From the NCBI GenBank assembly GCA_050953885.1, contig JBMNNJ010000001.1, positions 399,437 to 463,436 on the forward strand: a stretch of DNA of 64,000 nt. Reading direction: 5' to 3'. The translations under genes and the position numbers were made by a program. Positions within the stretch are counted from its first letter, which is position 1. Every line of letters starts with the position of its first letter. The stretch comes from Patescibacteria group bacterium (GTDB taxonomy: Bacteria > Patescibacteriota > Microgenomatia > 0-14-0-10-38-17). Under the pieces are notes generated by a model. It was given only the letters and a program-made list of their open reading frames with translations, was not told the origin of the DNA and made no database searches. Of the stretch, positions 1 to 64,000 are shown one piece after another.

Positions 1-289
1 GAAGCTGAATCATTATCCCTCCTACTTTTTCATCGTCATTCAAATCGCGAATTTTGGCAATTATTTCTTTCGTGGCTAAGCTATCTGGCCAAAAATACTC
101 TTCAAAGTTGATGCCCACCCTCCAAGCCGCCTCTTTCTTAAGATCCAGATAAATTTTGCTAGCTTTACTTTCACCAATTAAAATATCCACCAGTTTTTTA
201 TTTTTCTTTTCCCCAAGCGCTTGCCATCTTTCCCGCAAAATCTTTTCTTTTTCCGAAGCTATTTTGCGGCCGTCAAAAATAATCGTCAT
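1..289 (-). CDS. folD: Bifunctional methylene-THF dehydrogenase/cyclohydrolase FolD, N-terminal part only. The gene runs off the window start, so its 3' end lies upstream of position 1.
   Basis: Minus-strand ATG at 287-289. Translation MTIIFDGRKIASEKEKILRERWQALGEKKNKKLVDILIGESKASKIYLDLKKEAAWRVGINFEEYFWPDSLATKEIIAKIRDLNDDEKVGGIMIQL matches the FolD N-terminus, including the (V/I)xGxxxxSxxY and hGIhVQLP motifs. It sits next to glyA. Confidence 0.75.
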   Translation of the reverse strand, partial: MTIIFDGRKIASEKEKILRERWQALGEKKNKKLVDILIGESKASKIYLDLKKEAAWRVGINFEEYFWPDSLATKEIIAKIRDLNDDEKVGGIMIQL

Positions 290-298
290 AAAGCGTTT

Positions 299-1546
299 TT
301 ACGAATAAATTGGAAAACGAAATGTTAATTTCTCCACTTCTTTTCTTACCAATCCCGCTTTCTGCGGAGCACTAATAACCCTTGCTATCCAGACGGCAAT
401 TTCTTCCATTTCCTTCTCCTTCATTCCCCGAGTCGTTAGCGCTGGTGTTCCTAAACGAATTCCAGAAGGCCGATATGGCGGGTTAGGATCATCGGGAATA
501 GTATTGGCATTAACAACAATACCCGCTTTCTCCAAAGCTACCGCCGCCGTTTTGCCATCAATTCCCTTATTTCTTAAATCAGCCAAAAGCAAATGATTAT
601 CCGTCCCGCCGGAAACCAAATTAAAGCCCCTTTTCTGAAGAGCGCTCACCAGCTGGCAGGCATTTTTTACCACCTGATGAGCATATTCCCTAAATGACTC
701 TTTCCCTGCTTCTTTTAAGGCTACTGCCATTGCCGCAATCGTGTTCTCATGGGGGCCACCCTGAAGACCGGGGAAAACCGCCCGATCAATTTTCTCGGCC
801 AGTTTTGGGTCCTTTTCCAATCCTTTCTTGGTTACCATAATCATTGCCCCTCTGGGCCCGCGTAAAGTTTTGTGAGTGGTCGTGGTCACCACATGAGCAT
901 AAGAAACCGGCGAGGGATGAACGCCCGCCGCCACTAGCCCGGCGATATGAGCAATATCCGCCAAAAGATAAGCGCCTACTTTTTCGGCAATTTGGCCAAA
1001 CTTCTTAAAATCCAAGATCCGCGGATAAGCGGTGGTGCCGGCAACAATAATTTTTGGCCGTTGCTCCTTTGCCTGCTTTTCAATTTCCTCGTAATCCAAG
1101 AGCCCATTCTTACCCACGGCGTACTGAACGCTCTGAAAATAACGGCCGGAAAAGGTAATTTTTGGATGGCCGTGAGTCAAGTGGCCTCCTGAATCAAGCG
1201 ATAATCCCATAATTTTGTCTTGCGGCTCCAAAAGGGCAAAGTAAACCGCGCTGTTAGCCGGTGAGCCAGAATAAGGCTGAACATTAACGTGGGGAACACC
1301 AAAAAGCTTTTGCGCTCTTTTTTGAGCTAAATTTTCAATTTCGTCAATAATTTCGTTACCCTGATAATAACGTTTCCCGGGGTAGCCTTCAGCATATTTA
1401 TTCTGCGTCACCGAGCCCAAAGCCGCCAACACGGCCGGGGAAGCATAATTTTCCGAAGGGATCATCATCAAAGTTTCCTCCTGACGCCTTTTCTCTTTTT
1501 CAATCAACTTGGCAATTTGGGGATCAACGGTATTAAGAGACATCAT
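299..1546 (-). CDS. glyA: Serine hydroxymethyltransferase
   Basis: 415-aa ORF with SHMT hallmarks: the PLP-lysine region TTTTHKTLRGPRGAMI, GHLTHGH and SGSPAN. Confidence 0.95.
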   Translation of the reverse strand: MMSLNTVDPQIAKLIEKEKRRQEETLMMIPSENYASPAVLAALGSVTQNKYAEGYPGKRYYQGNEIIDEIENLAQKRAQKLFGVPHVNVQPYSGSPANSAVYFALLEPQDKIMGLSLDSGGHLTHGHPKITFSGRYFQSVQYAVGKNGLLDYEEIEKQAKEQRPKIIVAGTTAYPRILDFKKFGQIAEKVGAYLLADIAHIAGLVAAGVHPSPVSYAHVVTTTTHKTLRGPRGAMIMVTKKGLEKDPKLAEKIDRAVFPGLQGGPHENTIAAMAVALKEAGKESFREYAHQVVKNACQLVSALQKRGFNLVSGGTDNHLLLADLRNKGIDGKTAAVALEKAGIVVNANTIPDDPNPPYRPSGIRLGTPALTTRGMKEKEMEEIAVWIARVISAPQKAGLVRKEVEKLTFRFPIYS

Positions 1547-1559
1547 TGTTAAATTGATA

Positions 1560-1890
1560 AGCTGTTAAATTGTTGGGGATGGGATAGTTCGTAATGCGTA
1601 ATAAAGAAACGCAAAGTGCAAATATCAAAAATCAAAACCAAGCTCAAAAACCAAAACTATAAATTAAAACTCAAAACGCAAATGTCAAATGTCAAAACTA
1701 CATGTTAAATCTCAAATATTTTTAGAGCTTAATCCGCCAGCTGGCGGATTGAGTTGTAGTTTTGAGTTTTGCGATTTAACATTTGAGTTTATTTATTATT
1801 TTTGAACTTTTATTTAGGCTTTGATTTTTGATATTTGCGATTTGAGTTTTTTCATACTTAATACTTGATACAAAATACCAGATACTAACT
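1560..1890. repeat. Long AT-rich intergenic palindromic element (family E) with a central family A box. It is the representative of a family found in most intergenic spacers.
   Basis: Left arm ...aaaactcaaaacgcaaatgtcaaatgtcaaaactacatg... Centre aatCCGCCAGCTGGCGGatt (1734-1747). Right arm gagttgtagttttgagttttgcgatttaacatttgagttt... is the imperfect reverse complement. Related elements are at 3700-4040, 8790-9030, 11700-11950, 13000-13130, 15300-15480, 26250-26520, 28830-29070, 39130-39620, 41495-41630 and 43740-44110. Confidence 0.7.
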
Positions 1891-1894
1891 CTTA

Positions 1895-2614
1895 TTATAC
1901 CCCTCTTTCCCTAACTTGGGCTCCGGGGATTTTCTTCCACTGCCCGCAAGACATTTTGCCTTCCCAGCAAATTTTTTCCGTTTGGCAACTGGGGCCAGCA
2001 TCAGCAAAAAGCGTTGGCGCCGCTTTTTTAACCAACCTCAACATTTCCCAAGCAAGAGCCCTGATTTCCCACTGCGCCCGCTGGCAGCAACGAAGACGGA
2101 AAAAATTATGCAGTTCCCGCGCATTCATGGTCACCACTATTTTTGTTTCACAAGCATTGGGCAAAACAAAACGCGCGTCTTCCTTTTCGACACCAAGACT
2201 CACTAGTCGCTGGTAAGAATTTTCCGCTTTCCCCAAACTTTTAAGAAAAATTTTTTCTGCTTTGGAATCCTTCTTAATTTGAGGAGGAATAATATAAGAA
2301 AGAGATTCCGTTGGCTTCACATACCGTTGCGATTGTTGCGAGTAAGAAGCCAGGCGATGCCGTACCAGCTGATGAGAACAAGCCCGAGAAATGCCCTCAA
2401 TTGCAAAGGTAAAAGAAGCATGCTCAATCGTAGAAGTGTGACCGGAGGAAATGACTTGCTTAACTAACCTTTCTCTTGTTTCCTGACTGGTTTTTTTCAA
2501 AAGATCTTCTGCCCCCACCGGGCTATAGCACTGGCGAATTGCCGCCGCCGCCACCTCTTCTGGTTTTTTGGTGTAAGACAAAAGAATAACCTTGAGTTTT
2601 TGCTCTTTAGGCAT
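1895..2614 (-). CDS. thyX: Flavin-dependent thymidylate synthase ThyX
   Basis: 239-aa ORF with the ThyX signature RHRxxSxxxxSxR (VRHRLASYSQQSQRY). Confidence 0.9.
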   Translation of the reverse strand: MPKEQKLKVILLSYTKKPEEVAAAAIRQCYSPVGAEDLLKKTSQETRERLVKQVISSGHTSTIEHASFTFAIEGISRACSHQLVRHRLASYSQQSQRYVKPTESLSYIIPPQIKKDSKAEKIFLKSLGKAENSYQRLVSLGVEKEDARFVLPNACETKIVVTMNARELHNFFRLRCCQRAQWEIRALAWEMLRLVKKAAPTLFADAGPSCQTEKICWEGKMSCGQWKKIPGAQVRERGV

Positions 2615-3185
2615 TTATTTTGGTCAAAATTTCTTCCACTTTTGCTTCCAGCTCTTTTATTGTCCCTTTATTAATTAAAACATCATCCGCTTTTTTAAGA
2701 CAAGCTTTTATATTTCTTCCTTTTTCTCCCTGGCCGCTTTTAAAATCAATCCTATCAATTCTTAAAAAATCCTTCCACTCAACAGGATCAGACTCCCGCT
2801 GACGTGAAAGTAGCCGCTGATACCGCAAACGCCGCGGTGCCGTCACCCCAATCAAATAAAAATTCGGCTTCTTTTTAAGAAAATTAACTTCCGCCTCACC
2901 ACGAATAGAATCAATAACCACCCTAGCGCCCCCTTTTTCCCTAACTATTTCCCAAGTTCTTCTAGCCAAAACTTCTCCCCCAAATTCATGGCGCAAATCA
3001 TCGGCAATCTTTTGTAAATTCTCTCGCGTAATTTCTATGCCTCTTTTTTCAATTTCTTCACGTACCCGGTCAGAAGTTGAAGAATAGAAAAACCCTTTCT
3101 TTTTTAAGAATTCTGCGACTATGCCCTTGCCACCCGCAATGGGACCAGTCAAGCCAATAATAATCATTTTTTGGGAAAACACCAT
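2607..3185 (-). CDS. P-loop nucleotide kinase-like protein, possibly a (d)NMP or dephospho-CoA kinase-like enzyme. The family is uncertain.
   Basis: N-terminal Walker [13 protein letters not shown]. 192 aa. Overlaps thyX and the dCMP deaminase gene, suggesting one operon. Confidence 0.45.
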
Positions 3186-3655
3186 TTTTCTAATTTAACC
3201 TTCGCTTCTTTTAATAAACCTTGGGCGAATTCATCGGGGTAAGGGTCAAGATAAACAATACGCTTAATGCCGGCGCCGATTAAAATTTTCGTGCAAATTG
3301 TGCAAGGTTGATGAGTAATATAAATCGTACTCCCCCGAGTAGGCACACCATAAACCGCGCACTGAATAATCGCGTTTTGCTCGGCATGAATAGCCCGACA
3401 AATTTCTGCCCGCGTCCCCGAGGGAATTTTTAGCTGATCACGAATACAGCCGATATCCAAACAATGCGCCATCCCTGACGGCGCGCCATTATAGCCAGTC
3501 GCTAAAATCCTCTTGTCGCGCACCAAAACCGCTCCCACCTGACGTCTTAAGCAAGTACTGCGCGTGGCAACCAGCTGCGCTAATTTCATAAAATATTCAT
3601 CCCATGCTGGCCTAATTTTTCCCGCCTTTGTTCTGACCTGGTTTTCGCTTACCAT
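3164..3655 (-). CDS. dCMP deaminase (ComEB-like cytidine/deoxycytidylate deaminase)
   Basis: Zinc-binding motifs HAEQNAI and PCTICTKIL, in the spacing typical of dCMP deaminase. Confidence 0.85.
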
Positions 3656-4043
3656 ATTTAATTTACCTAAAAAAACGATGCTATAATTTAGCGCGCACCT
3701 ATCACCTCTAATAAAAACAACCCTGCTTCATTATGTTTTTTGATTTTGATTGGTAATGGGTAATAAAAAAGCGCAAAATGCAAAGAGCCTCGCCGCCAGC
3801 GGGGCCCCGCTATGGCGGGATAAAACCTGAATCAAAATTCAAAATTCAAAAGTTAAAAGTTAAAATTACAAGTTAAAATTCAAAAGTAGAACAAAAAACT
3901 TTTAACTTGTAATTTTGATCCGCCAGCTGGCGGATTGACTTTTGCCTTTTGAATTATTTTTGCGCCAGTCATTCGCTTATTCGTGTCTATTCGTTTCCTA
4001 TTTGTTTTAATTCGTGTCTTTTAGCAACTTAATAATGATTTTC

Positions 4044-5561
4044 TTATTCGTTCTTCACCTTTGCCGTTTGCCCATCAGTAGAAACCCAAATTCCTAGTTT
4101 TGAAAAAATACTTTGCTCTGCCGCTGATAATTCATGAGTGGTATGCATAAAGCAACCGCGTAAGTTATTCAAAAATCCTTGCGCTTTTTGCGCCACGGGA
4201 CTAACTTGGGAAGAAACTGCCAAAGCCAAAAGGGCTTCGGTGCAGTTCAGGCTGGTTGATTTTTCCTTAATTTGCTTTTTCAATTTATTAATCTGCTTAA
4301 TAATTGCTGGCGAAATTAAATCAAGATTATCTGGGATTTCCCCTAAAACCTTAATCGCGTTCAAAACTGCCGCCGCTTCCGCATGAAGAAGGGGAGAATT
4401 TTTCCCGCTGATAATTCTCCCATCAGGAAGTTCAATTGCCGCTCCACAATAAATTCCCCTTTCTCCCTTTCCTCTTTTTTGCGTTGCCTCTTTTTTTGCC
4501 CGCCGCGCTGCGGGCACTATTTTAAGATCTTCCTCGCTTATCCCCAAACGCTTCATAATCACTTCCACCCTCTCTATCGTCTTCTTATCAACCAACCCCT
4601 TTTTATATTCCTGCCGATAGCGAAAAAGATAGAAGATAATTTCTTTCTTAGCCGCCTCGCAAACAACTTTTTCGTCAATAATCCCCTGACTTAAAACATT
4701 AAACCCCACATCGGTAGGAGAACAATAAGAACGCGAAAAATTTTTATCGCTCAAAATTTTTTCAAAAATAGCCTTGATAATTGGAAAAGCCTCCACGTCG
4801 CGATTATAATTAACCGCAATCTTTTGGTAAGCCTGAAGATGAAAAGGATCAATGAGATTAAAATCACCTAAGTCAGCCGTCGCGGCTTCATAGGCAAGAT
4901 TAACAGGATGGTCAAGCGGCAAATCCCAAACAGGAAAGGTTTCAAATTTAGCGTAACCAGAATTAAGCCCTTTCTTCGCGTCAAGATATATCTGCCCTAA
5001 ACAAGTTGACAATTTCCCCGACCCGGGTCCGGCTCCCCAAACCACCACCAAGGGTTTTTTGGTCTTAAGATCTTCATCGCGGCCATAGCCTTGGGCGCTC
5101 AAGATATTCTCGAGATTACGGGGATAACCGTCAATCTCATAGCGCCTAAAAACCTTTATTCCCATCCGTTTTAGTCTCTTTTCCAAAATTTTTGCCTCGT
5201 TCTCTCCCTCAAAGCGATTAATCACCACCCCCGCCACTGCCAAACCAATTGCCTCTAAATCTTCTAAGGCCTTAATCGTGGCCAAATCATAACCCATTCC
5301 CCAGTCGCCGCGAATTTTACCATTGGCTAATTGCTTAGCAGAAACACAATAAAGCACCTCTAAATCTTGATGTAAAGCTTTAAGTAAGCGCACTTTAGCG
5401 TCAGGATCGTAGCCTGGCAGGCTGCGGGCGGCGTGGAAATCAGCCATCAATTTCCCCCCAAACTCCAAATAAAGCCGGCCGGAAAATTTAGCTAATCGCT
5501 CTCTAATCGCCTTCTCTTGAGCCGCCAAATACCTTTTGGTATCAAAACCTATTTTATTCAT
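4044..5561 (-). CDS. UPF0371/DUF1846-like family protein. This call rests on remembered family sequence.
   Basis: 505-aa ORF whose N-terminus, MNKIGFDTKRYLAAQEKAIRERL, resembles the UPF0371 family. Its stop overlaps the topA start (ATGA). Confidence 0.45.
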   Translation of the reverse strand: MNKIGFDTKRYLAAQEKAIRERLAKFSGRLYLEFGGKLMADFHAARSLPGYDPDAKVRLLKALHQDLEVLYCVSAKQLANGKIRGDWGMGYDLATIKALEDLEAIGLAVAGVVINRFEGENEAKILEKRLKRMGIKVFRRYEIDGYPRNLENILSAQGYGRDEDLKTKKPLVVVWGAGPGSGKLSTCLGQIYLDAKKGLNSGYAKFETFPVWDLPLDHPVNLAYEAATADLGDFNLIDPFHLQAYQKIAVNYNRDVEAFPIIKAIFEKILSDKNFSRSYCSPTDVGFNVLSQGIIDEKVVCEAAKKEIIFYLFRYRQEYKKGLVDKKTIERVEVIMKRLGISEEDLKIVPAARRAKKEATQKRGKGERGIYCGAAIELPDGRIISGKNSPLLHAEAAAVLNAIKVLGEIPDNLDLISPAIIKQINKLKKQIKEKSTSLNCTEALLALAVSSQVSPVAQKAQGFLNNLRGCFMHTTHELSAAEQSIFSKLGIWVSTDGQTAKVKNE

Positions 5562-7561
5562 TTATTATTTGTTATTTCTCTGGGCTTTCGCCAAGAAGCC
5601 CACTTACAGTTAGGATAAGCCGAACAACCATAAAAACGCCTTCCTTTTTTGCTTCTTCTTATTACCACTTGAGCCCCGCACTGGGGACATTTTACTCCTT
5701 CCAATTTTTCATTATAAGGGGCGGTATAATCGCATTCAGGAAAGCGTGAACATGATAAAAATTTACCAAAACGGCCTGTTCTCACCACCAACTTTCCCTG
5801 TCCGCATTTGGGGCAAGTTTTTTCTGTTTCCTCAACTGGCACGGCTACCCGCGGCGCTTCTTTCTCTACCTTGGCTAATTTCTGCGAGAAAGGCTGGTAA
5901 AAACGCTTAATTAAATTCGTCCAGCGCCTTTGACCACTAGCCACTTCATCAAGGCCTTCCTCCATTTGCGCGGTAAAAGGCAAGTCAACAATTTCGGCAA
6001 AGTTACCTACCAGAAAATCATTAACCGTCTCCCCTAAAACGGTAGGCTTAAATACCCCCTCTTCCTTTTCAACATAATAACGATTTTCCACCGTGGTAAC
6101 AATCGGCGCATAAGTTGAAGGTCGGCCAATCCCTTCTTTTTCCAAAACCGCAATTAAGCTCGCCTCGTTATAACGAGGGGGCGGATTAGTTGCCAATTTG
6201 AGAGGGCTTAAGCAAAAAAGAGAAACTTTTTCTCCTTTTTTCAAATCGGGAAAACTTGAGTCTAAAAATTCTTTTGCCAAAACTTGGCGAAAACCGGGAA
6301 AAACCAATTTTTGGCCAGAAGTTTCAAATAAATACTGCCCTCCTTTAATTTTGGCGGTTACTTTTTCAAAAACGGCCGGCGTCATTTGTGAAGCGATAGC
6401 CCTTTTCCAAATTAACTGGTAGAGTTTATCTTCCTGCCCGCCTAAGCTAATTTTTTGGCGCTGAATATCAGTCGGACGAATAGCCTCGTGAGCTTCTTGC
6501 GCCACCCGGCTGCGTGTTTTGTAAAAAATTGCTTTAGGGGGAAGAAAACGAGGGCCATATTTTTTCAAAATCAAGCTTCTTATTTTTTCCACCGCCTCTT
6601 TTGCTAAAGCCGTCGAATCGGTCCGGTGATAGGTAATTAAACCCTGCTCATAAAGGCGCTGGGCCAGTCTCATTGTCTGTCTTGAGGAAAAACCAAAAAG
6701 ACGGTTCGCCCCTTGCTGCATTGTTGAAGTTGTTAAAGGGGGAGAAGGATAACGGCGGCTTTCTTTTCTAATCACTTCTTCTACTAAAAAAGGGGATAAA
6801 AAACAGTCGGCGATAATGGCCAAAGCTTCTTTTTCGTTTTTAATCTTGCTGGAAGAAAAAGTATAATCGCCGGCAAAAAGGGAAATTTTATGACGCTCTT
6901 CAACTTTCTCCCCATTAATTGCCACCAACCCCGCCGGAAAAATTTCCCCTTCTTTTTTAAAACCACCCTCCAAACGCCAATATTCTTGGGAAGAAAAAAT
7001 TTTAATCTCCCTTTCTCGCTCGACGATTAAACGCACCACTACCGACTGAACCCGACCGGCTGACAAGCCTCGTCTTATTTTCTTCCATAAAATCGGTGAA
7101 AGTTTATAGCCCACCAGCCGATCCAAAACCCGCCGGGCAGTTTGCGCGTCCACCAGAGAAAGATTAATTTCTCCCGCCTGCTGAATTGCTTTTTTCACCG
7201 CCTCAAGGGTAATTTCATGAAAACTAATTCGAGCAAAATGGTTTGTTTTTTTGTCAGGCGCCTGGCATAATACCATTACCTGATAAGCGATTGCTTCCCC
7301 TTCCCGATCCGGATCAGAGGCCAAAAAAACTCTTTCTGCCTTTTTAACGCTTTTTTTAATTTCGTTAATCGTTGCTTTTTTACCGGGAAGAATTTCATAT
7401 TGAGGAGCAAAGTTATTCTCAACATCCACTCCTAACTTGCTTTTTGGCAAATCGCGAAGATGGCCTTTAGTTGCCAAAATCTGGTATTCCTCCCCCAAAA
7501 ACCGAGATAATGTCTTTGCCTTAGTGGGTGATTCAACAATAATAAGATTCATATTCCCCAT
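5558..7561 (-). CDS. topA: DNA topoisomerase I
   Basis: 667 aa. TOPRIM N-terminus (LIIVESPTKAKT), the GYKLSPILW region, and C-terminal C4 zinc ribbons (CPKCGQG...C, CPQCG...C). Confidence 0.95.
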   Translation of the reverse strand: MGNMNLIIVESPTKAKTLSRFLGEEYQILATKGHLRDLPKSKLGVDVENNFAPQYEILPGKKATINEIKKSVKKAERVFLASDPDREGEAIAYQVMVLCQAPDKKTNHFARISFHEITLEAVKKAIQQAGEINLSLVDAQTARRVLDRLVGYKLSPILWKKIRRGLSAGRVQSVVVRLIVEREREIKIFSSQEYWRLEGGFKKEGEIFPAGLVAINGEKVEERHKISLFAGDYTFSSSKIKNEKEALAIIADCFLSPFLVEEVIRKESRRYPSPPLTTSTMQQGANRLFGFSSRQTMRLAQRLYEQGLITYHRTDSTALAKEAVEKIRSLILKKYGPRFLPPKAIFYKTRSRVAQEAHEAIRPTDIQRQKISLGGQEDKLYQLIWKRAIASQMTPAVFEKVTAKIKGGQYLFETSGQKLVFPGFRQVLAKEFLDSSFPDLKKGEKVSLFCLSPLKLATNPPPRYNEASLIAVLEKEGIGRPSTYAPIVTTVENRYYVEKEEGVFKPTVLGETVNDFLVGNFAEIVDLPFTAQMEEGLDEVASGQRRWTNLIKRFYQPFSQKLAKVEKEAPRVAVPVEETEKTCPKCGQGKLVVRTGRFGKFLSCSRFPECDYTAPYNEKLEGVKCPQCGAQVVIRRSKKGRRFYGCSAYPNCKWASWRKPREITNNK

Positions 7562-8772
7562 TCGCCTCTGCCTAAATTTTTAATCGCCCCCTTAATTTCT
7601 AATAATCCTAAAAGGGCATTAACTTTCTCTGCCGGCCAAACTGCCTTTTTAATTATCTCATCAACCGTCAAGTTTTCCTGCGAAAGAAGATCGATAACTC
7701 TTTTCTCATCAGGAGATAAACTTTCTGGAGAAATATTACCCAAAAGCCTTTTTCCTTTTAAATTAAATTCTTCTAAAATATCCTCGGCGCTGCTTACTAA
7801 TTTTGCCCCATTTTTTAAAAGAAAAATTGGACCGGCGCAAAGAGGATAAGTAATCGGGCCGGGAACGGCAAAAACTTCCCGCCCAAAATCAGCTGCTAAA
7901 GAAGCGGTGATTAACGATCCCGACTTCTGCGCCCCCTCGGTAACCAAAACCCCCGCTGATAACCCGGCAATAATCCGATTCCGGGAAGGAAAATTACCCG
8001 GCAGGGGCGGCATCCCCGGGGGAAACTCGGAAATAATCAAGCCTTTTTGGGCAATTTCTTCACTTAATTGATAAGCTTGAGGGGGATAAACCATATTAAT
8101 CCCACATCCCAAAACGGCAATTGTTTTCCCCCCTTTTCTTAGGGCAGTCTGATGAGCCAGCGAATCAACCCCCCAGGCCAAACCCGAAACAATCACCAAA
8201 CCTGCCTCCGCTAAATCTTGAACCAATAAGCTTGTTACCTGTCGACCGTAAGCGGTCATTCTTCTTGTCCCCACCACTCCCAGGGAAGGACAGGAAAAAA
8301 AATCTTTCTTCTCAAAAACTTCGCTCTGCCGTCCTCTGACATAAATCAAAAAAGGCGGTGAGCTAATTTCTTTCAGGAGAGGAGGATAAGATTCATCGGC
8401 CAAAGTTAAAGGCCAAACTGGTACATTCTCCCCTTTTAAATACTCTCCTTTTCTTCTAACCCAAGAATAATCTTTTTCCTGTTCCTGATTATTAAAACCA
8501 AATTTTTCTCCCTCTCCTAACTTACCCGAAATTAATTTCTCAAAATATTCTTCAGGAGAAAAATGCTGACGAAAGCTTAAAAATTGCCTCGTCAATTTTT
8601 CTCCTAAATTAAGTTTCCACCATTCTTCTTCTCTTGCTTCCCAGGCTAAGCGCGCCCCGCTAAAGTAACGTAAAATCGCCAAAAACTTTTGGGGGCCAAT
8701 TCCCTGGAAAACATTAAAAGCCACCCAATAAGGGCGGTCTTTGTCGATATTAATTTTTTTAAAATCAAACAC
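7549..8772 (-). CDS. dprA: DNA processing protein DprA/Smf
   Basis: 407 aa with a Rossmann-like DprA core (GVVGTRRMTAYGRQV, LVIVSGLAWGVDSLAH). The dprA-topA arrangement is common. Confidence 0.8.
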   Translation of the reverse strand: MFDFKKINIDKDRPYWVAFNVFQGIGPQKFLAILRYFSGARLAWEAREEEWWKLNLGEKLTRQFLSFRQHFSPEEYFEKLISGKLGEGEKFGFNNQEQEKDYSWVRRKGEYLKGENVPVWPLTLADESYPPLLKEISSPPFLIYVRGRQSEVFEKKDFFSCPSLGVVGTRRMTAYGRQVTSLLVQDLAEAGLVIVSGLAWGVDSLAHQTALRKGGKTIAVLGCGINMVYPPQAYQLSEEIAQKGLIISEFPPGMPPLPGNFPSRNRIIAGLSAGVLVTEGAQKSGSLITASLAADFGREVFAVPGPITYPLCAGPIFLLKNGAKLVSSAEDILEEFNLKGKRLLGNISPESLSPDEKRVIDLLSQENLTVDEIIKKAVWPAEKVNALLGLLEIKGAIKNLGRGEWGI

Positions 8773-8872
8773 CGTTATTAAATTTTACTAAAATATACAA
8801 ATTAACACGGATGGGAAACAAGAAAATAACTTAAAATGCAAAAGTCAAAATTCAAAATTGCAAATACAATTC

Positions 8873-8964
8873 TGTAGGGGCGGACCCATGTGTCCGCCCA
8901 TCAAAGGGTCCGTGCTGCTTATTTAAAACCATTAATCGGGTCGACACATGGGTCGACCCCTACA
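8873..8964. repeat. Family C ~92-nt double-hairpin element. A second copy lies at 24641-24734 in inverted orientation.
   Basis: tgtaggggcggacccatgtgtccgccc...gggtcgacacatgggtcgacccctaca. The other copy is its near-exact reverse complement. Both are intergenic. Confidence 0.8.
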
Positions 8965-9033
8965 AATATTCCTTTGCGTTTTGCGATTTAACATTTGAGT
9001 TTATTTAATGAAACAATGCGGCAATGAAACAAT

Positions 9034-10647
9034 TTAATCTCCTTTAAAATACTCTTCTAAAATTTCTCTGGCAATAGGAGCCGCTTCTCGTGAGCCTTCT
9101 CCGCCTTCTTCTAAAAAAACCGTCACCGAAATTTCCGGGTTGTCAATGGGCGCAAAAGCGGTAAACCAGGCGTGGGCGCTTTCCTCGCCTACTTCCGCCG
9201 TGCCTGTTTTGCAGGCAACTTTATTCTCCTCTCCTCTTACTTTAAAATCAAAAAAAGGATAAGCTGTCCCCCCCACCCCATCAGTCGCTAAAGCGGGAGA
9301 ACAAGCTTCCTTCATCCCTTCTATCACCAAATCAAGGTTCTCTTTCTTCAAAGAAAGAGAAGAACATTTTTCCTTAACCGCTGGCTCTCCTTCTTTCTCT
9401 TTTACTACAAACGGCACGCAGAAATTACCGCCATTGGCAAAAACGTTGGTCATCATATTTACCTGAAGCGGAGTAAGCGCTAAATCCCCTTGGCCAATAG
9501 CAAAATGGTAAGTATTCCCCAAAAACCAATCTTCTCCCTTGGTTTCTTTTTTCCACTGCGGCGAGGGCACCAAACCGGCAACTTCCGCCGGCAGATCAAC
9601 TCCTGTCGGTCGGTCAAGATAAAAATTTTTAGCCCAAAAAGCAAGCTTTTCCGCTCCCAACCTTTCCCCCACCTTGTAAAAAAAGACATCATTTGACCGC
9701 TTTATGGCGGTAACAAGATCCACTAATCCCTCTTTTTTACCATACTGTAAAAAATACCAGTTAGCGTAACGAAAATCACCAACTTCAATTACCCCGGTGT
9801 CCTCAATTCGTGTTTGGCCATCAATTACCCCTTCTTCCAAGGCAGCGATCGCTGTTACCAACTTAAAAACAGACCCCGGCGGGAAACGGGCAGAAATAAC
9901 CCGATTTAAAAAGGGGTTGCGCCGATCGCTTAAAAGCGCCTCAATTTTTCCCTCATCTCGTTTGTAGGTAAAAAGATTGGGATCAAAAGAGGGAGAAGAA
10001 GCCAAGGCCAGCACTTCCCCATTTTGAGGGTTGGTTACCACCACTGCGCCTCGTTTTTCCCCCAAAAGAGAAGCTACTTTCTGTTGAAGTTTTGAAGAAA
10101 TCGTCAGTTTTAGATCTTTACCCGGTTTTGCCTCCTGGCGACCAATTTCCCGTAAATTATTCCCTTGGATATCAGTTTCTATCAAGCGCTTTCCTGCCTC
10201 CCCTCTCAACCAACACTCGTACTCTTCTTCCACCCCTCCCCTCCCTTTCCAATCATCAGGAGAATAAGCGCCACAATCATTATTTTCTTTTAGTTCTTCC
10301 TCGCTTACCGGTCCTAAATAGCCCAAAAGATGCGCAAAAGAAGCCCCAAAAGGATAGTAACGCTGATAGGCTAATCTTGCTTCGTGATTATTTGCCTTAT
10401 TCTTTAAGTACTCATCACGACTAATTGCCTTTTCCCCCAAAAAATATTGAGGCAAGTTAACCGCCAAAGGCTCGCGGTCGCGATCAAAAATTATTCCCCG
10501 TGGCGCAGAAATTTTTTCCATCACCAAGCGGTTTTCCTCCGCCATTGTCTGGTATTTTCCTCCCAAAATAATAGTAAGATAAAAAAGCCGACCTGCCAAA
10601 AGGCAAAGCAAGCCAAGAACTAAAAAGCGAAAAATTTTTTTGGCCAT
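9034..10647 (-). CDS. mrdA: Penicillin-binding protein 2-like peptidoglycan transpeptidase
   Basis: N-terminal TM segment plus transpeptidase motifs SVFK (SxxK), SND and KTGT. Lies directly downstream of mreBCD. Confidence 0.85.
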   Translation of the reverse strand: MAKKIFRFLVLGLLCLLAGRLFYLTIILGGKYQTMAEENRLVMEKISAPRGIIFDRDREPLAVNLPQYFLGEKAISRDEYLKNKANNHEARLAYQRYYPFGASFAHLLGYLGPVSEEELKENNDCGAYSPDDWKGRGGVEEEYECWLRGEAGKRLIETDIQGNNLREIGRQEAKPGKDLKLTISSKLQQKVASLLGEKRGAVVVTNPQNGEVLALASSPSFDPNLFTYKRDEGKIEALLSDRRNPFLNRVISARFPPGSVFKLVTAIAALEEGVIDGQTRIEDTGVIEVGDFRYANWYFLQYGKKEGLVDLVTAIKRSNDVFFYKVGERLGAEKLAFWAKNFYLDRPTGVDLPAEVAGLVPSPQWKKETKGEDWFLGNTYHFAIGQGDLALTPLQVNMMTNVFANGGNFCVPFVVKEKEGEPAVKEKCSSLSLKKENLDLVIEGMKEACSPALATDGVGGTAYPFFDFKVRGEENKVACKTGTAEVGEESAHAWFTAFAPIDNPEISVTVFLEEGGEGSREAAPIAREILEEYFKGD

Positions 10648-10650
10648 TTT

Positions 10651-10935
10651 TTATTCCGGTAGCCTTAAACGACCGCCTCCTTTTTTCTCGCCAAAATTTT
10701 CTCTTAAAAAGACCACCAAAAAAACAATCGTCAAATTAATTAGCGCCCACTTCCCTAAGTGATCCATAAGCAAAAAATCCAAGAAAAGGCCAGACCAAAA
10801 AGCGGCGATAAAAATTTTCTCCCCTTGTAAATAAGCCAAAACTAGCACCAGGAAAGGTAATAAAAATTTCCCTCCCAAAACAGCCTCAAACAAAGCCGCC
10901 AAAAATAAAATTAAAAACCAAACTATATTCGTCAT
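10651..10935 (-). CDS. mreD: Small polytopic membrane protein, probably a short MreD
   Basis: 94-aa hydrophobic ORF located between mreC and the PBP2 gene. Only position and hydrophobicity support it. Confidence 0.45.
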   Translation of the reverse strand: MTNIVWFLILFLAALFEAVLGGKFLLPFLVLVLAYLQGEKIFIAAFWSGLFLDFLLMDHLGKWALINLTIVFLVVFLRENFGEKKGGGRLRLPE

Positions 10936-11690
10936 TTAATCACAAAAACATAAACTATTTCTGCCAAAGGAATTTCTCGCTTCACTCTTGCTTCCTTGAA
11001 GACTTTATCCTGGCTTTCTTTTACTTCTACCACTTCTCCCAAGAGAATACCATTTGGGCCGCCAAGAAGAGAAACCAGATCACCGCTTTCTACCTTTTCT
11101 TCTCTTAAAATTTCTTTAATTTCCTCTCCTTTTAAAATTCCCTTTCCTTTTTGACAAGAATCCTCAACCCCTTCTTGGCTCAAACAACCACTTTTATTAG
11201 CAAAAATTAAAACCGGAACCGCCAATCGAGGAGAATCTGCCCGCAAAACTTGACTTCGCTTCTTTTCCACCTTAAAAATCCTCCCCACTAAAAAATTATC
11301 CGCCAAAACTAACTGTTCTTCGCTAATCCCCGCTTCCTCCCCTTTATCAATAATAAAAAAGTCTTTCTCCTGACCAATTATCTTAGCGTCAATAAAACCT
11401 AAGTTTTCCGGCAAGGGAAGCTGAAGAAGACGACGAAGACGGCGGTTTTCTTCTTCAAGCTGTTCTTGGCTTACAAGTTGGCTTTGACAAAAAGCTAATT
11501 TCTGACGAATTTCTTGCTCTTCCTTTGGCAAGGCCAATTCTTCCTTTTTCTCCCTAAAATAAGCCAATAAGGGATTGGTAAAAGAGGCAAAAAAATTCTT
11601 CGCGGGTCCAAAAAGAGGGGTAAAATCCAAAATAAAAATTGCCAGCGCTGTTGCTACCAAGAAAAGATACTTCTTATTATCCTTTTTCAT
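10932..11690 (-). CDS. mreC: Rod shape-determining protein MreC
   Basis: N-terminal TM segment, a coiled-coil segment, then a beta-rich domain. Follows mreB. Confidence 0.7.
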   Translation of the reverse strand: MKKDNKKYLFLVATALAIFILDFTPLFGPAKNFFASFTNPLLAYFREKKEELALPKEEQEIRQKLAFCQSQLVSQEQLEEENRRLRRLLQLPLPENLGFIDAKIIGQEKDFFIIDKGEEAGISEEQLVLADNFLVGRIFKVEKKRSQVLRADSPRLAVPVLIFANKSGCLSQEGVEDSCQKGKGILKGEEIKEILREEKVESGDLVSLLGGPNGILLGEVVEVKESQDKVFKEARVKREIPLAEIVYVFVIK

Positions 11691-11952
11691 AAAATAAATA
11701 ACTAAGCTACTAAATTGCTAAAAACCGAGACACGATACAAGGAGACAAAGAAACACGCTAAGCGCTAAGGTCAAATCTCAAATCTCAAAACCATAAATTA
11801 AAACTCAAAACGCAAATGGCAAATGGCAAAACTACATGTCAAATCTTAAATCTTTCTTAGAGCTTAAAAGTGTTTTTTAGATTTGAGTTTTGAGTTGTAG
11901 TTTTGACATTTAACATTTGAATTTTGCGTTTATTTTTCGTGTCCATTCGTGT

Positions 11953-12990
11953 TTATAATTCTATTTTCACCCGCTCTCTTAATTTGGGGTTATCTAATAA
12001 TTTTGCCGCTCCCAAAACCACTGCCGCTTGGGGATCGGAAGCAATAAAAACAGGCATTTTAATTTCCCGGGAAAAAAAATTGGCTATTTGGGGAAGTTCC
12101 GCCACTCCTCCACATAAAGTAATGCCTCTTTCTAAAAAATCATCCATTAGCTCTGGAGGTGATTCTTCAATCATTTCACTTATCTGGCCAACAATTTGAT
12201 TAAGCACCGGCGTAATCGCCTCCCGCACCTCTTCCGAACTAACTTTAACCGAAATAGGCAAGCCAGTTTCCAAACTTCGGCCACGCACCACCATTACTCT
12301 TTCTTTCTCCAGAGGTAGGGCACTGCCGATATTAATCTTAATTTCCTCCGCCGTAGTCTCACCAATCAAAAGGGAGTATTTCAACCTCAAAAAATTAACT
12401 AACGCTTTATCCATTTTGTAACCCGCCACCCCCAAAGAGCGGTTTAAAACAATCCCCCCCAGAGAAATAACCGCGATTTCCGTTGTCCCCCCACCAATAT
12501 CGCAAATTAAAACTCCGCCCGGTTGCTCCACCGGCAAATCAGCCCCTAATGCCGCCGCCAACGGTTCCTCCACCAAAAAACAGCTTCCCGCTCCTGCCTC
12601 AAGAGTCGCCTCCAAAACCGCCCGCCTTTCTACCTCGGTAGAACCGGAAGGAGTCCCCACCACCACCAAAGGCTTAAAAAAAGCATTCCAAATTTTTCCC
12701 TCCGGGGTCAACTGCTCTAAATAATAGCCAATCATCGCCCGAGCGGCGTCAAAATCGGCAATTACCCCCTCATGCAAAGGGTAAAAGGCTTCAATTGCCT
12801 GGGGGGTCTTGCCAACCATTTTTTTTGCTTCTCCCCCCACGGCCACAATTGCCCCATCTTTTTTCTGTCTGGCAACTACCGAAGGCTGACGAAAAACAAT
12901 CCCCTTCCCTTTTTGATAAACTAAAGTATTAGCCGTTCCCAAATCAATGGCTAATTTTTGCGAAAAACGATCTTTTAAAAAGCTAAGCAT
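11953..12990 (-). CDS. mreB: Rod shape-determining protein MreB
   Basis: 345 aa with actin-fold motifs: IDLGTANTLVY, the phosphate-2 loop DIGGGTTEIAV and LCGGVAELP. Confidence 0.95.
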   Translation of the reverse strand: MLSFLKDRFSQKLAIDLGTANTLVYQKGKGIVFRQPSVVARQKKDGAIVAVGGEAKKMVGKTPQAIEAFYPLHEGVIADFDAARAMIGYYLEQLTPEGKIWNAFFKPLVVVGTPSGSTEVERRAVLEATLEAGAGSCFLVEEPLAAALGADLPVEQPGGVLICDIGGGTTEIAVISLGGIVLNRSLGVAGYKMDKALVNFLRLKYSLLIGETTAEEIKINIGSALPLEKERVMVVRGRSLETGLPISVKVSSEEVREAITPVLNQIVGQISEMIEESPPELMDDFLERGITLCGGVAELPQIANFFSREIKMPVFIASDPQAAVVLGAAKLLDNPKLRERVKIEL

Positions 12991-13135
12991 TATATAAAGT
13001 ATAACATCGGAGAAGAAAACTAAGAAATGATATAATTAAAATTGAAATGCTAAATTGATATCCAAAATAAAGACACAAAAAACCACGATAAAAAATTCAA
13101 AATACAAAATACTAAATACTCGCTTTCAACTATTC

Positions 13136-13212
13136 GGGCCCGTAGCTCAGTTGGCTAGAGCGTCCGCATGGCATGCGGAAGGTCAGGGGTTCAACTCCCC
13201 TCGGGTCCACCA
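13136..13212 (+). tRNA. tRNA-Ala (anticodon GGC)
   Basis: Cloverleaf GGGCCCG-TA-GCTC..GAGC-TCCGC-ATGGCAT-GCGGA-AGGTC-AGGGG-TTCAACT-CCCCT-CGGGTCC-ACCA. It has the Ala identity pair G3:U70 and an encoded CCA. Confidence 0.9.
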
Positions 13213-13217
13213 AAACC

Positions 13218-15287
13218 ATGCCTGAAAAAATAAACCAGAATCTTTCTAAAATTATTTTCTCCTCCTTTTTTCTCCTCTTTTTTCTTGTTCCTCTTTTCTT
13301 CCTCCCCCTCACTTCCGAAATATTTGAAATTAACAAAATGCTCTTAAGCTATGCTTTAGGGGTAACTATTTTTTGGGCTTGGGCCAGTAAGGCTTTTTTG
13401 GGAAAAAATAAAAACTTTGAAAAAACGCCTCTTTTTTGGCCCCTGCTTGCCTTTTGGCTTTCCCAGCTTTTGGCCACCGTTTTCTCAATTCATCCTCGCA
13501 CCTCCTTGCTTGGTTATTATACCCGCCTTAATGGCGGGCTCTTCTCACTCACTCTCTATCTTTTCCTTTATTTTGCCTTTATCAACAATAGCGAAAATAG
13601 CCAAAAAACCAAAAGACTCTTTCTTGGCGCCAATCTTGGCGCCGCCTTTTTAGTTTGCTCTTACGGTATTCTCCAACATTACGGTATTGACGACCAATTT
13701 TGGGTTCAAGATGTCAAACGCCGTGTTTTTTCCACCTTGGGCCAGCCAAACTGGTTGGCCGCCTGGATTGACGCCCTAATTTTTCTCCCTCTTTTTTTCG
13801 CCTCAAAAAAAAATTCTTCTCCCAAAAAAAAGCGCGCAGGAAGTTTGCTCTTTGTTATTTGTTTTATCTGTCTTCTTTTTACCCGCTCCCGCTCCGGGCT
13901 TTTAGCTTTCTTAGCCATTTACCCTCTTTTTTGGTTTCTTCTCTTTTGGCTTAAGCCCAAAAAAGAAAGAAAAAAACTTTTCGCCCCTCTTTTCTTTTTT
14001 AGTTTCCTTATCATCTTTTTAACTTGGATTATTGATCCGGCATTAATAAAGGAAACATTCTCTTCTCTTTCTCCCGTCACTTCCTCTCCTGCCACCACAG
14101 AGATTCCTTCAATTGAACAAGGAGGTAGCCCCACCGAGGAAATCCGTAAAGTTGTCTGGCAAGGGGCAATTAATCTTGGCAAAAAGTACCCTCTTTTGGG
14201 AACCGGTCCAGAAACCTTTGCTTATGCCTACTACTGGGTTCGGCCAAAAGAGCATAATCTTTTATCCGAATGGGATTTTCTTTATAACAAAGCTCATAAC
14301 GAATATCTCAATTATTTGGCTACCAGCGGTTATTTGGGCCTTCTTGCTTACTTGGGATTTATTTTTGCTTTTATTATTATTTATCTTCGAAAAATTAACA
14401 GACAAAAAAGGAGTCGTCTGCAAAACGAAGATTCTTTCTTAACCATTGCTTTATTTTGCGGCTTTCTTACCATTCTTATTACCAATTTTTTTGGCTTTTC
14501 GGTTGTCGCTGTTAATCTTCTTTTCTATCTTATCCCCGCCTTTATTTTTTCTCTTTTTAGAAAAGAAAATAATCATCAAGAGAATCTTTTAAAAACAAAA
14601 ACCAACTCTCTCCCTAAAGAGATCCTTTTTCCCCTCTTTGTTTTTTTACTTTTCTCCTATTTTTTAATCATCAATTACTGGCTGGCGGATTATTATTTTA
14701 ATAAAGCAGAAAAGCATTATCAAGAAGGCCAATACTCATTGGCAAAAAAGGAATACGACCGGGCAAGACAAAAAGCCCCCCATGAGCCTCTTTACCAAAG
14801 CAGCGCCGCTCTCAACACCGCTTCTCTGGCACTAATCGCCGCACCGCAGGAGGGAAAAACCTTAAGCGAACAATTTGGCCAAGAGGCCTTTAAGCTCGGG
14901 CAGGAGGCGATTAAAAATAACCCTTATCACCTGAACCTTTATCGCCAATACGCCCAAACTCTTTTTCTTTTGGGACAAATTGATCCTCAATATTTATCTT
15001 CCTTAGAAAAGGTTCTCTCTGCCGCCCAAAAACTCGCCCCCACCGACCCTAAAATCACCTACAATTTAGGAGTTTTGGCTTCAAGACGAGGAGAAAAAAA
15101 CGAAGCGATTAATTGGCTTGAACAAACAATTAATCTTAAGCCAAACTATGAAACGGCGCGACTGGCTTTAGCAAAAATTTACCAGCAAACAGGTGAAAAA
15201 GAAAAAGCCGAAGAGCAACTAAAATATCTACTTCAATTTATCAATCCTCAAAACGAAGAAGCCCAAAAGTTGCTTGAAGGGTTATAA
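13218..15287 (+). CDS. O-antigen ligase-like (Wzy_C) polytopic membrane protein with C-terminal TPR repeats
   Basis: Many TM helices and a C-terminal TPR region. The ORF-track start at 13173 lies inside tRNA-Ala, so the start was moved to the first ATG after the tRNA (MPEKINQ). The coding sequence contains A9 and A8 tracts. Confidence 0.7.
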   Translation: MPEKINQNLSKIIFSSFFLLFFLVPLFFLPLTSEIFEINKMLLSYALGVTIFWAWASKAFLGKNKNFEKTPLFWPLLAFWLSQLLATVFSIHPRTSLLGYYTRLNGGLFSLTLYLFLYFAFINNSENSQKTKRLFLGANLGAAFLVCSYGILQHYGIDDQFWVQDVKRRVFSTLGQPNWLAAWIDALIFLPLFFASKKNSSPKKKRAGSLLFVICFICLLFTRSRSGLLAFLAIYPLFWFLLFWLKPKKERKKLFAPLFFFSFLIIFLTWIIDPALIKETFSSLSPVTSSPATTEIPSIEQGGSPTEEIRKVVWQGAINLGKKYPLLGTGPETFAYAYYWVRPKEHNLLSEWDFLYNKAHNEYLNYLATSGYLGLLAYLGFIFAFIIIYLRKINRQKRSRLQNEDSFLTIALFCGFLTILITNFFGFSVVAVNLLFYLIPAFIFSLFRKENNHQENLLKTKTNSLPKEILFPLFVFLLFSYFLIINYWLADYYFNKAEKHYQEGQYSLAKKEYDRARQKAPHEPLYQSSAALNTASLALIAAPQEGKTLSEQFGQEAFKLGQEAIKNNPYHLNLYRQYAQTLFLLGQIDPQYLSSLEKVLSAAQKLAPTDPKITYNLGVLASRRGEKNEAINWLEQTINLKPNYETARLALAKIYQQTGEKEKAEEQLKYLLQFINPQNEEAQKLLEGL

Positions 15288-15480
15288 TAGAGCTACATTG
15301 CTAAATTGTTATACTGTCTGCGGGAGATTTTCCCCCAGGAAGGCTAAATTATTTCATTGTTAAATTGATACAGAATACAAGAAAACAAAAAAACACGAGA
15401 AAATAAATTAAAACTCAAATATCAATTTGCCAGCTGGCGGATTACATTTTGCGCTTCTTTATTACGCATAACAAACCTTT

Positions 15481-16017
15481 ATGCTTAAAATTCTCACCGC
15501 TCCCCATCCAGTCTTAACTAAAAAATCAAAACCGATAAGTGATTTTGGGCCGAAAACAAAAGATTTTTGCCGTCAATTATCAGAAACCTTACTTTCCTGC
15601 CAAAATCCAACCGGAGTTGGTTTAGCCGCGCCCCAAGTCGGGAAAAACTGGCAAATCTTTGTTATCAGCCTGCCGGGGGAAAAACCAACTGCTTTTATTA
15701 ACCCAAAAATCGTTAGTCATCCTCAAAAGAAAACCTTTTTTTTGATAGAAAACGAAAAAGGCCAAAAAGGGGAACCCTTCTTAGAAGGCTGCCTATCGCT
15801 ACCTAAAATTTTCGGCGCCGTTAAACGCTGGCCAAAAATTAAAGTAGAGTTTTTTAACCCCGCCGGGGAAAAACAAAAAGCTAAGCTTGAGAACCTTGCC
15901 GCCATTGTTTTTCAACACGAGTATGATCACCTTCAGGGAATTCTCTTTACCCAAAGGATCATCAAACAAGGAGGAGAAGTTTTTCAAGAAAAAAATGGCC
16001 AACTGGAAAAAATCTAA
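15481..16017 (+). CDS. def: Peptide deformylase
   Basis: All three PDF motifs are present: GVGLAAPQVG, EGCLSLP and QHEYDHLQG. Confidence 0.9.
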   Translation: MLKILTAPHPVLTKKSKPISDFGPKTKDFCRQLSETLLSCQNPTGVGLAAPQVGKNWQIFVISLPGEKPTAFINPKIVSHPQKKTFFLIENEKGQKGEPFLEGCLSLPKIFGAVKRWPKIKVEFFNPAGEKQKAKLENLAAIVFQHEYDHLQGILFTQRIIKQGGEVFQEKNGQLEKI

Positions 16018-16912
16018 ACCGCCCTTTCCTTTAGTTTTTTTTGGTTCGGCAGAAAATTCCAACCAAATTTTGGCTTCGCTTCTTAATTTAAAATCTTGTC
16101 AGGTTGTTCTCGCGGTTACCCAGCCGCCTCAACCAACAGGCCGCCAGCAAACACTTCAACCTTCTCCAGTGGCTATTTTTGCCCAAGAAAAAAAAATCCC
16201 GCTTTTGGAAAGTGCTAAACTAGATCAAAAAATAATTGAAATTATTAAAAGTAAAAATCCCTACTTGGGGATAATTGCCGCCTACCGGCAAATAATCCCT
16301 CAAGCCCTAATTGATATTTTCCCCGCCGGCATTATTAATTTTCATCCTTCTTATCTTCCCGAACTTCGCGGCCCAAGCCCTGTCCAAAGTGCCATTTTAC
16401 AAAACAAAAAAACCACCGGCGTCTCCCTAATCTTAATTGACAATAAGATTGATCATGGCCCTATCTTGGCGCAAAAGAAAATCGCCATTTTCCCAAAGGA
16501 CAATCAAGTCACCCTCTCCCAACGCCTTTTTAAAGAAGGCGCAAAATTAATAGAAAAAACCCTGCCTCAATATTTAAAAGGGGAAATTAAACCCTGCCCC
16601 CAAGACCATCATCACGCCAGCTACACCCCACTTCTTAACCGTAATGATGGTCTTATTAAACCACAAGACCTAAAAGAAGCAGTAAATATTGGTGGCAAGA
16701 AGGCAGAATTAATAGAAAGAAAATGGCGCGCTTATCATCCCTGGCCCGGTATTTACACCTTTCTTTCCCTATCCCAAAAGCCCCAAAAAAGAGTAAAAAT
16801 TCTCTCTCTTCACCTTGAAGGCAAAAAATTAGTTTTAGACCAAGTTCAATTTGAGGGAAGAAAACCAATTTCTTGGGATAAAAACTTAAATAAAATCTAC
16901 TTTGAAGAATGA
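15995..16912 (+). CDS. fmt: Methionyl-tRNA formyltransferase
   Basis: Formyltransferase motif NFHPSYLPELRGPSPVQSAI plus a C-terminal Fmt domain. The start was moved to the MANWKK ATG at 15995, so the gene overlaps the def stop. Confidence 0.9.
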   Translation: MANWKKSKPPFPLVFFGSAENSNQILASLLNLKSCQVVLAVTQPPQPTGRQQTLQPSPVAIFAQEKKIPLLESAKLDQKIIEIIKSKNPYLGIIAAYRQIIPQALIDIFPAGIINFHPSYLPELRGPSPVQSAILQNKKTTGVSLILIDNKIDHGPILAQKKIAIFPKDNQVTLSQRLFKEGAKLIEKTLPQYLKGEIKPCPQDHHHASYTPLLNRNDGLIKPQDLKEAVNIGGKKAELIERKWRAYHPWPGIYTFLSLSQKPQKRVKILSLHLEGKKLVLDQVQFEGRKPISWDKNLNKIYFEE

Positions 16913-17871
16913 AAAAAAAGCTCTTTATACTTCTCGCCCTTTCTTTAATTTTTGGTTTAGCCGCCCTTGTCTTTTCTGAAAGAAAAAAGAATCAATCCCA
17001 GCCAATTATTTCTCCCCTTATTTTAAAAGAAGAAATTTTTTCCCAAGAGAATAAAAAACCAATTTGGCAACCCCAAGAGCAACCTAACTTTTTAAACGAA
17101 GATAAGCTTTTCCTTGAAGCCAAGTCGGCTCTTGCTATCGATTGGACCACTGATAAAGTCCTTTTTGCTAAAAATGCCCACCAAAGCTTACCGATCGCTT
17201 CTCTTACCAAATTAATGACCGCTTTTGTTGCCCAAGAAATTGCTCCTCTCAAAACAGAGCTGATCGTTTCTCAAGAAGCCACCAAAGACGGCGAGGCAAG
17301 CATGGGCTTATTAAGTGGGGAAAAATTAACTTTGGAAGAACTTCTTTATGGTCTTTTCCTTGTTTCCGGTAATGACGCCGCCAATGTTATTGCCGAAAAT
17401 TTAGGCGGCCGAAAACAAGCTTTTGTCGCCGCAATGAATCAAAAAGCCAAGCAATTAGGTCTTGAAAAAACCATTTTTTATAATCCCCATGGGTTGGACG
17501 AAGAAAACCAGCCGCCAAATCAAAGCACTGCTTATGAGTTAGCTATCCTAACACGAGCACTATTGGATCAGTTTCCCCAAACACGAGAAATTGTCAAAAC
17601 ACGAGAAATTACTTTCCCCGCTAATAAGGATCATCAAGAATATCGCCTTAAGAATGTATTAGGTCTTGAAGAAACTTATCCGGGTATGGTAGGCGTTAAA
17701 CCGGGGAATACTTTCAGCGCCGGTTATTGTCTTGTTGGCTTAGCGCAAAATAATGGCCATGAAGTTCTTACTGTGCTTTTGAATTCCCCTAACCCAAAGG
17801 AAGAGGTGCGACAATTATTTAACTTTAGCTTCAGTCAACTGACTCTTTCCCCTACCCCCATCGATCGCTAA
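16909..17871 (+). CDS. Serine-type D-Ala-D-Ala carboxypeptidase (peptidase S11, DacA-like)
   Basis: Signal peptide/TM segment, SLTKLMT (SxxK), SGND (SxN) and KPGNT (KTG-like). Confidence 0.8.
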   Translation: MKKKLFILLALSLIFGLAALVFSERKKNQSQPIISPLILKEEIFSQENKKPIWQPQEQPNFLNEDKLFLEAKSALAIDWTTDKVLFAKNAHQSLPIASLTKLMTAFVAQEIAPLKTELIVSQEATKDGEASMGLLSGEKLTLEELLYGLFLVSGNDAANVIAENLGGRKQAFVAAMNQKAKQLGLEKTIFYNPHGLDEENQPPNQSTAYELAILTRALLDQFPQTREIVKTREITFPANKDHQEYRLKNVLGLEETYPGMVGVKPGNTFSAGYCLVGLAQNNGHEVLTVLLNSPNPKEEVRQLFNFSFSQLTLSPTPIDR

Positions 17872-18072
17872 CCGCCCCTCTTTTTTCAATTTACTAAGAC
17901 AACCGGTACATACTTTTATTTCCCTTTTTTCTCCTTTCTCAAAAACGGTTACCTTCTGAAGGTTTGGTAAGCGTACTACCTTTACCCTTTTTTTTACCCA
18001 CTTGCCCGTGCCGGTACGAATAATTTTTCTCCCCTTTGCTGGTCCTTTACCACAAATTTGACAGCGCGCCAT
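17815..18072 (-). CDS. rpmB: 50S ribosomal protein L28
   Basis: MARCQICGKGPAKGRKI...NLQKV resembles the L28 N-terminus. Confidence 0.65.
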   Translation of the reverse strand: MARCQICGKGPAKGRKIIRTGTGKWVKKRVKVVRLPNLQKVTVFEKGEKREIKVCTGCLSKLKKEGRLAIDGGRGKSQLTEAKVK

Positions 18073-18145
18073 TTTTAAAAAGTTAAAAGTTTATCTTGTG
18101 CTATACTAACACAGTAAGGTCAAATTATCAATCAGTTAACCAACG

Positions 18146-18796
18146 GTGCTTTCTTATCTTTTTACTAACCCCCTTTCTTTTTTAATCTTTTTGGCGGCTC
18201 TCTTTTTGGCAATTTCTATTCATGAAGCCGCTCATGCTTGGGCGGCAGACCGTTTAGGTGATCCCACCGCTCGTTTTTCCGGTCGCCTTACTCTTAACCC
18301 CTTTGCTCATCTTGACCCCTTGGGAACTTTAATGCTTTTCCTTTTTGGCTTTGGCTGGGGAAAGCCCGTTCCGGTTGATTATTATAACTTACGTCAGCCC
18401 CGCCGCGATGCCGCTTTAATTTCTCTTGCCGGCCCGCTTTCAAACCTTGTCCTGGCAATTTTCATTTCTCTTGCCTGGCATTTGGGAATTTATCTTTCCC
18501 CTCCTTCCGCTCAAATTCTTTCTTTCTTTTTCTTCCCCCTACTCCAGCTAAACTTAGTTTTAGGCATTTTTAACCTCCTTCCTCTTAATCCTTTAGACGG
18601 CGGAAAAATTTTAACCGGTTTTCTTCCTTCTCCCCAATCAGAAGCAGTCGAAAGCTTTTTAGAAAGTTATAGTCTTATTCTTCTCATTCTCCTTTTCCTT
18701 CCCTTATTTGGGGGTCATTCTCTTCTTGACTTTATTATCAGTCCCTTGATCAACTTTTTCCAAACCCTTCTTACCCCCCATTCCTTTCTTCTTTAG
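18146..18796 (+). CDS. Site-2 protease family (peptidase M50) membrane metalloprotease
   Basis: HEAAHAW (HExxH) in a TM helix plus NLLPLNPLDGGKI (the LDG motif). Confidence 0.8.
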   Translation: MLSYLFTNPLSFLIFLAALFLAISIHEAAHAWAADRLGDPTARFSGRLTLNPFAHLDPLGTLMLFLFGFGWGKPVPVDYYNLRQPRRDAALISLAGPLSNLVLAIFISLAWHLGIYLSPPSAQILSFFFFPLLQLNLVLGIFNLLPLNPLDGGKILTGFLPSPQSEAVESFLESYSLILLILLFLPLFGGHSLLDFIISPLINFFQTLLTPHSFLL

Positions 18797-18804
18797 AAAA
18801 AAAT

Positions 18805-18962
18805 AGTCCTGCCTTGAGGTTTAAACAAGAAGTGTTCCCCGGCTAAAGCCAAGGCGGGATCCTGTCTGCTTTTATTTGAAAAAGCAAGAACGCGGTATCC
18901 CTTACACTCATTGTTGGTGAGGAAGACTCTCTTGTTTTGCTTCCCCTCTTTGGCAGGACTAA
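18805..18962 (+). ncRNA. Candidate structured small RNA closed by a terminal helix AGTCCTGCC...GGCAGGACT. Its identity is unknown; SRP RNA or 6S RNA are possibilities. Strand assignment is uncertain.
   Basis: A 158-nt non-coding gap between the M50 protease gene and tRNA-Thr. A perfectly complementary 9-nt closing stem encloses GC-rich internal hairpins. There is a weak resemblance (AAAGCCAAGGCGGGA) to the SRP domain IV motif. Confidence 0.25.
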
Positions 18963-19093
18963 TTAAAGAATAGCAAAAATAAACTTTCTTGTCAACCCCG
19001 CCTTTTTCTGCTAAAATCAAAGTCACCTGATAAAGCCTTAGACTGATCTTGTCGCCTTAGTTTAAACGGTAGAATAATTGTTTTGTCTGTCTG

Positions 19094-19174
19094 TTTTGAT
19101 ATGCCGTCCTGGCTCAATGGCAGAGCAATGGTTTTGTAAACCATAGGTTGTCGGTTCGAATCCGACGGACGGCT
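19094..19174 (+). tRNA. tRNA-Thr (anticodon UGU)
   Basis: Acceptor stem GCCGTCC/GGACGGC, anticodon arm ATGGT-TTTGTAA-ACCAT, TpsiC arm GTCGG-TTCGAAT-CCGAC. No encoded CCA. Confidence 0.85.
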
Positions 19175-19266
19175 CAAGGCGCGTCGGCACGGTAAACCGT
19201 TGATAACAATTCCCTGCCAGCCACCTTTGCCTAAATGGCTGAGTGGTAAAAACCCTACACTTTTCG

Positions 19267-19338
19267 CCAAGGTAGCTCAGTTGGTAGAGCACGTCTTTGG
19301 TAAAGACGAGGTCACGGGTTCGATCCCCGTCCTTGGCT
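19267..19338 (+). tRNA. tRNA-Thr (anticodon GGU)
   Basis: Acceptor stem GCCAAGG/CCTTGGC, anticodon arm CGTCT-TTGGTAA-AGACG, TpsiC arm ACGGG-TTCGATC-CCCGT. Confidence 0.85.
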
Positions 19339-19482
19339 CAAGAATAAAAGCGCGCGGGTGGAACCAATTCCCTCTTCCGGGCCTACAAAAAAATAAGGGA
19401 ACAACAGCAAGTCGCAGACTTAAACTCCCAACTCAAGCTTAAGGGGGTGACTTTTTGAAAAAAATAGGTTAAAATAAGAAAG

Positions 19483-19653
19483 ATGAGTCAAAAAACGAAA
19501 AAGAAAAACGTTAATTTTCAGGCAAAACCAAAGCAAGGGGGCTTTTACCAGCAATTATTGGCCTACTTTGAAACTAAAAGACTTAAGAGTTTGGGAAAAA
19601 TAAAATTTCAAACTCCTCATTGGTGGCAAATAAAAAACAAAAATAAAAAATAA
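19483..19653 (+). CDS. Small lysine-rich hypothetical protein (56 aa)
   Basis: ORF MSQKTKKKNVNFQAKPKQGG... that ends 3 nt before rpmG. The evidence is only ORF structure and position. Confidence 0.2.
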   Translation: MSQKTKKKNVNFQAKPKQGGFYQQLLAYFETKRLKSLGKIKFQTPHWWQIKNKNKK

Positions 19654-19656
19654 TCT

Positions 19657-19830
19657 ATGGCTAAAAAAGGAGCCCGACAATTTATCGGTTTAGTTTGTGC
19701 CGCTTGCGGTCAGCAAAATTATGTGAGTCAGAAAAATAAAACTAACACGCCCCAAAAGGTTAACATCAAGAAATATTGTCCTTTCTGCCGCAAGACCACG
19801 GATCACAAAGAAACGAGCAAGTTGAAATAA
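19657..19830 (+). CDS. rpmG: 50S ribosomal protein L33
   Basis: 57-aa ORF MAKKGARQFIGLVCAACGQQNYVSQKNKTNTPQKVNIKKYCPFCRKTTDHKETSKLK. The zinc-ribbon C-x2-C...C-x2-C and the KKYCPFCRK motif are typical of L33. It is below the ORF-track size cutoff. Confidence 0.85.
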   Translation: MAKKGARQFIGLVCAACGQQNYVSQKNKTNTPQKVNIKKYCPFCRKTTDHKETSKLK

Positions 19831-19879
19831 AGCAAGAATTACTTTTAATTTTTTCCGCCTCAGGCGGAAAACTTTTTTT

Positions 19880-19952
19880 AGGGACGTAGCTCAATTGGCA
19901 GAGCCGCGGTCTCCAAAACCGCAGGTTAGAGGTTCAACCCCTCTCGTCCCTG
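19880..19952 (+). tRNA. tRNA-Trp (anticodon CCA)
   Basis: Acceptor stem AGGGACG/CGTCCCT, anticodon arm GCGGT-CTCCAAA-ACCGC, TpsiC arm AGAGG-TTCAACC-CCTCT. It follows rpmG, as in the classical rpmG-tRNA-Trp-secE-nusG region. Confidence 0.85.
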
Positions 19953-19979
19953 CCCTATTTTAGCCCTTTACTGAGGAAC

Positions 19980-20615
19980 TTACCTCTCCTGCTCCTGATA
20001 CAAAATCCAGTCGGCACTGTTAACCACGCCGTCTTTGTTAATATCGAATTCGGCGTTACTCGTCCCAAACACCTTCTTAAAATCATCCAAGGTATATTTT
20101 CCTCCTGTTGGAGAAATAACCGGTGATAAATTTTGCGTCGGCGTTGCTATTGGCCGAGAAATAACCGCCGTCGGAGAAACTAAGGGAAGTGTTGGCGACA
20201 CCCCCGGCGAAGGCATCTTTGCCACCGCTTCTTTGGTGGTAAAAGAGTAAGGAGCGCCGTTATCATCGTAAATCTCCTCCCCTACTCTGATACGAAAATA
20301 ATAAATCGTTTCCGGCAAAAGCGGCGAGAGACTAACATTATGATTAGTGGTTGGCGATGTTTCTGTTGCCCGCAGTAAAAAACTTCCCGGAGTTGTCCCG
20401 TATTCAACTTGTCCTACCACCGGCTCTGTTGTTTGCCAAGAAATAGCCGCGCTGTTAGCGCTAATATTGGCCACCCGCACTCCCTGCGGTTTTGCCCCTC
20501 CTGTCGCTTCACCAAAAAAAGTCCGAATTGCTCCCATTTGCCAAACAACAATTCCCACCACCACAATCGCTAAAATCCCTCCCCCTGCCATCAAAATTGT
20601 CTTTTTATTCTTCAT
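19980..20615 (-). CDS. Membrane-anchored protein with a fibronectin type III domain and a C-terminal dockerin-like Ca-binding repeat
   Basis: N-terminal TM helix. FN3-like block ISWQTTEPVVGQVEYGTTPG...IYYFRIRV. C-terminal DINKDGVVNSADWIL matches the dockerin D-x-N-x-D-G-x-V-N-x-x-D pattern. Confidence 0.5.
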   Translation of the reverse strand: MKNKKTILMAGGGILAIVVVGIVVWQMGAIRTFFGEATGGAKPQGVRVANISANSAAISWQTTEPVVGQVEYGTTPGSFLLRATETSPTTNHNVSLSPLLPETIYYFRIRVGEEIYDDNGAPYSFTTKEAVAKMPSPGVSPTLPLVSPTAVISRPIATPTQNLSPVISPTGGKYTLDDFKKVFGTSNAEFDINKDGVVNSADWILYQEQER

Positions 20616-20635
20616 TGCTCAAACAACGCTCAATT

Positions 20636-21319
20636 TTAGGCAGAGTTTTCTTCTCTTCTTTTTAAAGACCAAGCCACCCCGCCTAAGGAAAAGAAAAAAC
20701 CTATCCCTAAAAGCCCCGCCGTTAATTCAAAAACGCCTGTCTCGGGTAAAGCTGTCGAAGTAGCCTCACCGGTCGGGGTTGCTTCTCCCCCTCCCACCGG
20801 CACGGTTGCCGCTGTAATGGTGTAAGAGCCGGTGCCATTGGCACTACAAACAATCACATCTATTTGCCCTTCGTTGATATTGGAATCGGCCGTTGAACCG
20901 CTTTGGCAACTAAAAGTAAGCCTGGCTGTGCCTGCCTTTTTGGCCTTAAAATTAATCGTGGCCAGCGTTCCGGTACCGGTTTTGGGGGCATTGCTATCCG
21001 CCACGCCATAAATTTTTACTTCTCCCAAAACACTGGTATCACTCGTCGTGGTAGGGAAAAATCGCCCTTCTTCAACACTCGTTACCTCCAAAAGGCTGCT
21101 GTCAAAAGCCACCACCGCATCAGCACTGCTAATACTTTTCCCGCCGGTATTAATTTCCACCGCCACCGCTAATGTTTCTCCTGTTTCTATAGTAGTTGCC
21201 GCCGGGGAAAAAGAAAAATGCGGTGACACAGTCTGCGCCTCCACAGCACTCCCCCCTAACAACAAACCAAAACTAGCGACTAAAACTAAAAAAGAAAAGA
21301 AAAACTTTCGCTTACTCAT
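20636..21319 (-). CDS. Secreted cohesin-like domain protein with a C-terminal LPXTG sortase-anchoring signal
   Basis: Signal peptide. The cohesin-like pattern is LAVAVEINTGGKSISSADAVVAFDSSLLEVTSVEEGRFF ... GTGTLATINFKAKKAGTARLTF. The C-terminus is LPETG + hydrophobic stretch + KRRE tail. Confidence 0.5.
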   Translation of the reverse strand: MSKRKFFFSFLVLVASFGLLLGGSAVEAQTVSPHFSFSPAATTIETGETLAVAVEINTGGKSISSADAVVAFDSSLLEVTSVEEGRFFPTTTSDTSVLGEVKIYGVADSNAPKTGTGTLATINFKAKKAGTARLTFSCQSGSTADSNINEGQIDVIVCSANGTGSYTITAATVPVGGGEATPTGEATSTALPETGVFELTAGLLGIGFFFSLGGVAWSLKRREENSA

Positions 21320-21456
21320 TTCTTAATCATCTTATACTAATAAAAGTCCTAATGTCAAGAAGAAAGTTTTCCTAAAATTAGGAATGATAAATAAAGGTTA
21401 TTATCTTTGGGCAACAATTACAAGAGGAAAAACAATCAATTAAAAGAGGATCATGG

Positions 21457-22212
21457 CTACACCGCCACGTTTACACCCGGTCCCATTGTCGCGCAAATTA
21501 TTATTTTTTTAATATTCTCTTTGCCTACCCCACTAATCACCGCCTGCAAGTTCTCTTGCAATTCTTTTTCCGCCTGGCTAACTTGACCAAAAACAAGATG
21601 AATTAAAGGAGCTTTTTTTTCTGTTCGCACTATCGCCGCCCCTTTCCCCATCTCCTCCGCTGCTTTTTGGGGGTTTTCCACCAAAGTACCATTCTTGGGA
21701 TTGGGCATCAATCCCAAGGGGCCTAAAGTTTTAGCATAAGGCAAAAGAGCAGGCATCGTTTTGGGGCTAGCAAGAAGAACATCAAAGTCAATTTGCCCTT
21801 TTTTAATCTTTTCAACTACTTCAGGGTCATCAGCAATCGCGATTCTCTTTTGTTTGCCCGTGGAGTAAGGAAAATTTACTTTGGCCGTTAAACCTACTTT
21901 TTTTACCACCAAATGAGCCTCTGCTTTCCCATCAAAACGGCTTATTGAAGTTTTTTTTAACAGAGCAACCGCCTCTTTAAGGGGATATTTTTTACCTTTC
22001 TCCAATTGGGTCACTATTTTTTGGTATTTTTTTCCTCTTGCCTTCCTCTTAGCGGCTTTTCCCTTTCGGATTTTTCCTTTTTCCCCCTGCTCTTTCTCCG
22101 TAATTTCTTTTACCGGCTTCTTTTCTTCCCTCCTTTCTCCCATTTTCTTTTCTTCCGGTTTTTTTTCTTTTTTTTGGTTTTCACCTACTGAGGTAATTCT
22201 TTTTTTTCCCAT
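21457..22212 (-). CDS. rplA: 50S ribosomal protein L1 with a ~60-aa K/E-rich N-terminal extension
   Basis: The L1 core starts near GKKYQKIVTQLEKGKKYPLKEAVALLKK. The preceding 60 residues are lysine/glutamate-rich low complexity. An alternative start at M24 is possible. Confidence 0.85.
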   Translation of the reverse strand: MGKKRITSVGENQKKEKKPEEKKMGERREEKKPVKEITEKEQGEKGKIRKGKAAKRKARGKKYQKIVTQLEKGKKYPLKEAVALLKKTSISRFDGKAEAHLVVKKVGLTAKVNFPYSTGKQKRIAIADDPEVVEKIKKGQIDFDVLLASPKTMPALLPYAKTLGPLGLMPNPKNGTLVENPQKAAEEMGKGAAIVRTEKKAPLIHLVFGQVSQAEKELQENLQAVISGVGKENIKKIIICATMGPGVNVAV

Positions 22213-22229
22213 AATAAAATTTAAATTTT

Positions 22230-22655
22230 TTAACTGGTCACCTCTATTCCCATGCTGCGCGCCGTTCCCGCCACAATTTTTTTTGCTTTCTCTGGGTCAG
22301 ACGTATTAAAATCCTCTTTCTTAATTTGGGCAATTTTTTCTATCTGCGCCGCGCTTATCTTCCCCACAATATTTTTTCCCGCCTCCATTGATCCCTTTTC
22401 AATCCCTACTTCTTTTTTAATCAAATCCGTCACCGGCGGCAATTTAGTCACAAAATCAAAAGAATGATCTTCATAAACAGTAATTACAGCCGGAATAATC
22501 ATCCCCTTTTTCTCTGCCGTCTGCGCGTTGTATTCTTTTACAAAATCCATAATCGGAACGCCGTGCTGCCCTAAAATCGGCCCCACCGGCGGCGCCGGAG
22601 TGGCTTCTCCTGCGGGTAAGTTAATTTTAATTTTGGCAATAACTTTTTTAGCCAT
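22230..22655 (-). CDS. rplK: 50S ribosomal protein L11
   Basis: 141 aa. [33 protein letters not shown] is the canonical L11 N-terminus. Confidence 0.9.
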
Positions 22656-22666
22656 CAGTTTTTTAT

Positions 22667-23263
22667 TTAAACTTTCCTTGCTTGCAAAAAATCTAATTCT
22701 ACTGGGGTTTCTCGGCCAAAAATAGAAACCATCACCTTAAGTTTCCCTTTTTCTTCGTCAACCTCATCAACCGTTCCTAAAAAATCGGCAAAAGGACCTT
22801 CAGTAATCTTTACCGCTTCTCCGGGAGAGAATTTAACCTTAAACTTAGGTTTTTCCGCCGCCAGATACTTTTCGATTACTCTTACCTCCTGTTCGGAAAC
22901 CGGTGTGGGCTGATTACCGCCCGTCCCCACAAAACCCGCAACCCCCCATGTTTCCCTCACTACCGCCCACGAATTATCGTCCAAAATCATTTTCACAAAA
23001 ACATAACCCGGAAAAAGCACTTCTTTTTTCGAAAACCGCTTCCCTCCTCTAATTTTTAGTCTTTCCTCTTTAGGGATCAAAATCTCCCAAAACTTATCTT
23101 CCTGCTTGAACGACTTAATCCTTTGTAAGAGCATTTTGGCCACCTTGTCTTCCTGCCCAGAATAAGTATGAATAATATACCATTGGGCTTGAGGATGCTG
23201 GTCTTCCCTTAAAATCCAATGGCTTTCCTCTCCTTTATTTTTTTTCTTTCCTGTTTTAGCCAT
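22667..23263 (-). CDS. nusG: Transcription termination/antitermination factor NusG
   Basis: NGN domain ([14 protein letters not shown]) and C-terminal KOW ([21 protein letters not shown]). Confidence 0.9.
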
Positions 23264-23269
23264 ATAAAA

Positions 23270-23449
23270 TTATAGAATCAAATTGATAAATTGGGTAAAT
23301 AAAAAATCAATGCCCGCAAAAAATAAACCTAAGCCAAGGCACACACTTATTACCAAAAGCGTCAAATGAATTACCTCCTCTCGCGCTGGCCATGTTACTC
23401 TCTTTAGCTCCCCAAAAGCTTCTTTAATAAACTTCTTTAGTTTTCTCAT
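23270..23449 (-). CDS. secE: Preprotein translocase subunit SecE (59 aa)
   Basis: Hand-translated minus-strand ORF MRKLKKFIKEAFGELKRVTWPAREEVIHLTLLVISVCLGLGLFFAGIDFLFTQFINLIL. It has the SecE (E)L+KV+WP motif followed by one TM helix. It is below the ORF-track size cutoff. Confidence 0.75.
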   Translation of the reverse strand: MRKLKKFIKEAFGELKRVTWPAREEVIHLTLLVISVCLGLGLFFAGIDFLFTQFINLIL

Positions 23450-23488
23450 GGCCTTATTTTATCACAAGAAGCTTATTCTTTTAGCCTC

Positions 23489-23875
23489 TTATTTTAATTC
23501 TACTTTCGCCCCCGCGGCTTCCATTTTCTTCTTTGCCTCCTCTGCTTCTTCTTTTTTTACCTCTTTTAAAATTTCTGCGGGCGCGCTTTCCACTAAATCT
23601 TTAGCCTCTTTAAGCCCTAATGCCTGATTAACCTCTCTTACCGCCTTAATAACGGCAATTTTGTTTGCCCCGGCATCGGTTAAAACAAGATTATATGCAG
23701 ACTTTTCTTCTTGCGGTTCTTCTGCAGCGGTACTCGCCACAGGAGCAGCCATCATTGTAGGCGAAACCCCAAATTTTTCCTCCAAGGCTTTTACTAATTC
23801 CGCCAACTCCAACACTGAAAGTTTGGAAATTGACTCAATAATGGTTTCTACTTGAGAACTTTTCTTTTCTTCCAT
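23489..23875 (-). CDS. rplL: 50S ribosomal protein L7/L12
   Basis: N-terminal dimerisation helix, an Ala/Glu-rich hinge, and the C-terminal domain ([28 protein letters not shown]). Confidence 0.9.
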
Positions 23876-24432
23876 TAATTTTCACCTCCCTTAATTTCTT
23901 TGTTTTGACTAATTTGTCTAAGAACAAAAATAAAATTGCCAAGCAATCCTGATAAAACCAATTGCATCCTCATCAGCGGTCCTTCTATTCCTAAAATTGT
24001 TTGGCCAATTAACTCTTCAAACGAAGGAAGATTAGCCAACCTGCTCACTTCCTCTCCTTTTAAAAGCAACGGTTCCTCTTTGCCTAAAAGCGCTCCTCCT
24101 TTAAAAACAACCTCCATTCCCTCTTTCTTTAAAATCTCAAAAACTTTTTTTAGCGCTTTAATTTCTTCCTCGCGGCCAAAGATACAGACCGTCGGGCCCA
24201 TTAAGAGCCTCTCATCCAAATTAATTCCTTGTGCCGTTAAAGCTCTATGAAAAAGACTATTTTTAACCACTAAAAACTCTCCTCCCGAATTTCTTGCTTC
24301 TTGGCGCAACCTATTCATCAGGTCTGCCTTAATACCATTAAAATTAACTAAAAAAAAGCTTTGCGCCTCCTTTACCTTTTTCTCCAAATCTTCCACCTGG
24401 CGGATTTTATTTTGATTAACCATTTTTTCCAT
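23875..24432 (-). CDS. rplJ: 50S ribosomal protein L10
   Basis: 185 aa. Matches the L10 family in the [19 protein letters not shown] region. The stop is adjacent to the rplL start. Confidence 0.85.
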
Positions 24433-24936
24433 AAAAAAACACCTCTTGCCGAGGTGTCTTTTCTCAAACTAAAACAGTTCTTTTCCTCGGCAGGAAATTA
24501 AGCTTTCTTAAAAAAGCGCCTGCTGTCTTTGGCTTTTTTATTTTTACCACGAACGGGGATTAATGTCAACTACCAGATACATGAGACGAGAACAAAGCTC
24601 GTAATACCGTAATAGGTAATAAAATAGGTAATAAAAATTGGTAGGGGCCGAACCCATGTGTCGACCCGATTAATGGTTTTAAACGGACGAATTACAGGCC
24701 CTTTCACGGGCGGACACATGGGTTCGCCCCTACAATTCGTGTCTATTCGTTTCCCATTCGCATTAATTCGCGTATCCCAACATATAGTAATGTGTTTTTT
24801 TAATTTCTCAATTTCAGCGAGCGAAGCGAGCGAATTTCTTAATTTCTTTTTTTAATAACGTAACCGTTTAATAATTTAGAAATATTTTCCCTGTTGACAA
24901 TCTAATAAATATTTTGATATACTTTTAACTATAAAA

Positions 24937-25167
24937 ATGGAAAACACTAACTCTTCAGCCAAAAATAAATCAAAGCTCTCTTTAGAAAACCTGCCCGATC
25001 TTCTGACCGTCCGGGAAGTAGCCGAAATCCTGCGGGTTTCTCCCCTAACAATCAAACGCTGGGGCAAAAGAGGTAAATTACCGGCAATTAGAATCAACGC
25101 CCGAGGCGATCGGCGCTACCGCAAAGAGCAAGTTCTCTGGCTTCTAGGAATGGAAGAAAAAAAATAA
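24937..25167 (+). CDS. Excisionase-family helix-turn-helix DNA-binding protein
   Basis: LLTVREVAEILRVSPLTIKRWGKRGKLPAIRI is a close match to the excisionase/MerR-type HTH (TIGR01764-like). Confidence 0.65.
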   Translation: MENTNSSAKNKSKLSLENLPDLLTVREVAEILRVSPLTIKRWGKRGKLPAIRINARGDRRYRKEQVLWLLGMEEKK

Positions 25168-25173
25168 AAACCT

Positions 25174-26244
25174 TTAACCTCTTAGGGAATGCTGATATAA
25201 ATCAATGTTTTCAAGAGCAACCCCTATCCCCTTAATGACACAATAAAGAGGATCGGGGGCAATAAAACAAGGCACGCCTGTTTCTTGAGTAAGGAAACGA
25301 TCCAGACCGGCAAGAAGACTGGTACCACCGCTAATTATCATCCCCCGATCGATAATATCCCGAGAAAGTTCTGGCGGTGTCTCCTCAAAAACCTCCTTAA
25401 TCCCCCTCACTATCTGATGCAAAACAGGCATCATCGCCTTATTAACTTCACCGCTGGTAAGGCTAATCGATCGGGGCAAGGCAGTAAGAGAGTCTCTTCC
25501 CTTAATCTCCATTGTCTTCTCTCCTTTTCTCTCCATAGCGCTACCAATCGTAATTTTAATTTCTTCTGCTGTCTGCTCGCCGATAATTAAACCGTAATTT
25601 TTACGCAGGTAAGAAGCAATGGCTTCATCTAATTTATTTCCTCCCACTCGTAATGACTGATGAGCGACCACTCCTCCCAAGGCGATAACGGCAATTTCCG
25701 CCGCCCCGCCACCAATGTCAACAATCATATTTCCCGAAGCTTCGGCAATAGGCATTTGGCTACCAATTGCGGCCGCTAATGGCTCATCAATAAGATAAAC
25801 CTTGCGCGCGCCGGCGGAAAGGGCCGCTCCAATCACCGCCCTTCTTTCTACCTGCGTTGCTCCGGCAGGAATACACACCATTATCTCCGGTTTAAAAAAA
25901 TGAGCTCCCAAAGATTTTCTAATAAAATAGCGAATAAGCGCTTCGGTAACTTTATAGTTTGCCACCACTCCTTCCTTAAGAGGTCTTAAAATAGTAATGT
26001 TTTGCGGGGTTTTGCCTAACATTTTTTTTGCTTCCTGCCCTATAGCAAGCACACGATTATCCTTATAGGCAAGCGCCACCACTGTTGGCTCATTCAAAAC
26101 AATTCCCTTACCCTTAAGGTAAACCAAAGAATTAGCCGTGCCTAAATCAACCCCCAAGGCGGGAGAGGAAAATTTCTCATTAAAAAAATTGACCAGCTTT
26201 CTTTCCATAAAAACACTAAATACCTTAAACTTATTATATAGCAT
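25174..26244 (-). CDS. MreB/Mbl-like actin homolog (second paralog)
   Basis: GVDLGTANSLVYLKGKGIV, DIGGGAAEIAV and IISGGTSLLAG. The true start is probably the internal M (MERKLVNFF). Confidence 0.85.
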   Translation of the reverse strand: MLYNKFKVFSVFMERKLVNFFNEKFSSPALGVDLGTANSLVYLKGKGIVLNEPTVVALAYKDNRVLAIGQEAKKMLGKTPQNITILRPLKEGVVANYKVTEALIRYFIRKSLGAHFFKPEIMVCIPAGATQVERRAVIGAALSAGARKVYLIDEPLAAAIGSQMPIAEASGNMIVDIGGGAAEIAVIALGGVVAHQSLRVGGNKLDEAIASYLRKNYGLIIGEQTAEEIKITIGSAMERKGEKTMEIKGRDSLTALPRSISLTSGEVNKAMMPVLHQIVRGIKEVFEETPPELSRDIIDRGMIISGGTSLLAGLDRFLTQETGVPCFIAPDPLYCVIKGIGVALENIDLYQHSLRG

Positions 26245-26521
26245 TAAACAGAGATTGTTATATTGCTAAACTGTTAAATTGCTAAAGAAATTCAAAAATT
26301 AAAATTTAAAAGTCAAAAGTACAAGTCAAAATTCAAAAGTAGAGCGAAAACTTTTAACTTTTAACTTGTAATTTTGAATTTTGACTTTTGCATTTTGAAT
26401 TATTTTTACACCGACCATCGGCTCATTCGTGTCTATTAACAACATAGTAACTTCAGCCCTTCTCGCCCCAAAAATTCCCAAAATGTATTATAATAAGGTA
26501 TCTATTAATTTAACCTGAAAA

Positions 26522-27787
26522 ATGACCCGAGCGCAAAAAAGAATTGCCATCAGCCTTTTAACTCTTTTTGTTGTCCTAGGCGGGACAATCTCAATCAGCC
26601 TTTTAGCCCGCGGTTATCGTCCTGATTTCCAAGAAAAAGAACTTAAGCCCACCGGCTTATTGGTAGTTAATTCTTTTCCCAAAGGAGCCCAAGTTTTTAT
26701 TAATGGCAAACTAACCACCGCCACCAACCAAACCATCAATCTTCCGCCGGGAGAATATCGGGTAACCATTAAAAAACCAGGGTTTTCTTCGTGGGAAAAA
26801 AACATTACCTTAGAAAAAGAAATTGTTACCAATATCGACGCTTATCTTTTTCCCCTTGCGCCCGACCTTAAAGCCCTTACTTTTTCTCCTACTCTGAACC
26901 CTCTTCTTTCGCCCGACGGCACCAAGCTAATTTACTTTTCTCCCCAAGAAAAAGAAAACCCTCAAGTCCAAAATGCCACCCAAACAGCTACTCTTCTCCC
27001 TCAAGAAAGAGGAGGCATCTGGCTTATTGATTTAACAGAAAAACCTCTTGGCCGTTCTTTTCAGCCCCGTCTTTTAGTGAAAACACCTCAGGACCTATCT
27101 CTTGAGCAAATTGAAACCGAATGGTCTCCCGACTCCAGACAAATTCTTCTTACTATTAACTCAAAAGACGAAAAAAGTAAGCAATATTTTCTTCTCGAAG
27201 TTAATCAAACTTATGACTTCACTCTTTCTCCTCTTATCAGCACTACAAGCGCTCAAGTGATAACTATTCTTAACTCTTGGGAAAAACAAAAAAACCAGCA
27301 AAATAAAGCTCTTTTAAAGAGATTGCCCGAAGAAATGCAAACCCTTTTAGAAGAAAAAGCTGTTAGCTTCTCTTTTTCTCCTGATGAAAGCAAAGTGCTC
27401 TATCAGGCAGGAAGTGACTTCCAAATCAAAGAAAAGCTTTTACCCCACGAAATTATTGGCGCCTCAACCCAAAAAGAAGAAAGAACAGTTAAGAAAAACC
27501 AATGGTACGTTTATGACCTTAGAGAAGACAAAAACTTTCTTGTCCTTAGCAATGAAGAAAATACTAAAATTAGCTGGTTCCCCACTTCTCTCCACCTCCT
27601 TTTAATAAAAGAAGGTGAGGTGGCAATTGAAGATTATGACGGCAAGGTACGCACTACTGTTTATGCCGGCCCTTTTGATAACGGCTTTGTTTTCCCCCTC
27701 CCTTCCGCCAAGGGATTGCTAATTCTCACTTCTTTAAACAACAATACCGACTACACTCCAAATCTCTACTCTATCAATTTTTACTAA
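26522..27787 (+). CDS. PEGA domain-containing membrane-anchored protein with a large C-terminal beta-rich domain
   Basis: N-terminal TM segment, then the PEGA-like module VVNSFPKGAQVFINGKLTTATNQTINLPPGEYRVTIKKPGF. Confidence 0.55.
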   Translation: MTRAQKRIAISLLTLFVVLGGTISISLLARGYRPDFQEKELKPTGLLVVNSFPKGAQVFINGKLTTATNQTINLPPGEYRVTIKKPGFSSWEKNITLEKEIVTNIDAYLFPLAPDLKALTFSPTLNPLLSPDGTKLIYFSPQEKENPQVQNATQTATLLPQERGGIWLIDLTEKPLGRSFQPRLLVKTPQDLSLEQIETEWSPDSRQILLTINSKDEKSKQYFLLEVNQTYDFTLSPLISTTSAQVITILNSWEKQKNQQNKALLKRLPEEMQTLLEEKAVSFSFSPDESKVLYQAGSDFQIKEKLLPHEIIGASTQKEERTVKKNQWYVYDLREDKNFLVLSNEENTKISWFPTSLHLLLIKEGEVAIEDYDGKVRTTVYAGPFDNGFVFPLPSAKGLLILTSLNNNTDYTPNLYSINFY

Positions 27788-27925
27788 ACCTCCCCTTTTC
27801 CTGCAAATCAAAGATTAATAAAGATGGCGAGGCTTATCAAGATAATATCTAGGAATATCCCGTAGTAATTTAACAATTTAGCAACTTAACAGTTTAACAA
27901 TCCTATTTTTACTTTTGACTTTAAG

Positions 27926-27997
27926 TGCCTCTACCAGGAATTGAACCTGGATCGACCGCTTAGGAGGCGATTGCTCTTTCCGTTGAGCTATAGAGGC
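27926..27997 (-). tRNA. tRNA-Arg (anticodon CCU)
   Basis: The minus-strand cloverleaf GCCTCTA-TA-GCTC..GAGC-A-ATCGC-CTCCTAA-GCGGT-CGAT-CCAGG-TTCAATT-CCTGG-TAGAGGC-A has a perfect acceptor stem. Confidence 0.8.
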
Positions 27998-28054
27998 TAA
28001 CTTTATTGAATTTTATCATTTTTTCGGCTAAAATAAAAAAAAGAAGAAGACTCT

Positions 28055-28131
28055 TCGGGGATTGGCCTAGCGGCTTAAGGCGCCACGTTCGGGACGTGGA
28101 GATCACCAGTTCAAATCTGGTATCCCCGACC
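28055..28131 (+). tRNA. tRNA-Pro (anticodon CGG)
   Basis: CGGGGAT-TG-GCCT..AGGC-G-CCACG-TTCGGGA-CGTGG-AGATC-ACCAG-TTCAAAT-CTGGT-ATCCCCG-A-CCA. All stems are perfect and CCA is encoded. Confidence 0.85.
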
Positions 28132-28246
28132 AAAACAAATAAACTTTTTTTCACGTGATACCCTCATCGCTTCCTTAATTTCGAAAGTTATCGCCACCCC
28201 CGGAGTTGCTGCTTTGGCAATTCCGGGGGTAGCTTTTAACCACTTT

Positions 28247-28804
28247 CTAATAGGAAAAAATTTCCTCCTCTTTAAACCAAAGCTGTTTTTCTAAACTTGC
28301 CTCATCAGGGCTCCCGGAAGCGTGAACTAAATTATGAACGGATCTTTTTTCCCGATTCGACAAAGAAGGTGAATCCAGACCAAAATCTCCCCTGATTGTT
28401 CCCGGCGGCGCTGTTAAAGGATAAGTAGGGCCCACAATTTTGCGAACTACCTCTATCGCTACCGGTCCTTCCCAAACCATTGCCAAAACCGGCCCTTCGG
28501 TTAAATAATCCACATTCCATTTTTGAACTAATTTTCCTATCTGGCGGTTGGTAAGCTTGGAAAACTCTTCTCCTTCATCCAAGCCCTCCTGCTGATAAAA
28601 CTCCTTCACTTTTCGGCCCACATTTTCAAACCACTCGTCATTATAACCATAATGTTTTGTAGCCAGTTCAGGCTTTACGACAACCAATTTTGCGGCTACC
28701 ATTTTTAACCCCGCTTTTTCAAAACGAGAAATAATTTCGCCCACCAGACCGCGCTTCACGCCATCAGGCTTAATTAAAACTAAAGTTTGTTCCATTCTTC
28801 TCAC
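28247..28804 (-). CDS. ndk: Nucleoside diphosphate kinase, an unusually long 185-aa form with an internal insertion
   Basis: LVLIKPDGVKRGLVGEIISRFEKAGLKMVAAK and NLVHASGS (active-site His). About 40 extra residues compared with a canonical ~140-aa NDK. Confidence 0.8.
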   Translation of the reverse strand: MRRMEQTLVLIKPDGVKRGLVGEIISRFEKAGLKMVAAKLVVVKPELATKHYGYNDEWFENVGRKVKEFYQQEGLDEGEEFSKLTNRQIGKLVQKWNVDYLTEGPVLAMVWEGPVAIEVVRKIVGPTYPLTAPPGTIRGDFGLDSPSLSNREKRSVHNLVHASGSPDEASLEKQLWFKEEEIFSY

Positions 28805-29072
28805 CTCCTCTTTGTTAAGATATTAAGATACTAAGATACAAAGAAACACACTAAAAAATTTAAAAGTCAGTAATCCGTAATTAAAGAAGTGTAAAGTGCA
28901 AATATCAAAGAGTAAAGCCTAAATCAAAGTTCAAAAATATTTTTAATCTTTAGTTTTTGATTTTGGTTTTGCGCTTTGATTTTTGATATTTGATTTATTT
29001 TTATATTATTCGCTCATTCGTGTTCATTCGTTTCCTATTCGTTTTAATTCGTGTTTCTTAACAATTTGTTCT

Positions 29073-30287
29073 TTATCCCACAATCACTTCCCCAATATTA
29101 TTGGCAGTAAAAATTTTCTCTCCCACTTCCACTACTTCCGCCAATTTTACCTTTTTTATTTTCTTAATTATCTTTTCTGGTTCAACTATTTTTCCTTCTA
29201 AAAGAATTTCTTTTCCATAAAACAAGGCTTGAGCAAGGGAATCCTCCAAAGAAAGCGCCAACTGGCCTTGAAAATAGTTTTTAGCCTTGGCAAGCTCCTC
29301 TTGACTAATACTCTTAATATTTTTTAGCTCTTTTCTTATTTCTTTTACTCCTTTTTCTGCCTTCTGGCGATTTAAACCGGCACTTATTAAAAAAACACCC
29401 GTATCGGCTAATGCCTCCGCTTCTGACTTTACAGAATAAGCCAAACCTGCCTCTTCCCTAATCCGCTGGAAAAGCCGCGACGACATCCCCTGTCCTAAAA
29501 TAATATTTAAAAGCGTTTGCGGAAAACGTTCGCGGGAAAAATAGGAAAAAGCCCGTCCTCCAAGCGATAAATGGGCTTGGTCTGTTTTCCTTCTGATTCT
29601 TTTTTTTGCCACCTTCCCAATAGGCAAAACGGGGAGAAATTCTCTTGGCTCACCTGTCTTCATCTTAGCAAAATAATTTTCTGCCATTTTTTTAACCTCC
29701 TCTTTGGGAAAATTACCCGCCACCACTAAAACTGTTTTATCAGCAGTATAAAAGTTTTGCTGAAAATATAAAAAGTCTTCCCGCCTGATTCTCTCTATCG
29801 TTCGGGGAGAACCAACGCCCGTTTTCCCTAAGGGATGGCGGGGATAAAGCAGCTTCATTATCTCCATTTCTGCCTTATATTGAGGCACGTCTTCGTACAT
29901 ATGAAGCTCTTCCAAGATAATCTTTTTTTCAACGTCAAGACTTTCTTCTGCCAAGAGAGGTTCCACCAAAAGTTGTGAAACAATTTCTAAAGCTGATTGA
30001 AGGTAAACTGCGGCACTTTTAACATAGTAAAAAGTATATTCTTGAGCGGTAGCACCATTATATTCTGCCCCTATCTTGTCAACTGTTAGGGCAAGCTCTT
30101 TTTTGGTGGGGTATTTTTTGGTTCCCCGAAAAACCAAGTGTTCATAAAAATGCGCTAATCCTTCTTTCTCTGGCTTATCATAACGCGAGCCGGTTTTTAC
30201 CATTCCCATCACTGCCACGCTTGGCAATTCGGCAAGAGGGACCAAAATTAAACGTAACTGATTTTTAAGCTGATAGGCTTCTACCAT
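29073..30287 (-). CDS. Peptidase M16 (pitrilysin/insulinase-like) family zinc protease
   Basis: Inverted zinc motif HFYEHLVFRGT (HxxEH) near the N-terminus. 404 aa. Confidence 0.8.
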   Translation of the reverse strand: MVEAYQLKNQLRLILVPLAELPSVAVMGMVKTGSRYDKPEKEGLAHFYEHLVFRGTKKYPTKKELALTVDKIGAEYNGATAQEYTFYYVKSAAVYLQSALEIVSQLLVEPLLAEESLDVEKKIILEELHMYEDVPQYKAEMEIMKLLYPRHPLGKTGVGSPRTIERIRREDFLYFQQNFYTADKTVLVVAGNFPKEEVKKMAENYFAKMKTGEPREFLPVLPIGKVAKKRIRRKTDQAHLSLGGRAFSYFSRERFPQTLLNIILGQGMSSRLFQRIREEAGLAYSVKSEAEALADTGVFLISAGLNRQKAEKGVKEIRKELKNIKSISQEELAKAKNYFQGQLALSLEDSLAQALFYGKEILLEGKIVEPEKIIKKIKKVKLAEVVEVGEKIFTANNIGEVIVG

Positions 30288-30434
30288 GCCGTTTTATTTT
30301 ACCACCCTTTTTTAACAGAAAGAAGATGTTATAATTAAGCACGCAGGATACAACAGGATTAAATACAGGATTTAACAGGATTTTTATCCTGTTTAATCCC
30401 GTGTACTTTACCAACAATTTGACAATTTTTCCCC

Positions 30435-31715
30435 ATGTTCAATCCTTCCGCTTTAAAGATTATCCCCAAGGGAAAAACAGAAATTATTCTTCCTCGTTAC
30501 CAAGATTATTGTTTTGCCAATCTCCCCCTTACGATTCTTAAGCTGTTTGGCTGTCATCACTCCAACCCCACCCTCCCTCAAGACGCTTTTCCCTATCCTC
30601 AAAAATACCAACGCCTTATTCTTATTCTCCTTGATGCTTTTGGCTTCCAAAATTTTAAGAACCAGCAAAGTCAATTTCGCTTCCTTACCAACAAAGCAAT
30701 CGTTTCTCCTCTTACTTCCGTTTTCCCCAGCACCACTGCCGCCGCCCTTTCCACTCTTCATACCGGGGTTTTACCTAAAAAGCACGGTCTTATTGAATGG
30801 CATCTTTATCTACCGGAAGTTGGCCAAATAATCACCACTCTCCCTTTTTCTTTTTCGTCATCTTGCCAAGACGAGCTTTTAAAACAAGGTTTTTCGCCAA
30901 AGCTACTTTTAAACCAAAAAACTATTTTTCAAGCTCTTGCCCAACAAAAGGGCGTCCGTTCTTTTACTTTCGTCAAAAGAGATTATGCCCGTAGCGCCTA
31001 TAGCAAAATTTCTCAAAAAGGCGCCAAAACCATTGCTTATCAAGGCCTAACCGATCTTTTTGTCAATCTTAAAAATGTTTTCCAACATCAGGCAAAAAAA
31101 TCCTCACCCGCTTATTTTTATGCTTATATTGACTCTCTTGATTCTCTTGGCCACCAGTATGGCCCCCAAAGCGAGGCTTATCAAGAAGAAGTAAAAAGAA
31201 TCGCTTGGTCCTTAAAAAACATCTTTTTATCAAACCTCTCCCCTAAAGAAAAAGAAAAAACACTTCTTATCATCACCGCCGATCATGGCCAAATAGATAT
31301 TGACCCGCAAAAAAACTTTTCTCTCAACCACTTCTTAAAACTTAAAAAGAATCTAAAAACCAATCCCATGGGCGAAAAAATTCTTGCCACCGGTGGACCG
31401 AGAGATCTTTTTCTTCATCTTGAAAAAGAAAAAATCCCCGCCACTCTTTTTTACCTTCAAAAAAAACTAGGCAACACCGCTTTTGTTTATTCTTTAAAAA
31501 CTGCCGAAAAAATGGGTTTTTTCGGACCGGGAAAAACTTCCAAAAGATTTCGCCAACGCGCCGGCGACATTCTCATTCTCCCCCGCGGCAAAATCACTTT
31601 CTGGCTGGAAAAAGAAAAAAGAAAAAAGCCACCTAAATTAGGCCATCATGGAGGCTTATCTATCGAAGAAATGCTTATTCCCCTAATCGCCGCCAATCTT
31701 TCACATCTTTCTTAA
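30435..31715 (+). CDS. Alkaline-phosphatase-superfamily enzyme of the type I phosphodiesterase/nucleotide pyrophosphatase (NPP)-like group
   Basis: LILLDAFGFQNF resembles the NPP metal-site DGFR motif. FPSTTAAALSTLHTGVLPKKHG resembles FPSxTxPxHxxxxTGxxPxxHG. Also ITADHGQ and GHHGG. Confidence 0.55.
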   Translation: MFNPSALKIIPKGKTEIILPRYQDYCFANLPLTILKLFGCHHSNPTLPQDAFPYPQKYQRLILILLDAFGFQNFKNQQSQFRFLTNKAIVSPLTSVFPSTTAAALSTLHTGVLPKKHGLIEWHLYLPEVGQIITTLPFSFSSSCQDELLKQGFSPKLLLNQKTIFQALAQQKGVRSFTFVKRDYARSAYSKISQKGAKTIAYQGLTDLFVNLKNVFQHQAKKSSPAYFYAYIDSLDSLGHQYGPQSEAYQEEVKRIAWSLKNIFLSNLSPKEKEKTLLIITADHGQIDIDPQKNFSLNHFLKLKKNLKTNPMGEKILATGGPRDLFLHLEKEKIPATLFYLQKKLGNTAFVYSLKTAEKMGFFGPGKTSKRFRQRAGDILILPRGKITFWLEKEKRKKPPKLGHHGGLSIEEMLIPLIAANLSHLS

Positions 31716-33476
31716 AACCTCAAGACCTAAAATACCCAAACCTTCTTCCAAAATCTTTGCCGTTAAGGCGGTTAGGCCCAAACGAAGACTTTCTTTTTCC
31801 CTCTCTTCTTGTAAAATCTGGTGTTGGTTGTAAAAATGATTATAGTCTTGAGCTAATTGATACAAAAAGTCGGCGACAAGATTGGGAGAAAATTTTTGCG
31901 CCGCCTCGGAAATTACTTCATCCCAATGGCAAGAAAGTCTAACAATTGCTAACTCTTCTTGATTAAGCTGAATTTTCGGTAAATTCTCAAAACTTCTCCT
32001 CCTGCTTTTCTCAAGCACCGAAAAACAGCGCGCCGCTGTATACTGAAGATAAGGGCCAGAGTTTCCTTCTAAGGTAAGCATCTTTTCCCAGTTAAAAATA
32101 ATATCCGTCCGGGGGTTTTGCTTTAAATCATTATATTTAACCGCTCCTATCCCTACTGCCCGGGCCACTTTTTCTTGCTCTTTTGGGGAAAGCTTCTTGG
32201 CCACCCCCGCTTCTGCTGTTAATTTTCGCGCTTTCTTAATTGCTTCTTCCAAAACCGCTTCTAAATGAATTGTTTTGCCGCTCCGGGTGGAAAATTTGCC
32301 TTCTAAACCTAAAATCATCCCGTGCGCCACATGAACTAAGGCTTCCGGCGAGCAATAGCCCAAAAGCGAAGCAACCGAAAAAAGCTGTTGAAAATAGAAA
32401 GCTTGGTCCGCTCCCACCTCATAAATAATTAAATCGGGCCGCCAGCGCTCCTGCCGATATTTAATTGTCGCTAAATCGCGTAAAAGATAGGTGGTTGCCC
32501 CGTCTGATTTAACTAACATTGCCGGTGTTTCCTCGCCGGGCAGGAAAATCACTTTCGCTCCTCGGCTCTGGCAAAGTAATCCCTTTTCTTGGGCATCGGC
32601 AATTACCGCCGCCATTTTATCCTGATAAAAACTTTCCCCTAAAAAAACATCAAAAGAAATACCAAGCATTTTATAAACCCGGCTAAATTCTTTCATTGAT
32701 AAATCGACAATCTTTTGCCAAATTTCTCTTGCCTCCCGATCGCCCTCCTCAAGCCTCTTAAACCATTCTCTTGCCTCCCCTTTTAAACGAGGGTTTTTTT
32801 CTGCCTCCCGATGAAACTCAACATATAGATTTTCTAAATCTTCAATGGTTAGGTCTTCCAGCCCTTTATTATCGTCATTCTGACGAAAATCAGAATCCAG
32901 CTTTGGTTTGCCTTCCCTGCGACATTTTTTAGATAAACCTCGCCGTTTAACCTGATAAAGCAAAACCCCAAATTGCGTTCCCCAATCACCCAAATGATTA
33001 TCGCCAATCACTTTATAACCCAAAAAAGCATAAAGATTATAAAGCGCCTGGCCGATAATGGTGGAGCGCAAATGCCCCACGCCAAAGGGCTTGGCAATAT
33101 TAGGCGAAGAATAGTCAATAATGACCGTTTTCCCCTCCCCTGTTTTAGAAACCAATCTCTCCCTTGAGGAAATTATTTCCTCGCTTGCTTTCAAAAGAAA
33201 GTTTGGCTTTAAATAAAAATTGATAAATCCCGGGGGGGCCACTTTAATTTCCTCAACAAACGATAAAGAAGAAAGTAAAGAAATTTCTTCTTTAATTTTT
33301 TGAGCAACATGAAGTGGCGGTTGATTTAATTTTTTCCCCGCCAAAAGCGCCGCATTAGTAGCATAATCACCAAAAGAGGACAGCTTAGGCGTTTCTAAAG
33401 AAAAATTAACCGCGGGAACACCCAAAGAAGCCAGCGAATCTTTAATTGCTTTAGAGATTTCTTTCTTAAAATTCAT
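31701..33476 (-). CDS. argS: Arginyl-tRNA synthetase
   Basis: 591 aa with class I motifs PNIAKPFGVGHLRSTIIG (HIGH-like) and a KMSK-like GKFSTRSGK. The overall layout is ArgRS-like. Confidence 0.9.
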   Translation of the reverse strand: MNFKKEISKAIKDSLASLGVPAVNFSLETPKLSSFGDYATNAALLAGKKLNQPPLHVAQKIKEEISLLSSLSFVEEIKVAPPGFINFYLKPNFLLKASEEIISSRERLVSKTGEGKTVIIDYSSPNIAKPFGVGHLRSTIIGQALYNLYAFLGYKVIGDNHLGDWGTQFGVLLYQVKRRGLSKKCRREGKPKLDSDFRQNDDNKGLEDLTIEDLENLYVEFHREAEKNPRLKGEAREWFKRLEEGDREAREIWQKIVDLSMKEFSRVYKMLGISFDVFLGESFYQDKMAAVIADAQEKGLLCQSRGAKVIFLPGEETPAMLVKSDGATTYLLRDLATIKYRQERWRPDLIIYEVGADQAFYFQQLFSVASLLGYCSPEALVHVAHGMILGLEGKFSTRSGKTIHLEAVLEEAIKKARKLTAEAGVAKKLSPKEQEKVARAVGIGAVKYNDLKQNPRTDIIFNWEKMLTLEGNSGPYLQYTAARCFSVLEKSRRRSFENLPKIQLNQEELAIVRLSCHWDEVISEAAQKFSPNLVADFLYQLAQDYNHFYNQHQILQEEREKESLRLGLTALTAKILEEGLGILGLEVLRKM

Positions 33477-33499
33477 ATTTTCTCTTTCTTATTCTACCA

Positions 33500-34450
33500 C
33501 TATTCTTCTATCCACCACCGCTGACCGTTACTTACCACCACCACATCGCCATCTTGATCGGTCCGCTTTATCAACAGGCCCTCTTTCTCAAGCTGTTCTC
33601 TTAAAATCTGATGAGGATGACCCCACGGATTTTTCCCCACCGAAATAACCGCCAAAAGGGGTTGGGCTTTTTCCAAAAATTCGTCGGTAAAAGCATATTT
33701 TGAGCCATGGTGGGCCACTTTTAAAACCTCAACCGGAGAAAAAGAAACCGTGGCTAAAATCTCCGGTTGAATCCGGCTGTCAGCATCGCCGGTCAAAAGT
33801 AAGTCAAAATTACCAAAAGAAACCCGCGCCACTAAAGAAAAATCATTCCAAGAAGCCTCTGGCGCTAAAACCTGATCCACTAAAATCTCTTTTGATTGAT
33901 AAAGATCGGCCCCAGAAACCTTATCGGCTGATAGTTTCTTAAAAAACCACTCTTTTTGAGGCCAAAGGAATAAAAAATTTACCCCATTAAAGGAAATTTT
34001 ATCCCCCTGCCAAGGGTTTATCAATGTTATCTTGCCATTGCTAACCAAATCCGATAACCCGTTAAATAATTTATTTTCTTTTGCCAAGGGACTTTTAACA
34101 AAATAATTCACTTGATATCTTTCTATAACCGAGGCGAGGCCGCCAAAATGATCTTTTTCCGGATGGGTTAAAACGACTATCTCCAAACAACGATCCCAAA
34201 AAGGCATGTGCCTACCTAAGCAGGTTAAAACCGCCTCATCTTCCCCACCGTCTACCAAAATCTGGTTATCTCCTCGTGTTAATAAAACCGCGTCTCCTTG
34301 GCCTACATCGCAAAAGACCACCCGTAAATTATCATCCGGCTGTTGCCAAAGAAAAAGGCAAACTACTCCAAGGGCAATTAATAGTAAGGTGGGTAATAAT
34401 TTTCGCGACGCTATCTCCATATTTTTTGTGGCTGGAGCATGATTCGTCAT
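33500..34450 (-). CDS. Metallo-beta-lactamase-fold domain protein corresponding to the ComEC C-terminal domain, encoded as a separate ORF with its own TM anchor
   Basis: VVFCDVGQGDAVLL is the start of the ComEC-type MBL domain. VLTHPEKDHFGG and HHGS are also present. A 131-bp repeat-containing spacer separates it from the ComEC membrane-domain ORF. Confidence 0.7.
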   Translation of the reverse strand: MTNHAPATKNMEIASRKLLPTLLLIALGVVCLFLWQQPDDNLRVVFCDVGQGDAVLLTRGDNQILVDGGEDEAVLTCLGRHMPFWDRCLEIVVLTHPEKDHFGGLASVIERYQVNYFVKSPLAKENKLFNGLSDLVSNGKITLINPWQGDKISFNGVNFLFLWPQKEWFFKKLSADKVSGADLYQSKEILVDQVLAPEASWNDFSLVARVSFGNFDLLLTGDADSRIQPEILATVSFSPVEVLKVAHHGSKYAFTDEFLEKAQPLLAVISVGKNPWGHPHQILREQLEKEGLLIKRTDQDGDVVVVSNGQRWWIEE

Positions 34451-34581
34451 CTTGACAAATTCGCCAGCTGGCGGACAGGATTGTTACTTTGGCAGTAAGA
34501 AAGATCCTGAATCAAGTTCAGGATGACGCTAAATTAAATTTAAAATAACATCATAAATTATATCTCAGCCACTTTTTATAC

Positions 34582-35802
34582 CTATCTTTTTAAAATCATC
34601 GCCATCAAAATAGCACCATAAATTATCAATAACCACCAAGGCAAAGAAAAGGAAAAGAAAGGTAAAACTTGGCTCCAAAAGCTAACGCCCTTAACGAAAA
34701 ATTGAGCAGGCAAAAAAACAAGCCAGGAAAAAGGTGGCGCCAAAAATGGCAAGAAAAAACCAACTATTATCAAAATCGTCCCCAAAAGCATTATCGGCGA
34801 GATAAGCCAAAGGAGGGTAACGTTAGCTAAAAAAGAAAACGGCGAAAACTGGCCAAAAGAAATTAGTAAAAGAGGAACGGTAAAAATCTGGGCCGCCAAG
34901 GTGGTTAACAGGTCATCTTTGAAAGAGCCAAGAGTTGGCAACCAAGAAAAAAAGCTTTCCAAGCGATTTTTCAAAAAAATAATCCCCGCGCTTGAGGCAA
35001 AAGAAAGCTGAAAGCCAAGATCAAAAACAACCTCCGGAGTAAATAAGGCCAGTAAAACTGCCGCCAAAACCAGACCACGCCAACTTTCTTTTTGGCGGCC
35101 AAAGAAAGAGCCGCCCCAAGAAAAGCTGGTCATTATTGCCGCCCGAAGCAAAGGAGGCTCTGCTCCGCAAAGGAAAACATAAAACCAAATCAGCGGCAGG
35201 GTTAAAAGAAGAGCTTTGCGGCGATTAAAAAACTGGTTTAAAAGAGGGAAAGCAAAAGAGGCCACCAAAATCACATTCGCCCCCGAAGCAACCACCACAT
35301 GAAGCGTCCCGGTTCTCACCAAATCCTGATAAAAATCGTCAGGGAGAGCACTTTTAACCCCCAAAAGCACCCCTAACACCAGTGAGGCCGCCGGCTCGGG
35401 TAAAAGCCGCTGGAAGAAAAGAATTATTTTTTGACGAAGGGAAAAAATATTCTCAACCCACCCTTTGGTGGCCGCAGGAGCGAGCAAATTAACTTGAGGG
35501 TAGTTTAGCCAGAGCTCTTTTTGCCCCTTTTTTGTCAGCACTTGCTCAACTTTGCCAACAACTTCCACCCGATCTCCATAATGAAGAAACGGTTCTCTTG
35601 AGGTTTTAACCCTAATTCCTTGAAGGCGAAAACTTTGGCTTTGACCAAAAAGCTGCGGCTCTTCTTTTAAAACATCCTCAATTTTTATTTCTTCTCCTAT
35701 TAAGTTTTCTTTTTTTAAAGAAGCGGCCGTTTTCTGCCAACGACAAAACCAAAGGCTAACCAACGCCAAAAGAAAAAAAAGATAAGAAAAAAACCTCCTC
35801 AC
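34582..35802 (-). CDS. comEC: ComEC/Rec2 competence membrane-channel domain protein (N-terminal part of a split comEC)
   Basis: Polytopic membrane protein with the competence-domain motif GTLHVVVASGANVIL. Lies directly downstream of comEA. Confidence 0.75.
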   Translation of the reverse strand: MRRFFSYLFFLLALVSLWFCRWQKTAASLKKENLIGEEIKIEDVLKEEPQLFGQSQSFRLQGIRVKTSREPFLHYGDRVEVVGKVEQVLTKKGQKELWLNYPQVNLLAPAATKGWVENIFSLRQKIILFFQRLLPEPAASLVLGVLLGVKSALPDDFYQDLVRTGTLHVVVASGANVILVASFAFPLLNQFFNRRKALLLTLPLIWFYVFLCGAEPPLLRAAIMTSFSWGGSFFGRQKESWRGLVLAAVLLALFTPEVVFDLGFQLSFASSAGIIFLKNRLESFFSWLPTLGSFKDDLLTTLAAQIFTVPLLLISFGQFSPFSFLANVTLLWLISPIMLLGTILIIVGFFLPFLAPPFSWLVFLPAQFFVKGVSFWSQVLPFFSFSLPWWLLIIYGAILMAMILKR

Positions 35803-35804
35803 TT

Positions 35805-36443
35805 TTAATTGACACTAATCAAGTCTTTTATTTTTTCAAAAGTTTTCTCCCCTATTCCGGAGACATTTTTAATTTCTTCAATCGAGGAAAAATTGCCCTT
35901 CTCTTCTCGGTATTCCACAATCGCCGAAGCATAAGCAAAACCAATTTCGGGCAAAGTCTCAAGCTCTCCTACCGAAGCGGTATTAATATTAATCTTGCCA
36001 GCCACGGTTTCTCCTCCCCCTACTCCCGCTTTGCCGCCAGAAGAAAGCTGTTCCCCAATATAGGGAATATAAATTTTCTCGCCATCCTGAAGTAGTCGCG
36101 CCCGATTTAATTCCTTTTCTAAAAACGATCTTTGTGCCCAATTGGTAACCCCGCCAGCGGCGATCAATAAGTCGTTAACCCGCGAAGAGGCGGGCAGATA
36201 ATAAACACCCGGCTTGGCTACCGCTCCGCCAATATCTACCACCAGCTCCTCTGCTTTTTGGTCTTTCTCTGCCTTAATCACCGTTAAAGAAGCGCCTTTT
36301 TCTTCCTCAAGCCAACCAAACTGCTGGGCAAAACCAAAAAGAATTAAGGTCACGCCAACGGAGGCCAAAAACCACTCAAAAAGATTTTCTTTTAAAACCT
36401 GAAAAAAATTAACCGATTTTTCGGGGGCAGGAGGATTCTCCAT
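35805..36443 (-). CDS. comEA: Competence protein ComEA (helix-hairpin-helix DNA-binding)
   Basis: N-terminal TM segment and C-terminal tandem HhH (ININTASVGELETLPEIGFAYASAIVEYREEKGNFSSIEEIKNVSGIGEKTFEKI). Confidence 0.8.
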   Translation of the reverse strand: MENPPAPEKSVNFFQVLKENLFEWFLASVGVTLILFGFAQQFGWLEEEKGASLTVIKAEKDQKAEELVVDIGGAVAKPGVYYLPASSRVNDLLIAAGGVTNWAQRSFLEKELNRARLLQDGEKIYIPYIGEQLSSGGKAGVGGGETVAGKININTASVGELETLPEIGFAYASAIVEYREEKGNFSSIEEIKNVSGIGEKTFEKIKDLISVN

Positions 36444-36447
36444 TTTC

Positions 36448-39126
36448 TTAAATCACAAAATTAATTAGCCTTCCCGGCAAGAAAACTACTTTTTTAATCT
36501 TTTGACCTGATAAATATTTCTTAATCTTTTCTTCTCTCTTTACGGCCAAAATAACCGCATCTTTAGCATTCGCTTTATCGCTTTCTATATCAATTTTTCC
36601 CCTTGTCTTCCCGTTAATTTGCACAATAATTGTCGTCATTTTTTCTTCTAACTTCCTCGGGTCATAAGTTGGCCACTCTTGCTGATGAACCGAAAAAGGA
36701 TTCCCAAGAACATTGGTCCAAAGCTCCTCGGCTAAATAAGGAGCAAAGGGGGCAATAAGCTTAACCATTGTCTCCATTTCCTTTTTAGTCAAAACCAGTT
36801 CCTCTTCTTCTATTTTATTTAAAGCCTCCATCAACGCCGCCACCGCGGTATTATATTTAAAATGTTTTATATCCTCGCTTACTTTTTTCGTGAGGCGATG
36901 AAACAATGGTCTTAACTTTTTTCCTTCCTCCTTTGCCACCTTCATGTCCTCCCGAATTTTCTTCTCAAAACGGCGCAAAAACCTCACCGTTCCCTGAAAA
37001 GCGTTCTCGTTCCAAATTGTCGTTCCCTCATACGGCCCCATAAACATCAAATAAAGCCTTAAGGCGTCAACACCATAATTGCCCCAAACTTCGTCCGGGT
37101 TAATCACGTTACCACGCGACTTGCTCATCTTTTGACCATCGGCCCCCAAAACCATCCCGTGAGAAACTCGCCGATAATACGGCTCGGGATAGCGGCGAGG
37201 GAGAAACCCCAAATCATATAAAAACTGATAAATAAAACGTGAATAAAGAAGATGAAGGGTATTATGCTCATCGCCGCCGAAATAAATATCCACCGGCAGC
37301 CAATAGCTAAGAATATCTTTATTATCCATAAAAACATTTTGAGATTTTTGCTTATCGGTAAGTTTATCCGCAAAACAATAAGCAAGGTAGTACCAATCAG
37401 AACCCGCCCAATTAGGCATGGTGTCCGTTTCCCGTCGGGCAGCCTGCCCACAAACCGGGCAGGAAATTTCCCGCCAACCCGGCACACTGGCCAGAGGAGA
37501 TTCCCCGGTACCAGTAGGCTGGTATTTTTCCACCTTTGGCAACTCCACCGGCAAATCTTCTTCTGGCACCGGAAACCACCCCGCTAGTTCCCTTAAGTTA
37601 AAATTTTGAAACTTTTGACTTTTGTCCGCCAGTTGGCGGATTGAATTTTGACTTTTTTTACTGTCCCACCATGTTATCCCCTTCTTCGCGCAACTTGGAC
37701 AATAAATCATCGGAATCGGCTCCCCCCAATAATGCTGACGGGAGAAAATCCAATCCCGAAGATGATAGCTCACTGCTTTCTCGCCAATTTTCTTTTTCTC
37801 CAACCAAGCGATGGTTTCTTTAATTGCCTCTTTGGGACTAAGGCCATTAAGAAAACCAGAGTTGATCATTTTCCCCTTCTCAACTTGTGTATAAGCCCCT
37901 TTATCAAAATCCCAGTTTTCTCTTGGTTCAACCACAGGAATGATGGGTAAACCAAATTTTTTAGCAAATTGCCAATCTCTTTCGTCGTGAGCCGGCACCC
38001 CCATAATTGCCCCACTACCATAACTTTCCAAAACAAAATCAGAAACCCAAACAGGGATTTTCTTCCCCGTGGCCGGATTAACCGCGTAAAGGCCGGTAAA
38101 AACACCTGTTTTTTCCTTGGCCAAATCGGTTCTCTCCAAATCCGATTTTTTTCTTGCTCCCTCAACGTACTCGTCAATCTTTTGCAATTCTGAATTTTTT
38201 CCGCCAGCTGGCGGATTGAGTTTTGAATTTAGGAGCGCAGCGACAAGCGGATGTTCCGGCGCCAGAACAATAAAAGTCGCTCCCCAAAGAGTATCCGGCC
38301 TTGTCGTAAACACCTCAATTTCTTTAATGTCATCCTGAACTACCCCCTTCCCGTCATCCTGAACTTGATTCAGGATCGATCCTGAAATAAATTCAGAATG
38401 ACTAGCTATTGAGAATTTAATCTTTGCCCCTTCCGACTTGCCGATCCAATTAATCTGCGCCGCCTTAACTTTTTCGATAAAATCAACTTTGTTAAGACCT
38501 TCCAGAAGACGCTCGGCATAATCGGTAATTTTGACAATCCATTGCTCTAATTTTCTTTGGCTCACCGTGGCGCCACAACGCTCGCAACGGCCATTAACTA
38601 CCTCCTCATTAGCCAAACCAATTTTACAAGAAGGGCACCAGTTCACCGGCATGGCTTTTTTATAAGCCAAACCATTCTCGAAAAGCTTAATAAAAATCCA
38701 CTGGGTCCAGCGGTAATAAGCCGGGTCGGTAGTATTAATTTCCCGGCTCCAGTCAAAAGAAAAAGCCATTTTCTTCATCTGCCGCCGAAAATTAGCGGTA
38801 TTACGTTCGGTTACTTTTTGGGGATGAATACCGGTTTTAATGGCAAAGTTTTCCGTCGGCAAGCCAAAGGCGTCCCAGCCCATAGGAAATAAGACATTTT
38901 TTCCTTCCATTCGCCGCTGACGGGCGTAAACATCAGCGCCGGTAAAAGTAAAAGCATGACCAATATGAAGCCCCTCGCCCGAAGGATAAGGAAATTCCAC
39001 TAAAATGTACTCTTTTCCCCGTTTTTTATCCAAATCAATTGCCCGATATAAACCCGCTTTTTCCCACCGCTTCTGCCATTTTTCCTCGTCAATGGTTGTC
39101 TTTTCCCCTTTTGACTTCATTGTCAA
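36448..39126 (-). CDS. leuS: Leucyl-tRNA synthetase carrying three in-frame insertions of dispersed repeat elements
   Basis: 892 aa. PYPSGEGLHIGHAF (HIGH) and KMSKSRGN (KMSKS). The peptides NSIRQLADKSQKFQNFNL, NPPAGGKNSELQ and ILNQVQDDGKGVVQDD are translations of family A and family B repeat copies at 37626-37639, 38201-38214 and 38329-38402. Confidence 0.9.
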   Translation of the reverse strand: MTMKSKGEKTTIDEEKWQKRWEKAGLYRAIDLDKKRGKEYILVEFPYPSGEGLHIGHAFTFTGADVYARQRRMEGKNVLFPMGWDAFGLPTENFAIKTGIHPQKVTERNTANFRRQMKKMAFSFDWSREINTTDPAYYRWTQWIFIKLFENGLAYKKAMPVNWCPSCKIGLANEEVVNGRCERCGATVSQRKLEQWIVKITDYAERLLEGLNKVDFIEKVKAAQINWIGKSEGAKIKFSIASHSEFISGSILNQVQDDGKGVVQDDIKEIEVFTTRPDTLWGATFIVLAPEHPLVAALLNSKLNPPAGGKNSELQKIDEYVEGARKKSDLERTDLAKEKTGVFTGLYAVNPATGKKIPVWVSDFVLESYGSGAIMGVPAHDERDWQFAKKFGLPIIPVVEPRENWDFDKGAYTQVEKGKMINSGFLNGLSPKEAIKETIAWLEKKKIGEKAVSYHLRDWIFSRQHYWGEPIPMIYCPSCAKKGITWWDSKKSQNSIRQLADKSQKFQNFNLRELAGWFPVPEEDLPVELPKVEKYQPTGTGESPLASVPGWREISCPVCGQAARRETDTMPNWAGSDWYYLAYCFADKLTDKQKSQNVFMDNKDILSYWLPVDIYFGGDEHNTLHLLYSRFIYQFLYDLGFLPRRYPEPYYRRVSHGMVLGADGQKMSKSRGNVINPDEVWGNYGVDALRLYLMFMGPYEGTTIWNENAFQGTVRFLRRFEKKIREDMKVAKEEGKKLRPLFHRLTKKVSEDIKHFKYNTAVAALMEALNKIEEEELVLTKKEMETMVKLIAPFAPYLAEELWTNVLGNPFSVHQQEWPTYDPRKLEEKMTTIIVQINGKTRGKIDIESDKANAKDAVILAVKREEKIKKYLSGQKIKKVVFLPGRLINFVI
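38201..38214. repeat. Family A dispersed palindrome CCGCCAGCTGGCGG (contains a PvuII site). This copy is in-frame inside leuS.
   Basis: Other copies or variants: 1734-1747, 3920-3933, 15429-15440, 34462-34474, 37626-37639, 39319-39332, 39464-39476, 39533-39546, 43833-43846 and 45076-45087. Usually flanked by aatc / gatt. Confidence 0.85.
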
Positions 39127-39623
39127 AATATTCTATCATAATATCTAAGAGAAGAGGTAGATTACAAGAGCGCGCTCGTAAAAATATATTGATGGAGTTA
39201 AAAATGTCTGCATTTTAAATCTCAAAACGCAAATAGCAAATCTACATGGTAAATGTTAAAACTTTTTAAAGCTTAAAGTTGTTTTTTTTAGATTTGAGTT
39301 TTGAGTTGTAGTTTTGATCCGTCAACTGGCGGATTGAGTTGTCGGTTTGATACGCCTGGCGGGCAGAATCATCCCTGTAGCTGTCATCCTGACAAAAGTC
39401 AGAATCTAACTGATTCTGAATCAAGTTCAGAATGACGCTAATCATGGCCGTCATTCTGACAAATCCGCCAGCTGGCGAACAAAAGTTAAAAGTTTTTTCG
39501 TCTTACTTTTGAATTTTGACTTGCAATTTTGATCCGCCAGCTGGCGGATTGACTTTTGACTTTTGCATTATTCTTATGTCAATCATTCATTCGTGTCTAT
39601 TCGTTTTCCATTCGTGTTAATTC

Positions 39624-40367
39624 GTGTATTTTAACAAACAATCTAACTTTATGCCCTTTCACCAAACCGCTCTTACCATCTTAATCCTTTGTTTTTCTAC
39701 CGCCTTTTCTTTCCTTTGGGTTAATTCTCCTCTTGCCGCTTATAATCTCCAGCTAATTGCCTTGTTATTAATCTTTACCATAATTTTTTTCAGAAAAAAG
39801 AGAATAGCTACCTTTTGGAAAACTTTAATTGGCTTAACCGCCTTTAATATCGCCGTCCTTTTGCTTATCAGCCAAACTGGCAATCTTAACTCCCCCCTCT
39901 TTTTTCTAATCTATTTTTTCCTCTTGGGTTTAGGTTTTTTAACCACCCCGTCCGCTACTCTTATTATTACCCTAAGCCTCGTCTTTTTCTTCCTCCCCTT
40001 CTCCTCCATCCAAAGCGATTGGCTAAAACTTGGTTCCCTTTTTCTAATTACTCCCCTTTGCTTAATTTTGGGTTGGCAACGCCAAGAAATGGAAGAACAG
40101 GAAAAAATAAATTTAGCCCTAAAGGAAAAAAAGAAGGCTGCTGACCAGGCGCTTAGCCTTCAGGAGACCACCAGCCTCCTTTGGCTAAGCCTAACCTTAA
40201 AAAATAATTTAATCGAGATAACCGAGCTTTTAAACGAAGCCCTAAGCGACGTGGCCCATCTTCCCCTCCATCAAAAAGAAATTCTTCAAAAAGCCTACCG
40301 AAAAAGCAAGCGCCTGCTCAAAGAAAGTGATGCCGTTAAGAGCCTAATTGATCAACAAACCGACTAA
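39624..40367 (+). CDS. Polytopic membrane protein with a C-terminal coiled-coil. No assignable family.
   Basis: Hydropathy shows about 5 TM helices, then a charged helical tail. The gene is preceded by the cattcgtgtctattcg leader motif. Confidence 0.5.
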   Translation: MYFNKQSNFMPFHQTALTILILCFSTAFSFLWVNSPLAAYNLQLIALLLIFTIIFFRKKRIATFWKTLIGLTAFNIAVLLLISQTGNLNSPLFFLIYFFLLGLGFLTTPSATLIITLSLVFFFLPFSSIQSDWLKLGSLFLITPLCLILGWQRQEMEEQEKINLALKEKKKAADQALSLQETTSLLWLSLTLKNNLIEITELLNEALSDVAHLPLHQKEILQKAYRKSKRLLKESDAVKSLIDQQTD

Positions 40368-40369
40368 AA

Positions 40370-41491
40370 ATGAAAAAAATCACTTTGATTTTGGCTTCCA
40401 TTCTCGCCACGGTCACTATTATTTCTTTTGTTTTGGTTCTAACCGCTCCCCAAGAGGAAAAACCAATTATCAGCCCTGTGGCTAAAGATTTGGCGGACAA
40501 TTATTCCCCCACTCCCGATCTTAAAGAAGTAAAAACCGCCCAAGCTTATATTGACACTTCGCAGCAATTCTTAGCGCGAGCCGAGGAGCTCTCAAAAAAT
40601 CAAAATCAAAACGAAGAAGATAAAAAGCAAATTTTAACCCTTATCCAAGGGGCCTTGGAAGCCATTAACGAAGGCCTCACCCTTTATCCCCAAGACGATC
40701 GCCTTTGGGCCCAGCGGGCAAAAATCTATCAAGGCATTGCTTCTTTTACTCCCCAAGCGGAAATGGCAGCTTTAGCAGACTTAGAACAAGCCCGCCAACT
40801 TTCCCCCCAAAATCCTAATTACCCTCAAAATCAAAGCTATCTTTGGGCTAAAAATGGTAATTATCAAAACGCCGTTTACTATGCTAATCTTGCCTACCAA
40901 CTTGATCCCACTAATCTTAGCCTCTTAAATAATTTAGGCCAATTACAAATAAAAGCTGGCCAAATTGAAGGGGCGGTAAAAACTTTGCAAAAATTAAGTC
41001 TACTTTTACCAAAAAGCGACCCTTCCTGGGAAAAAGTTAACCAAGAAGTTAAAACCTTAGAAGGCCTTCTGGCGCAAGCCAAAAAAGAAAAAGGCAGCCA
41101 ATTGCAACTAGCCGGAGAAAACCTTAACCAAAAACCGGTAATAGAGGAAACGATCCCCTTGGAGATTCAGATTTCCCCGCAAGAACAAGCAAGAACTGCC
41201 CAAAATCTTATTATCGCCGCGCCAGCGCAAGAGGGAACCGTTAATATTGAGGCTTCCGTTGATCCTAACGCTACCGCGGGCGAGGCAATTATCCCTGCCG
41301 GAGAAGAAGAAATTAAAATCGCCAACAATCATCTTAGCGACAACTGTTCTATCTACTTAGCCCCCCAAGATGATCTTGAGAATCACCTTCTTTTTCTAAA
41401 AACCAAAAATACTGACGAAAAATACTTTACCGCTGCTCTCAATAAACCCCTCCAGAAAGATATTAGATTTAAATGGTGGGTAATAGAATAA
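40370..41491 (+). CDS. TPR-repeat protein with an N-terminal membrane anchor
   Basis: Its ATG overlaps the stop of the preceding ORF. TM helix, then TPR-like helical repeats (AQRAKIYQGIA, WAKNGNYQNAVYYANLAYQLDP). Confidence 0.55.
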   Translation: MKKITLILASILATVTIISFVLVLTAPQEEKPIISPVAKDLADNYSPTPDLKEVKTAQAYIDTSQQFLARAEELSKNQNQNEEDKKQILTLIQGALEAINEGLTLYPQDDRLWAQRAKIYQGIASFTPQAEMAALADLEQARQLSPQNPNYPQNQSYLWAKNGNYQNAVYYANLAYQLDPTNLSLLNNLGQLQIKAGQIEGAVKTLQKLSLLLPKSDPSWEKVNQEVKTLEGLLAQAKKEKGSQLQLAGENLNQKPVIEETIPLEIQISPQEQARTAQNLIIAAPAQEGTVNIEASVDPNATAGEAIIPAGEEEIKIANNHLSDNCSIYLAPQDDLENHLLFLKTKNTDEKYFTAALNKPLQKDIRFKWWVIE

Positions 41492-41632
41492 GAAAAGACA
41501 CGAAGGGGAAAAGAACAAACACGAATCTGGAGGGACGCATCACGATGCGCCCTCATATCGGTATGAATCCGCGCCGGTTATTCGTTCATTCGTGTCTATT
41601 CGCTTTTAATTCGCGTTAATTCGCGTTTTACC

Positions 41633-42385
41633 ATGAACCAATATAGACATCTTTTCTTTCTCCTGGCTATTCTTAACTTCTCACTTTTAATCTTTAATTC
41701 GAGCGAAGCAAACGCCCAAACAATGCGTTCCGACAGCTACGAAATTCATATGGGGAATTTTAATATGACCGCCGGCAAAAAGTCTTCCGAAAACTACCAA
41801 GTTGCCGACACCGTTGGCCAAACTGCTTCCGGCCTTTACGAATCCGAAGGTTATCAGGTTGGCGCCGGCTTTTGGTATCTTAAAAGAAAAGTCCCCTTTA
41901 CATTCACCATTTCCGAGATTAACCTTAATTTTGGTTTACTTACCCCCCAAGTTCCCAAGGTGCTTACCAACACCCTCACTGTTTCTGCCGGCGGCGCCGG
42001 CGGTTATCAGGTAAGTGCTTTTGAAAACCATCCCTTAATGTCGGCGGCGGAGAATTATATCCCCGACACCTTAGGCGATAACGGCCAAGCCTCGGAAATC
42101 ACCGCCTCCTCGTGGGTCCAAAATACCACTTATGGGTTTGGCTTTAAAATGGAAGGTGATGATATCCCCGCTGATTTTACCAACCCTGCTTGTCTTCCCA
42201 ATTGTTTTCGCCAGTTTGCCGACCCGACCGCCAGCCCCCCCGAAGAACCGCAAATTGTGATGAGCTCGGTTGATCTGGCCCGCCACGCCGAAGCCACCGC
42301 TTCTTATAAAATTAACATCTCCGGTGACCAGCCGGCCGGCGTTTACCAAAACCAAATTATTTTTATCGCCATTCCTTTATATTGA
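41633..42385 (+). CDS. Secreted hypothetical protein
   Basis: Signal peptide MNQYRHLFFLLAILNFSLLIFNSSEANAQ. No recognisable family. Confidence 0.5.
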   Translation: MNQYRHLFFLLAILNFSLLIFNSSEANAQTMRSDSYEIHMGNFNMTAGKKSSENYQVADTVGQTASGLYESEGYQVGAGFWYLKRKVPFTFTISEINLNFGLLTPQVPKVLTNTLTVSAGGAGGYQVSAFENHPLMSAAENYIPDTLGDNGQASEITASSWVQNTTYGFGFKMEGDDIPADFTNPACLPNCFRQFADPTASPPEEPQIVMSSVDLARHAEATASYKINISGDQPAGVYQNQIIFIAIPLY

Positions 42386-42394
42386 TATATTGAT

Positions 42395-42739
42395 TTGGAC
42401 GAATTCCAAATTATGCCCAACCACCTGCACACCATCATCATTATCAATAATTCTGTAGGGGCGTATTGCCATACGCCCGCCAACAGGAAACAGGCAGCCA
42501 ATACGGGTTTATGCAATAAACCCCTACAAAAACCATGGTATCAATCATCATCAATTGGCCTGGGAGCGATAGTCAGGGGTTTTAAATCGGCCACCACCAA
42601 ACAAATCAACCGATTACGAAATACGCCTCAACAATTGGTTTGGCAAAGAGGATCTTATGAACACATCATTAACCTCAAACCCCTCAACCCCCTGATGTGG
42701 TTAAAAGACGAGGATAATTTAGAAAGGCCAAAAAAAATT
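42395..42739 (+). pseudogene. Decayed REP-associated tyrosine transposase (RAYT/TnpA_REP, IS200-like HUH) fragment. It is fused in-frame to the downstream gene and interrupted by a REP-like element.
   Basis: HUH motif PNHLHTIII and catalytic-Tyr region LVWQRGSYEHIIN (compare the RAYT motifs PEHMHCIWTLP and IWQPRFWEHAIRN). The N-terminal ~50 residues are missing. A 73-bp palindromic element (42455-42527) sits between the two motifs. Confidence 0.55.
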
Positions 42740-43735
42740 ATGGAAGAAATTAAATCCGCTCCTAATCCGTGTAAATCCATAATTAGTTTTCTTGCTATCA
42801 CCATCCCCTTTTCTTTCTTCTTATTAATGTTGTTGACGCTGCTAATCAAGCCCACTCCCGTTTTCTCCCAATCTTTCTCTCTCTCCCTCTCACCGCCGGT
42901 GGTTGAGGTGATGATGCAACCGGGAAGAAAAGCTACCTACGCCTTCCAGCTTAAAAACAATTCCTCCTCACCAGTAAACCTTCTCCCCAAGATTATCCCT
43001 TTTCAACCCCAAGGAGAACAAGGTCAAGTTAAATATCCCCCAGAAAACGGCAACTGGCCGGGTCAGGACTATTTTTCTTTTTTAAATGCCGACTTGCAAA
43101 TAAATCAGCCCTTCCTGCTTGCTCCCGATGAGGAAATTCAGCTGGTTTTAAAAATTTCCCTTCCTCAAAACGCTCCCGAAGGCGATTATTATCAAAGCCT
43201 TATTTTGGAACAACTCGCCGCTAACACCCCAAACCAAACTCAAACCCAATTGGTAGGCCAAATCGGCAGTCATATTCTTCTCACCGTTTCCTCCTCGGGA
43301 AAACCAAAAAAAGAAGCCGCCATTGTTGAATTTTTCTCCCCTTCTCTTCTTTTTGGCAAAATATTAGATTCTTTTGATGCTCTTAACCTTGAACTTCGGA
43401 TTAAAAATACCGGCCAGGCCTTTTTCAAACCTTTTGGGGAAATTATCATTTTAAATAACAATGAAGAAAAAGTTGCCTCTCTTCCTCTGCGGCCTGACAA
43501 CATTTTAAAAGACACTACCCGCCAAATTTATTGCCAAGAAGGCCCTTGCCGGGCTGATAAGCTGAACTTTCTTGGTCGTTACCAAGCTCAAGTCCAGTTT
43601 ACCGCTGACGAAAACGGCCCGGTTAGCAAACAAGGTTTTATCTTTTGGGTTCTACCAATTAAATTGATGCTGGGGTTGGTTTTAGGACTGCTTTTGGCTA
43701 TTTTTATCTGGTGGGGATATCGGAAGCGGAAATGA
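42740..43735 (+). CDS. Secreted beta-rich protein with a C-terminal TM anchor
   Basis: Internal Met (MEEIKSAP...) is followed by a signal/TM segment. C-terminal TM helix plus a YRKRK tail. The ORF-track start at 42395 includes the transposase remnant. Confidence 0.5.
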   Translation: MEEIKSAPNPCKSIISFLAITIPFSFFLLMLLTLLIKPTPVFSQSFSLSLSPPVVEVMMQPGRKATYAFQLKNNSSSPVNLLPKIIPFQPQGEQGQVKYPPENGNWPGQDYFSFLNADLQINQPFLLAPDEEIQLVLKISLPQNAPEGDYYQSLILEQLAANTPNQTQTQLVGQIGSHILLTVSSSGKPKKEAAIVEFFSPSLLFGKILDSFDALNLELRIKNTGQAFFKPFGEIIILNNNEEKVASLPLRPDNILKDTTRQIYCQEGPCRADKLNFLGRYQAQVQFTADENGPVSKQGFIFWVLPIKLMLGLVLGLLLAIFIWWGYRKRK

Positions 43736-43867
43736 TAAAAACAAAACACAATATAAGGATAAAAAGAAACATGCTAAGCGCTAAGGTCAAATCTCAAATC
43801 TCAAATATCAAAACTCAAAACTACAACTCAATCCGCCGGCTGGCGGACAAGAATAACGATAATCGCA

Positions 43868-43965
43868 CCTGTCATCCTGACGAAAGTCAGGATCTAATTG
43901 ATTCTGAATCAAGTTCAGAATGACACTAATCGTGGTCGTCATTCCTGAATTAAATTCAGGATGAC
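43868..43965. repeat. Family B hairpin repeats (GTCATCCTGAAYTTGATTCAGGATGAC and the TTCTGAATCAAGTTCAGAATGAC variant). This is a cluster of two or three units.
   Basis: Other copies: 34504-34527 (between the comEC halves), 38329-38402 (inside leuS), 39376-39460 and 45038-45170. Confidence 0.8.
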
Positions 43966-44115
43966 GCCATTCGTTCATTCGCGTTCATTCGCTTTTAATT
44001 CGCACATCCCAGCAATATAGCAATGTGTTTCCTAATTTCTTAATTTCAGCCCCGCCAGGGCGGGGCGAATTTCTTAATTTCTTTTTTAGCAATTCAACAA
44101 TATCGCAATTTAACC

Positions 44116-45126
44116 ATGAAACAACATTACCTTTTCCTTGCTTTTCTGGTTTTTCTTTCCCTCATCTTTCCTCATCCCACCCTTGCCTCAACCACCGTTC
44201 TCTGGCAGAAAATAAGCGAGGAAGGACCAAAAGAAACAATCGGATCTTCAAGCCAGGAAGTGGCTCTTTCTGCGCTGGTAGGCCAAGGGATTTTTACTAT
44301 TGAAGGCTACTCTTCGCCCGGGGCGACTATTTTTCTCACCAGCTCTCAAGGCAACTTAAGCCCACAAACCGTTAAGGCAGATAAAAACGGCTATTTTATT
44401 TTTAAAAATGTTCTCCTGCCGGTAAACCCCGGCGAGCTTTGGTTTCAAGCCCGCGACCAAAAGGGAAATTTTACTACTCCCTTGGCTATTGCCCAGCCGC
44501 CAAGGGAAGTAGAAAAAATTAAGGATGTTTTCCTTCCTCCCACCTTTTCCCAAACCAAAGGGCAAATAATTACCGGTGAAAATGCTTTTTTATGGGGATA
44601 TAGCCTGCCCGACGCTACCGCCGAAATTTATTTTTTCAAAACCCCCACAAAGAAATGGTGGCAAGCTTTTATCGGCCGACCCGCCCTTGCTTTTGAACCT
44701 CTTAAAATAGAAATTAAAACCGACCAAAACGGCTATTTCGAAGTAAATCTTCCTAATACTGCTCGGGGGCACTACCAAATTTTTGCCTCAAGTCAAAAAG
44801 AAGAAAATCCTTCTCCTAAAAGTAATACCCTCTCATTTCGGATTTTGGGAAAATGCGAAACCTTTTGGTTTTTTCTTAAGGCTTTATTCACACGATTAGC
44901 CTTGTTCCTAAAAAAGATTGTCGCTGATTTACTTTTTTGGATTACGATCGAGCTGATTATCTTAATTTATTTAATCTGGAAAATAAGACAAAAAAAAGAA
45001 TTGCCGCTAACCGTGTCACCACAACAAAACAAGGCCATCATTCCTGAATTAAATTCAGGACAGGCTCTGACGAATCCGCCAGCTGGCAGACAGGATCTAA
45101 CTGATTCTGAATCAAGTTCAGAATGA
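44116..45126 (+). CDS. Secreted protein with a C-terminal TM helix. Its last ~40 residues are encoded by family A and family B repeat elements.
   Basis: Signal peptide MKQHYLFLAFLVFLSLIFPHPTLAS. C-terminal TM helix (LLFWITIELIILIYLIW). The tail ...NPPAGRQDLTDSESSSE is translated from repeat copies at 45038-45125. Confidence 0.5.
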   Translation: MKQHYLFLAFLVFLSLIFPHPTLASTTVLWQKISEEGPKETIGSSSQEVALSALVGQGIFTIEGYSSPGATIFLTSSQGNLSPQTVKADKNGYFIFKNVLLPVNPGELWFQARDQKGNFTTPLAIAQPPREVEKIKDVFLPPTFSQTKGQIITGENAFLWGYSLPDATAEIYFFKTPTKKWWQAFIGRPALAFEPLKIEIKTDQNGYFEVNLPNTARGHYQIFASSQKEENPSPKSNTLSFRILGKCETFWFFLKALFTRLALFLKKIVADLLFWITIELIILIYLIWKIRQKKELPLTVSPQQNKAIIPELNSGQALTNPPAGRQDLTDSESSSE

Positions 45127-45240
45127 CGCCCGAGTTATTTTAACAAAATTCAGAATGACGATTGCGCTATCCCTAAATTTATCAGAAATAACGCCCACCA
45201 CAGAATGGCAACACCGAGGGTTACCACCAAAAGAGAAAGC

Positions 45241-45269
45241 TTGACAAAAAAACTTTATTAGTTTATGCT
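45241..45269 (+). promoter_or_regulatory. Sigma70-like promoter TTGACA-17 nt-TATGCT, placed so that the transcript of the 45277 gene would be leaderless or have a very short leader
   Basis: TTGACA at 45241-45246, a 17-nt spacer, then TATGCT at 45264-45269. The ATG is at 45277. Confidence 0.35.
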
Positions 45270-45276
45270 TTAGGAA

Positions 45277-45708
45277 ATGGCCGAAGAAAAAAAAAGGAGC
45301 TTGGCACCAGTTTTGGCGATCGCCATTGTTTTAATTTTAGTGGGGGTGGCGATGTTCTTATCCCAACAGGAAATTATTTTTCGGGGCCAAGCCTCTCCTT
45401 CCACCACCTATTCTTTGGCCAATTCCTACCTCTTTGGCTCTCCTCTTTCCGCCGCCGCTAATGGTCAGGAAAAAATTAAAGTCAGCGTTTTTCTCCTTAA
45501 CCAACAAGGATTAGGCGTGGATAAAAAACAAATTACCCTAAAAACCCAGCCAAGTGGGGGGTTAAACATCGAAGCCAGCCAACCCACCACCGATAAATCC
45601 GGCCAAGCTATTTTCTATCTTTCTTCCTCCACCCCGGGCAGTTTTGAAATAAGCGCCCAGGTAGAGGGACAGGAGTTCCCCCAAAAAATAAGCGTTCACT
45701 TCCGATAA
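45277..45708 (+). CDS. Membrane-anchored bacterial Ig-like (Big_1/invasin-like) domain protein
   Basis: TM anchor, then a Big_1-like pattern (KVSVFLLNQQGLGVDKKQITLKT...TDKSGQAIFYLSSSTPGSFEISAQV). An A9 homopolymer at 45287-45295 lies inside codons 4-7. Confidence 0.5.
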   Translation: MAEEKKRSLAPVLAIAIVLILVGVAMFLSQQEIIFRGQASPSTTYSLANSYLFGSPLSAAANGQEKIKVSVFLLNQQGLGVDKKQITLKTQPSGGLNIEASQPTTDKSGQAIFYLSSSTPGSFEISAQVEGQEFPQKISVHFR

Positions 45709-45762
45709 ACCACGGGACACGAAACAAGGAAAAACAAGGAGGATTGCTACATTGTTACGTTT

Positions 45763-45836
45763 GTGGTGGGCGTATTGCCATACGCCCGCCAACAAGAAAC
45801 AGACAACCAAGACGGGTTTATGCAATAAACCCCTAC
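45763..45836 (+). repeat. Family D REP-like 73-nt palindromic element. A second copy lies at 42455-42527, inside the RAYT remnant.
   Basis: g(t/g)ggggcgtattgccatacgcccgccaaca(g/a)gaaacag(g/a)ca(g/a)ccaa(t/g)acgggtttatgcaataaacccctac. Contains the perfect hairpin GGGCGTATtgccATACGCCC. Confidence 0.8.
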
Positions 45837-46129
45837 TTCTCATTTGCGTATTTTTAACAACATTACCTCTAACTACAGGCTTTTTCACGAAAAAATTATC
45901 CGTCTTCTTTCTTTCCCTAAGAATTCCCAATCTCTTCGTTTTTAATCCTTTAAAAACCTCCTTTTAAAAACGGGCAAATAAATGTTTTGGCTGATAAAAT
46001 GATAAAAAAAGAACTGTCGTTTTTTTTATCAATCTCACCTCATCACTGATAAAAAACCGCCCTTTGGCCCAAAAACTCTCTTTTGCTATAATATTTTTGT
46101 GAAAAAAACCAAAATAACAACCAAAAGGC

Positions 46130-46340
46130 GATAGTCTTATAATAAATTAGATTTTTTGGGGTAATTTTTCCCTTTTTTAAAAAAATTTTTTCTGAATTTT
46201 TTTTGGCAATTTTTCAAAAATTTTTCTGAAATTTTTTTATTTTCTTAAAACTTTTTATTATTTTTTTTCAATTTTTAATTTTTAATAAAAAAATTTAATA
46301 AATTTTAAAAAGTTTTAATAAATTTAAAAAAATCTTTCTT
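46130..46340. promoter_or_regulatory. Extremely AT-rich, phased A/T-tract low-complexity region upstream of the giant-protein locus. It may be a curved-DNA upstream region or the boundary of an acquired segment.
   Basis: Runs of aaaaatttttt / ttttttaaaa repeat for ~200 nt. No ORF. Sequence character changes sharply between the flanks. Confidence 0.4.
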
Positions 46341-46720
46341 AAGAACCCTACCCTCCTTCTTCTTTCCACTTCTTAATATTAAGATGTCTTAATTTACCTT
46401 TTGATATGCGGCTAAAATTCGCATGAAATTCATGTGAAAAAATACCCGCAAACTTCTGCGGTAATTACTAAAGCTATTTCTCCATTTTTAGGGCCTATCT
46501 AAAACCATCAAAATATATCAACTTTAAAAAATAGGGGACTTGACAAACATTTTATAATAGTGTACGCTTTTTATAATTCTGATAATTTATGATAATTTAA
46601 GGCTAAAATTTTATTACCGCAAAAATCATGAACAATCAAAAGGCATCAAACCAAATAGTAGACTTTCTTACTGTTTTTTTGATTTTTTTAATGAGTTTTA
46701 TTTGGCTGTTTATTTAACAT

Positions 46721-47203
46721 ATGCCCCAAACCCTGCTCTCCTCTTTCCGGCTTTATCTTAAAGCCCAAGGGAAAAAGGAAAACACCATCAGGAATTATCT
46801 TCAGGACATTGATCACTTTTTCTCTTGGCTTTCCTCCCAAATTAAAGATTCTTCACTGCAAGCGCTTCTTAACGACCCTAACAAAATAGCTCAAAACATA
46901 ACGGTTAAAAATTTAACTGTCTATCAGCGATTTTTGGAAAAAAATGAAGTTTCCCCTACCACTATCAACCGCCGCCTTTCCTCTCTTCGCCAATTGACAA
47001 AGTTTTTCCTTTCTCAAGGTTGGTTAAAAGAAGACCCAATAAAAAAATTAGCCAATATCTCCATTGAAAAAGAAACCGATAAAACTTCGCAAATTCTGGA
47101 AAAGTTTGCCAAAGCGCTTGAAGAAGAAGGGAAAAGCAAAACCACCATTAGAAATTATCTTTCTGACGTGAAGGGGTTTTTGGAATGGCACGAAAAAGAT
47201 TAA
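46721..47203 (+). CDS. Small protein made of tandem phage-integrase-N-terminal-like (SAM-like/core-binding) modules, with no catalytic domain
   Basis: Three ~35-aa modules of the pattern FxxYLxxxGxSxxTIxxYLxxxxxFxxW: SFRLYLKAQGKKENTIRNYLQDIDHFFSWL, VYQRFLEKNEVSPTTINRRLSSLRQLTKFF and LEKFAKALEEEGKSKTTIRNYLSDVKGFLEW. Confidence 0.5.
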   Translation: MPQTLLSSFRLYLKAQGKKENTIRNYLQDIDHFFSWLSSQIKDSSLQALLNDPNKIAQNITVKNLTVYQRFLEKNEVSPTTINRRLSSLRQLTKFFLSQGWLKEDPIKKLANISIEKETDKTSQILEKFAKALEEEGKSKTTIRNYLSDVKGFLEWHEKD

Positions 47204-47215
47204 AAAGTTAAAAAA

Positions 47216-47776
47216 ATGACCAACAGAATTATTTTGCCTCACGGCAATTATCGTCAGCTTAAATCGTTCCAAACTACAACAATTATTTACGATTTCACGA
47301 TGGCTTTTTGTAATCAATACCGGTCCCTCCTGACTTACAAGAACTACGAGCAAATGATCGGTGGTGCCAGATCGGGTAAGCAAAATATCGCCGAAGGCAG
47401 TCAGGTTTCTGGCACTTCTAAAAAAACAGAGATAAAACTTACCAGCGTTGCCCGTGGGTCACTTGAAGAATTGCTTCAAGATTGCCTTGATTTTCTTCGC
47501 CAAAACAATCTTGTTTTGTGGGATAAAAACGATCCCCGGGCTATTACCATCCGCAAGATTGCTTATAAGCCTGATCGGTCTTATGAGTCCTACAAGTCCT
47601 ATCTTAAAGACCCGGAAAGCGCCGTCAACTGCCTAATTTGCTTAATTCATCAGGCTAATTTTCTTCTTGACCGTCAGCTTGAAGCTTTAGAAAAAGATTT
47701 TTTAGAAAATGGCGGCTTCACTGAAAGGCTTTATCGGGAAAGAAGCGAAGCAAGAAAAAAGCAAAAATATGACTAA
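47216..47776 (+). CDS. Four-helix-bundle protein (23S rRNA intervening-sequence protein / Avd-like family), long form
   Basis: Family motifs NIAEGS...S and ARGSLEEL in the expected spacing. The stop overlaps the start of the giant gene (ATGACTAA). Confidence 0.55.
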   Translation: MTNRIILPHGNYRQLKSFQTTTIIYDFTMAFCNQYRSLLTYKNYEQMIGGARSGKQNIAEGSQVSGTSKKTEIKLTSVARGSLEELLQDCLDFLRQNNLVLWDKNDPRAITIRKIAYKPDRSYESYKSYLKDPESAVNCLICLIHQANFLLDRQLEALEKDFLENGGFTERLYRERSEARKKQKYD

Positions 47777-50700
47777 TAGGACTAATAGGACCAATAATAG
47801 GACCAACTCAGCGGGCTTTTTAGAACCATTGCAAATTCAGGCTTACCTGAAAAGGCTTAAAAAGGAAGGGGCTTCTCCGGCCACTCTTAAACGCAAGGAG
47901 GCGGCCTTAAAAAAATTCCAAAGCTGGCAGGGAAAAGAATACGGACCAAAGTATCCCTTGCCAAAAGGCGCCCCTAAGCCCAAAAAGATAATCTCTAAGA
48001 AGGGAATTTTCCCCAAGGCTTTTCCTCCTTTTTTAAGATATTTTTCTTTCCTAATCGGTTTGGTGCTTTTGGCTAGTTTAGGCTGGGGAGTTTATAGCCA
48101 ATTTTTTGCCCAGCCGAAAGAAACCCCCTCCATGGCCTTCCCTACTAACCCGCCGCTCTTAATTTCTTTTCAGGGTCAGCTTACCGATGATGACGGCACT
48201 CCGATTAATGCCACTATTCCTGCCATTTTCCGCCTTTATAATGTGGACGAGGGTGGTACCGCTCTTTGGGAAGAGCAAAAAAATGTCTCCACCGACCAGG
48301 ACGGCATTTTCAATACTTTCTTGGGTGACACCGCCACGCTGGATCCGGCCATTTTTCGCGACAATATGAATCTTTGGCTGGCAATTGAAATCGACAACGA
48401 CGGGGAAATGGAACCCCGTCAGCAAATTGCCACCGTGGGCTATGCTTTCAATTCCCGCTATCTTCAAGGTTATGAGGCCACCACAGCAGCTACCGCTAAC
48501 ACCATACCGGTTATTAATGCCGATGGCGATTTAATTTTAGCCTCCTCCTCTCCCGCCATTGAAGCCACCTCCGGCACCTTTGGCCTTAAAGGCGAAGCGA
48601 TTACTATTCAATCAACCGGCGGCACGGGCGGCGGGGATATTTTAATTCAGCCCGATGCCGATACCCAAGGACAGGTAATTATCTACTCGGCAACTACCGC
48701 CGACAATTCTTTTACCGTTCAAAATAGCAATATCACCACTGGCTCGCTAATTTATGGCGAGGCCGGTACTAGCGCTAGCGGTTATAACCTGCTAAAACTT
48801 ACCTCCGGAAGCCTTTTAACCGATAAGTTTGTGGTTGACTATGCCGGCAACACCGACATCGCCGGCAACTTAACCGTTGACAGTTCCGGATTTTTTGGCA
48901 ATAGTGTCGGCATCGGCACCACCAGCCCCGGGGCAACCTTGGATGTTAACGGCAACTTACGAATTGGCACCCTGACAACAGGCTCCACCGATACCGTCTT
49001 AACCCACTCCAACAATATTGTCCAGCAAAGAACAATTGATCCCCGGGTTTGGGGGGAAACCTTGGTAGACGGCAGCGGTAGTGCCGGCTATGTGGCCTAC
49101 TGGCAGGATGCCAATACCCTGACGGGGGAGCAATACCTCGCCACCTCAAGAGGTGGCACCGGCGATGACACCTCCTCTACCACTGGTGTCCCCTACATTT
49201 CTTCCGGCAACTGGCAATATGAATCAAGTTTAAATGTGAGCCGGGGCGGCACTGGGTTTTCTTCTTTAGCAGCTGGCTCCCTAATCTACGGTTCCGGCTC
49301 CTCCCCAATGAACGCTTTAGCAATTGGCACTACTAACTATGTTTTAACCTCCAATGGTTCTGCTCCTAACTGGTCACTAATTAGCCAGGCAAATATCAGT
49401 CCTGATTCTCTAGACTTTGACCAATTCCAGGATACCCTAGATCTGGATACTGACTTAGTCTTAAATCAAGCCGCTTACACCTGGACGCAAAACTTTACCG
49501 GAGCAACTACTACCGGCTTAACTTACAACGCTAATGCTTTAACTTCAGGAAAAGGGGTATATGTTTCTTCTACTTCAACTGGTTTAACAGGAAACTTGGC
49601 AGAAATAAGTCTGTCGGGAAACAATGCCGCCAACACCGGTAATGTTTTAAGACTGGCCCAAACTGGCGCCTTATCAGCGGCAATTCCTTTAATGGTGACC
49701 AATCTTGGCGCCGGCGCTTCCTTCAGGGTTAACGATGAAACGGGCGACAATGACAGCACCCCCTTTATTATTGATGCTTCCGGCGCTGTGGGGGTGGGAA
49801 CAGCCATGCCAAACGCCTCGGCAATTCTTGATTTAACTTCAACCGCCAAGGGCTTTCTTGCTCCAAGAATGACTACCAGCCAAAGAGATGCTATTGTTAA
49901 CCCCGCCGCCGGCCTTTTAATCTATAACACCACCACCAATCAATATAACATGTATAACGGCACGGGCTGGACTCTTATTGGCGGCGGAGATGTTTCTTGG
50001 AGTAGCTTAATTGACCCGACAGAAAATCTCTTGCTAAACCATGGGGCCTACACCACCACCTTTACCTGGGGAGCCTCAACCGGAGCTAATAACCTCTTTA
50101 CCCTTACCGATACGGCCAACAATACCGGCACGGGCTACCTTTTAAACCTTAATACCGCCACGGGGTCAAGTCTTAAACCTTTAAGGGTGGCTTCGGCCGG
50201 AGTTGAGGCTTTGGCCATCGATGCCGCCGGCAATGTGGGGATCGGGACAACGAGCCCGGGAGAAAAGTTGGATGTAGTTGGAGCAATCCGTTCCAGTGGA
50301 GTCGATGTATCATCTTTAAATCCAGGAACAAGCACCACCGGAGGTTTATATTTAGGTGCACATATGGGACACCTTATACTTGACTTAAGAAATAATGATT
50401 CCAATGACTCAATTGCTTTCCGATATTCAGCGGCAAACAACACAGTAGTAGATACTATTGGTCTAGTTATGAAAGGCGGAACTGGCAACGTCGGCATCGG
50501 CACCACCAGCCCCGGGGCAACCTTGGATGTTAACGGCAACTTACGAATTGGCACCCTGACAACAGGCTCCACCGATACCGTCTTAACCCACTCCAACAAT
50601 ATTGTCCAGCAAAGAACAATTGATCCCCGGGTTTGGGGGGAAACCTTGGTAGACGGCAGCGGTAGTGCCGGCTATGTGGCCTACTGGCAGGATGCCAATA

Positions 50701-53700
50701 CCCTGACGGGGGAGCAATACCTCGCCACCTCAAGAGGTGGCACCGGCGATGACACCTCCTCTACCACTGGTGTCCCCTACATTTCTTCCGGCAACTGGCA
50801 ATATGAATCAAGTTTAAATGTGAGCCGGGGCGGCACTGGGTTTTCTTCTTTAGCAGCTGGCTCCCTAATCTACGGTTCCGGCTCCTCCCCAATGAACGCT
50901 TTAGCAATTGGCACTACTAACTATGTTTTAACCTCCAATGGTTCTGCTCCTAACTGGTCACTAATTAGCCAGGCAAATATCAGTCCTGATTCTCTAGACT
51001 TTGACCAATTCCAGGATACCCTAGATCTGGATACTGACTTAGTCTTAAATCAAGCCGCTTACACCTGGACGCAAAACTTTACCGGAGCAACTACTACCGG
51101 CTTAACTTACAACGCTAATGCTTTAACTTCAGGAAAAGGGGTATATGTTTCTTCTACTTCAACTGGTTTAACAGGAAACTTGGCAGAAATAAGTCTGTCG
51201 GGAAACAATGCCGCCAACACCGGTAATGTTTTAAGACTGGCCCAAACTGGCGCCTTATCAGCGGCAATTCCTTTAATGGTGACCAATCTTGGCGCCGGCG
51301 CTTCCTTCAGGGTTAACGATGAAACGGGCGACAATGACAGCACCCCCTTTATTATTGATGCTTCCGGCGCTGTGGGGGTGGGAACAGCCATGCCAAACGC
51401 CTCGGCAATTCTTGATTTAACTTCAACCGCCAAGGGCTTTCTTGCTCCAAGAATGACTACCAGCCAAAGAGATGCTATTGTTAACCCCGCCGCCGGCCTT
51501 TTAATCTATAACACCACCACCAATCAATATAACATGTATAACGGCACGGGCTGGACTCTTATTGGCGGCGGAGATGTTTCTTGGAGTAGCTTAATTGACC
51601 CGACAGAAAATCTCTTGCTAAACCATGGGGCCTACACCACCACCTTTACCTGGGGAGCCTCAACCGGAGCTAATAACCTCTTTACCCTTACCGATACGGC
51701 CAACAATACCGGCACGGGCTACCTTTTAAACCTTAATACCGCCACGGGGTCAAGTCTTAAACCTTTAAGGGTGGCTTCGGCCGGAGTTGAGGCTTTGGCC
51801 ATCGATGCCGCCGGCAATGTGGGGATCGGGACAACGAGCCCGGGAGAAAAGTTGGATGTAGTTGGAGCAATCCGTTCCAGTGGAGTCGATGTATCATCTT
51901 TAAATCCAGGAACAAGCACCACCGGAGGTTTATATTTAGGTGCACATATGGGACACCTTATACTTGACTTAAGAAATAATGATTCCAATGACTCAATTGC
52001 TTTCCGATATTCAGCGGCAAACAACACAGTAGTAGATACTATTGGTCTAGTTATGAAAGGCGGAACTGGCAACGTCGGCATCGGCACCACCAGCCCCGGG
52101 GCAACCTTGGATGTTAACGGCAACTTACGAATTGGCACCCTGACAACAGGCTCCACCGATACCGTCTTAACCCACTCCAACAATATTGTCCAGCAAAGAA
52201 CAATTGATCCCCGGGTTTGGGGGGAAACCTTGGTAGACGGCAGCGGTAGTGCCGGCTATGTGGCCTACTGGCAGGATGCCAATACCCTGACGGGGGAGCA
52301 ATACCTCGCCACCTCAAGAGGTGGCACCGGCGATGACACCTCCTCTACCACTGGTGTCCCCTACATTTCTTCCGGCAACTGGCAATATGAATCAAGTTTA
52401 AATGTGAGCCGGGGCGGCACTGGGTTTTCTTCTTTAGCAGCTGGCTCCCTAATCTACGGTTCCGGCTCCTCCCCAATGAACGCTTTAGCAATTGGCACTA
52501 CTAACTATGTTTTAACCTCCAATGGTTCTGCTCCTAACTGGTCACTAATTAGCCAGGCAAATATCAGTCCTGATTCTCTAGACTTTGACCAATTCCAGGA
52601 TACCCTAGATCTGGATACTGACTTAGTCTTAAATCAAGCCGCTTACACCTGGACGCAAAACTTTACCGGAGCAACTACTACCGGCTTAACTTACAACGCT
52701 AATGCTTTAACTTCAGGAAAAGGGGTATATGTTTCTTCTACTTCAACTGGTTTAACAGGAAACTTGGCAGAAATAAGTCTGTCGGGAAACAATGCCGCCA
52801 ACACCGGTAATGTTTTAAGACTGGCCCAAACTGGCGCCTTATCAGCGGCAATTCCTTTAATGGTGACCAATCTTGGCGCCGGCGCTTCCTTCAGGGTTAA
52901 CGATGAAACGGGCGACAATGACAGCACCCCCTTTATTATTGATGCTTCCGGCGCTGTGGGGGTGGGAACAGCCATGCCAAACGCCTCGGCAATTCTTGAT
53001 TTAACTTCAACCGCCAAGGGCTTTCTTGCTCCAAGAATGACTACCAGCCAAAGAGATGCTATTGTTAACCCCGCCGCCGGCCTTTTAATCTATAACACCA
53101 CCACCAATCAATATAACATGTATAACGGCACGGGCTGGACTCTTATTGGCGGCGGAGATGTTTCTTGGAGTAGCTTAATTGACCCGACAGAAAATCTCTT
53201 GCTAAACCATGGGGCCTACACCACCACCTTTACCTGGGGAGCCTCAACCGGAGCTAATAACCTCTTTACCCTTACCGATACGGCCAACAATACCGGCACG
53301 GGCTACCTTTTAAACCTTAATACCGCCACGGGGTCAAGTCTTAAACCTTTAAGGGTGGCTTCGGCCGGAGTTGAGGCTTTGGCCATCGATGCCGCCGGCA
53401 ATGTGGGGATCGGGACAACGAGCCCGGGAGAAAAGTTGGATGTAGTTGGAGCAATCCGTTCCAGTGGAGTCGATGTATCATCTTTAAATCCAGGAACAAG
53501 CACCACCGGAGGTTTATATTTAGGTGCACATATGGGACACCTTATACTTGACTTAAGAAATAATGATTCCAATGACTCAATTGCTTTCCGATATTCAGCG
53601 GCAAACAACACAGTAGTAGATACTATTGGTCTAGTTATGAAAGGCGGAACTGGCAACGTCGGCATCGGCACCACCAGCCCCGGGGCAACCTTGGATGTTA

Positions 53701-56700
53701 ACGGCAACTTACGAATTGGCACCCTGACAACAGGCTCCACCGATACCGTCTTAACCCACTCCAACAATATTGTCCAGCAAAGAACAATTGATCCCCGGGT
53801 TTGGGGGGAAACCTTGGTAGACGGCAGCGGTAGTGCCGGCTATGTGGCCTACTGGCAGGATGCCAATACCCTGACGGGGGAGCAATACCTCGCCACCTCA
53901 AGAGGTGGCACCGGCGATGACACCTCCTCTACCACTGGTGTCCCCTACATTTCTTCCGGCAACTGGCAATATGAATCAAGTTTAAATGTGAGCCGGGGCG
54001 GCACTGGGTTTTCTTCTTTAGCAGCTGGCTCCCTAATCTACGGTTCCGGCTCCTCCCCAATGAACGCTTTAGCAATTGGCACTACTAACTATGTTTTAAC
54101 CTCCAATGGTTCTGCTCCTAACTGGTCACTAATTAGCCAGGCAAATATCAGTCCTGATTCTCTAGACTTTGACCAATTCCAGGATACCCTAGATCTGGAT
54201 ACTGACTTAGTCTTAAATCAAGCCGCTTACACCTGGACGCAAAACTTTACCGGAGCAACTACTACCGGCTTAACTTACAACGCTAATGCTTTAACTTCAG
54301 GAAAAGGGGTATATGTTTCTTCTACTTCAACTGGTTTAACAGGAAACTTGGCAGAAATAAGTCTGTCGGGAAACAATGCCGCCAACACCGGTAATGTTTT
54401 AAGACTGGCCCAAACTGGCGCCTTATCAGCGGCAATTCCTTTAATGGTGACCAATCTTGGCGCCGGCGCTTCCTTCAGGGTTAACGATGAAACGGGCGAC
54501 AATGACAGCACCCCCTTTATTATTGATGCTTCCGGCGCTGTGGGGGTGGGAACAGCCATGCCAAACGCCTCGGCAATTCTTGATTTAACTTCAACCGCCA
54601 AGGGCTTTCTTGCTCCAAGAATGACTACCAGCCAAAGAGATGCTATTGTTAACCCCGCCGCCGGCCTTTTAATCTATAACACCACCACCAATCAATATAA
54701 CATGTATAACGGCACGGGCTGGACTCTTATTGGCGGCGGAGATGTTTCTTGGAGTAGCTTAATTGACCCGACAGAAAATCTCTTGCTAAACCATGGGGCC
54801 TACACCACCACCTTTACCTGGGGAGCCTCAACCGGAGCTAATAACCTCTTTACCCTTACCGATACGGCCAACAATACCGGCACGGGCTACCTTTTAAACC
54901 TTAATACCGCCACGGGGTCAAGTCTTAAACCTTTAAGGGTGGCTTCGGCCGGAGTTGAGGCTTTGGCCATCGATGCCGCCGGCAATGTGGGGATCGGGAC
55001 AACGAGCCCGGGAGAAAAGTTGGATGTAGTTGGAGCAATCCGTTCCAGTGGAGTCGATGTATCATCTTTAAATCCAGGAACAAGCACCACCGGAGGTTTA
55101 TATTTAGGTGCACATATGGGACACCTTATACTTGACTTAAGAAATAATGATTCCAATGACTCAATTGCTTTCCGATATTCAGCGGCAAACAACACAGTAG
55201 TAGATACTATTGGTCTAGTTATGAAAGGCGGAACTGGCAACGTCGGCATCGGCACCACCAGCCCCGGGGCAACCTTGGATGTTAACGGCAACTTACGAAT
55301 TGGCACCCTGACAACAGGCTCCACCGATACCGTCTTAACCCACTCCAACAATATTGTCCAGCAAAGAACAATTGATCCCCGGGTTTGGGGGGAAACCTTG
55401 GTAGACGGCAGCGGTAGTGCCGGCTATGTGGCCTACTGGCAGGATGCCAATACCCTGACGGGGGAGCAATACCTCGCCACCTCAAGAGGTGGCACCGGCG
55501 ATGACACCTCCTCTACCACTGGTGTCCCCTACATTTCTTCCGGCAACTGGCAATATGAATCAAGTTTAAATGTGAGCCGGGGCGGCACTGGGTTTTCTTC
55601 TTTAGCAGCTGGCTCCCTAATCTACGGTTCCGGCTCCTCCCCAATGAACGCTTTAGCAATTGGCACTACTAACTATGTTTTAACCTCCAATGGTTCTGCT
55701 CCTAACTGGTCACTAATTAGCCAGGCAAATATCAGTCCTGATTCTCTAGACTTTGACCAATTCCAGGATACCCTAGATCTGGATACTGACTTAGTCTTAA
55801 ATCAAGCCGCTTACACCTGGACGCAAAACTTTACCGGAGCAACTACTACCGGCTTAACTTACAACGCTAATGCTTTAACTTCAGGAAAAGGGGTATATGT
55901 TTCTTCTACTTCAACTGGTTTAACAGGAAACTTGGCAGAAATAAGTCTGTCGGGAAACAATGCCGCCAACACCGGTAATGTTTTAAGACTGGCCCAAACT
56001 GGCGCCTTATCAGCGGCAATTCCTTTAATGGTGACCAATCTTGGCGCCGGCGCTTCCTTCAGGGTTAACGATGAAACGGGCGACAATGACAGCACCCCCT
56101 TTATTATTGATGCTTCCGGCGCTGTGGGGGTGGGAACAGCCATGCCAAACGCCTCGGCAATTCTTGATTTAACTTCAACCGCCAAGGGCTTTCTTGCTCC
56201 AAGAATGACTACCAGCCAAAGAGATGCTATTGTTAACCCCGCCGCCGGCCTTTTAATCTATAACACCACCACCAATCAATATAACATGTATAACGGCACG
56301 GGCTGGACTCTTATTGGCGGCGGAGATGTTTCTTGGAGTAGCTTAATTGACCCGACAGAAAATCTCTTGCTAAACCATGGGGCCTACACCACCACCTTTA
56401 CCTGGGGAGCCTCAACCGGAGCTAATAACCTCTTTACCCTTACCGATACGGCCAACAATACCGGCACGGGCTACCTTTTAAACCTTAATACCGCCACGGG
56501 GTCAAGTCTTAAACCTTTAAGGGTGGCTTCGGCCGGAGTTGAGGCTTTGGCCATCGATGCCGCCGGCAATGTGGGAATTGGGACGACGAGTCCGGGGGCA
56601 AAGCTACATGTAAATGCTGGTGCAGCACAATTGACAATGGAAAGAGATGAAACCCACATTAACACATGGGATTTCAGAATCACTCAGGAGGCGGGCATCT

Positions 56701-59700
56701 CTGCAAACTCCCTATACCTGAGAGCGTCAGAAAATACAGCCGACTTTGGAATAAGGGCAGCTAATTCTGGGAACGTCCAGTTCATTTTGAAGGGCCCAAC
56801 AGGCAACGTCGGCATCGGGACGACGGCGCCGGGGGCGAAGCTTGATGTTAACGGAACGGGTAGGTTTGCCACTTCCGTGTCTTCGCCTCTTTTTCAAGGT
56901 GATACCGGGGCGGTTACCTTTGGCAATGCTTCCTATGCCACCACCATTGCCGGTTCAGGATTAACCATCTCTCCTACTGCCTGGACAGCCACTCCTACCA
57001 TATCAGGGCTTATTACCGCTACTTTAGGATTAACCGCCAATGGAGCCTTAACCGCCAACAGCACCTTCACTTTAGGAGACGGCGCTGATGCCGGTTCGGT
57101 TAATACCTCAAGTTGGGATATCTCCACCACTGGCGTCGCCTCGGGATTTACCGGCCTTACTTCCTCCGGCACGATCACCTTCTCTTCTCTGGCCGCCAAC
57201 CGACTGGTGACCACCACCACAGGAGGAGAACTAACCACCAGCGCCGAGGGGACTGTCGGCCAGCCCTTACTTTCCGGAGGGACATCCTCCCCCAACTGGG
57301 GGACTCTTGGTCTGGTTTATGGCGGTACCAATGCCGATCTTTCCGGGGTGGCCCAAGGAGGGCTAATTTACAAGGAAACTTCCGCCTTAGCCGGCACCGG
57401 GGCCTTAACGGGAATTCTTCAGGGAAATAACGCCAGCGCCCCCACCGCCATCACCGGCACCGCCAATTATCTGCCCAAATGGTCCTCAACCGCCCCTTAC
57501 CTCACCACCGCTTCCCAAATTTTCGACAGCGGCGCTAATGTCGGCATTGGCAATAGCAATCCTCAAGCCCTGCTTCATGTGGGCGCCGGCGGCACGCCCA
57601 ATTATGCTTCAAGCGGCGATGTTTATATCCAAAACGATCTCGAAGTGGACGGCACCATTTACGGCGCGCTGGATATTACCGACGCCACTTTTGACTTTTT
57701 GGAAGTTAAGCGGGCGGCCACTTTCTCCGCCCAAATCGCCTCGGATATTCCCATTACCGTTAAAAACACCGGCGGCAATGAGGTGGCGCGGTTCACCAAC
57801 GAGGGCAAGCTAAGACTTGGTTCTGCCGGCGCGCCCACCGACACTTTAGATATTGATGGCGACGCTGATATTTCCGGCAACTTGGATGTGGGCAATGGCC
57901 TTGATGTTTTAGGCGCCAACTTCACCGTCGGCGGCGCTAACTTTACCGTTAGCCAAGCCGGCACGGTGACCGGCGGCACCTACAACGGCCAAACTATTTC
58001 CTCCACTGCCAGCTTTACCGGCACTCTTAGCGTCGCTTCAACCTTCAACGCTAATAGCAATGTGGGCTTGGGAAACGAAGCCACCGACACCATCAACGCC
58101 GCCGGGCAATTTGTCTCCGGCCTTATCCCCCAAACAAACAGTTATAACCTTGGCTCCCCCACTAACCACTGGGGCGCTTTGTACGTTGATTCCATTTACG
58201 GCGGTCAGGTGGGCGAATTTGACTTTCTTAAGGCCCGGGGCGCCACCCTCTCGGCCGAAATCCCCACCGACAAAACCTTGGTTTTGGAAGGCCTTGCTTC
58301 CGGCCATACCGCCAATTTAATTGAAGCCAACGCCAACGGCGCCACCGCTCTCACCCTCTCCCCGGCCGGCAATTTAACCTTAGGAGGAACGATAACTTTA
58401 CCCAACGGTAACACCTTAACCGGCGTGGCTTCTTATATTCAATTTAACAATGGCATAAGCGTTGGCGGGGGAACCACCTATCGGCTCACCTCCACTGGCG
58501 ACGCATATCTTAATAATCTCTACACCGGCGGAACGCAAAGGCTTTCTTCAACCGGCGCCCTTGCCAACATTACCGACTACAGCCAATCCTCCGGCAATTT
58601 CGCCATTTCGGGAACTGGCACTTTCTCTACCGCCACCGGCAATATCTCCCTAAATGGAGCCACCACCGTAGCCGACGGCAAATCTTTCACCGCCAACGGG
58701 CCGGTGACCTTGGGCGACGGGGGCGATGCGGTGGCCATTAACAGCAACATTTGGGATATTACCTCGGCCGGCGTCGCTTCCGGCTTAACCCAATTAACCG
58801 TTGACAACCTCCAGCTTGACGGCAACACTCTTTCTTCAACCACGGACAACATTACTCTTGACGCCGCCGCTTACTTGGTGATTGCCGACCAAATTGCCTC
58901 AAGCTTAATTCCTTCCGCCACCAACACTTATGATTTGGGCTCCCCGGAGAACTACTGGGACGATGCTTACATCAACACTTTAACCGCTAATTCGCTAAAT
59001 TTTGATTTTATCGCCGCCCGCGGCGCCACTTTTTCGGCCGAAATCCCCACCGACAAAACCTTGGTTCTTAATGCCGCTACCGGCCAAACCGCCAATCTTT
59101 TGGAAATCAATTCCGCCCCCGGCGCCAGCGGCGACTTAATGGTGGTCACCGGCGGCGGCAATGTCGGCATTGGCAACAGCAATCCGGGAACATATAAATT
59201 AGATGTGGCGGGCACGGGAAGATTTAATTCCACCGCTAATCCGGGGTTAACGGTTGGCAACGGCGCTATTGGCTATTTAAAAATTGGCGGCTCAACTATT
59301 TATGATAACAACAGCGACTTAACTTTAGACTCCGATACTGCCTTGGTGATTTTAGCCGATGATTTGCAAATTAACGGCAATGATATTTATGATTCCGGCG
59401 CAAACCAGAGAATCAATTTGGGCGCCACCACCACTTTATACAACACCACCACCATCCTTTCGGGCACCACCGCCTTAACCGCCTCTTCCTTGGCAACCTT
59501 TACCACCGCCTCCTCTTTGGCAATGCCCGCCACCACCTCTTTAACCTTAGGCGGTTCAGCAACCATCTACGGCGGCACGACGGCTTCAGGAACACTAACT
59601 CTTCAGTCAACTTCAAACGCCACCAAAGGCAATATCCTAATTAATCCTTCTGGCGGCAATGTCGGCATCGGGACGACGGGGCCGGGGGCGAAATTATCTA

Positions 59701-62700
59701 TTAATGGCTCGCCAGCGATAGAGTTTGCTTCTTGCGGGACTTCTTACGGAGGTTGTTATATCAAGGAAGGATGGGGCCCTGAATTATATTCCAATACATC
59801 GCAACCTTTTCAAGTTTTAAATACTTCACTTTTGGTTGGATATGACCAAACAGATTCAACCGCCAGAGGAAGCGGTAATTTACTCGTAAGCGGCAATGTC
59901 GGCATCGGGACGACGGGGCCGAACACTGAACTAAGTTTAAATCACGGTTATATAAATTTTGAGCCCTCGCTAACCTCGTGGCTAAAAACTGGAGGAGAAG
60001 GAATACTTATGTGGAACTCTAATGATATTGAGTGGCTCGAATCAACATACGAGAGCGGATACGGCCACAGATTATATTCCATCGATCCTGGGGCAGGTGC
60101 AGTTACACACCTTCGGCTAGCCGCAAGAAATAACTCTGCCTCGTGGACAGATATGGTTACTTTTGTTTCTAACGGCAACGTCGGCATCGGGACGACGGGG
60201 CCACAACATAAATTACATATTTATACGACAACCGCACAAGAGGGAATAATTATTAACGCTGGCACTTATCCAGAAATCAGATTTGAAGAGGCTGGAACAG
60301 TAAGAGGCTATCTTAGCGTTGCTGGAAGCGCAGGAGGATATGGAACAGGCACATTAGCTGATTCTATGATACTTCGCGCTGAAGGTAATATGCATCTTAT
60401 TACGAATGCAGGGACTGTGGTACAAACATTAACCAGTGGCGGCAATGTGGGCATTGGGACAACAACTCCGGGGGCAAGACTGGATGTTAACGGCAATTTA
60501 AAAATCGCCACCCTGACAACCGGCGCCACCAATACGGTTTTAACCCACAGCGGCAATATTGTCCAGCAAAGAACCATTGATTCCCGAGTTTGGGGATCAG
60601 CGTTGGTTGATTATTCCGGCACCTCGGCTAACTACATTCCCAAAATGCTTGACGCCGACACGATTACCAATTCCCTAATTTACGAAGCCGCCAGCAGCCG
60701 CCGCATCGGCATTAGCACCACCAGCCCGGGTTCAAAATTAACCGTTGCCGGCGGCGCTTCCTATTTTGGCGCCCTGCCTGCCCCCACCGGAGTAGTGGCC
60801 ACTCCCACCTCGGGAGGCGGCTTAGTGGCGGGAACTTACTATTATGTGGTCAACGCCTTTGACAGCAACAACCTTTCCTCAAACAAATCAAGCCAGGTTT
60901 CCTGCACGGTTGATGGCTCTACCACCACCGCCTGCCAAATTTCCTGGGTGGCCGTTCCCGGCGCCACCAACTACCGCGTTTACGGCAGAGCCAGCAACGC
61001 CCAAAACCAATACTGGCAAACCACTTCTCTCTACTACACCGACACCGGCGCCGCCGGCGCCAGCGACACGCCGCCGGGACCAATCTCCGCTTTCTTTACC
61101 GGCAATATAAAAGCGGAACGCTTTGCGGATTCGGCTAACGACACCTACTACCTTGATCCGGCCTATGCCACTCTTTCCCTCACCACCGCCGGAGCGGCGG
61201 GCATCGGCTACTCGGCCGGCCAGATGAGCGGTGCCACCGCCAAGCTGGCCGTTGACGGCAATGTGGGAATTGGGACGACGAGTCCGGGGGCAAAGCTACA
61301 TGTAAATGCTGGTGCAGCACAATTGACAATGGAAAGAGATGAAACCCACATTAACACATGGGATTTCAGAATCACTCAGGAGGCGGGCATCTCTGCAAAC
61401 TCCCTATACCTGAGAGCGTCAGAAAATACAGCCGACTTTGGAATAAGGGCAGCTAATTCTGGGAACGTCCAGTTCATTTTGAAGGGCCCAACAGGCAACG
61501 TCGGCATCGGGACAGTTTTCGGCGAAGCAGATACTACAGGAAAATTGAACGTAAGAAAAGATAGCACAGCAGATGGAATGATTAGCGATGTTCTTACGTT
61601 GCGCAATCATTGGCATACCGTTACTAATATAGGAACTGGAATTGCATTGAGATTTAAACAAGGATCAACCAGCGAAACCGGAAAGCTTGTTGATATTGGT
61701 TCAATTGCTGAAAGTGGGTGGAGCAACGCAGTCGGTTTCTTTGTTAAGACTGGTGGTACTGAAAGGTTAAGAATAAGTAACGGCGGCAACGTCGGCATCG
61801 GGACAGCGAGTCCAAGTTACCCACTACACGTATATAAAAATGCAGGTGACTGGACGGCGCGCTTCCAAAACACTTCGGGATCCATAGATATTGGACCAGC
61901 CAATGGTAGTGGAGCCCACATTTATACAGACCTAAGCCAATTTTTCTTTAATCAACCCATTACCCTCACGGGCACCAGCAGTATTTCTTCTTATTCCACG
62001 AATAATCTCTATCTTAAAACAGGTACGCAGGCTAACACAAGGATGACAATTCTTGCTAGTAATGGCAATGTCGGCATCGGGACGACGGGGCCTGTTCAAA
62101 AATTGCATGTTGAAGGCAATTGTGTAACGGGAGATACAAAGTTAGCAATTTTTGAGGATCACAGTTCACAGTTCACAGTTCACAGCAATGCTCCTTCAGA
62201 GCAGATCACAGATCACAGATCACAGTTCACGGAAATACAAATAAAGGATATAAAATCAGGAACAAAAGTATATTCGCTAAATCAAGAAACTGGGAAACTA
62301 GAACCTGCTAGGATCAACAAACTTCTTGACATGGGAACAAAGCCTGTATTTAAATTAACTACAGAGGGTGGAAAAGAGATTCGCACCACTGGCAACCACC
62401 CATATCTTGCCCAACTATCTTATGAACAATACCAGCAAAGAGTTCAACTTCGAGAAACTGGAAGTTTGGAAGAAGAGTATGGCCTTAGTCAAGGCGATCT
62501 ATCAGTTGCTCGAGAGTTTTCCCAAACACGAGAGGTATGGTCTAGTGGATCAACTTCGCCGAGCAGCAACCTCAATTCTTCTGAATATCGCCGAGGGGAA
62601 CGGGAGGTACAGCCACAAGGAATTTATCCAATTTCTCTATCAGGCCAGGGGCAGTCTCTACGAGGTGGTGGCTTGTCTCAAACTAACTCAAGAGCTGGGT

Positions 62701-64000
62701 TACTTAACTCAGCAACAGATTACTCCTCTACTCCAACAGACTCACGAGATCAACAGGATGCTCTCGGGGCTGATCAATTATCTCAAGAAGAAAGCTGGCA
62801 AAGCCAGCTAAATCACGGTTCACCGTTCACGGATCACAGATGGGTGAAGGTGATTTATTTATCTCCAGGTGACTCTATTGCTACCGCTTCTTTCTGTGAA
62901 CCAAGAACAGTGAACGGTGAACCACGAGCCGAAGGCGAGTATAACTCCCGTGAACTACGATCTGTGAACTGTGAACCATACGTTGTTTGGGACAAAATCG
63001 TTTCCATCGAGTATGTTGGCTATGAGCAGGTCTATGACATAGAGGTTGAGGGCACGCATAACTTTGTTGCTAATGGAATTTTGGCCCATAACACGTATAT
63101 TAGCGGCAATGTCGGCATCGGGACGACGAGTCCGGGGTACAAACTAGACGTAAATGGAACACTAAACGCCACATCAATCTATGAGAACGGAACACCGCTC
63201 TCTAACAGTTATAGCAACGTTGTTTATAAATATGGGCCAACAGGTTTAAATGGAGCGGCCACTAGTGATTTTGGATTAAGAATTACTCACTCAACTGGTG
63301 ATACCAGTCACGCTGACCATGGTTCTTATTTAGTTAACATTAAAAGCAGGTACATTGATGAAACGTGGCTTTTCTACTTAGCATCTGAATATCTCGGGGC
63401 ATACAAGTATAATATAGAGCGGGTGGGTGGGCATACGAACAGCGTTACCGCAGTACTGGTAACAAATACTAGTACGAGTTTTCAATTAGAACTGCAAACA
63501 TCAGGATCACAAAATGACTGGCATAGCGTAACGGTCACTAGAGTTGGGTATTCTCAGTCCGGTAATCCAACGTTTAGTTACATTGATTCCACAGCATTTA
63601 GTGCTGGTACTACTGTTGGTAGGAAATCTTGGATTGGGAATAACAATGGTGGAACAAGTACTTACTATAGCGGCAACGTCGGCATCGGGACGACGAGTCC
63701 AGGGTATACACTACATGTTAACGGCACGGCCAATATCGGCTCTTCTTTATACGTTGCCGGCAACCAACGCTTTAATTCCTCCGGCGCTCTTATTCCCCAT
63801 ACCGTTTCTTCAACCACTAAATTTACTAACCTTAACGCCGATATGGTTGACGGTTATAGCTACTCCTCCTCTTGGCCAAATGCCTCAAATACTGTCCTGC
63901 GTTCAGGCTCCACTACAAACTACATACCAAAATGGAGCGGAACCTATACCCTAACTAATTCAATTATCTACGATAACGGCACCAATGTCGGCATCGGGAC
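47769..64000 (+). CDS. Giant tail-fibre-like repeat surface protein, more than 5,400 codons in the window and still open at the window end
   Basis: The frame of 47769 (positions divisible by 3) has no listed stop to 64000. Hand translation of several long stretches confirmed it is open. N-terminal integrase-CB-like module (IQAYLKRLKKEGASPATLKRKEAALKKFQSW), a TM anchor (FLIGLVLLASLGWGVY), then modules with the GNVGIGTTxPxxKL(D/H)VNG motif. Also LAPRMTTSQRDAIVNPAAGLLIYNTTTNQYNMYNGTGW, and an FN3 segment (YYYVVNAFDSNN...ISWVAVPGATNYRVYG). All ORF-track entries in this span are in other frames or antisense. Confidence 0.85.
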   Translation, partial: MTNRTNRTNNRTNSAGFLEPLQIQAYLKRLKKEGASPATLKRKEAALKKFQSWQGKEYGPKYPLPKGAPKPKKIISKKGIFPKAFPPFLRYFSFLIGLVLLASLGWGVYSQFFAQPKETPSMAFPTNPPLLISFQGQLTDDDGTPINATIPAIFRLYNVDEGGTALWEEQKNVSTDQDGIFNTFLGDTATLDPAIFRDNMNLWLAIEIDNDGEMEPRQQIATVGYAFNSRYLQGYEATTAATANTIPVINADGDLILASSSPAIEATSGTFGLKGEAITIQSTGGTGGGDILIQPDADTQGQVIIYSATTADNSFTVQNSNITTGSLIYGEAGTSASGYNLLKLTSGSLLTDKFVVDYAGNTDIAGNLTVDSSGFFGNSVGIGTTSPGATLDVNGNLRIGTLTTGSTDTVLTHSNNIVQQRTIDPRVWGETLVDGSGSAGYVAYWQDANTLTGEQYLATSRGGTGDDTSSTTGVPYISSGNWQYESSLNVSRGGTGFSSLAAGSLIYGSGSSPMNALAIGTTNYVLTSNGSAPNWSLISQANISPDSLDFDQFQDTLDLDTDLVLNQAAYTWTQNFTGATTTGLTYNANALTSGKGVYVSSTSTGLTGNLAEISLSGNNAANTGNVLRLAQTGALSAAIPLMVTNLGAGASFRVNDETGDNDSTPFIIDASGAVGVGTAMPNASAILDLTSTAKGFLAPRMTTSQRDAIVNPAAGLLIYNTTTNQYNMYNGTGWTLIGGGDVSWSSLIDPTENLLLNHGAYTTTFTWGASTGANNLFTLTDTANNTGTGYLLNLNTATGSSLKPLRVASAGVEALAIDAAGNVGIGTTSPGEKLDVVGAIRSSGVDVSSLNPGTSTTGGLYLGAHMGHLILDLRNNDSNDSIAFRYSAANNTVVDTIGLVMKGGTGNVGIGTTSPGATLDVNGNLRIGTLTTGSTDTVLTHSNNIVQQRTIDPRVWGETLVDGSGSAGYVAYWQDANTLTGEQYLATSRGGTGDDTSSTTGVPYISSGNWQYESSLNVSRGGTGFSSLAAGSLIYGSGSSPMNALAIGTTNYVLTSNGSAPNWSLISQANISPDSLDFDQFQDTLDLDTDLVLNQAAYTWTQNFTGATTTGLTYNANALTSGKGVYVSSTSTGLTGNLAEISLSGNNAANTGNVLRLAQTGALSAAIPLMVTNLGAGASFRVNDETGDNDSTPFIIDASGAVGVGTAMPNASAILDLTSTAKGFLAPRMTTSQRDAIVNPAAGLLIYNTTTNQYNMYNGTGWTLIGGGDVSWSSLIDPTENLLLNHGAYTTTFTWGASTGANNLFTLTDTANNTGTGYLLNLNTATGSSLKPLRVASAGVEALAIDAAGNVGIGTTSPGEKLDVVGAIRSSGVDVSSLNPGTSTTGGLYLGAHMGHLILDLRNNDSNDSIAFRYSAANNTVVDTIGLVMKGGTGNVGIGTTSPGATLDVNGNLRIGTLTTGSTDTVLTHSNNIVQQRTIDPRVWGETLVDGSGSAGYVAYWQDANTLTGEQYLATSRGGTGDDTSSTTGVPYISSGNWQYESSLNVSRGGTGFSSLAAGSLIYGSGSSPMNALAIGTTNYVLTSNGSAPNWSLISQANISPDSLDFDQFQDTLDLDTDLVLNQAAYTWTQNFTGATTTGLTYNANALTSGKGVYVSSTSTGLTGNLAEISLSGNNAANTGNVLRLAQTGALSAAIPLMVTNLGAGASFRVNDETGDNDSTPFIIDASGAVGVGTAMPNASAILDLTSTAKGFLAPRMTTSQRDAIVNPAAGLLIYNTTTNQYNMYNGTGWTLIGGGDVSWSSLIDPTENLLLNHGAYTTTFTWGASTGANNLFTLTDTANNTGTGYLLNLNTATGSSLKPLRVASAGVEALAIDAAGNVGIGTTSPGEKLDVVGAIRSSGVDVSSLNPGTSTTGGLYLGAHMGHLILDLRNNDSNDSIAFRYSAANNTVVDTIGLVMKGGTGNVGIGTTSPGATLDVNGNLRIGTLTTGSTDTVLTHSNNIVQQRTIDPRVWGETLVDGSGSAGYVAYWQDANTLTGEQYLATSRGGTGDDTSSTTGVPYISSGNWQYESSLNVSRGGTGFSSLAAGSLIYGSGSSPMNALAIGTTNYVLTSNGSAPNWSLISQANISPDSLDFDQFQDTLDLDTDLVLNQAAYTWTQNFTGATTTGLTYNANALTSGKGVYVSSTSTGLTGNLAEISLSGNNAANTGNVLRLAQTGALSAAIPLMVTNLGAGASFRVNDETGDNDSTPFIIDASGAVGVGTAMPNASAILDLTSTAKGFLAPRMTTSQRDAIVNPAAGLLIYNTTTNQYNMYNGTGWTLIGGGDVSWSSLIDPTENLLLNHGAYTTTFTWGASTGANNLFTLTDTANNTGTGYLLNLNTATGSSLKPLRVASAGVEALAIDAAGNVGIGTTSPGEKLDVVGAIRSSGVDVSSLNPGTSTTGGLYLGAHMGHLILDLRNNDSNDSIAFRYSAANNTVVDTIGLVMKGGTGNVGIGTTSPGATLDVNGNLRIGTLTTGSTDTVLTHSNNIVQQRTIDPRVWGETLVDGSGSAGYVAYWQDANTLTGEQYLATSRGGTGDDTSSTTGVPYISSGNWQYESSLNVSRGGTGFSSLAAGSLIYGSGSSPMNALAIGTTNYVLTSNGSAPNWSLISQANISPDSLDFDQFQDTLDLDTDLVLNQAAYTWTQNFTGATTTGLTYNANALTSGKGVYVSSTSTGLTGNLAEISLSGNNAANTGNVLRLAQTGALSAAIPLMVTNLGAGASFRVNDETGDNDSTPFIIDASGAVGVGTAMPNASAILDLTSTAKGFLAPRMTTSQRDAIVNPAAGLLIYNTTTNQYNMYNGTGWTLIGGGDVSWSSLIDPTENLLLNHGAYTTTFTWGASTGANNLFTLTDTANNTGTGYLLNLNTATGSSLKPLRVASAGVEALAIDAAGNVGIGTTSPGAKLHVNAGAAQLTMERDETHINTWDFRITQEAGISANSLYLRASENTADFGIRAANSGNVQFILKGPTGNVGIGTTAPGAKLDVNGTGRFATSVSSPLFQGDTGAVTFGNASYATTIAGSGLTISPTAWTATPTISGLITATLGLTANGALTANSTFTLGDGADAGSVNTSSWDISTTGVASGFTGLTSSGTITFSSLAANRLVTTTTGGELTTSAEGTVGQPLLSGGTSSPNWGTLGLVYGGTNADLSGVAQGGLIYKETSALAGTGALTGILQGNNASAPTAITGTANYLPKWSSTAPYLTTASQIFDSGANVGIGNSNPQALLHVGAGGTPNYASSGDVYIQNDLEVDGTIYGALDITDATFDFLEVKRAATFSAQIASDIPITVKNTGGNEVARFTNEGKLRLGSAGAPTDTLDIDGDADISGNLDVGNGLDVLGANFTVGGANFTVSQAGTVTGGTYNGQTISSTASFTGTLSVASTFNANSNVGLGNEATDTINAAGQFVSGLIPQTNSYNLGSPTNHWGALYVDSIYGGQVGEFDFLKARGATLSAEIPTDKTLVLEGLASGHTANLIEANANGATALTLSPAGNLTLGGTITLPNGNTLTGVASYIQFNNGISVGGGTTYRLTSTGDAYLNNLYTGGTQRLSSTGALANITDYSQSSGNFAISGTGTFSTATGNISLNGATTVADGKSFTANGPVTLGDGGDAVAINSNIWDITSAGVASGLTQLTVDNLQLDGNTLSSTTDNITLDAAAYLVIADQIASSLIPSATNTYDLGSPENYWDDAYINTLTANSLNFDFIAARGATFSAEIPTDKTLVLNAATGQTANLLEINSAPGASGDLMVVTGGGNVGIGNSNPGTYKLDVAGTGRFNSTANPGLTVGNGAIGYLKIGGSTIYDNNSDLTLDSDTALVILADDLQINGNDIYDSGANQRINLGATTTLYNTTTILSGTTALTASSLATFTTASSLAMPATTSLTLGGSATIYGGTTASGTLTLQSTSNATKGNILINPSGGNVGIGTTGPGAKLSINGSPAIEFASCGTSYGGCYIKEGWGPELYSNTSQPFQVLNTSLLVGYDQTDSTARGSGNLLVSGNVGIGTTGPNTELSLNHGYINFEPSLTSWLKTGGEGILMWNSNDIEWLESTYESGYGHRLYSIDPGAGAVTHLRLAARNNSASWTDMVTFVSNGNVGIGTTGPQHKLHIYTTTAQEGIIINAGTYPEIRFEEAGTVRGYLSVAGSAGGYGTGTLADSMILRAEGNMHLITNAGTVVQTLTSGGNVGIGTTTPGARLDVNGNLKIATLTTGATNTVLTHSGNIVQQRTIDSRVWGSALVDYSGTSANYIPKMLDADTITNSLIYEAASSRRIGISTTSPGSKLTVAGGASYFGALPAPTGVVATPTSGGGLVAGTYYYVVNAFDSNNLSSNKSSQVSCTVDGSTTTACQISWVAVPGATNYRVYGRASNAQNQYWQTTSLYYTDTGAAGASDTPPGPISAFFTGNIKAERFADSANDTYYLDPAYATLSLTTAGAAGIGYSAGQMSGATAKLAVDGNVGIGTTSPGAKLHVNAGAAQLTMERDETHINTWDFRITQEAGISANSLYLRASENTADFGIRAANSGNVQFILKGPTGNVGIGTVFGEADTTGKLNVRKDSTADGMISDVLTLRNHWHTVTNIGTGIALRFKQGSTSETGKLVDIGSIAESGWSNAVGFFVKTGGTERLRISNGGNVGIGTASPSYPLHVYKNAGDWTARFQNTSGSIDIGPANGSGAHIYTDLSQFFFNQPITLTGTSSISSYSTNNLYLKTGTQANTRMTILASNGNVGIGTTGPVQKLHVEGNCVTGDTKLAIFEDHSSQFTVHSNAPSEQITDHRSQFTEIQIKDIKSGTKVYSLNQETGKLEPARINKLLDMGTKPVFKLTTEGGKEIRTTGNHPYLAQLSYEQYQQRVQLRETGSLEEEYGLSQGDLSVAREFSQTREVWSSGSTSPSSNLNSSEYRRGEREVQPQGIYPISLSGQGQSLRGGGLSQTNSRAGLLNSATDYSSTPTDSRDQQDALGADQLSQEESWQSQLNHGSPFTDHRWVKVIYLSPGDSIATASFCEPRTVNGEPRAEGEYNSRELRSVNCEPYVVWDKIVSIEYVGYEQVYDIEVEGTHNFVANGILAHNTYISGNVGIGTTSPGYKLDVNGTLNATSIYENGTPLSNSYSNVVYKYGPTGLNGAATSDFGLRITHSTGDTSHADHGSYLVNIKSRYIDETWLFYLASEYLGAYKYNIERVGGHTNSVTAVLVTNTSTSFQLELQTSGSQNDWHSVTVTRVGYSQSGNPTFSYIDSTAFSAGTTVGRKSWIGNNNGGTSTYYSGNVGIGTTSPGYTLHVNGTANIGSSLYVAGNQRFNSSGALIPHTVSSTTKFTNLNADMVDGYSYSSSWPNASNTVLRSGSTTNYIPKWSGTYTLTNSIIYDNGTNVGIG
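48906..56575 (+). repeat. Perfect tandem array of five 1,584-bp coding units (528 aa each; the fifth is ~0.84 of a unit) inside the giant gene
   Basis: Unit starts at 48906, 50490, 52074, 53658 and 55242. The ORF-track antisense ORFs recur with an exact 1,584-bp period and identical sequences. Sequence diverges at about 56575. Confidence 0.9.
56558..56820 (+). repeat. Copy 1 of an exact ~252-bp duplication inside the giant gene. Copy 2 is at 61255-61507.
   Basis: By eye, identical from ggcaatgtgggaattgggacgacgagtccgggggcaaagctacatg ... to ggcaacgtcggcatcggga in both places. Confidence 0.85.
62157..62990 (+). repeat. Heptamer (TTCACAG/CTGTGAA) direct and inverted repeat blocks that bracket the intein interior and the nested four-helix-bundle ORF
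   Basis: Left block 62157-62231 (cacagttcacagttcacagttcacag...cacagatcacagatcacagttcacgg). Right blocks 62811-62843 (direct), 62893-62923 and 62949-62978 (inverted: ctgtgaactgtgaacc). These allow a long-range stem L/R3 and a local hairpin R1/R2. Confidence 0.7.
62422..62811 (+). CDS. Four-helix-bundle protein (23S rRNA intervening-sequence protein / Avd-like family) encoded in the +1 frame inside the intein
   Basis: The ORF-track ORF 62368..62811 contains a near-canonical family sequence: [83 protein letters not shown]. The likely start is MNNTSKEF at 62422. It sits where an intein homing endonuclease would be. Confidence 0.8.
   Translation: [129 protein letters not shown]

What the first reader, a model, noticed from the sequence alone, without database searches (positions are those of the whole stretch)
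48906..56575. Five 100%-identical 1,584-bp tandem repeats (4.84 units) inside the giant gene
The ORF track shows the same antisense ORFs recurring with an exact 1,584-bp period and identical sequences. 1,584 is a multiple of 3, so the frame is kept. Perfect nucleotide identity over ~7.7 kb means either a very recent expansion that is actively homogenised, or an assembly artefact from repeat expansion or collapse. Such a repeat would be a copy-number-variable region and a way to vary fibre length.
Basis: seen in the sequence. Interest (0 to 1): 0.75.

Follow-up and report, generated by a model that had tools for sequence, protein, structure and literature searches.

The report
Perfect repeats in giant fibre gene
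A 6,351-residue, membrane-anchored, phage-tail-fibre-like surface protein of an ultra-small Patescibacteria (CPR) bacterium contains 4.84 nucleotide-identical copies of a 1,584-bp (528-residue) module; this is most likely a real, recombination-prone "length-tuning" array of a kind already known from other bacterial surface proteins, but its exact copy number cannot be verified without reads.

Summary
Window 48906-56575 is an in-frame tandem array with a 1,584-bp period, 4.84 copies and no mismatch. The gene is NCBI MGI6776100.1, a 6,351-aa "tail fiber domain-containing protein" on a 597,657-bp Patescibacteria MAG contig.

Domain order: N-terminal integrase-SAM-like segment, one TM helix, about 5,500 aa of fibre modules delimited by 20 copies of a GNVGIGTTxPGxKLxV motif, a canonical mini-intein, a Peptidase_S74 chaperone domain.

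An independent JGI contig is 100% identical and stops exactly one unit plus 127 nt into the array. The head-to-tail junction is therefore real, but that assembler could not resolve the copy number. A relative about 94% identical carries only the 0.84-copy form. Either copy number varies, or that contig is a collapsed path.

Near-identical long arrays (99.0-99.8% DNA identity) recur in related giant fibre proteins.

Both array borders lie on the recurring motif. Relatives differ by gain, loss or reordering of whole modules at that motif.

Best reading: a Periscope-protein-like stalk array in a trimeric S74 fibre, kept uniform by unequal recombination. The exact copy number and the perfect identity need read-level checks.

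Novelty: new member of a known kind. Interest is moderate.

The parts
48906..56575 (+). Tandem array: 4.84 copies of a 1,584-bp (528-aa) unit, 100% identical. Copies start at 48906, 50490, 52074, 53658 and 55242; the last is 1,334 nt long.
   Evidence: Period-1584 identity run; the repeat finder D1; BLASTP of the unit against the gene.
47769..64000 (+). In-window part of the giant gene. The ATG at 47769 overlaps the stop of the upstream gene; NCBI starts the gene at ATG 47709. The gene runs 921 codons past the window end. Full product: 6,351 aa, MGI6776100.1.
   Evidence: Open frame. The window translation equals P0255 residues 21-5430 exactly.
47823..47927 (+). N-terminal, presumably cytoplasmic, segment resembling a phage-integrase SAM-like domain.
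   Evidence: Pfam PF02899, 19.3 bits, below the 22.3 cut-off. Homologues of the N-terminus carry PF02899/PF13102.
48030..48095 (+). Single predicted transmembrane helix (FLRYFSFLIGLVLLASLGWGVY), preceded by a K-rich stretch. Implied topology: N-in, C-out.
   Evidence: Highest Kyte-Doolittle 19-mer in the 5,410 aa (1.76); sequence. The topology is an inference.
48909..50237 (+). Module X of copy 1 (443 aa, from motif m1 to motif m2). It repeats every 1,584 nt.
   Evidence: Motif map.
49758..49985 (+). Most conserved part of the unit (unit aa 285-360). It corresponds to the PF26696 'PTL_trimer' domain of the homologues and is the only part modelled with confidence. It repeats every 1,584 nt, giving five copies.
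   Evidence: Coverage histogram of 120 homologues; precomputed Pfam labels; AF2 pLDDT 79-96.
50238..50492 (+). Module Y of copy 1 (85 aa, from motif m2 to the next m1). It is present only in the four complete copies and absent from relative L016.
   Evidence: Motif map; L016 comparison.
56564..56821 (+). 258-nt module starting 12 nt before the array's right end. It is 100% identical to 61256-61513.
   Evidence: the repeat finder D8. Absent at this position in L016.
61256..61513 (+). Second copy of the 258-nt module.
   Evidence: the repeat finder D8.
60437..60610 (+). Diverged partial copy of the unit's first 174 nt (78% nt identity; 73% aa identity over 74 aa).
   Evidence: the repeat finder D6; BLASTP.
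62121..63092 (+). Canonical mini-intein (324 aa): Cys1, a TGNH block B, a C-terminal ...GILAHN followed by +1 Thr, and a low-complexity insert where an endonuclease would sit. The fibre motif flanks it on both sides.
   Evidence: Pfam Intein_splicing, 72.6 bits; TIGR01443/01445; PDB DnaB mini-intein 4O1R, E = 2.7e-20; coordinates.
46721..47203 (+). Upstream co-oriented gene: 160-aa protein made of integrase SAM-like domains. It is also present next to the orthologous gene in a Shapirobacteria MAG.
   Evidence: Pfam; synteny in L026.
47216..47776 (+). Upstream co-oriented gene: 186-aa four-helix-bundle protein resembling the 23S rRNA-IVP family. Its stop overlaps the giant gene's ATG.
   Evidence: Pfam PF05635, 26.4 bits, below the cut-off; sequence.

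Best explanation
The array is a real, in-frame tandem amplification inside a giant cell-surface fibre gene of a Patescibacteria (Microgenomates/Woesebacteria-like) bacterium. The protein is anchored by one N-terminal TM helix. Its roughly 5,500-aa ectodomain is a chain of phage-tail-fibre-like modules, each starting with the motif GNVGIGTTxPGxKLxV. A C-terminal Peptidase_S74 intramolecular-chaperone domain probably trimerises it and then cleaves itself off. The repeated unit consists of a 443-aa module X, which contains a PTL_trimer-type domain that sits at the tip of many short fibre proteins, plus an 85-aa spacer module Y. The array lies in the membrane-proximal half of the fibre. Each extra unit would therefore push the distal modules further from the cell and add one more X domain. 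By extrapolation from the Bd2133 fibre (370 aa spanning about 14-15 nm), each unit would add roughly 20 nm. The 1,584-bp perfect homology makes the array a substrate for unequal homologous recombination or replication slippage. That process both changes copy number in whole-unit steps, down to the 0.84-copy form seen in a relative, and keeps the copies identical (concerted evolution). The array borders and other differences between strains lie on the motif-coding DNA, which gives 10-32 nt of exact identity between modules; this points to motif-guided module gain, loss and shuffling. Shown: the array, its frame, the domain content, an independently assembled head-to-tail junction, a relative with the 0.84-copy path, and similar arrays in relatives. 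Inferred: trimeric state, topology, nanometre figures, recombination mechanism, and a selective value for length or valency variation.
For: Array and frame. Identity of the gene and source (MGI6776100.1, 6,351 aa, 597,657-bp Patescibacteria contig; relatives at >=90% identity are named Woesebacteria/Shapirobacteria). Independent junction: JGI Ga0591961_000493 (74,908 bp) is 100% identical to window 36721-50616 and ends one unit plus 127 nt into the array; its last 127 nt equal window 48906-49032. 0.84-copy relative L016, with X joined to the post-array sequence through a hybrid motif. Purifying selection between strains (dN/dS 0.11-0.19; dS(X) = 0.127) against zero differences within the array. 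Fibre nature: Peptidase_S74, 36.8 bits against a cut-off of 22; PHROG tail-fibre families; Bd2133 motif match; Bdello_MAT_N weak hit. Motif map with both borders on motifs. Mosaic relative L008. Arrays in relatives: protein level; DNA level, 99.0-99.8% over 2.3-12 copies in contigs named 'contig_N'. TM helix. Concept of highly identical repeats leading to intragenic recombination and length variation: PMC8201768. MAT/S74 fibre biology: PMC10769870.
Against: No reads or depth were available, so 4.84 copies and 100% identity rest on one deposited assembly whose sequencing technology I could not establish. L016 has k-mer coverage of about 1 and many small indels, and could be a collapsed graph path rather than a true short allele. 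Arrays in relatives are 99.0-99.8% identical, not 100%, so perfect identity over 7.7 kb is at the extreme and could partly reflect consensus or polishing. The AF2 monomer model of the unit is poor (mean pLDDT 57) and the fold search found nothing significant, so the rod-like trimeric structure is not demonstrated. Y has no detectable source elsewhere in the gene, so how the unit originated is unresolved. No independent contig of the same strain covers the right border.
Confidence: 0.6

Rival explanations
1. The tandem repeat exists, but its copy number and its perfect identity are products of the assembler. One route is a de Bruijn graph loop (shared edge = unit positions 1-1334, back edge = positions 1335-1584) traversed a coverage-estimated number of times, which makes all copies identical by construction. 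Another is long-read consensus or short-read polishing that erased small differences between copies.
For: The array has exactly the form A(BA)x4 expected from a simple loop. A short-read-type assembly of the same strain stopped after one traversal plus 127 nt. Comparable arrays in relatives are 99.0-99.8% identical rather than 100%. A 258-nt perfect duplicate abuts the right border, so this region is hard to assemble. That some assemblers estimate loop counts from coverage is my own knowledge and was not tested here.
Against: The source contig is 597,657 bp. It runs through this array and through other repeats at which the short-read JGI and Logan assemblies break, which fits long reads that would span 7.7 kb. 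PGAP calls an intact 6,351-aa CDS. Similar multi-copy arrays occur in other assemblies of related genes.
Confidence: 0.22
2. The array is real but is a very recent, selectively neutral or transient segmental amplification in one clonal population. It would not be a maintained length-variation device.
For: There are zero differences among copies, against dS = 0.13 to the nearest relative. The only close relative has no repeat. No population data show several copy numbers coexisting.
Against: Near-identical arrays with different units and periods recur in many members of this fibre superfamily, which argues for a recurrent and tolerated property. The frame is preserved, the unit boundaries coincide with module boundaries, and the gene is under purifying selection. 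The same strain, at 100% identity, occurs in at least three samples.
Confidence: 0.15
3. The whole repeat is a chimeric or mis-joined artefact, and the real genome has a single copy.
For: L016 shows a repeat-free path.
Against: An independent assembly from JGI sample 3300060679 contains the junction from the end of Y to the start of X, with 127 nt of the next copy. Module Y exists only in the context of the repeat, yet it is in frame and has a fibre-like sequence.
Confidence: 0.03

Closest known systems
Periscope Proteins (SasG/Aap, Rib/alpha-C, Sgo_0707 SHIRT, Esp, CdrA; Whelan et al. 2021, PMC8201768)
   Same: A cell-anchored surface protein with a tandem array of highly identical DNA repeats encoding whole folded modules. 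The array lies between the anchor and the distal part of the protein. High DNA identity is proposed to drive intragenic recombination and repeat-number (length) variation. Long reads are needed to count the repeats.
   Different: The unit here is far longer (528 aa, multi-domain) than the roughly 80-130-aa Ig-like, G5-E or SHIRT units. The scaffold is a phage-tail-fibre-like, presumably trimeric, S74-chaperoned fibre rather than a monomeric rod. The anchor is an N-terminal TM helix rather than a C-terminal LPXTG or an outer-membrane anchor. The host is an uncultured CPR bacterium. Repeat-number variation is only suggested by one low-coverage relative.
Bdellovibrio MAT (mosaic adhesive trimer) fibres, S74 subfamily (Caulton et al. 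2024, PMC10769870; PDB 8OND)
   Same: Bacterial, non-phage, tail-fibre-like surface fibres. They share the 'GN(V/L)GIGTxxPxxKLxV' repeat motif, a Peptidase_S74 chaperone domain and a mosaic or chimeric module architecture. The proposed role is recognition of other cells by a bacterium that lives on other cells.
   Different: MAT proteins are about 1,000 aa and have an invariant N-terminal MAT domain. Here Bdello_MAT_N scores only 27.7 bits against a cut-off of 60, and the N-terminus is instead a SAM-like segment plus a TM helix. No perfect multi-kb tandem array or intein has been described in MATs. This protein is six times longer and has about 680 aa after the S74 domain.
Phage tail fibres and tailspikes with a C-terminal intramolecular chaperone (Peptidase_S74: endosialidase K1F, T5 L-shaped fibre)
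   Same: An S74 domain above Pfam's threshold; PHROG tail-fibre hits; modular, recombination-shuffled receptor-binding proteins.
   Different: This gene is chromosomal and sits among housekeeping genes (LeuRS, ArgRS, MreB, L10), not in a prophage. The protein is membrane-anchored and 6,351 aa long.
Giant repeat adhesins with DNA-identical repeats (e.g. Marinomonas MpIBP region II, LapA/SiiE-type RTX adhesins) - from my own knowledge, not tested here
   Same: Very large surface proteins in which a long run of near-identical repeats acts as an extender.
   Different: Those use roughly 100-aa BIg-like repeats, type 1 secretion and outer-membrane retention. No sequence relationship was detected here.
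Omnitrophota giant proteins (West-Roberts et al. preprint, 10.1101/2023.11.21.568195)
   Same: Giant membrane-anchored extracellular proteins of ultra-small, host-dependent bacteria. Repeats fragment their assemblies.
   Different: The domain content differs (HEAT, dockerin, TSP3) and so does the size (>30,000 aa). No homology is claimed, although a 3.3-kb contig with an 88%-identical N-terminus is binned in an 'Omnitrophota' MAG. I suspect, untested, that this contig is mis-binned.

Membership tests
Periscope Proteins | Protein displayed on and anchored to the cell surface | tested here: inconclusive
   There is one strong hydrophobic helix at aa 88-109, after a K-rich segment, and the rest of the protein is fibre-like. 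Topology and surface display are inferred, not shown.
Periscope Proteins | Tandem array of long repeats that are highly identical at the DNA level and encode whole domains | tested here: met
   4.84 x 1,584 nt at 100% identity, in frame. The unit boundaries coincide with the module-delimiting motif.
Periscope Proteins | Repeat number varies between closely related strains | tested here: inconclusive
   L016 (about 94% nt identity) shows 0.84 copy against 4.84 here, but it is a roughly 1x-coverage short-read contig and may be collapsed. All other relatives' contigs break at or before the array.
Periscope Proteins | The repeat region forms an elongated rod that projects a distal functional domain | not testable with these tools
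   The AF2 monomer model is poor (mean pLDDT 57) and no trimer modelling or experiment was possible. The array is membrane-proximal (aa 380-2936 of about 5,600 mature residues), which fits the model.
Bdellovibrio MAT fibre family | Conserved N-terminal MAT domain (NCBIfam NF053851 Bdello_MAT_N) | tested here: not met
   27.7 bits against a curated cut-off of 60, covering only aa 128-191.
Bdellovibrio MAT fibre family | Beta-helical trimeric fibre repeats | tested here: inconclusive
   Motif-level match to Bd2133 (8OND), E = 0.004. Foldseek hit to 8OND at E = 0.05, not significant.
Bdellovibrio MAT fibre family | C-terminal S74 chaperone/protease (S74 subfamily) or an alternative tip | tested here: met
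   PF13884, 36.8 bits against a cut-off of 22, at P0255 aa ~5618-5671. This lies outside the window.
Peptidase_S74 tail-fibre/tailspike proteins | S74 intramolecular chaperone domain above Pfam's gathering score | tested here: met
   NCBI names the protein 'tail fiber domain-containing protein'.
Peptidase_S74 tail-fibre/tailspike proteins | Autocleavage at the conserved Ser, and trimerisation | not testable with these tools
   The sequence '...YSSSRKLKSNITDL' begins the match. No activity test was possible.
Peptidase_S74 tail-fibre/tailspike proteins | Part of a phage or prophage virion module | tested here: not met
   The neighbours are housekeeping and cell-envelope genes. There was no relative in IMG/VR.
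Inteins (class 1), for the element noticed in the same gene | Cys/Ser1, block B TxxH, C-terminal HN, and a +1 Cys/Ser/Thr | tested here: met
   C1 (CVTGDT), TTGNHPY...GILAHN|T. Pfam and TIGRFAM hits above their cut-offs. DnaB mini-intein 4O1R, E = 2.7e-20. Splicing activity was not tested.

The most novel reading that the evidence does not exclude
Microgenomates/CPR epibionts carry a family of TM-anchored, intein-containing, S74-chaperoned trimeric 'tail fibres' several hundred nanometres long. In this family the DNA encoding the GNVGIGTTxPGxKLxV motif would act as a built-in recombination cassette boundary. Whole modules, including multi-domain 528-aa units that carry tip-type PTL_trimer domains, would be amplified, deleted and swapped at these boundaries. 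Fibre length, valency and probably host specificity would then be tuned on very short time-scales. This would be a trimeric, multi-domain version of the Periscope principle combined with phage-like mosaicism. The cytoplasmic DNA-binding-like N-terminus (SAM-like here, MerR-HTH in a relative) might couple the fibre to signalling.
Probability: 0.3. Interest if true: 0.6.

Novelty: new member of a known kind. Interest (0 to 1): 0.4.

Why it matters
CPR/Patescibacteria depend on attaching to host cells, yet their attachment machinery is largely unknown. Its genes are also systematically broken in short-read MAGs: nearly every homologue of this gene's N-terminus in public data is a 'partial' protein at a contig end. 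This locus gives a complete example of such a fibre. It also shows concretely how the fibre could vary: in 1,584-bp steps within the array, and by whole modules at motif boundaries. If copy number really varies, the array is a ready marker for strain tracking and a candidate determinant of host reach. For genome scanning, it illustrates that perfect multi-kb repeats in MAGs need read-level validation before copy numbers are interpreted.

Tried and rejected
1. Recovering the array from other assemblies. Look-ups of the neighbouring genes returned the JGI contig that ends inside the array, plus short Logan/ENA/JGI contigs. The NCBI 597-kb contig is not in the position index, and the giant protein itself is 'not on record' there.

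2. Scans of genome contigs and metagenome contigs with the unique N-terminus found only short contigs that end at or before the array. The viral-contig scan with the unit found nothing.

3. A homologue search with the post-array region, meant to find a same-strain contig crossing the right border, gave no close hit; the best was 59-78% identity over <=26% of the query.

4. Local Pfam and NCBIfam scans of the unit gave no family. PF26696 'PTL_trimer' is known only from precomputed labels on homologues, and no paper mentions it.

5. The AF2 model of the unit (38-sequence alignment) had mean pLDDT 57. Foldseek against the PDB gave no hit at E <= 1e-3. The weak hits were mostly trimeric fibres, alongside unrelated proteins, and I do not rely on them.

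6. Membership in the Bdellovibrio MAT family was considered and rejected, because the N-terminal domain is below the cut-off.

7. A prophage origin was considered and rejected, because the surrounding genes are housekeeping genes.

8. A diversity-generating retroelement was considered only because of weak Mtd fold hits. I did not test this: the window was not searched for a reverse transcriptase or for template/variable repeats.

9. The sequencing technology of the source MAG could not be established from any tool. Literature searches on inteins in CPR fibres found nothing relevant.

Full report
**Observation**

Comparing the window with itself at an offset of 1,584 nt gives one uninterrupted run of 6,086 matches, from 48906 to 54991. 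The array therefore spans 48906-56575: 7,670 nt, 4.84 copies, no mismatch. The repeat finder places five copies in register at 100%. The + strand frame is open from 47706 to the end of the window. 1,584 = 3 x 528, so the repeat is in frame. BLASTP of the 528-aa unit against the translated gene finds four complete copies at 100%, plus a fifth that follows the unit to residue 457.

**What the gene is**

An exact-sequence look-up shows that the housekeeping proteins of the window are NCBI MGI67760xx.1, 'MAG... [Patescibacteria group bacterium]', on a contig of 597,657 bp. Cluster mates at >=90% identity are named Candidatus Woesebacteria or Shapirobacteria.

The giant protein was recovered as a hidden cluster member. 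It is MGI6776100.1, 'tail fiber domain-containing protein', 6,351 aa. The window translation from ATG 47769 equals residues 21-5430 of that protein exactly, and 921 residues lie beyond the window.

The domain order is as follows:
- A weak integrase-SAM-like segment.
- One transmembrane helix at aa 88-109, the strongest hydrophobic segment in the protein.
- A long Thr/Gly/Ser/Ala/Asn-rich ectodomain in which the motif GNVGIGTTxPGxKLxV occurs 20 times and delimits modules of 79-94 aa and larger ones.
- A canonical mini-intein at 62121-63092.
- Outside the window, a Peptidase_S74 intramolecular-chaperone domain above Pfam's threshold, followed by about 680 partly low-complexity residues.

The motif aligns to the crystallised Bdellovibrio Bd2133 MAT fibre (8OND, E = 0.004). 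PHROG tail-fibre families match. NCBIfam Bdello_MAT_N matches weakly, below its cut-off.

The neighbours are ordinary chromosomal genes, including LeuRS, ArgRS, MreB, L10, ComEC and PBP2. This is therefore a cellular fibre, not a prophage fibre.

**Anatomy of the repeat**

Each unit is a 443-aa module X followed by an 85-aa module Y, both starting with the motif. The part of X that is conserved in thousands of other proteins is unit aa 285-360. Homologues carry the precomputed label PF26696 'PTL_trimer' there. In many 350-650-aa proteins it sits at the extreme C-terminus. It is also the only part of the AF2 monomer model with high confidence. Each unit thus resembles a small fibre segment with a tip-type domain, and the array strings five of them together.

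Both borders sit on the motif. The left border is the first base of m1 (GN|VGIGTTSPG). The right border lies 12 nt into m2 of the fifth copy; beyond it the motif continues at the protein level but with different codons.

Immediately right of the array lies a 258-nt module (56564-56821) that is 100% identical to 61256-61513. This is a second very recent duplication or conversion event at a motif boundary.

**Real or artefact?**

Three lines of evidence bear on this.

1. JGI contig Ga0591961_000493 (74,908 bp, sample 3300060679) is 100% identical to window 36721-50616. It ends exactly one unit plus 127 nt into the array, and its last 127 nt repeat the first 127 nt of the unit. An independent assembly therefore contains the head-to-tail junction, so there are at least 1.84 copies. 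The 127-nt overlap looks like the signature of a k = 127 de Bruijn assembler meeting a loop; that is my inference. The tandem repeat is real, but that assembly could not count the copies.

2. The deposited contig is 597,657 bp. It runs through this array and through other repeats where the short-read assemblies break. That fits long reads, but I could not establish the technology.

3. The phenomenon recurs. A full HMMER scan with the unit finds 45,772 related proteins, 417 of them at E <= 1e-30, including many of 2,000-7,400 aa. Several carry near-identical arrays: 272 aa x 7.5 and 180 aa x 9.6 (99.4%), 158 aa x 12 (99.1%), 250 aa x 5.2, 122 aa x 7.4, 88 aa x 10, and 813 aa x 1.65. At the DNA level, two of these, in ENA contigs named 'contig_N', are 99.0-99.8% identical over 2.3-12 copies.

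The exact copy number of 4.84 and the 100% identity remain unverified. The array has the form A(BA)x4 that a coverage-guided loop traversal would produce, and polishing can homogenise copies. I give that rival explanation about 0.2.

**Copy number and module order in relatives**

L016 (ENA ERZ2647914, about 94% nt identity, k-mer coverage about 1) has the N-terminus, then unit positions 1 to about 1370, and then runs straight into the post-array sequence. The join is a hybrid motif whose 5' half resembles m2 and whose 3' half resembles the motif at 56811. L016 lacks both Y and the 258-nt module. This is exactly the 0.84-copy state that whole-unit deletions from an n.84 array would reach. It could also be a collapsed graph path.

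L008 (88% aa identity in the N-terminus) is collinear up to window 48910, which is the array's left border. It then continues with modules that lie elsewhere in this gene.

Other relatives' contigs stop at the border or in a motif.

Motif-coding DNA copies share 7-32 nt of exact identity. That is enough for rare recombination, whereas the 1,584-nt units provide ideal substrates.

Between the window and L016 the gene is under purifying selection: dN/dS is 0.16 for the N-terminus, 0.19 for X and 0.11 for the post-array region. dS for X is 0.127, whereas the five copies differ at no site. The copies are therefore either much younger than the strain split or continuously homogenised.

**Mechanism**

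This is my best estimate, with 0.6 confidence overall.

The protein is inserted N-in, C-out. The intein splices out. The S74 domain nucleates trimerisation from the C-terminal side and cleaves itself off, as in endosialidase-type fibres and the S74 MATs (PMC10769870). This leaves a TM-anchored fibre.

The array occupies the membrane-proximal half (aa 380-2936 of about 5,600). It therefore acts as a stalk extender that also multiplies the X domain. Scaling from Bd2133 (370 aa spanning about 14-15 nm), one unit would be roughly 20 nm and the whole fibre on the order of 200 nm. This is an extrapolation only.

Unequal recombination or slippage between units changes the length in 528-aa steps and keeps the copies identical. 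This is the logic of Periscope Proteins (PMC8201768).

**Comparison and novelty**

The locus meets the sequence-level criteria for a Periscope Protein: a surface anchor (inferred) and long DNA-identical repeats that encode whole modules. Strain-to-strain variation is only suggested, and rod structure is untested.

It works like a Bdellovibrio S74-type MAT fibre but fails that family's N-terminal-domain test, so I do not file it there. It is not a phage gene.

I rate it a new member of a known kind. Its unusual features are a 528-aa multi-domain unit, a presumably trimeric S74 scaffold, an N-terminal TM anchor, an intein, and a CPR host.

Interest is 0.4. The repeat itself is ordinary for surface proteins. 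The value lies in having a complete CPR fibre gene with a concrete, testable variation mechanism, and in a cautionary example for interpreting repeats in MAGs.

Noticed in passing
window 62121-63092: A canonical class-1 mini-intein lies inside the giant fibre gene. It has Cys1, a TGNH block B, ...GILAHN followed by Thr+1, and is DnaB-mini-intein-like. Low-complexity inserts replace the endonuclease. The fibre motif flanks it on both sides, so it looks like one more 'module'. Other family members also carry PF14890 (P0273, P0429-P0431). Inteins in non-housekeeping surface proteins are unusual.
   Followed up: partly
window 56564-56821 and 61256-61513: A 258-nt pair, 100% identical and 4.7 kb apart, inside the gene. 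The first copy begins 12 nt before the array's right end and is absent at that position in relative L016. This suggests a second very recent module duplication or conversion at a motif boundary, or a point of assembly ambiguity.
   Followed up: partly
window 48896-63727 (20 sites, listed): The motif GNVGIGTTxPGxKLxV recurs 20 times and delimits every module. Its DNA copies share 7-32 nt of exact identity, apart from copies that belong to the array or to the 258-nt duplicate. Short-read contigs of relatives often end in or just after it.
   Followed up: yes
beyond the window: P0255 aa ~5618-6351: A Peptidase_S74 domain is followed by an unusually long extension of about 680 aa. The extension contains low-complexity stretches (QDDGGG, HPDESQD, DPDFRQDD) that resemble translations of a repeated DNA element also seen at window 43869-43944, 39381-39456 and 45072-45147.
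   Followed up: no
window 47769-48095; relative P0307 (L027 3001-10614): The cytoplasmic N-termini of these TM-anchored giant fibres look like DNA-binding domains: integrase SAM-like here, MerR/HTH_17 in P0307. A stand-alone SAM-like paralogue sits just upstream (46721-47203) and is syntenic in a Shapirobacteria MAG (L026). Coupling to signalling or regulation is possible but purely speculative.
   Followed up: no
whole window 1-64000: GC skew is negative (about -0.03 to -0.33, near zero only in the last 2 kb) in every 2-kb bin, whichever strand the genes are on. The giant gene has 49-54% GC over most of its length (44% in the last 2 kb of the window), against 38-45% for the flanks.
   Followed up: no
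window 1714-1763, 3900-3949, 15407-15456, 37606-37655, 38181-38230, 39299-39348, 39514-39563 and others: Families of short intergenic repeats. One is a palindrome, TCCGCCAGCTGGCGGA, flanked by CAAAAYT-type heptamer runs (about 8 copies). Another is an 'ATTCGTGTCTATTCGTTTCC...TTAATTCGTGT' element (5 copies). These may be terminator- or promoter-associated, or MITE-like.
   Followed up: no
window 42395-43735, 42459-42527 and 45768-45836: This ORF starts with an IS200/RayT-like remnant ('MPNHLH'). It contains a 69-nt element (GGGCGTATTGCCATACGCCC...) that is repeated at 94% identity 3.3 kb downstream. Several independent JGI contigs of the same strain break in this region.
   Followed up: no
window 46165-46333: An extremely AT-rich, low-complexity tract with overlapping short tandem repeats (periods 10-34 nt) lies about 0.4 kb upstream of the three-gene cluster that ends in the giant gene.
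   Followed up: no
L008 (JAQURC010000018.1): A 3.3-kb contig encoding an 88%-identical N-terminus of this Patescibacteria protein is binned in a GTDB genome labelled 'Candidatus Omnitrophota bacterium STD1_64'. I suspect a binning error; this was not tested.
   Followed up: no
L028 1-1905 and 2211-19838: In a related locus, the same 816-nt repeat unit occurs both in the giant gene and in the gene immediately upstream. Arrays can therefore extend across adjacent fibre genes.
   Followed up: no

What the first reader, a model, noticed from the sequence alone, without database searches (positions are those of the whole stretch)
59656..63130. A 24-30-nt DNA box, conserved beyond what the protein requires, recurs ~20 times at module boundaries in the giant gene
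Variants of GGCAA(C/T)GTCGGCATCGGGACGACG(G/A)G(G/T)CC, which encodes GNVGIGTT, recur with near-perfect nucleotide identity, including at synonymous positions. Examples are at 56805, 59656, 59893, 60176, 61496, 61787, 62064, 63107, 63673 and 63986, with relatives at 48893, 50231, 50484 and 60440. An exact 252-bp duplication (56558-56820 and 61255-61507) also shows recent intragenic recombination. Conservation at the DNA level suggests the boxes serve as recombination or gene-conversion anchors that shuffle ~80-95-aa modules. That would be a cassette-like variation mechanism for a surface fibre.
Basis: partly seen in the sequence, partly recalled or inferred. Interest (0 to 1): 0.7.

Follow-up and report, generated by a model that had tools for sequence, protein, structure and literature searches.

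The report
Recombination box in a giant fibre gene
A 24-base stretch encoding the peptide GNVGIGTT is kept identical, silent positions included, at module boundaries of a giant tail-fibre-like surface gene of a Patescibacteria bacterium, and every recent duplication, deletion and module swap I could trace has its breakpoints in these boxes, so they are the places where the gene is reshuffled.

Summary
GGCAAYGTCGGCATCGGGACGACG occurs exactly 7 times, with 3 near-copies and about 19 other-codon variants, in one ORF of at least 5410 aa (47769 to beyond 64000).

It uses codons that are rare in this gene (GTC 13%, GGG 12%, ACG 11%). Silent-site identity is confined to the box. Equally conserved P, L and V codons a few bases downstream are randomised.

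The recombination reading is supported:
- A perfect 1584-bp x 4.84 tandem array and an exact 258-bp duplication have all four ends inside boxes.
- A second MAG shares 849 bp at 92% identity, bounded by boxes on both sides.
- A ~94%-identical relative joins box 50229 directly to the sequence after box 56802, lacking ~6.6 kb.

The phenomenon is general. Within-gene homogenisation of box wobble sites occurs in many viral, CPR and DPANN fibre genes. Some carry the same GC-rich box and some their own AT-rich version, so identity among copies is what is kept, which indicates concerted evolution.

A programmed cassette system is not shown; I found no silent donors. The protein is homologous to Bdellovibrio MAT and phage tail fibres. 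The closest precedent is recombination at conserved motifs in T-even tail-fibre adhesins. I rate it a new variant of a known kind.

The parts
47769..64000 (+). Giant fibre ORF, incomplete at the window end (at least 5410 aa). It has a weak N-terminal integrase SAM-like domain and a hydrophobic segment, then modules delimited by GNVGIGTT(S/G/A)PG.KL.V.
   Evidence: Stop-free frame 47706-63998 and translation. Pfam Phage_int_SAM_1 weak hit, E=0.0034, below cut-off. PHROG tail-fibre families, 3e-28 and 1.9e-25. PDB Bdellovibrio MAT fibre 8OND, E=1.6e-8.
56802..56825 (+). Canonical box (AAC form). Its first 20 nt are also the right end of the 258-bp duplicate.
59655..59678 (+). Canonical box (AAT form), followed by GGGCCG
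59892..59915 (+). Canonical box (AAT form)
60174..60197 (+). Canonical box (AAC form)
62064..62087 (+). Canonical box (AAT form), 57 nt upstream of the intein
63105..63128 (+). Canonical box (AAT form), 12 nt downstream of the intein
63672..63695 (+). Canonical box (AAC form)
61494..61517 (+). Near-canonical box. It is identical through GGGAC (the end of the 258-bp duplicate), then diverges (GTV...).
61785..61808 (+). Near-canonical box (GGCAACGTCGGCATCGGGACAGCG)
63981..64000 (+). Near-canonical box (ACCAATGTCGGCATCGGGAC), cut by the window end
60441..60464 (+). Non-canonical box (GGCAATGTGGGCATTGGGACAACA). It is the left boundary of the 849-bp segment shared with L236.
61257..61280 (+). Non-canonical box (GGCAATGTGGGAATTGGGACGACG). 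It is the right boundary of the segment shared with L236 and the left end of the second copy of the 258-bp duplicate. The twin copy is at 56565-56588.
48906..56575 (+). Tandem array of 4.84 copies of a 1584-bp (528-aa) unit, 100% identical. The left end lies inside box 48897 and the right end inside box 56565. Each unit carries boxes of two other codon versions (50229 type and 50484 type).
   Evidence: Period-1584 identity run. Repeat families. An independent JGI contig confirms the unit-to-unit junction and then breaks.
56564..56821 (+). Copy 1 of the exact 258-bp duplication (one module with a box at each end). It overlaps the array end by 12 nt (CGGCAATGTGGG).
61256..61513 (+). Copy 2 of the exact 258-bp duplication
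60441..61289 (+). Segment shared at 92% nucleotide identity with contig JAQUQE010000141 (L236) of another MAG. Outside it, only the boxes match.
50229..56849 (+). Interval absent from the ~94%-identical relative L384, which joins the 50229 box in register to the sequence following the 56802 box.
62121..63092 (+). Intein of 324 aa (Cys1 ... His-Asn, then Thr+1) inserted just after a box motif. It is not part of the box mechanism but lies between two boxes.
   Evidence: Pfam Intein_splicing, 2.3e-21. Boundaries.

Best explanation
**What it is.** The box is the DNA that encodes the only long invariant peptide (GNVGIGTT) of a repeated structural motif. That motif is the capping-loop/neck motif of trimeric tail-fibre-like 'MAT' fibres, and it recurs at each module boundary of a giant surface fibre of a Patescibacteria (CPR) bacterium.

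**How it works.**
- Eight invariant residues give 16 fixed bases out of 24, so the copies are similar enough to pair.
- Pairing between copies drives short-tract gene conversion confined to this block. That homogenises the wobble positions (concerted evolution) and produces 24-30-nt blocks of perfect identity inside otherwise unalignable DNA.
- These blocks then serve as in-frame, in-register crossover points for homologous recombination or template switching.

**Outcomes seen.**
- Unequal exchange amplifies or deletes sets of modules: the 1584-bp array, and the 6.6-kb difference from L384.
- Patch conversion copies single modules: the 258-bp duplicate.
- Exchange with foreign fibre genes imports modules: the 849-bp segment shared with L236.

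The result is a fibre whose length and module order change while the reading frame and the structural motif are kept.

**Shown.** The box-limited silent-site identity, the rarity of its codons, the position of every traceable breakpoint, and the generality across genes.

**Inferred.** That conversion is the homogenising force, which enzymes act (RecA-type recombination versus replication slippage), and that the variability is adaptive for a surface fibre.
For: 1. **Box-limited silent-site identity.** Same-codon frequency is 0.46-1.0 in box columns against 0.32-0.50 expected. At the conserved P, L, V and G columns 3-30 nt downstream it equals expectation. Flanks of the exact copies are at random-level identity.
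2. **Not codon preference.** GTC, ATC, GGG and ACG are 13, 26, 12 and 11% of their families in this gene. GC3 is 0.48 in the gene and 0.40 in neighbouring genes.
3. **Breakpoints in the window.** The array runs 48906-56575 and the duplicate is 56564-56821 = 61256-61513. All four ends are inside boxes.
4. **Between genomes.** L236 similarity starts at base 1 of box 60441 and stops at box 61257.
5. **Relative with a different structure.** L384 is collinear at 94% up to 46 nt past the start of box 50229. It then continues at 91% with the window from 47 nt past the start of box 56802.
6. **Generality.** In an unbiased sample of 118 viral loci (244 boxes), within-gene same-codon frequency in box columns is 0.47-0.83, against 0.25-0.50 between genes. 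Control columns barely differ: P 0.39/0.33, L 0.24/0.24, G 0.36/0.35.
7. **Gene-specific dialects.** WWE3 L381 has 9/9 canonical boxes and viral L061 has 18/19. Viral L190 is homogenised to GGTAATGTTGGTATAGGTACAACA, and L168 to another AT-rich form. Identity among copies, not one particular sequence, is what is maintained.
8. **Breakpoint enrichment.** Inter-contig similarity breakpoints lie within 10 nt of a box in 20 of 45 cases, against 4.8 +/- 2.0 expected.
9. **Independent assembly.** JGI contig L233 is identical to the window over 13.4 kb. It contains the unit-end to unit-start junction before breaking 126 nt into copy 2.
Against: - No reads were available, so the array copy number (4.84) and the perfect identity of copies rest on one assembly.
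- L384 is a 1x-coverage contig with indel errors, and L236 is a 2.8-kb contig. Assembly chimeras cannot be formally excluded. The partner boxes share under 12 nt of exact identity, which makes k-mer chimeras unlikely.
- Conversion tracts confined to 24 nt are shorter than usually documented, and no heteroduplex or conversion event restricted to a box was directly observed.
- The AAY wobble stays about 50:50 within otherwise identical boxes, which simple homogenisation does not predict.
- The same GC-rich box recurs in bacteria, archaea and viruses of 29-67% GC. In the unbiased sample, 31 of 246 boxes match it at 5 or more of 7 wobble sites, against 0.7 expected. Within-genome conversion alone cannot explain this. 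It needs either gene flow through a shared pool or some sequence-specific constraint.
- Some genes (Margulisbacteria L383, viral L005) show no homogenisation.
Confidence: 0.72

Rival explanations
1. Programmed cassette-type antigenic variation. The giant gene would be an expression site into which silent donor modules elsewhere in the genome are copied at high frequency, with the boxes as the conserved flanks. This would resemble pilE/pilS, vlsE or MgPa systems.
For: Conserved short repeats flank variable modules. There is a patch-like 258-bp copy with both ends in boxes. Structural variants exist between relatives.
Against: No box or module copy lies outside the ORF in the 47.7 kb upstream. 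The donor of the 258-bp patch is inside the same gene. No adjacent catalytic recombinase, reverse transcriptase or G4-type initiator was seen. The same architecture occurs in hundreds of phage contigs, where such a system makes no sense. The rest of the 597-kb genome could not be examined.
Confidence: 0.07
2. The box is a functional nucleic-acid element selected at the nucleotide level. It could be a hairpin (stem CGUCG/CGACG with a 9-nt loop) in mRNA or single-stranded DNA. It could also be a cluster of slowly decoded codons (GGG ACG ACG) that pauses ribosomes at each module boundary so that the trimeric fibre folds co-translationally. Recombination at boxes would then be a by-product.
For: The isolated 30-mer folds at -15.5 kcal/mol, z = -3.6. 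Both wobble-wobble pairs of the stem are complementary in the canonical box, and the C/U alternation at the N wobble keeps a C-G or U-G pair. Wobble positions 9 and 21 show an excess of Watson-Crick combinations in viral boxes: 102 observed against 75 expected over all boxes. The box codons are rare in this gene. The same sequence recurs across domains.
Against: In its native context the hairpin is the predicted structure in only 2 of 4 cases, with z from -0.7 to +0.2 in three of them. With one box per locus, the 9-21 complementarity is not significant: OR 1.78, p = 0.13, 249 loci. A control pair (9-18) shows a similar excess, which indicates haplotype linkage. The loop wobble sites are equally fixed, which a stem does not explain. 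Other genes are homogenised to AT-rich versions with non-pairing wobbles, for example L190 with T at 9 and A at 21 but T/A at 6/24, and L168. There is no Rfam family. tRNA supply could not be assessed.
Confidence: 0.1
3. There is nothing beyond common descent. The modules would be recent duplicates or recent horizontal imports from a GC-rich donor, and the box simply has not had time to diverge or reflects the donor's codon usage.
For: All eight wobble bases of the canonical box are G or C (apart from AAT forms). The gene is more GC-rich (0.49-0.54) than the genome (about 0.42). Some parts are demonstrably very recent.
Against: Flanks of the seven exact boxes are at random-level identity (0.28-0.35), and wobble sites of the conserved P, L and V columns are randomised. 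The modules are therefore old while the box looks young. In 114 viral contigs carrying the exact box, flanking third positions are T/A-rich. The box occurs in contigs of 29-67% GC.
Confidence: 0.04
4. Assembly artefact. The perfect array, the 258-bp duplicate and the mosaics would be mis-joins made by assemblers at a repeated k-mer.
For: Perfect identity of 4.84 copies over 7.7 kb is unusual. The JGI assembly of the same population breaks inside the array. L384 has 1x coverage.
Against: The boxes themselves, which are the finding, are present in many independent assemblies from NCBI, JGI, ENA and IMG/VR. The JGI contig independently contains the unit-to-unit junction. The boxes joined in L384 and at the array end share only 8-12 nt of exact identity, too short for de Bruijn mis-joins at usual k. 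The junctions are all in frame and in register.
Confidence: 0.04

Closest known systems
Conserved-motif-mediated recombination in T-even phage tail-fibre adhesins: gp37 'His boxes' and gp38 glycine-rich motifs (Tetart et al. 1996, 1998, as cited in Trojet et al. 2011, PMC3157838)
   Same: Receptor-binding fibre genes are built of variable segments separated by short, highly conserved motifs. [quoted passage not shown] The motif is both a structural core element and a crossover point.
   Different: Here the motif is a different one (GNVGIGTT), repeated about 30 times in a cellular gene of at least 5400 aa in a CPR bacterium. The conservation is demonstrated at silent sites with a sharp 24-nt boundary. 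The same nucleotide version is shared by bacteria, archaea and viruses. The events include tandem amplification of a 1.6-kb module set. No crosses were done here.
Bdellovibrio bacteriovorus mosaic adhesive trimer (MAT) fibres (Caulton et al. 2024, PMC10769870; PDB 8OND, 8OJN, 8OML)
   Same: Direct sequence homology of the modules, including the box motif: 8OND E=1.6e-8, with alignment across ...GNLGLGTAAPTSALHV.... These are trimeric beta-helix/beta-prism fibres with recurring 'capping loop' motifs and chimeric, mosaic architecture.
   Different: The paper treats mosaicism at the protein and structure level. The text searched does not mention DNA-level boxes or recombination at the motif. Bdellovibrio fibres are about 1000 aa, while this one is over 5400 aa with an N-terminal integrase-SAM-like domain and an intein.
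Perfect tandem repeats in bacterial surface proteins (alpha C/Rib, Esp and Bap families). From my own knowledge, not checked here.
   Same: Long repeats identical at the DNA level inside a surface protein gene. Copy number changes by homologous recombination and alters the length and antigenicity of the protein.
   Different: In those proteins whole repeats are identical. Here most modules are unrelated in sequence and only a 24-30-nt box is shared. The 1584-bp array is one local instance of that classical behaviour.
Cassette-based antigenic variation (Neisseria pilE/pilS, Borrelia vlsE, Mycoplasma genitalium MgPa/MgPar). From my own knowledge.
   Same: Variable segments flanked by short conserved sequences that guide segmental gene conversion.
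   Different: Those systems have silent donor loci and high-frequency programmed switching. Neither was found here, and donors identified here are intragenic or foreign.
'Linker' sequences of the modular theory of phage evolution (Susskind and Botstein 1978). From my own knowledge.
   Same: Short conserved DNA between exchangeable modules, postulated to allow homologous recombination between otherwise unrelated genomes. The canonical box shared by more than 120 unrelated viral contigs behaves like such a linker.
   Different: The box lies inside a coding sequence and encodes a structural motif. The linkers were proposed between genes.

Membership tests
Tail-fibre-like / MAT trimeric fibre proteins | Sequence homology to characterised fibres | tested here: met
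   PDB 8OND (Bd2133) E=1.6e-8, 8OJN E=1.6e-4, 8OML E=0.007. PHROG tail-fibre families phrog_18345 at 3e-28 and phrog_9942 at 1.9e-25. 2348 homologues, many named tail fiber domain-containing protein.
Tail-fibre-like / MAT trimeric fibre proteins | Recurring capping-loop motif (V-G-x-x-x-x-P-x-x-x-L type) on a beta-helical/beta-prism shaft | tested here: met
   GNVGIGTT.PG.KL.V recurs 29 times. It aligns to the equivalent motif in 8OND. The motif is described in PMC10769870. The 3D structure was not predicted here.
Tail-fibre-like / MAT trimeric fibre proteins | C-terminal S74 intramolecular chaperone/protease (S74 subgroup) or adhesin tip | not testable with these tools
   The ORF runs off the window at 64000. 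Many homologues carry PF13884.
Concerted evolution by intragenic gene conversion or unequal exchange | Copies within a gene are more alike at silent sites than copies between genes | tested here: met
   Within-gene 0.47-0.83 against between-gene 0.25-0.50 in box columns across 118 viral loci. Box wobble identity is 1.0, 0.82 and 0.85 in L381, L380 and L061, against flank wobble identity of about 0.3.
Concerted evolution by intragenic gene conversion or unequal exchange | Different genes homogenised to different variants | tested here: met
   L190 and L168 carry AT-rich dialects. L381, L061 and the window carry the GC-rich dialect.
Concerted evolution by intragenic gene conversion or unequal exchange | Recombination products with breakpoints in the homogenised block | tested here: met
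Concerted evolution by intragenic gene conversion or unequal exchange | Direct observation of conversion events limited to the block | not testable with these tools
   This needs population long reads or mutation-accumulation lines.
Programmed cassette antigenic variation | Silent donor cassettes outside the expression site | tested here: not met
   No box at up to 3 mismatches outside 50229-63695 within the 64-kb window. The remainder of the genome was not available.
Programmed cassette antigenic variation | High-frequency switching within a clonal population | not testable with these tools
   No read data.
Structured RNA/DNA element | Compensatory covariation of paired positions | tested here: inconclusive
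   Wobble pair 9-21 has OR 1.78, p=0.13 with one box per locus. Over all boxes there is an excess, but the control pair 9-18 shows one as well. There is no Rfam hit.
Intein (side observation) | Hint/splicing domain with Cys1, a C-terminal His-Asn and a +1 nucleophile | tested here: met
   Pfam Intein_splicing at 2.3e-21. The sequence is CVTGDTKL...ILAHN followed by T, aa 4785-5108.

The most novel reading that the evidence does not exclude
The canonical 24-nt box GGCAAYGTCGGCATCGGGACGACG is a pan-domain recombination linker. It would be a nucleotide 'common currency' kept uniform across phages, CPR bacteria and DPANN archaea. The uniformity would be maintained by positive frequency-dependent (second-order) selection for compatibility with a shared pool of fibre modules, possibly helped by GC-biased repair. 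Under this reading these organisms and their viruses continually trade receptor-binding modules in frame through a 24-bp homology.

The evidence does not exclude it.
- The identical box is found in 9 of 9 motif copies of a WWE3 gene, and near-identical in 9 of 9 of a Nanoarchaeota gene at 36% GC.
- It is found in more than 120 viral contigs of 29-67% GC whose flanks are unrelated and AT-rich at silent sites.
- It is about 40-fold over-represented in an unbiased sample.
- Similarity breakpoints cluster at it.
Probability: 0.3. Interest if true: 0.8.

Novelty: new variant of a known kind. Interest (0 to 1): 0.6.

Why it matters
Giant surface fibres are among the few obvious host-interaction devices of CPR bacteria and DPANN archaea, which live attached to other cells. 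How such proteins diversify is unknown.

The data give a concrete, testable mechanism. A structural motif doubles as a 24-30-bp block of perfect DNA identity. In-frame module gain, loss and exchange take place at this block, within a gene, between strains and apparently between very distant genomes and their viruses.

It also offers:
- a clean natural example of silent-site conservation caused by recombination rather than by translation or RNA structure;
- a practical handle, namely a 20-nt probe that retrieves this gene class from any metagenome;
- a design rule for engineering chimeric fibres by joining at the box.

If the cross-domain uniformity of the box reflects a shared module pool, it would be evidence for ongoing gene flow linking phages, CPR and DPANN.

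Tried and rejected
- **Codon bias.** Rejected. The box codons are rare in the gene and in its neighbours.
- **Recent duplication of whole modules.** Rejected for the seven exact boxes. Their flanks are at random-level identity.
- **High-GC donors as the source of the canonical box.** Rejected as sufficient. Exact-box viral contigs span 29-67% GC, and their flanking third positions are T/A-rich.
- **Hairpin or covariation.**
  - The box can form a 5-bp stem.
  - Two extra viral scans conditioned on the V wobble gave OR 1.78, p = 0.13 for complementarity with one box per locus.
  - I leave this as inconclusive.
- **Known RNA family.** None found.
- **Literature on the peptide motif strings.** No hits.
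- **Genome and metagenome scans with the 60465-61256 module.** These returned only 1 and 4 distant loci. The source genome itself was not retrieved, so I could not examine the rest of the gene or the genome for donors.
- **Pfam on the fibre body.** No family in the local copy. The precomputed PF26696 'PTL_trimer' is attached to a 94%-identical fragment.
- **Protein search with 55866-57668 for junction variants.**
  - It mostly gave distant mosaics.
  - It did yield P0151, which led to L384, the informative relative.
- **Silent donor cassettes in the window.** None.
- **Structure prediction and fold search.** Not run, because direct PDB sequence homology already places the modules.
Full report
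**1. What is there**

The finding lies in a single + strand ORF. It starts at ATG 47769 and is still open at the window end, so it is at least 5410 aa.

The organism is a Patescibacteria (CPR) bacterium.
- Neighbouring proteins are identical to NCBI entries 'MAG: ... [Patescibacteria group bacterium]' on a 597,657-bp contig.
- Their closest named relatives are Woesebacteria and Shapirobacteria.
- The surroundings are cellular: tRNA genes and aminoacyl-tRNA synthetases.

The protein begins with a weak integrase N-terminal SAM-like domain and a hydrophobic segment. It then consists of modules separated by the motif GNVGIGTT(S/G/A)PG.KL.V, of which there are 29 instances. It is homologous to:
- phage tail-fibre families, PHROG 3e-28;
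- the solved Bdellovibrio 'mosaic adhesive trimer' fibres, 8OND at E = 1.6e-8, with the alignment running through the motif.

In those structures such motifs form capping loops on trimeric beta-helical shafts (PMC10769870). The motif therefore has a plain protein-level reason to be conserved.

**2.

The 24-mer GGCAAYGTCGGCATCGGGACGACG has 18 matches at up to 3 mismatches, against none in shuffles.
- Seven copies are exact: 56802, 59655, 59892, 60174, 62064, 63105 and 63672.
- Three are near-exact: 61494, 61785 and 63981.

The box is not what codon usage would give. GTC, ATC, GGG and ACG make up 13, 26, 12 and 11% of their codon families in the non-redundant gene outside the boxes. They are similarly rare in 15 neighbouring genes. 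Multiplying those frequencies gives about 1e-5 per instance for this codon set.

Column by column, the frequency with which two boxes use the same codon is 0.46-1.0 inside the box, against 0.32-0.50 expected. Only the N wobble sits at expectation. The frequency falls to expectation at the equally conserved P (+9: 0.35 vs 0.26), L (+13: 0.19 vs 0.21), V (+15: 0.37 vs 0.32) and G (+17: 0.42 vs 0.33).

Among the seven exact copies, nucleotide identity is:
- 0.98 in the box;
- 0.58 in the next 9 nt;
- 0.31 upstream;
- 0.35 and 0.28 downstream;
- 0.28 for random in-frame segments of the gene.

The modules are therefore old and saturated while the box looks young. Corrections are minor. Coordinates are off by 0-5 nt. 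The exact duplication is 258 bp (56564-56821 = 61256-61513), not 252.

**3. Breakpoints in the window**

A 1584-bp unit is repeated 4.84 times with 100% identity from 48906 to 56575.
- Its left end lies inside the box at 48897, between the N codon (plus an extra AGT) and the V codon.
- Its right end lies inside the box at 56565, after GGCAATGTGGG.

The 258-bp duplicate begins one base before a box and ends after GGGAC of another box. Its copy at 56564 overlaps the array end by the 12 shared bases CGGCAATGTGGG. All four ends of the two very recent events are thus in boxes, in frame and in register.

An independent JGI assembly of the same population is identical to the window over 13.4 kb. It contains the unit-end to unit-start junction and then terminates 126 nt into the second copy, as short-read assemblies do at true repeats.

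**4. Breakpoints between genomes**

The closest database protein (P0001, 57% identity overall) turned out to be a mosaic. Its contig (L236, from another MAG) matches the window at 92% nucleotide identity over 849 bp.
- The match begins at the first base of box 60441. Upstream identity is at background.
- It ends at the start of box 61257.
- Elsewhere the two genes share only the boxes themselves, at 26-33 nt and 96-100% identity.

A second relative (L384, ENA, about 94% identical) is collinear with the window from the upstream genes through the first array unit, up to 46 nt past the start of box 50229. It then continues at 91% identity with the window from 47 nt past the start of box 56802. 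Relative to the window it lacks about 6.6 kb: the rest of the array and the 258-bp module. The junction is an in-register hybrid box.

**5. The phenomenon is general**

These contigs span 29-67% GC. In 114 of them (one box each):
- flanking third positions are T/A-rich;
- the P wobble is random;
- the two unconstrained wobble sites just after the probe are G in 76% and 49% of cases.

*Unbiased scan.* I scanned with the fully degenerate pattern for GNVGIGTT (120 contigs, 246 boxes).
- The canonical 24-mer is the single commonest variant.
- 31 boxes match it at 5 or more of 7 wobble sites, against 0.7 expected from local third-position composition.
- Within-gene pairs of boxes use the same codon far more often than between-gene pairs in box columns (0.47-0.83 vs 0.25-0.50).
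- They do not in control columns: P 0.39 vs 0.33, L 0.24 vs 0.24, K 0.56 vs 0.56, G 0.36 vs 0.35.

*Cellular homologues.*
- A WWE3 gene has 9 of 9 canonical boxes at 43% GC.
- A Nanoarchaeota gene has 9 of 9 near-canonical boxes at 36% GC.
- A Paceibacteria gene has 4 of 6.
- Woesearchaeota and Margulisbacteria genes do not carry it.

*Other dialects.* Some genes are homogenised to other versions. Viral L190 uses GGTAATGTTGGTATAGGTACAACA in most of its 13 boxes, and L168 uses another AT-rich form. Identity among the copies within a gene is therefore the maintained property, not one particular sequence. That is the signature of concerted evolution.

*Breakpoint enrichment.* Among all inter-contig nucleotide matches in the collected loci, 20 of 45 breakpoints that lie in fibre genes are inside or within 10 nt of a box. 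The expectation is 4.8 +/- 2.0, with a maximum of 12 in 2000 randomisations.

**6. Mechanism**

The best-supported explanation runs as follows.
- The eight invariant residues fix 16 of 24 bases, enough for copies to pair.
- Short-tract conversion confined to that block homogenises the wobble sites. The variable residue at +8 interrupts homology, which explains the sharp 3' edge and the random P codon only 3-5 nt further on.
- The resulting 24-30-bp identity blocks act as crossover points. This is about the minimal length for efficient RecA-type recombination in E. coli, from my own knowledge.
- The products are tandem amplification or deletion, patch conversion, and import of foreign modules.

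*Shown:* the pattern of identity, the breakpoints and the generality.

*Inferred:* conversion as the homogenising force, the enzymes involved, and adaptive value.

*Unexplained by within-genome conversion alone:* the same GC-rich dialect is spread across bacteria, archaea and viruses. This needs gene flow through a shared pool, perhaps with frequency-dependent advantage of the common dialect or GC-biased repair, or else a sequence-specific constraint. Also unexplained is the free C/T alternation at the N wobble.

**7. Rivals**

- **Programmed cassette system.** Not supported. There are no boxes outside the gene in the window, donors are intragenic or foreign, and no catalytic recombinase is adjacent.
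- **Hairpin or translational pause element.**
  - The box can fold (z = -3.6 alone) but not consistently in context.
  - Complementarity of the two wobble-wobble stem pairs is suggestive over all boxes. It is not significant with one box per locus, even after two further scans (OR 1.78, p = 0.13), and a control pair behaves similarly.
  - Loop wobbles are equally fixed, and other dialects exist.
  - No Rfam family matches.
  - I keep this at about 10%.
- **Codon bias, recent descent and GC-rich origin.** Contradicted.
- **Assembly artefact.** Unlikely for the boxes and junctions. It remains possible for the exact array copy number.

**8. Comparison with what is known**

[quoted passage not shown] The protein family is that of the Bdellovibrio MAT fibres and S74-type tail fibres. 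The text of that paper does not discuss DNA-level boxes. A literature search for the motif strings found nothing.

The following appear not to have been described:
- the quantitative demonstration of box-limited silent-site homogenisation;
- a single nucleotide dialect shared across domains;
- its operation in a giant CPR surface protein.

I therefore rate it a new variant of a known kind, with moderate-to-good interest.

**9. Side observations**

A 324-aa intein (62121-63092) sits 57 nt after one box and 12 nt before the next. Homologous fibre proteins carry inteins at the same position relative to the motif. Other items are listed separately.

Noticed in passing
window 48906-56575: A 1584-bp (528-aa) unit is repeated 4.84 times in tandem with 100% identity inside the giant gene. 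A JGI short-read contig of the same population breaks 126 nt into the second copy.
   Followed up: yes
window 62121-63092: A 324-aa intein (CVTGDTKL...ILAHN|T; Pfam Intein_splicing 2.3e-21) sits inside a hypervariable surface-fibre gene. Its central ~180 aa are low-complexity with no endonuclease domain detected. Short 7-nt tandem repeats lie at 62159-62230. Inteins are usually found in conserved housekeeping genes.
   Followed up: partly
P0059, P0069 (homologues); L381:5130-6081: Other fibre homologues carry inteins at the same site relative to the motif (...LHV.G(Q/N)|CVTGDT(K/R)L ... AHN|T). A WWE3 locus has another intein-bearing gene next to its fibre gene. The conserved box DNA would make an ideal homing site. 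Co-conversion during homing could contribute to box uniformity, but I did not test this.
   Followed up: partly
window 46721-47203 and 47769-47930: A stand-alone 160-aa integrase N-terminal SAM-like domain protein (annotated 'site-specific integrase/XerD', no catalytic domain) lies just upstream. The giant protein itself starts with a weak copy of the same domain. The same N-terminal architecture is seen in a Microgenomates homologue (P0046). Its role is unknown.
   Followed up: partly
window 47216-47776: A 186-aa ORF with a weak 23S_rRNA_IVP (four-helix-bundle) hit lies between the SAM-like gene and the giant gene. It overlaps the start region of the giant gene by a few bases.
   Followed up: no
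window 48000-62000 vs 1-47000: The giant gene is more GC-rich (0.49-0.54; GC3 0.48, locally up to 0.62) than the rest of the window (0.38-0.45; GC3 0.40). GC3 drops to 0.34-0.39 in 61.9-63.7 kb. This patchwork composition is consistent with modules of different origin.
   Followed up: partly
window 60706-61256: The segment shared with L236 contains a degenerate box (RIGISTTSPGSKL, about 60700). It also contains a region resembling an FN3/Ig-like insert (GLVAGTYYYVVNAFD...CQISWVAVPGATNYRVYGR), unlike the ordinary ~90-aa modules.
   Followed up: no
window 50135-50599, 51719-52183, 53303-53767, 54887-55351 (minus strand): Four identical 154-aa antisense ORFs are listed mechanically. They are simply the same stretch of each array unit and are most likely not genes.
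   Followed up: no
L380 (Nanoarchaeota, GCA_024654565) and L381 (WWE3, GCA_002774885): An archaeal and a bacterial fibre gene carry the same 24-nt box in 9 of 9 motif copies, despite 36% and 43% GC and unrelated flanks. This is the cross-domain sharing of silent sites that motivates the 'shared module pool' reading.
   Followed up: partly
L236 (GCA_028716225, labelled Dehalococcoidales) and L237 (labelled Gammaproteobacteria): Contigs carrying CPR-type fibre genes are binned under unrelated phyla. This suggests mis-binning or real transfer. I did not resolve it.
   Followed up: no

What the first reader, a model, noticed from the sequence alone, without database searches (positions are those of the whole stretch)
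62121..63092. Intein without an endonuclease, inserted at a module boundary of the giant fibre protein
The host frame contains C-VTGDTKLAI (block A), TGNHPYL (block B) and VYDIEVEGTHNFVANGILAHN followed by Thr (blocks F/G and the +1 residue). The intein sits exactly between ...GNVGIGTTGPVQKLHVEGN and TYISGNVGIGTTSP... No LAGLIDADG or HNH endonuclease is present. Inteins are usually found in replication and repair enzymes, so one in a structural surface protein is unusual. The DNA-level conserved module boxes on either side could let the intein spread between modules.
Basis: partly seen in the sequence, partly recalled or inferred. Interest (0 to 1): 0.7.

Follow-up and report, generated by a model that had tools for sequence, protein, structure and literature searches.

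The report
Intein carrying a hidden out-of-frame gene
The intein in this giant bacterial surface protein is real, but it is not empty: a complete second gene, of the kind found in ribosomal-RNA intervening sequences, is written in another reading frame in the place where a homing endonuclease would normally sit.

Summary
Bases 62121-63092 encode a 324-residue class-1 intein (Pfam Intein_splicing, E 3.6e-22) with Cys1, TTGNHPYL, His-Asn and Thr+1, and its model has a DnaB-type HINT fold.

The reading "intein without an endonuclease" is incomplete. [quoted passage not shown] Heptamer-array inverted repeats bracket it, as in a classical rRNA IVS.

The intein frame reads through this gene without a stop. 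It does so in all 10 related loci tested (seven 4HB genes complete at both ends), although about 7 stops are expected and P(open) is at most 4e-4 per locus. That stretch is unconserved and is modelled at low confidence.

The window comes from a Patescibacteria (CPR) genome. The intein belongs to a large, apparently undescribed family, always at the same site of GNVGIGTT-box giant proteins. The endonuclease slot of this family also holds in-frame NYN or antisense DUF5615 nucleases.

Best reading: a nested selfish cassette that protein splicing makes harmless to the host. The role of the four-helix protein, passenger or mobility factor, is open. I rate this a new variant of known kinds.

The parts
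62064..62087 (+). Upstream 24-nt GNVGIGTT box (N-extein), identical to the box downstream of the intein
   Evidence: 0 mismatches, repeat family D2
62088..62120 (+). N-extein linker GPVQKLHVEGN. In every locus examined this flank occurs only next to the intein.
   Evidence: KLHVEG is followed by X-Cys in 47 of 47 cases
62121..63092 (+). Intein reading frame, 324 codons, no stop codon
62121..62150 (+). Block A, CVTGDTKLAI (Cys1 nucleophile)
   Evidence: C1, T3 and D5 are invariant in alignment A4
62157..62189 (+). Heptamer array A1 (TCACAGT-type), read in the intein frame as part of the loop after the first strand (pLDDT 60-66 over residues 11-30)
62204..62236 (+). Heptamer array A2, the 5' arm of the long-range inverted repeat with A5
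62237..62412 (+). Core of the N-terminal splicing domain, including block B TTGNHPYL (62385-62408)
62422..62811 (+). Nested gene in the +1 frame: 129-aa four-helix-bundle protein (PF05635 / TIGR02436, S23p family) with its own ATG and TAA
   Evidence: E 2.8e-41; E 3.1e-40; PDB 2gsc, E 1.6e-22; position of the start is conserved
62811..62843 (+). Heptamer array A3, a direct copy of A1/A2 that starts at the last base of the nested gene's stop codon; 5' arm of a local hairpin with A4
   Evidence: (-46.6 kcal/mol, z -4.8)
62841..62882 (+). Conserved HINT strands WVKVIYLSPGDSIA, where the splicing domain resumes after the insert
62891..62924 (+). Inverted heptamer array A4 (pairs with A3)
62948..62978 (+). 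Inverted heptamer array A5 (pairs with A2 and A1 across about 715-780 nt)
   Evidence: I2, I3, I10; (z -7.1)
62979..63092 (+). C-terminal splicing region with blocks F and G (VYDIEVEGTHNFVANGILAHN, 63030-63092)
63093..63095 (+). Thr +1 nucleophile of the C-extein
   Evidence: Thr or Ser at +1 in every complete locus
63105..63128 (+). Downstream 24-nt GNVGIGTT box (C-extein), identical to the upstream box

Best explanation
This is a composite of two selfish elements nested in one another, inside a giant surface-protein gene of a Patescibacteria (CPR) bacterium. The outer element is a bona fide class-1 intein with a DnaB-type HINT fold. It belongs to a large family that always sits in the GNVGIGTT box of such proteins (...KLHVEG[Q/N]|C...HN|TYISGNVGIGTT...). 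The inner element occupies the slot where a homing endonuclease normally lies. It is a cassette of the kind known from 23S-rRNA intervening sequences: a complete gene for a PF05635 four-helix-bundle (S23p) protein, bracketed by inverted repeats built from tandem heptamers.

The cassette gene is read in the +1 frame from its own start codon, 4 codons after intein block B. The intein frame reads straight through the same DNA as a stop-free, S/Q/G-rich linker whose sequence is not conserved and which is modelled at low confidence.

Inferred: after translation the intein folds around this linker and splices itself, and the linker, out of the surface protein. The cassette therefore costs the host protein nothing, just as RNase III excision makes the same kind of cassette harmless in rRNA.

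Inferred: the composite spreads as a unit between GNVGIGTT boxes by homologous recombination or gene conversion through the identical 24-nt boxes on each side.

Open: whether the four-helix protein is only a passenger or contributes to mobility, and whether the inverted arrays act in DNA or in RNA.
For: Intein: motifs, HMM matches and fold.

Nested gene: full-length PF05635 and TIGR02436 matches and PDB 2gsc. The same +1-frame gene lies inside the same intein in 10 further loci (L001-L006, L010, L019, L051, L087). An ATG or GTG at the same position after block B was checked in 7 of the 11 loci (window, L001-L005, L010), and +1-frame stops lie just upstream in six of those seven, all but the window.

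Dual coding under selection: the intein frame has 0 stops across the nested gene in 10 of 10 loci. Synonymous resampling of nine of them gives 5.6-8.7 expected stops and P(open) of at most 4e-4 each, and the third frame has 7-16 stops. Among 83 free-standing 4HB genes only 5 have an open -1 frame. Mean pairwise identity is 52.5% in the 4HB frame, against 32.9% in the intein frame and 31.9% in the unused frame. The overlap is modelled at low confidence, pLDDT below 50 for residues 142-221.

IVS-type cassette: arms A1/A2 against A4/A5, and A3 against A4. An arm pair at equivalent positions, with an unrelated sequence, is found in each composite locus (z 3.9-12.5). 43 of 68 free-standing PF05635 genes are bracketed by inverted tandem arrays. 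The Coxiella IVS has a 28-bp terminal stem, tandem heptamers and an S23p ORF (PMC4990558), and rRNA insertions of CPR bacteria carry 23S_rRNA_IVP ORFs (PMC11270868).

Single lineage: the seven 4HB-bearing inteins complete enough to place fall in one clade of the splicing-domain tree.

Spread through boxes: identical 24-nt boxes flank the intein. The KLHVEG flank is never seen without the intein. L001 starts a second copy in the same gene.
Against: No splicing, expression or RNA-processing data exist; all steps after translation are inferred. The 5' arm lies about 190-260 nt upstream of the nested start codon, in a different loop of the HINT fold, rather than directly before the gene as in free-standing cassettes. 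A simple 'cassette dropped into the slot' history therefore does not explain the anatomy. Mismatches in the arms are A.C rather than G.U on the sense strand (17 against 4 in composites, 51 against 33 in free-standing cassettes), which gives no support to a sense-strand RNA stem. No Shine-Dalgarno sequence precedes the window's ATG; only L010 has AGGAGG. Divergence of the 4HB gene and of the splicing domain correlates only weakly (Pearson 0.42, p 0.056). Some inteins without a 4HB gene also have the long-range arms (L031, L046, L034, L009).
Confidence: 0.7

Rival explanations
1. The four-helix-bundle protein is the working mobility module of this intein. In this reading it is a functional stand-in for a homing endonuclease, for example by binding the hairpin-forming arrays and recruiting host recombination or nucleases. 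More generally it would be what moves IVS-type cassettes.
For: It occupies exactly the endonuclease slot. Sister clades of the same intein family hold in-frame NYN (10 of 46) or antisense DUF5615/Mut7-C PIN-like nucleases (at least 5) in that slot. Out-of-frame and antisense homing endonucleases in inteins have recently been described (bioRxiv 10.1101/2025.01.02.630785; title of 10.64898/2026.09.14.751524). The ORF is intact and conserved in all 11 loci despite the cost of dual coding. PF05635 cassettes with inverted arrays are scattered through unrelated genomes, rRNA genes and inteins, as expected of something mobile.
Against: No nuclease motif or activity is known for PF05635. Its solved relatives are toroidal pentamers of unknown function (PMC4990558), and the Coxiella S23p appears not to be made in vivo. 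Clade members that lack the gene persist (L007, L009, L031, L027). It gives no hit in a defence-system library.
Confidence: 0.2
2. The inverted arrays are an RNA processing signal, as in rRNA IVSs. RNase III would cut the giant mRNA at the stem. That would release a small transcript from which the four-helix protein is translated, and it would throttle production of the surface protein.
For: IVS stems built from heptamers are cut by RNase III in Coxiella (PMC4990558). The arms fold strongly: whole intein z -5.4, A3/A4 hairpin -46.6 kcal/mol with z -4.8, and the A1-A2/A5 construct z -7.1. The position of the arms is conserved while their sequences differ between loci.
Against: Cleavage would destroy the host mRNA, yet the intein frame is under strong selection to stay translatable. 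Mismatches are not biased towards G.U on the sense strand. Nothing in 46000-64000 matches an Rfam family, and no terminator or promoter signal stands out.
Confidence: 0.12
3. It is a plain mini-intein that has lost its endonuclease, and the +1 ORF is a chance or decaying open frame.
For: No in-frame endonuclease domain is found. The in-frame middle part is unconserved and modelled at low confidence.
Against: The +1 ORF matches PF05635 end to end at E 2.8e-41 and PDB 2gsc at E 1.6e-22. It is intact in 11 loci that have diverged to 42-79% identity.
Confidence: 0.02
4. It is a fractured gene: a split intein whose two halves are separate genes with a free-standing gene between them, as in the arrangement described by Dassa et al. 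2009.
For: A separate gene lies between the N- and C-terminal splicing regions, as in fractured genes (PMC2677866, listed).
Against: The host frame has no stop after block B and needs no restart before block F. It is stop-free in 10 of 10 loci against an expectation of about 7 stops.
Confidence: 0.02
5. The four-helix domain is made by a programmed +1 frameshift, as a fusion to the N-terminal part of the precursor.
For: The ORF is in the +1 frame in all loci. In the window the +1 frame is open back to a GTG at 62368.
Against: In six of the seven loci checked, stop codons lie in the +1 frame just upstream of a conserved ATG or GTG, which leaves no room for a shift site.
Confidence: 0.02

Closest known systems
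DnaB-type class-1 mini-inteins (Npu DnaB 4o1r, Ssp DnaB 1mi8)
   Same: Cys1, TxxH, block F Asp, terminal His-Asn and a +1 nucleophile are all present. The HINT fold matches (target-normalised TM 0.87). Sequence matches reach E 2.8e-20.
   Different: The host is a giant repeat surface protein of a CPR bacterium, not a replication enzyme. Two loops are expanded by heptamer arrays. A 400-nt stretch of the linker is shared with another gene.
Non-canonical inteins with out-of-frame or antisense homing endonucleases (Gosselin, Arsenault and Gogarten, bioRxiv 10.1101/2025.01.02.630785; cyanobacterial dnaX intein, bioRxiv 10.64898/2026.09.14.751524)
   Same: A second ORF lies between the splicing blocks and is read in another frame, while the intein frame stays open and unstructured there. 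Automatic annotation misses it or calls the intein a mini-intein.
   Different: The nested genes in those cases are recognisable nucleases (EndoVII-like, LAGLIDADG, VSR-like). Here the nested gene is a PF05635 four-helix-bundle protein with no known catalytic activity, and it comes with inverted tandem arrays.
23S rRNA intervening sequences (IVS) with an S23p ORF (Coxiella, Leptospira, Xanthomonas; also rRNA insertions of CPR bacteria)
   Same: The protein family is the same (PF05635; 2gsc is the Xanthomonas member). Inverted repeats built from tandem heptamers bracket the ORF. The element sits in a host gene whose product is repaired by removing the insert.
   Different: The host here is a protein-coding gene. 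The insert would be removed by protein splicing rather than by RNase III. The 5' arm is separated from the ORF by essential intein codons. The DNA is read in two frames.
Avd, the accessory protein of diversity-generating retroelements
   Same: It has the same four-helix-bundle fold family, and the matches are weak (PF22296 34 bits, NF033474 41 bits). DGRs are common in CPR bacteria and diversify surface proteins (own knowledge).
   Different: Both scores are below the curated cut-offs. No reverse transcriptase was seen among the ORFs scanned next to the gene. No template or variable repeat pair was looked for.
Fractured genes with split inteins and a free-standing endonuclease (Dassa et al. 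2009, PMC2677866)
   Same: A separate gene is lodged between the intein halves.
   Different: Here the intein is contiguous: the host frame is open throughout.
Bacterial intein-like (BIL) Hint domains in variable surface proteins (own knowledge)
   Same: A Hint-fold domain lies inside secreted or surface repeat proteins.
   Different: This element has the full set of intein motifs, including His-Asn and a conserved +1 Thr, and it scores best with intein models and structures.

Membership tests
Intein (class 1) | N-terminal Cys or Ser nucleophile (block A) | tested here: met
   Cys1 at 62121-62123. It is invariant in the 46 family members aligned.
Intein (class 1) | Block B TxxH motif | tested here: met
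   TTGNHPYL at 62385-62408. T89, T90, N92, H93, P94 and Y95 are invariant.
Intein (class 1) | C-terminal His-Asn and a +1 Cys, Ser or Thr | tested here: met
   ...ILAHN|T at 63078-63095. H323 and N324 are invariant, and Thr or Ser follows in every complete locus.
Intein (class 1) | HINT fold | tested here: met
   The AF2 core has pLDDT above 90. The top Foldseek matches are DnaB, RecA and DnaX inteins.
Intein (class 1) | Significant match to intein profile models | tested here: met
   PF14890 at 79 bits (cut-off 35.8); TIGR01445 at 34 bits (24.5); TIGR01443 at 40 bits (15.6).
Intein (class 1) | Autocatalytic protein splicing | not testable with these tools
   Needs expression of the extein-intein-extein segment.
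Intein with a canonical in-frame homing endonuclease | LAGLIDADG or HNH domain in the intein frame | tested here: not met
   The in-frame protein matches only Intein_splicing.
Intein with an out-of-frame nested gene (non-canonical architecture) | A second conserved ORF between the splicing blocks in another frame, with the intein frame open | tested here: met
   +1 ORF at 62422-62811. The host frame is stop-free in 10 of 10 loci, with P of at most 4e-4 each in the nine that were resampled.
Intein with an out-of-frame nested gene (non-canonical architecture) | The nested ORF is a recognisable homing endonuclease | tested here: not met
   The nested ORF is PF05635 / TIGR02436, and it matches no nuclease family.
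23S rRNA IVS element | ORF of the S23p / PF05635 family | tested here: met
   E 2.8e-41 over the full model length; PDB 2gsc at E 1.6e-22.
23S rRNA IVS element | Terminal inverted repeats that form a stem, built from tandem heptamers | tested here: met
   A1/A2 against A4/A5 at 86-100% complementarity; TRF period 7.
23S rRNA IVS element | Located in helix 25 or helix 45 of 23S rRNA | tested here: not met
   It lies inside a protein-coding intein. No rRNA match in 46000-64000.
23S rRNA IVS element | Excised from the transcript by RNase III | not testable with these tools
   Needs a cleavage assay or mapping of transcript ends. The wobble statistics give no support for a sense-strand RNA stem.
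DGR accessory protein Avd | Score above the curated Avd model cut-off | tested here: not met
   NF033474 at 41 bits against 80; PF22296 at 34 bits against 40.
DGR accessory protein Avd | Adjacent reverse transcriptase and a template/variable repeat pair | tested here: inconclusive
   No RT among the ORFs scanned at 39.6-49.5 kb, nor in the giant-gene segments scanned. The rest of the window and the repeat pair were not examined.
Split intein / fractured gene | Stop after the N-terminal intein half and a separate start before the C-terminal half | tested here: not met
   The host frame is continuous over 62121-63092 and in all related loci.

The most novel reading that the evidence does not exclude
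PF05635 four-helix-bundle (S23p) proteins, together with their inverted tandem-array arms, form a widespread autonomous mobile cassette whose protein is the mobility factor. In this intein lineage the cassette would have been adopted as the homing module in place of a nuclease. That would tie rRNA intervening sequences and inteins to one mechanism, and it would give the first function for a protein family that has had none since the 1990s.
Probability: 0.2. Interest if true: 0.85.

Novelty: new variant of a known kind. Interest (0 to 1): 0.68.

Why it matters
1. It joins two classes of intervening sequence that were thought to be unrelated: an rRNA-IVS-type cassette living inside an intein. 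This fits the view that these cassettes settle wherever the host can remove them from the product.

2. It is a clean natural case of long dual coding, about 390 nt, held by selection in 11 diverged loci. One frame is a conserved fold and the other is constrained only to stay open.

3. It puts the uncharacterised S23p/PF05635 family in the slot normally held by a homing endonuclease, next to sister inteins that hold NYN or DUF5615 nucleases. That gives a concrete, testable lead to its function.

4. It reveals a large intein family in giant surface proteins of CPR and DPANN organisms. The papers I could search do not mention it, and annotation pipelines miscall it: in one GenBank contig only the nested gene is annotated.

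Tried and rejected
1. My first guess was that the heptamers were cyanobacterial STRR repeats and the window cyanobacterial. I rejected it: housekeeping proteins of the window are recorded as a Patescibacteria MAG on a 597,657-nt contig, with Woesebacteria and Shapirobacteria as cluster mates. The same TCACAGT arms also occur in a Roizmanbacteria intein (L087).

2. An exact look-up of the nested protein found no record.

3. The metagenome scan with the nested protein returned only distant (34-51%) free-standing relatives and no new composites. I reused them as an empirical control.

4. I looked for relics of the 4HB gene in family members that lack it and found none.

5. ARAGORN found no tRNA in 15 related loci. 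Rfam found nothing in 46000-64000 of the window.

6. DGR/Avd reading: the scores are below the cut-offs and no reverse transcriptase lies nearby.

7. A defence-system library gave no hit.

8. The promoter and terminator scan of 61900-63300 gave no more sites than shuffled sequence.

9. Co-divergence of the 4HB gene and the splicing domain is not significant overall.

10. Column-by-column covariation of the stem was not attempted, because the arms are unalignable tandem arrays. I used per-locus complementarity against shuffles instead.

12. The dnaX preprint could not be opened; only its title and the start of its abstract were seen.
Full report
**1. The observation**

The + strand carries one very long open frame from about 47.77 kb to beyond the end of the window, more than 5,400 codons. 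It is a giant repeat protein punctuated by GNVGIGTT boxes.

At 62121-63092 this frame reads CVTGDTKLAI ... TTGNHPYL ... VYDIEVEGTHNFVANGILAHN, followed by Thr. This stretch matches:
- Pfam Intein_splicing (E 3.6e-22) and the NCBIfam intein N- and C-terminal models;
- solved DnaB mini-inteins by sequence;
- DnaB mini-inteins by structure. An AlphaFold model built on 53 sequences has a HINT core with pLDDT above 90, and its best matches are Npu and Ssp DnaB inteins.

No in-frame LAGLIDADG or HNH domain is present.

**2.

The +1 frame holds an intact 129-codon gene at 62422-62811, from ATG to TAA. It matches:
- PF05635, "23S rRNA-intervening sequence protein", over the whole model (E 2.8e-41);
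- TIGR02436, "four helix bundle protein" (E 3.1e-40);
- the solved Xanthomonas S23p pentamer 2gsc (E 1.6e-22).

The Avd models of diversity-generating retroelements are matched only below their cut-offs.

Five arrays of a TCACAGT-type heptamer also lie inside the intein:
- A1 (62157-62189) and A2 (62204-62236) sit in the loop after the first strand;
- A3 (62811-62843) starts at the last base of the nested gene's stop codon;
- A4 (62891-62924) and A5 (62948-62978) are in inverted orientation.

A3 pairs with A4 in a local hairpin (-46.6 kcal/mol, z -4.8). A1/A2 pair with A5 across more than 700 nt (z -7.1 in a joined construct). The whole intein folds with z -5.4.

**3. Source and family**

Housekeeping proteins of the window are recorded as a Patescibacteria MAG on a 597,657-nt contig. 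Their 90% cluster mates are named Woesebacteria and Shapirobacteria. My first guess, a cyanobacterium, was wrong.

Protein and genome searches show a large family of inteins. Wherever the flanks can be read, they are inserted at the same place...GNVGIGTTxPxQKLHVEG(Q/N)|C...HN|TYISGNVGIGTT.... Most come from Patescibacteria, Omnitrophota, Elusimicrobia and DPANN archaea.

In all loci the flank KLHVEG is followed by X-Cys, in 47 of 47 cases, so it never occurs without the intein. In the window the 24-nt box GGCAATGTCGGCATCGGGACGACG is identical on both sides of the intein and recurs through the gene. Relative to an ordinary module, the inserted unit is the intein plus about 23 extein codons, and these duplicate the box. 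L001 starts a second copy in the same gene.

**4. The nested gene is a conserved feature**

Ten further loci carry a PF05635 gene inside this intein, always in the +1 frame: L001-L006, L010, L019, L051 and L087. L087, from a Roizmanbacteria genome, has the closest known relative of the window's nested protein (79% identity), and only the nested gene is annotated on its GenBank contig.

The start codon was checked in seven loci (the window, L001-L005 and L010). It sits at the same place, a few codons after block B, and in six of the seven, all but the window, +1-frame stop codons lie just upstream. This argues for independent initiation rather than a frameshift fusion.

The dual coding is under selection:
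- The intein frame has no stop across the nested gene in 10 of 10 loci.
- Synonymous resampling of the nested gene in nine of them predicts 5.6-8.7 stops, with P(open) of at most 4e-4 per locus. The third frame has 7-16 stops.
- Among 83 free-standing PF05635 genes, only 5 have an open -1 frame.
- Mean pairwise identity is 52.5% in the 4HB frame. It is 32.9% in the intein frame and 31.9% in the unused frame.

The nested protein is therefore under purifying selection, while the intein frame is constrained only to stay open. That stretch is S/Q/G-rich, and pLDDT is below 50 for residues 142-221. The array-coded loops are also modelled with reduced confidence, with pLDDT means of 57-68 per ten residues. 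A split intein is excluded by the continuous frame.

**5. The cassette is of the IVS type**

The Coxiella 23S rRNA IVS is described as having three features: terminal inverted repeats that form a 28-bp stem cut by RNase III, tandem heptamers at its 5' end, and an S23p ORF (PMC4990558). rRNA insertions of CPR bacteria also carry 23S_rRNA_IVP ORFs (PMC11270868).

Every complete composite intein has an arm pair at equivalent positions. The N-arm lies at about nt 40-112 of the intein. The C-arm starts about 135-155 nt before its end. The repeat units are unrelated between loci: TCACAGT, GTTCAAA, GGCTCCA, GAAGWKC, GGAAGTGGAGA and GATGAAC (z 3.9-12.5).

Among free-standing PF05635 genes from unrelated metagenomes, 43 of 68 are bracketed by inverted tandem arrays, with the 5' arm directly before the start codon. 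The gene plus its arms therefore behaves as a discrete module, and the window's intein carries one.

**6. Family context of the slot**

- In a neighbour-joining tree of the splicing domains alone, the seven 4HB-bearing inteins complete enough to place fall in one clade. That clade also contains a few members that lack the gene.
- A different clade carries an in-frame NYN domain, in 10 of 46 members.
- At least five other members carry an antisense ORF for a DUF5615/Mut7-C PIN-like nuclease.
- Several members carry a 70-nt element on the minus strand that resembles the tRNA-like domain of tmRNA.

Out-of-frame and antisense homing endonucleases inside inteins were reported only recently, in actinobacteriophages and in a cyanobacterial dnaX intein. 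In the library I could search, I found no paper that links inteins with PF05635, NYN domains or Patescibacteria.

**7. Mechanism**

Shown:
- the motifs and fold of a working-type intein;
- a conserved nested gene with its own start;
- an intein frame kept open by selection;
- conserved paired arms;
- identical flanking boxes.

Inferred:
- The precursor is translated through the cassette.
- The HINT domain folds around the linker and splices out, so the cassette is harmless to the surface protein.
- The composite spreads through the boxes by recombination.

Open: the role of the four-helix protein and of the arms.
- A sense-strand RNase III role is attractive by analogy, but cleavage would destroy an mRNA that selection keeps translatable.
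- Arm mismatches are A.C rather than G.U on the sense strand: 17 against 4 in composites (these loci are related) and 51 against 33 in free-standing cassettes (p 0.06). That gives no support to a sense-strand RNA stem and leaves a DNA-level or antisense role possible.
- The position of the 5' arm, upstream of essential intein codons, is unexplained.

**8. Verdict**

The feature is a real intein, not an empty one. It is a new variant that combines three known kinds: an intein, a nested out-of-frame gene, and an rRNA-IVS-type cassette. Whether the nested protein is a passenger (about 0.5) or a mobility factor (about 0.2) is the interesting open point.

Noticed in passing
L049, L053, L057, L059, L066, L068, L069, L075, L079, L082 (inteins of the same family): Ten of 46 complete inteins of this family carry an in-frame NYN domain (PF01936, best E 1.2e-24) in the endonuclease slot, and they cluster in the tree. 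This could be an undescribed class of intein homing nuclease. No paper with both terms was found.
   Followed up: partly
L041:3336-3758(-), L039:468-881(-), L074:1884-2264(-), L037:3228-3851(-), L038:1549-2130(-): Five family members carry an antisense ORF inside the intein that encodes a DUF5615 / Mut7-C-like PIN-domain protein (PF18480, E 1e-11 to 9e-17).
   Followed up: partly
L020:3389-3459(-), L009:3524-3594(-), L018:3485-3555(-), L034:3479-3549(-), L019:3865-3933(-), L005:6545-6615(-): A 70-nt element lies on the minus strand of several inteins. It matches only the two ends of the Rfam tmRNA model, which form its tRNA-like domain (acceptor stem with G3:U70, and a T-arm). Scores are 26-38 bits, below the gathering score of 47. 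ARAGORN calls no tRNA in the four of these loci it was run on (L005, L009, L019, L034). L019 has it together with the 4HB gene, and L087 shows only a similar host-frame motif. The window's intein has none.
   Followed up: partly
L093-L172, L089, L092 (free-standing PF05635 genes): 43 of 68 testable free-standing four-helix-bundle genes from unrelated metagenomes are bracketed by inverted repeats made of short tandem units, with the 5' arm directly upstream of the start codon. I know of no description of this as a general property of the family.
   Followed up: partly
window 46721-47776: Directly upstream of the giant gene lie two ORFs. One has only a phage-integrase SAM-like N-terminal domain (46721-47203). 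The other is a 186-aa ORF with a weak PF05635 match (47216-47776; E 8e-6, 26 bits, below the cut-off). The N-terminus of the giant protein also has a weak SAM-like match.
   Followed up: no
window 49523-56600: The giant gene contains five near-identical tandem copies of a 1584-bp (528-codon) module. G+C of the giant gene is 48-54%, against about 42% for the rest of the window.
   Followed up: no
window 26288-26398, 11771-11931, 1619-1851, 3832-3887, 28939-28996, 43787-43831: Many intergenic regions of this genome hold tandem heptamer arrays. At 26288-26398 two adjacent arrays are reverse complements of each other (AAAGTCA and ACTTTTG). Hairpins built from heptamer arrays may therefore be a genome-wide feature, not only a feature of the intein.
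   Followed up: no
L003:831-1700: In this composite the last 21 or so codons of the intein (blocks F and G) are missing and the frame shifts into the C-extein. It is either a decaying allele or an assembly error.
   Followed up: no
L005 and L011 (same contig, JBMORX010000010.1): One Patescibacteria contig carries at least four inteins of this family within about 15 kb of giant-protein coding sequence. Only one of them has the 4HB gene.
   Followed up: no
window 62157-62236 against 62891-62978, and the arms of related loci: Mismatches in the inverted arms are mostly A.C on the sense strand, which would be G.U on the antisense strand: 17 against 4 in composites and 51 against 33 in free-standing cassettes. 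This is unexplained.
   Followed up: partly
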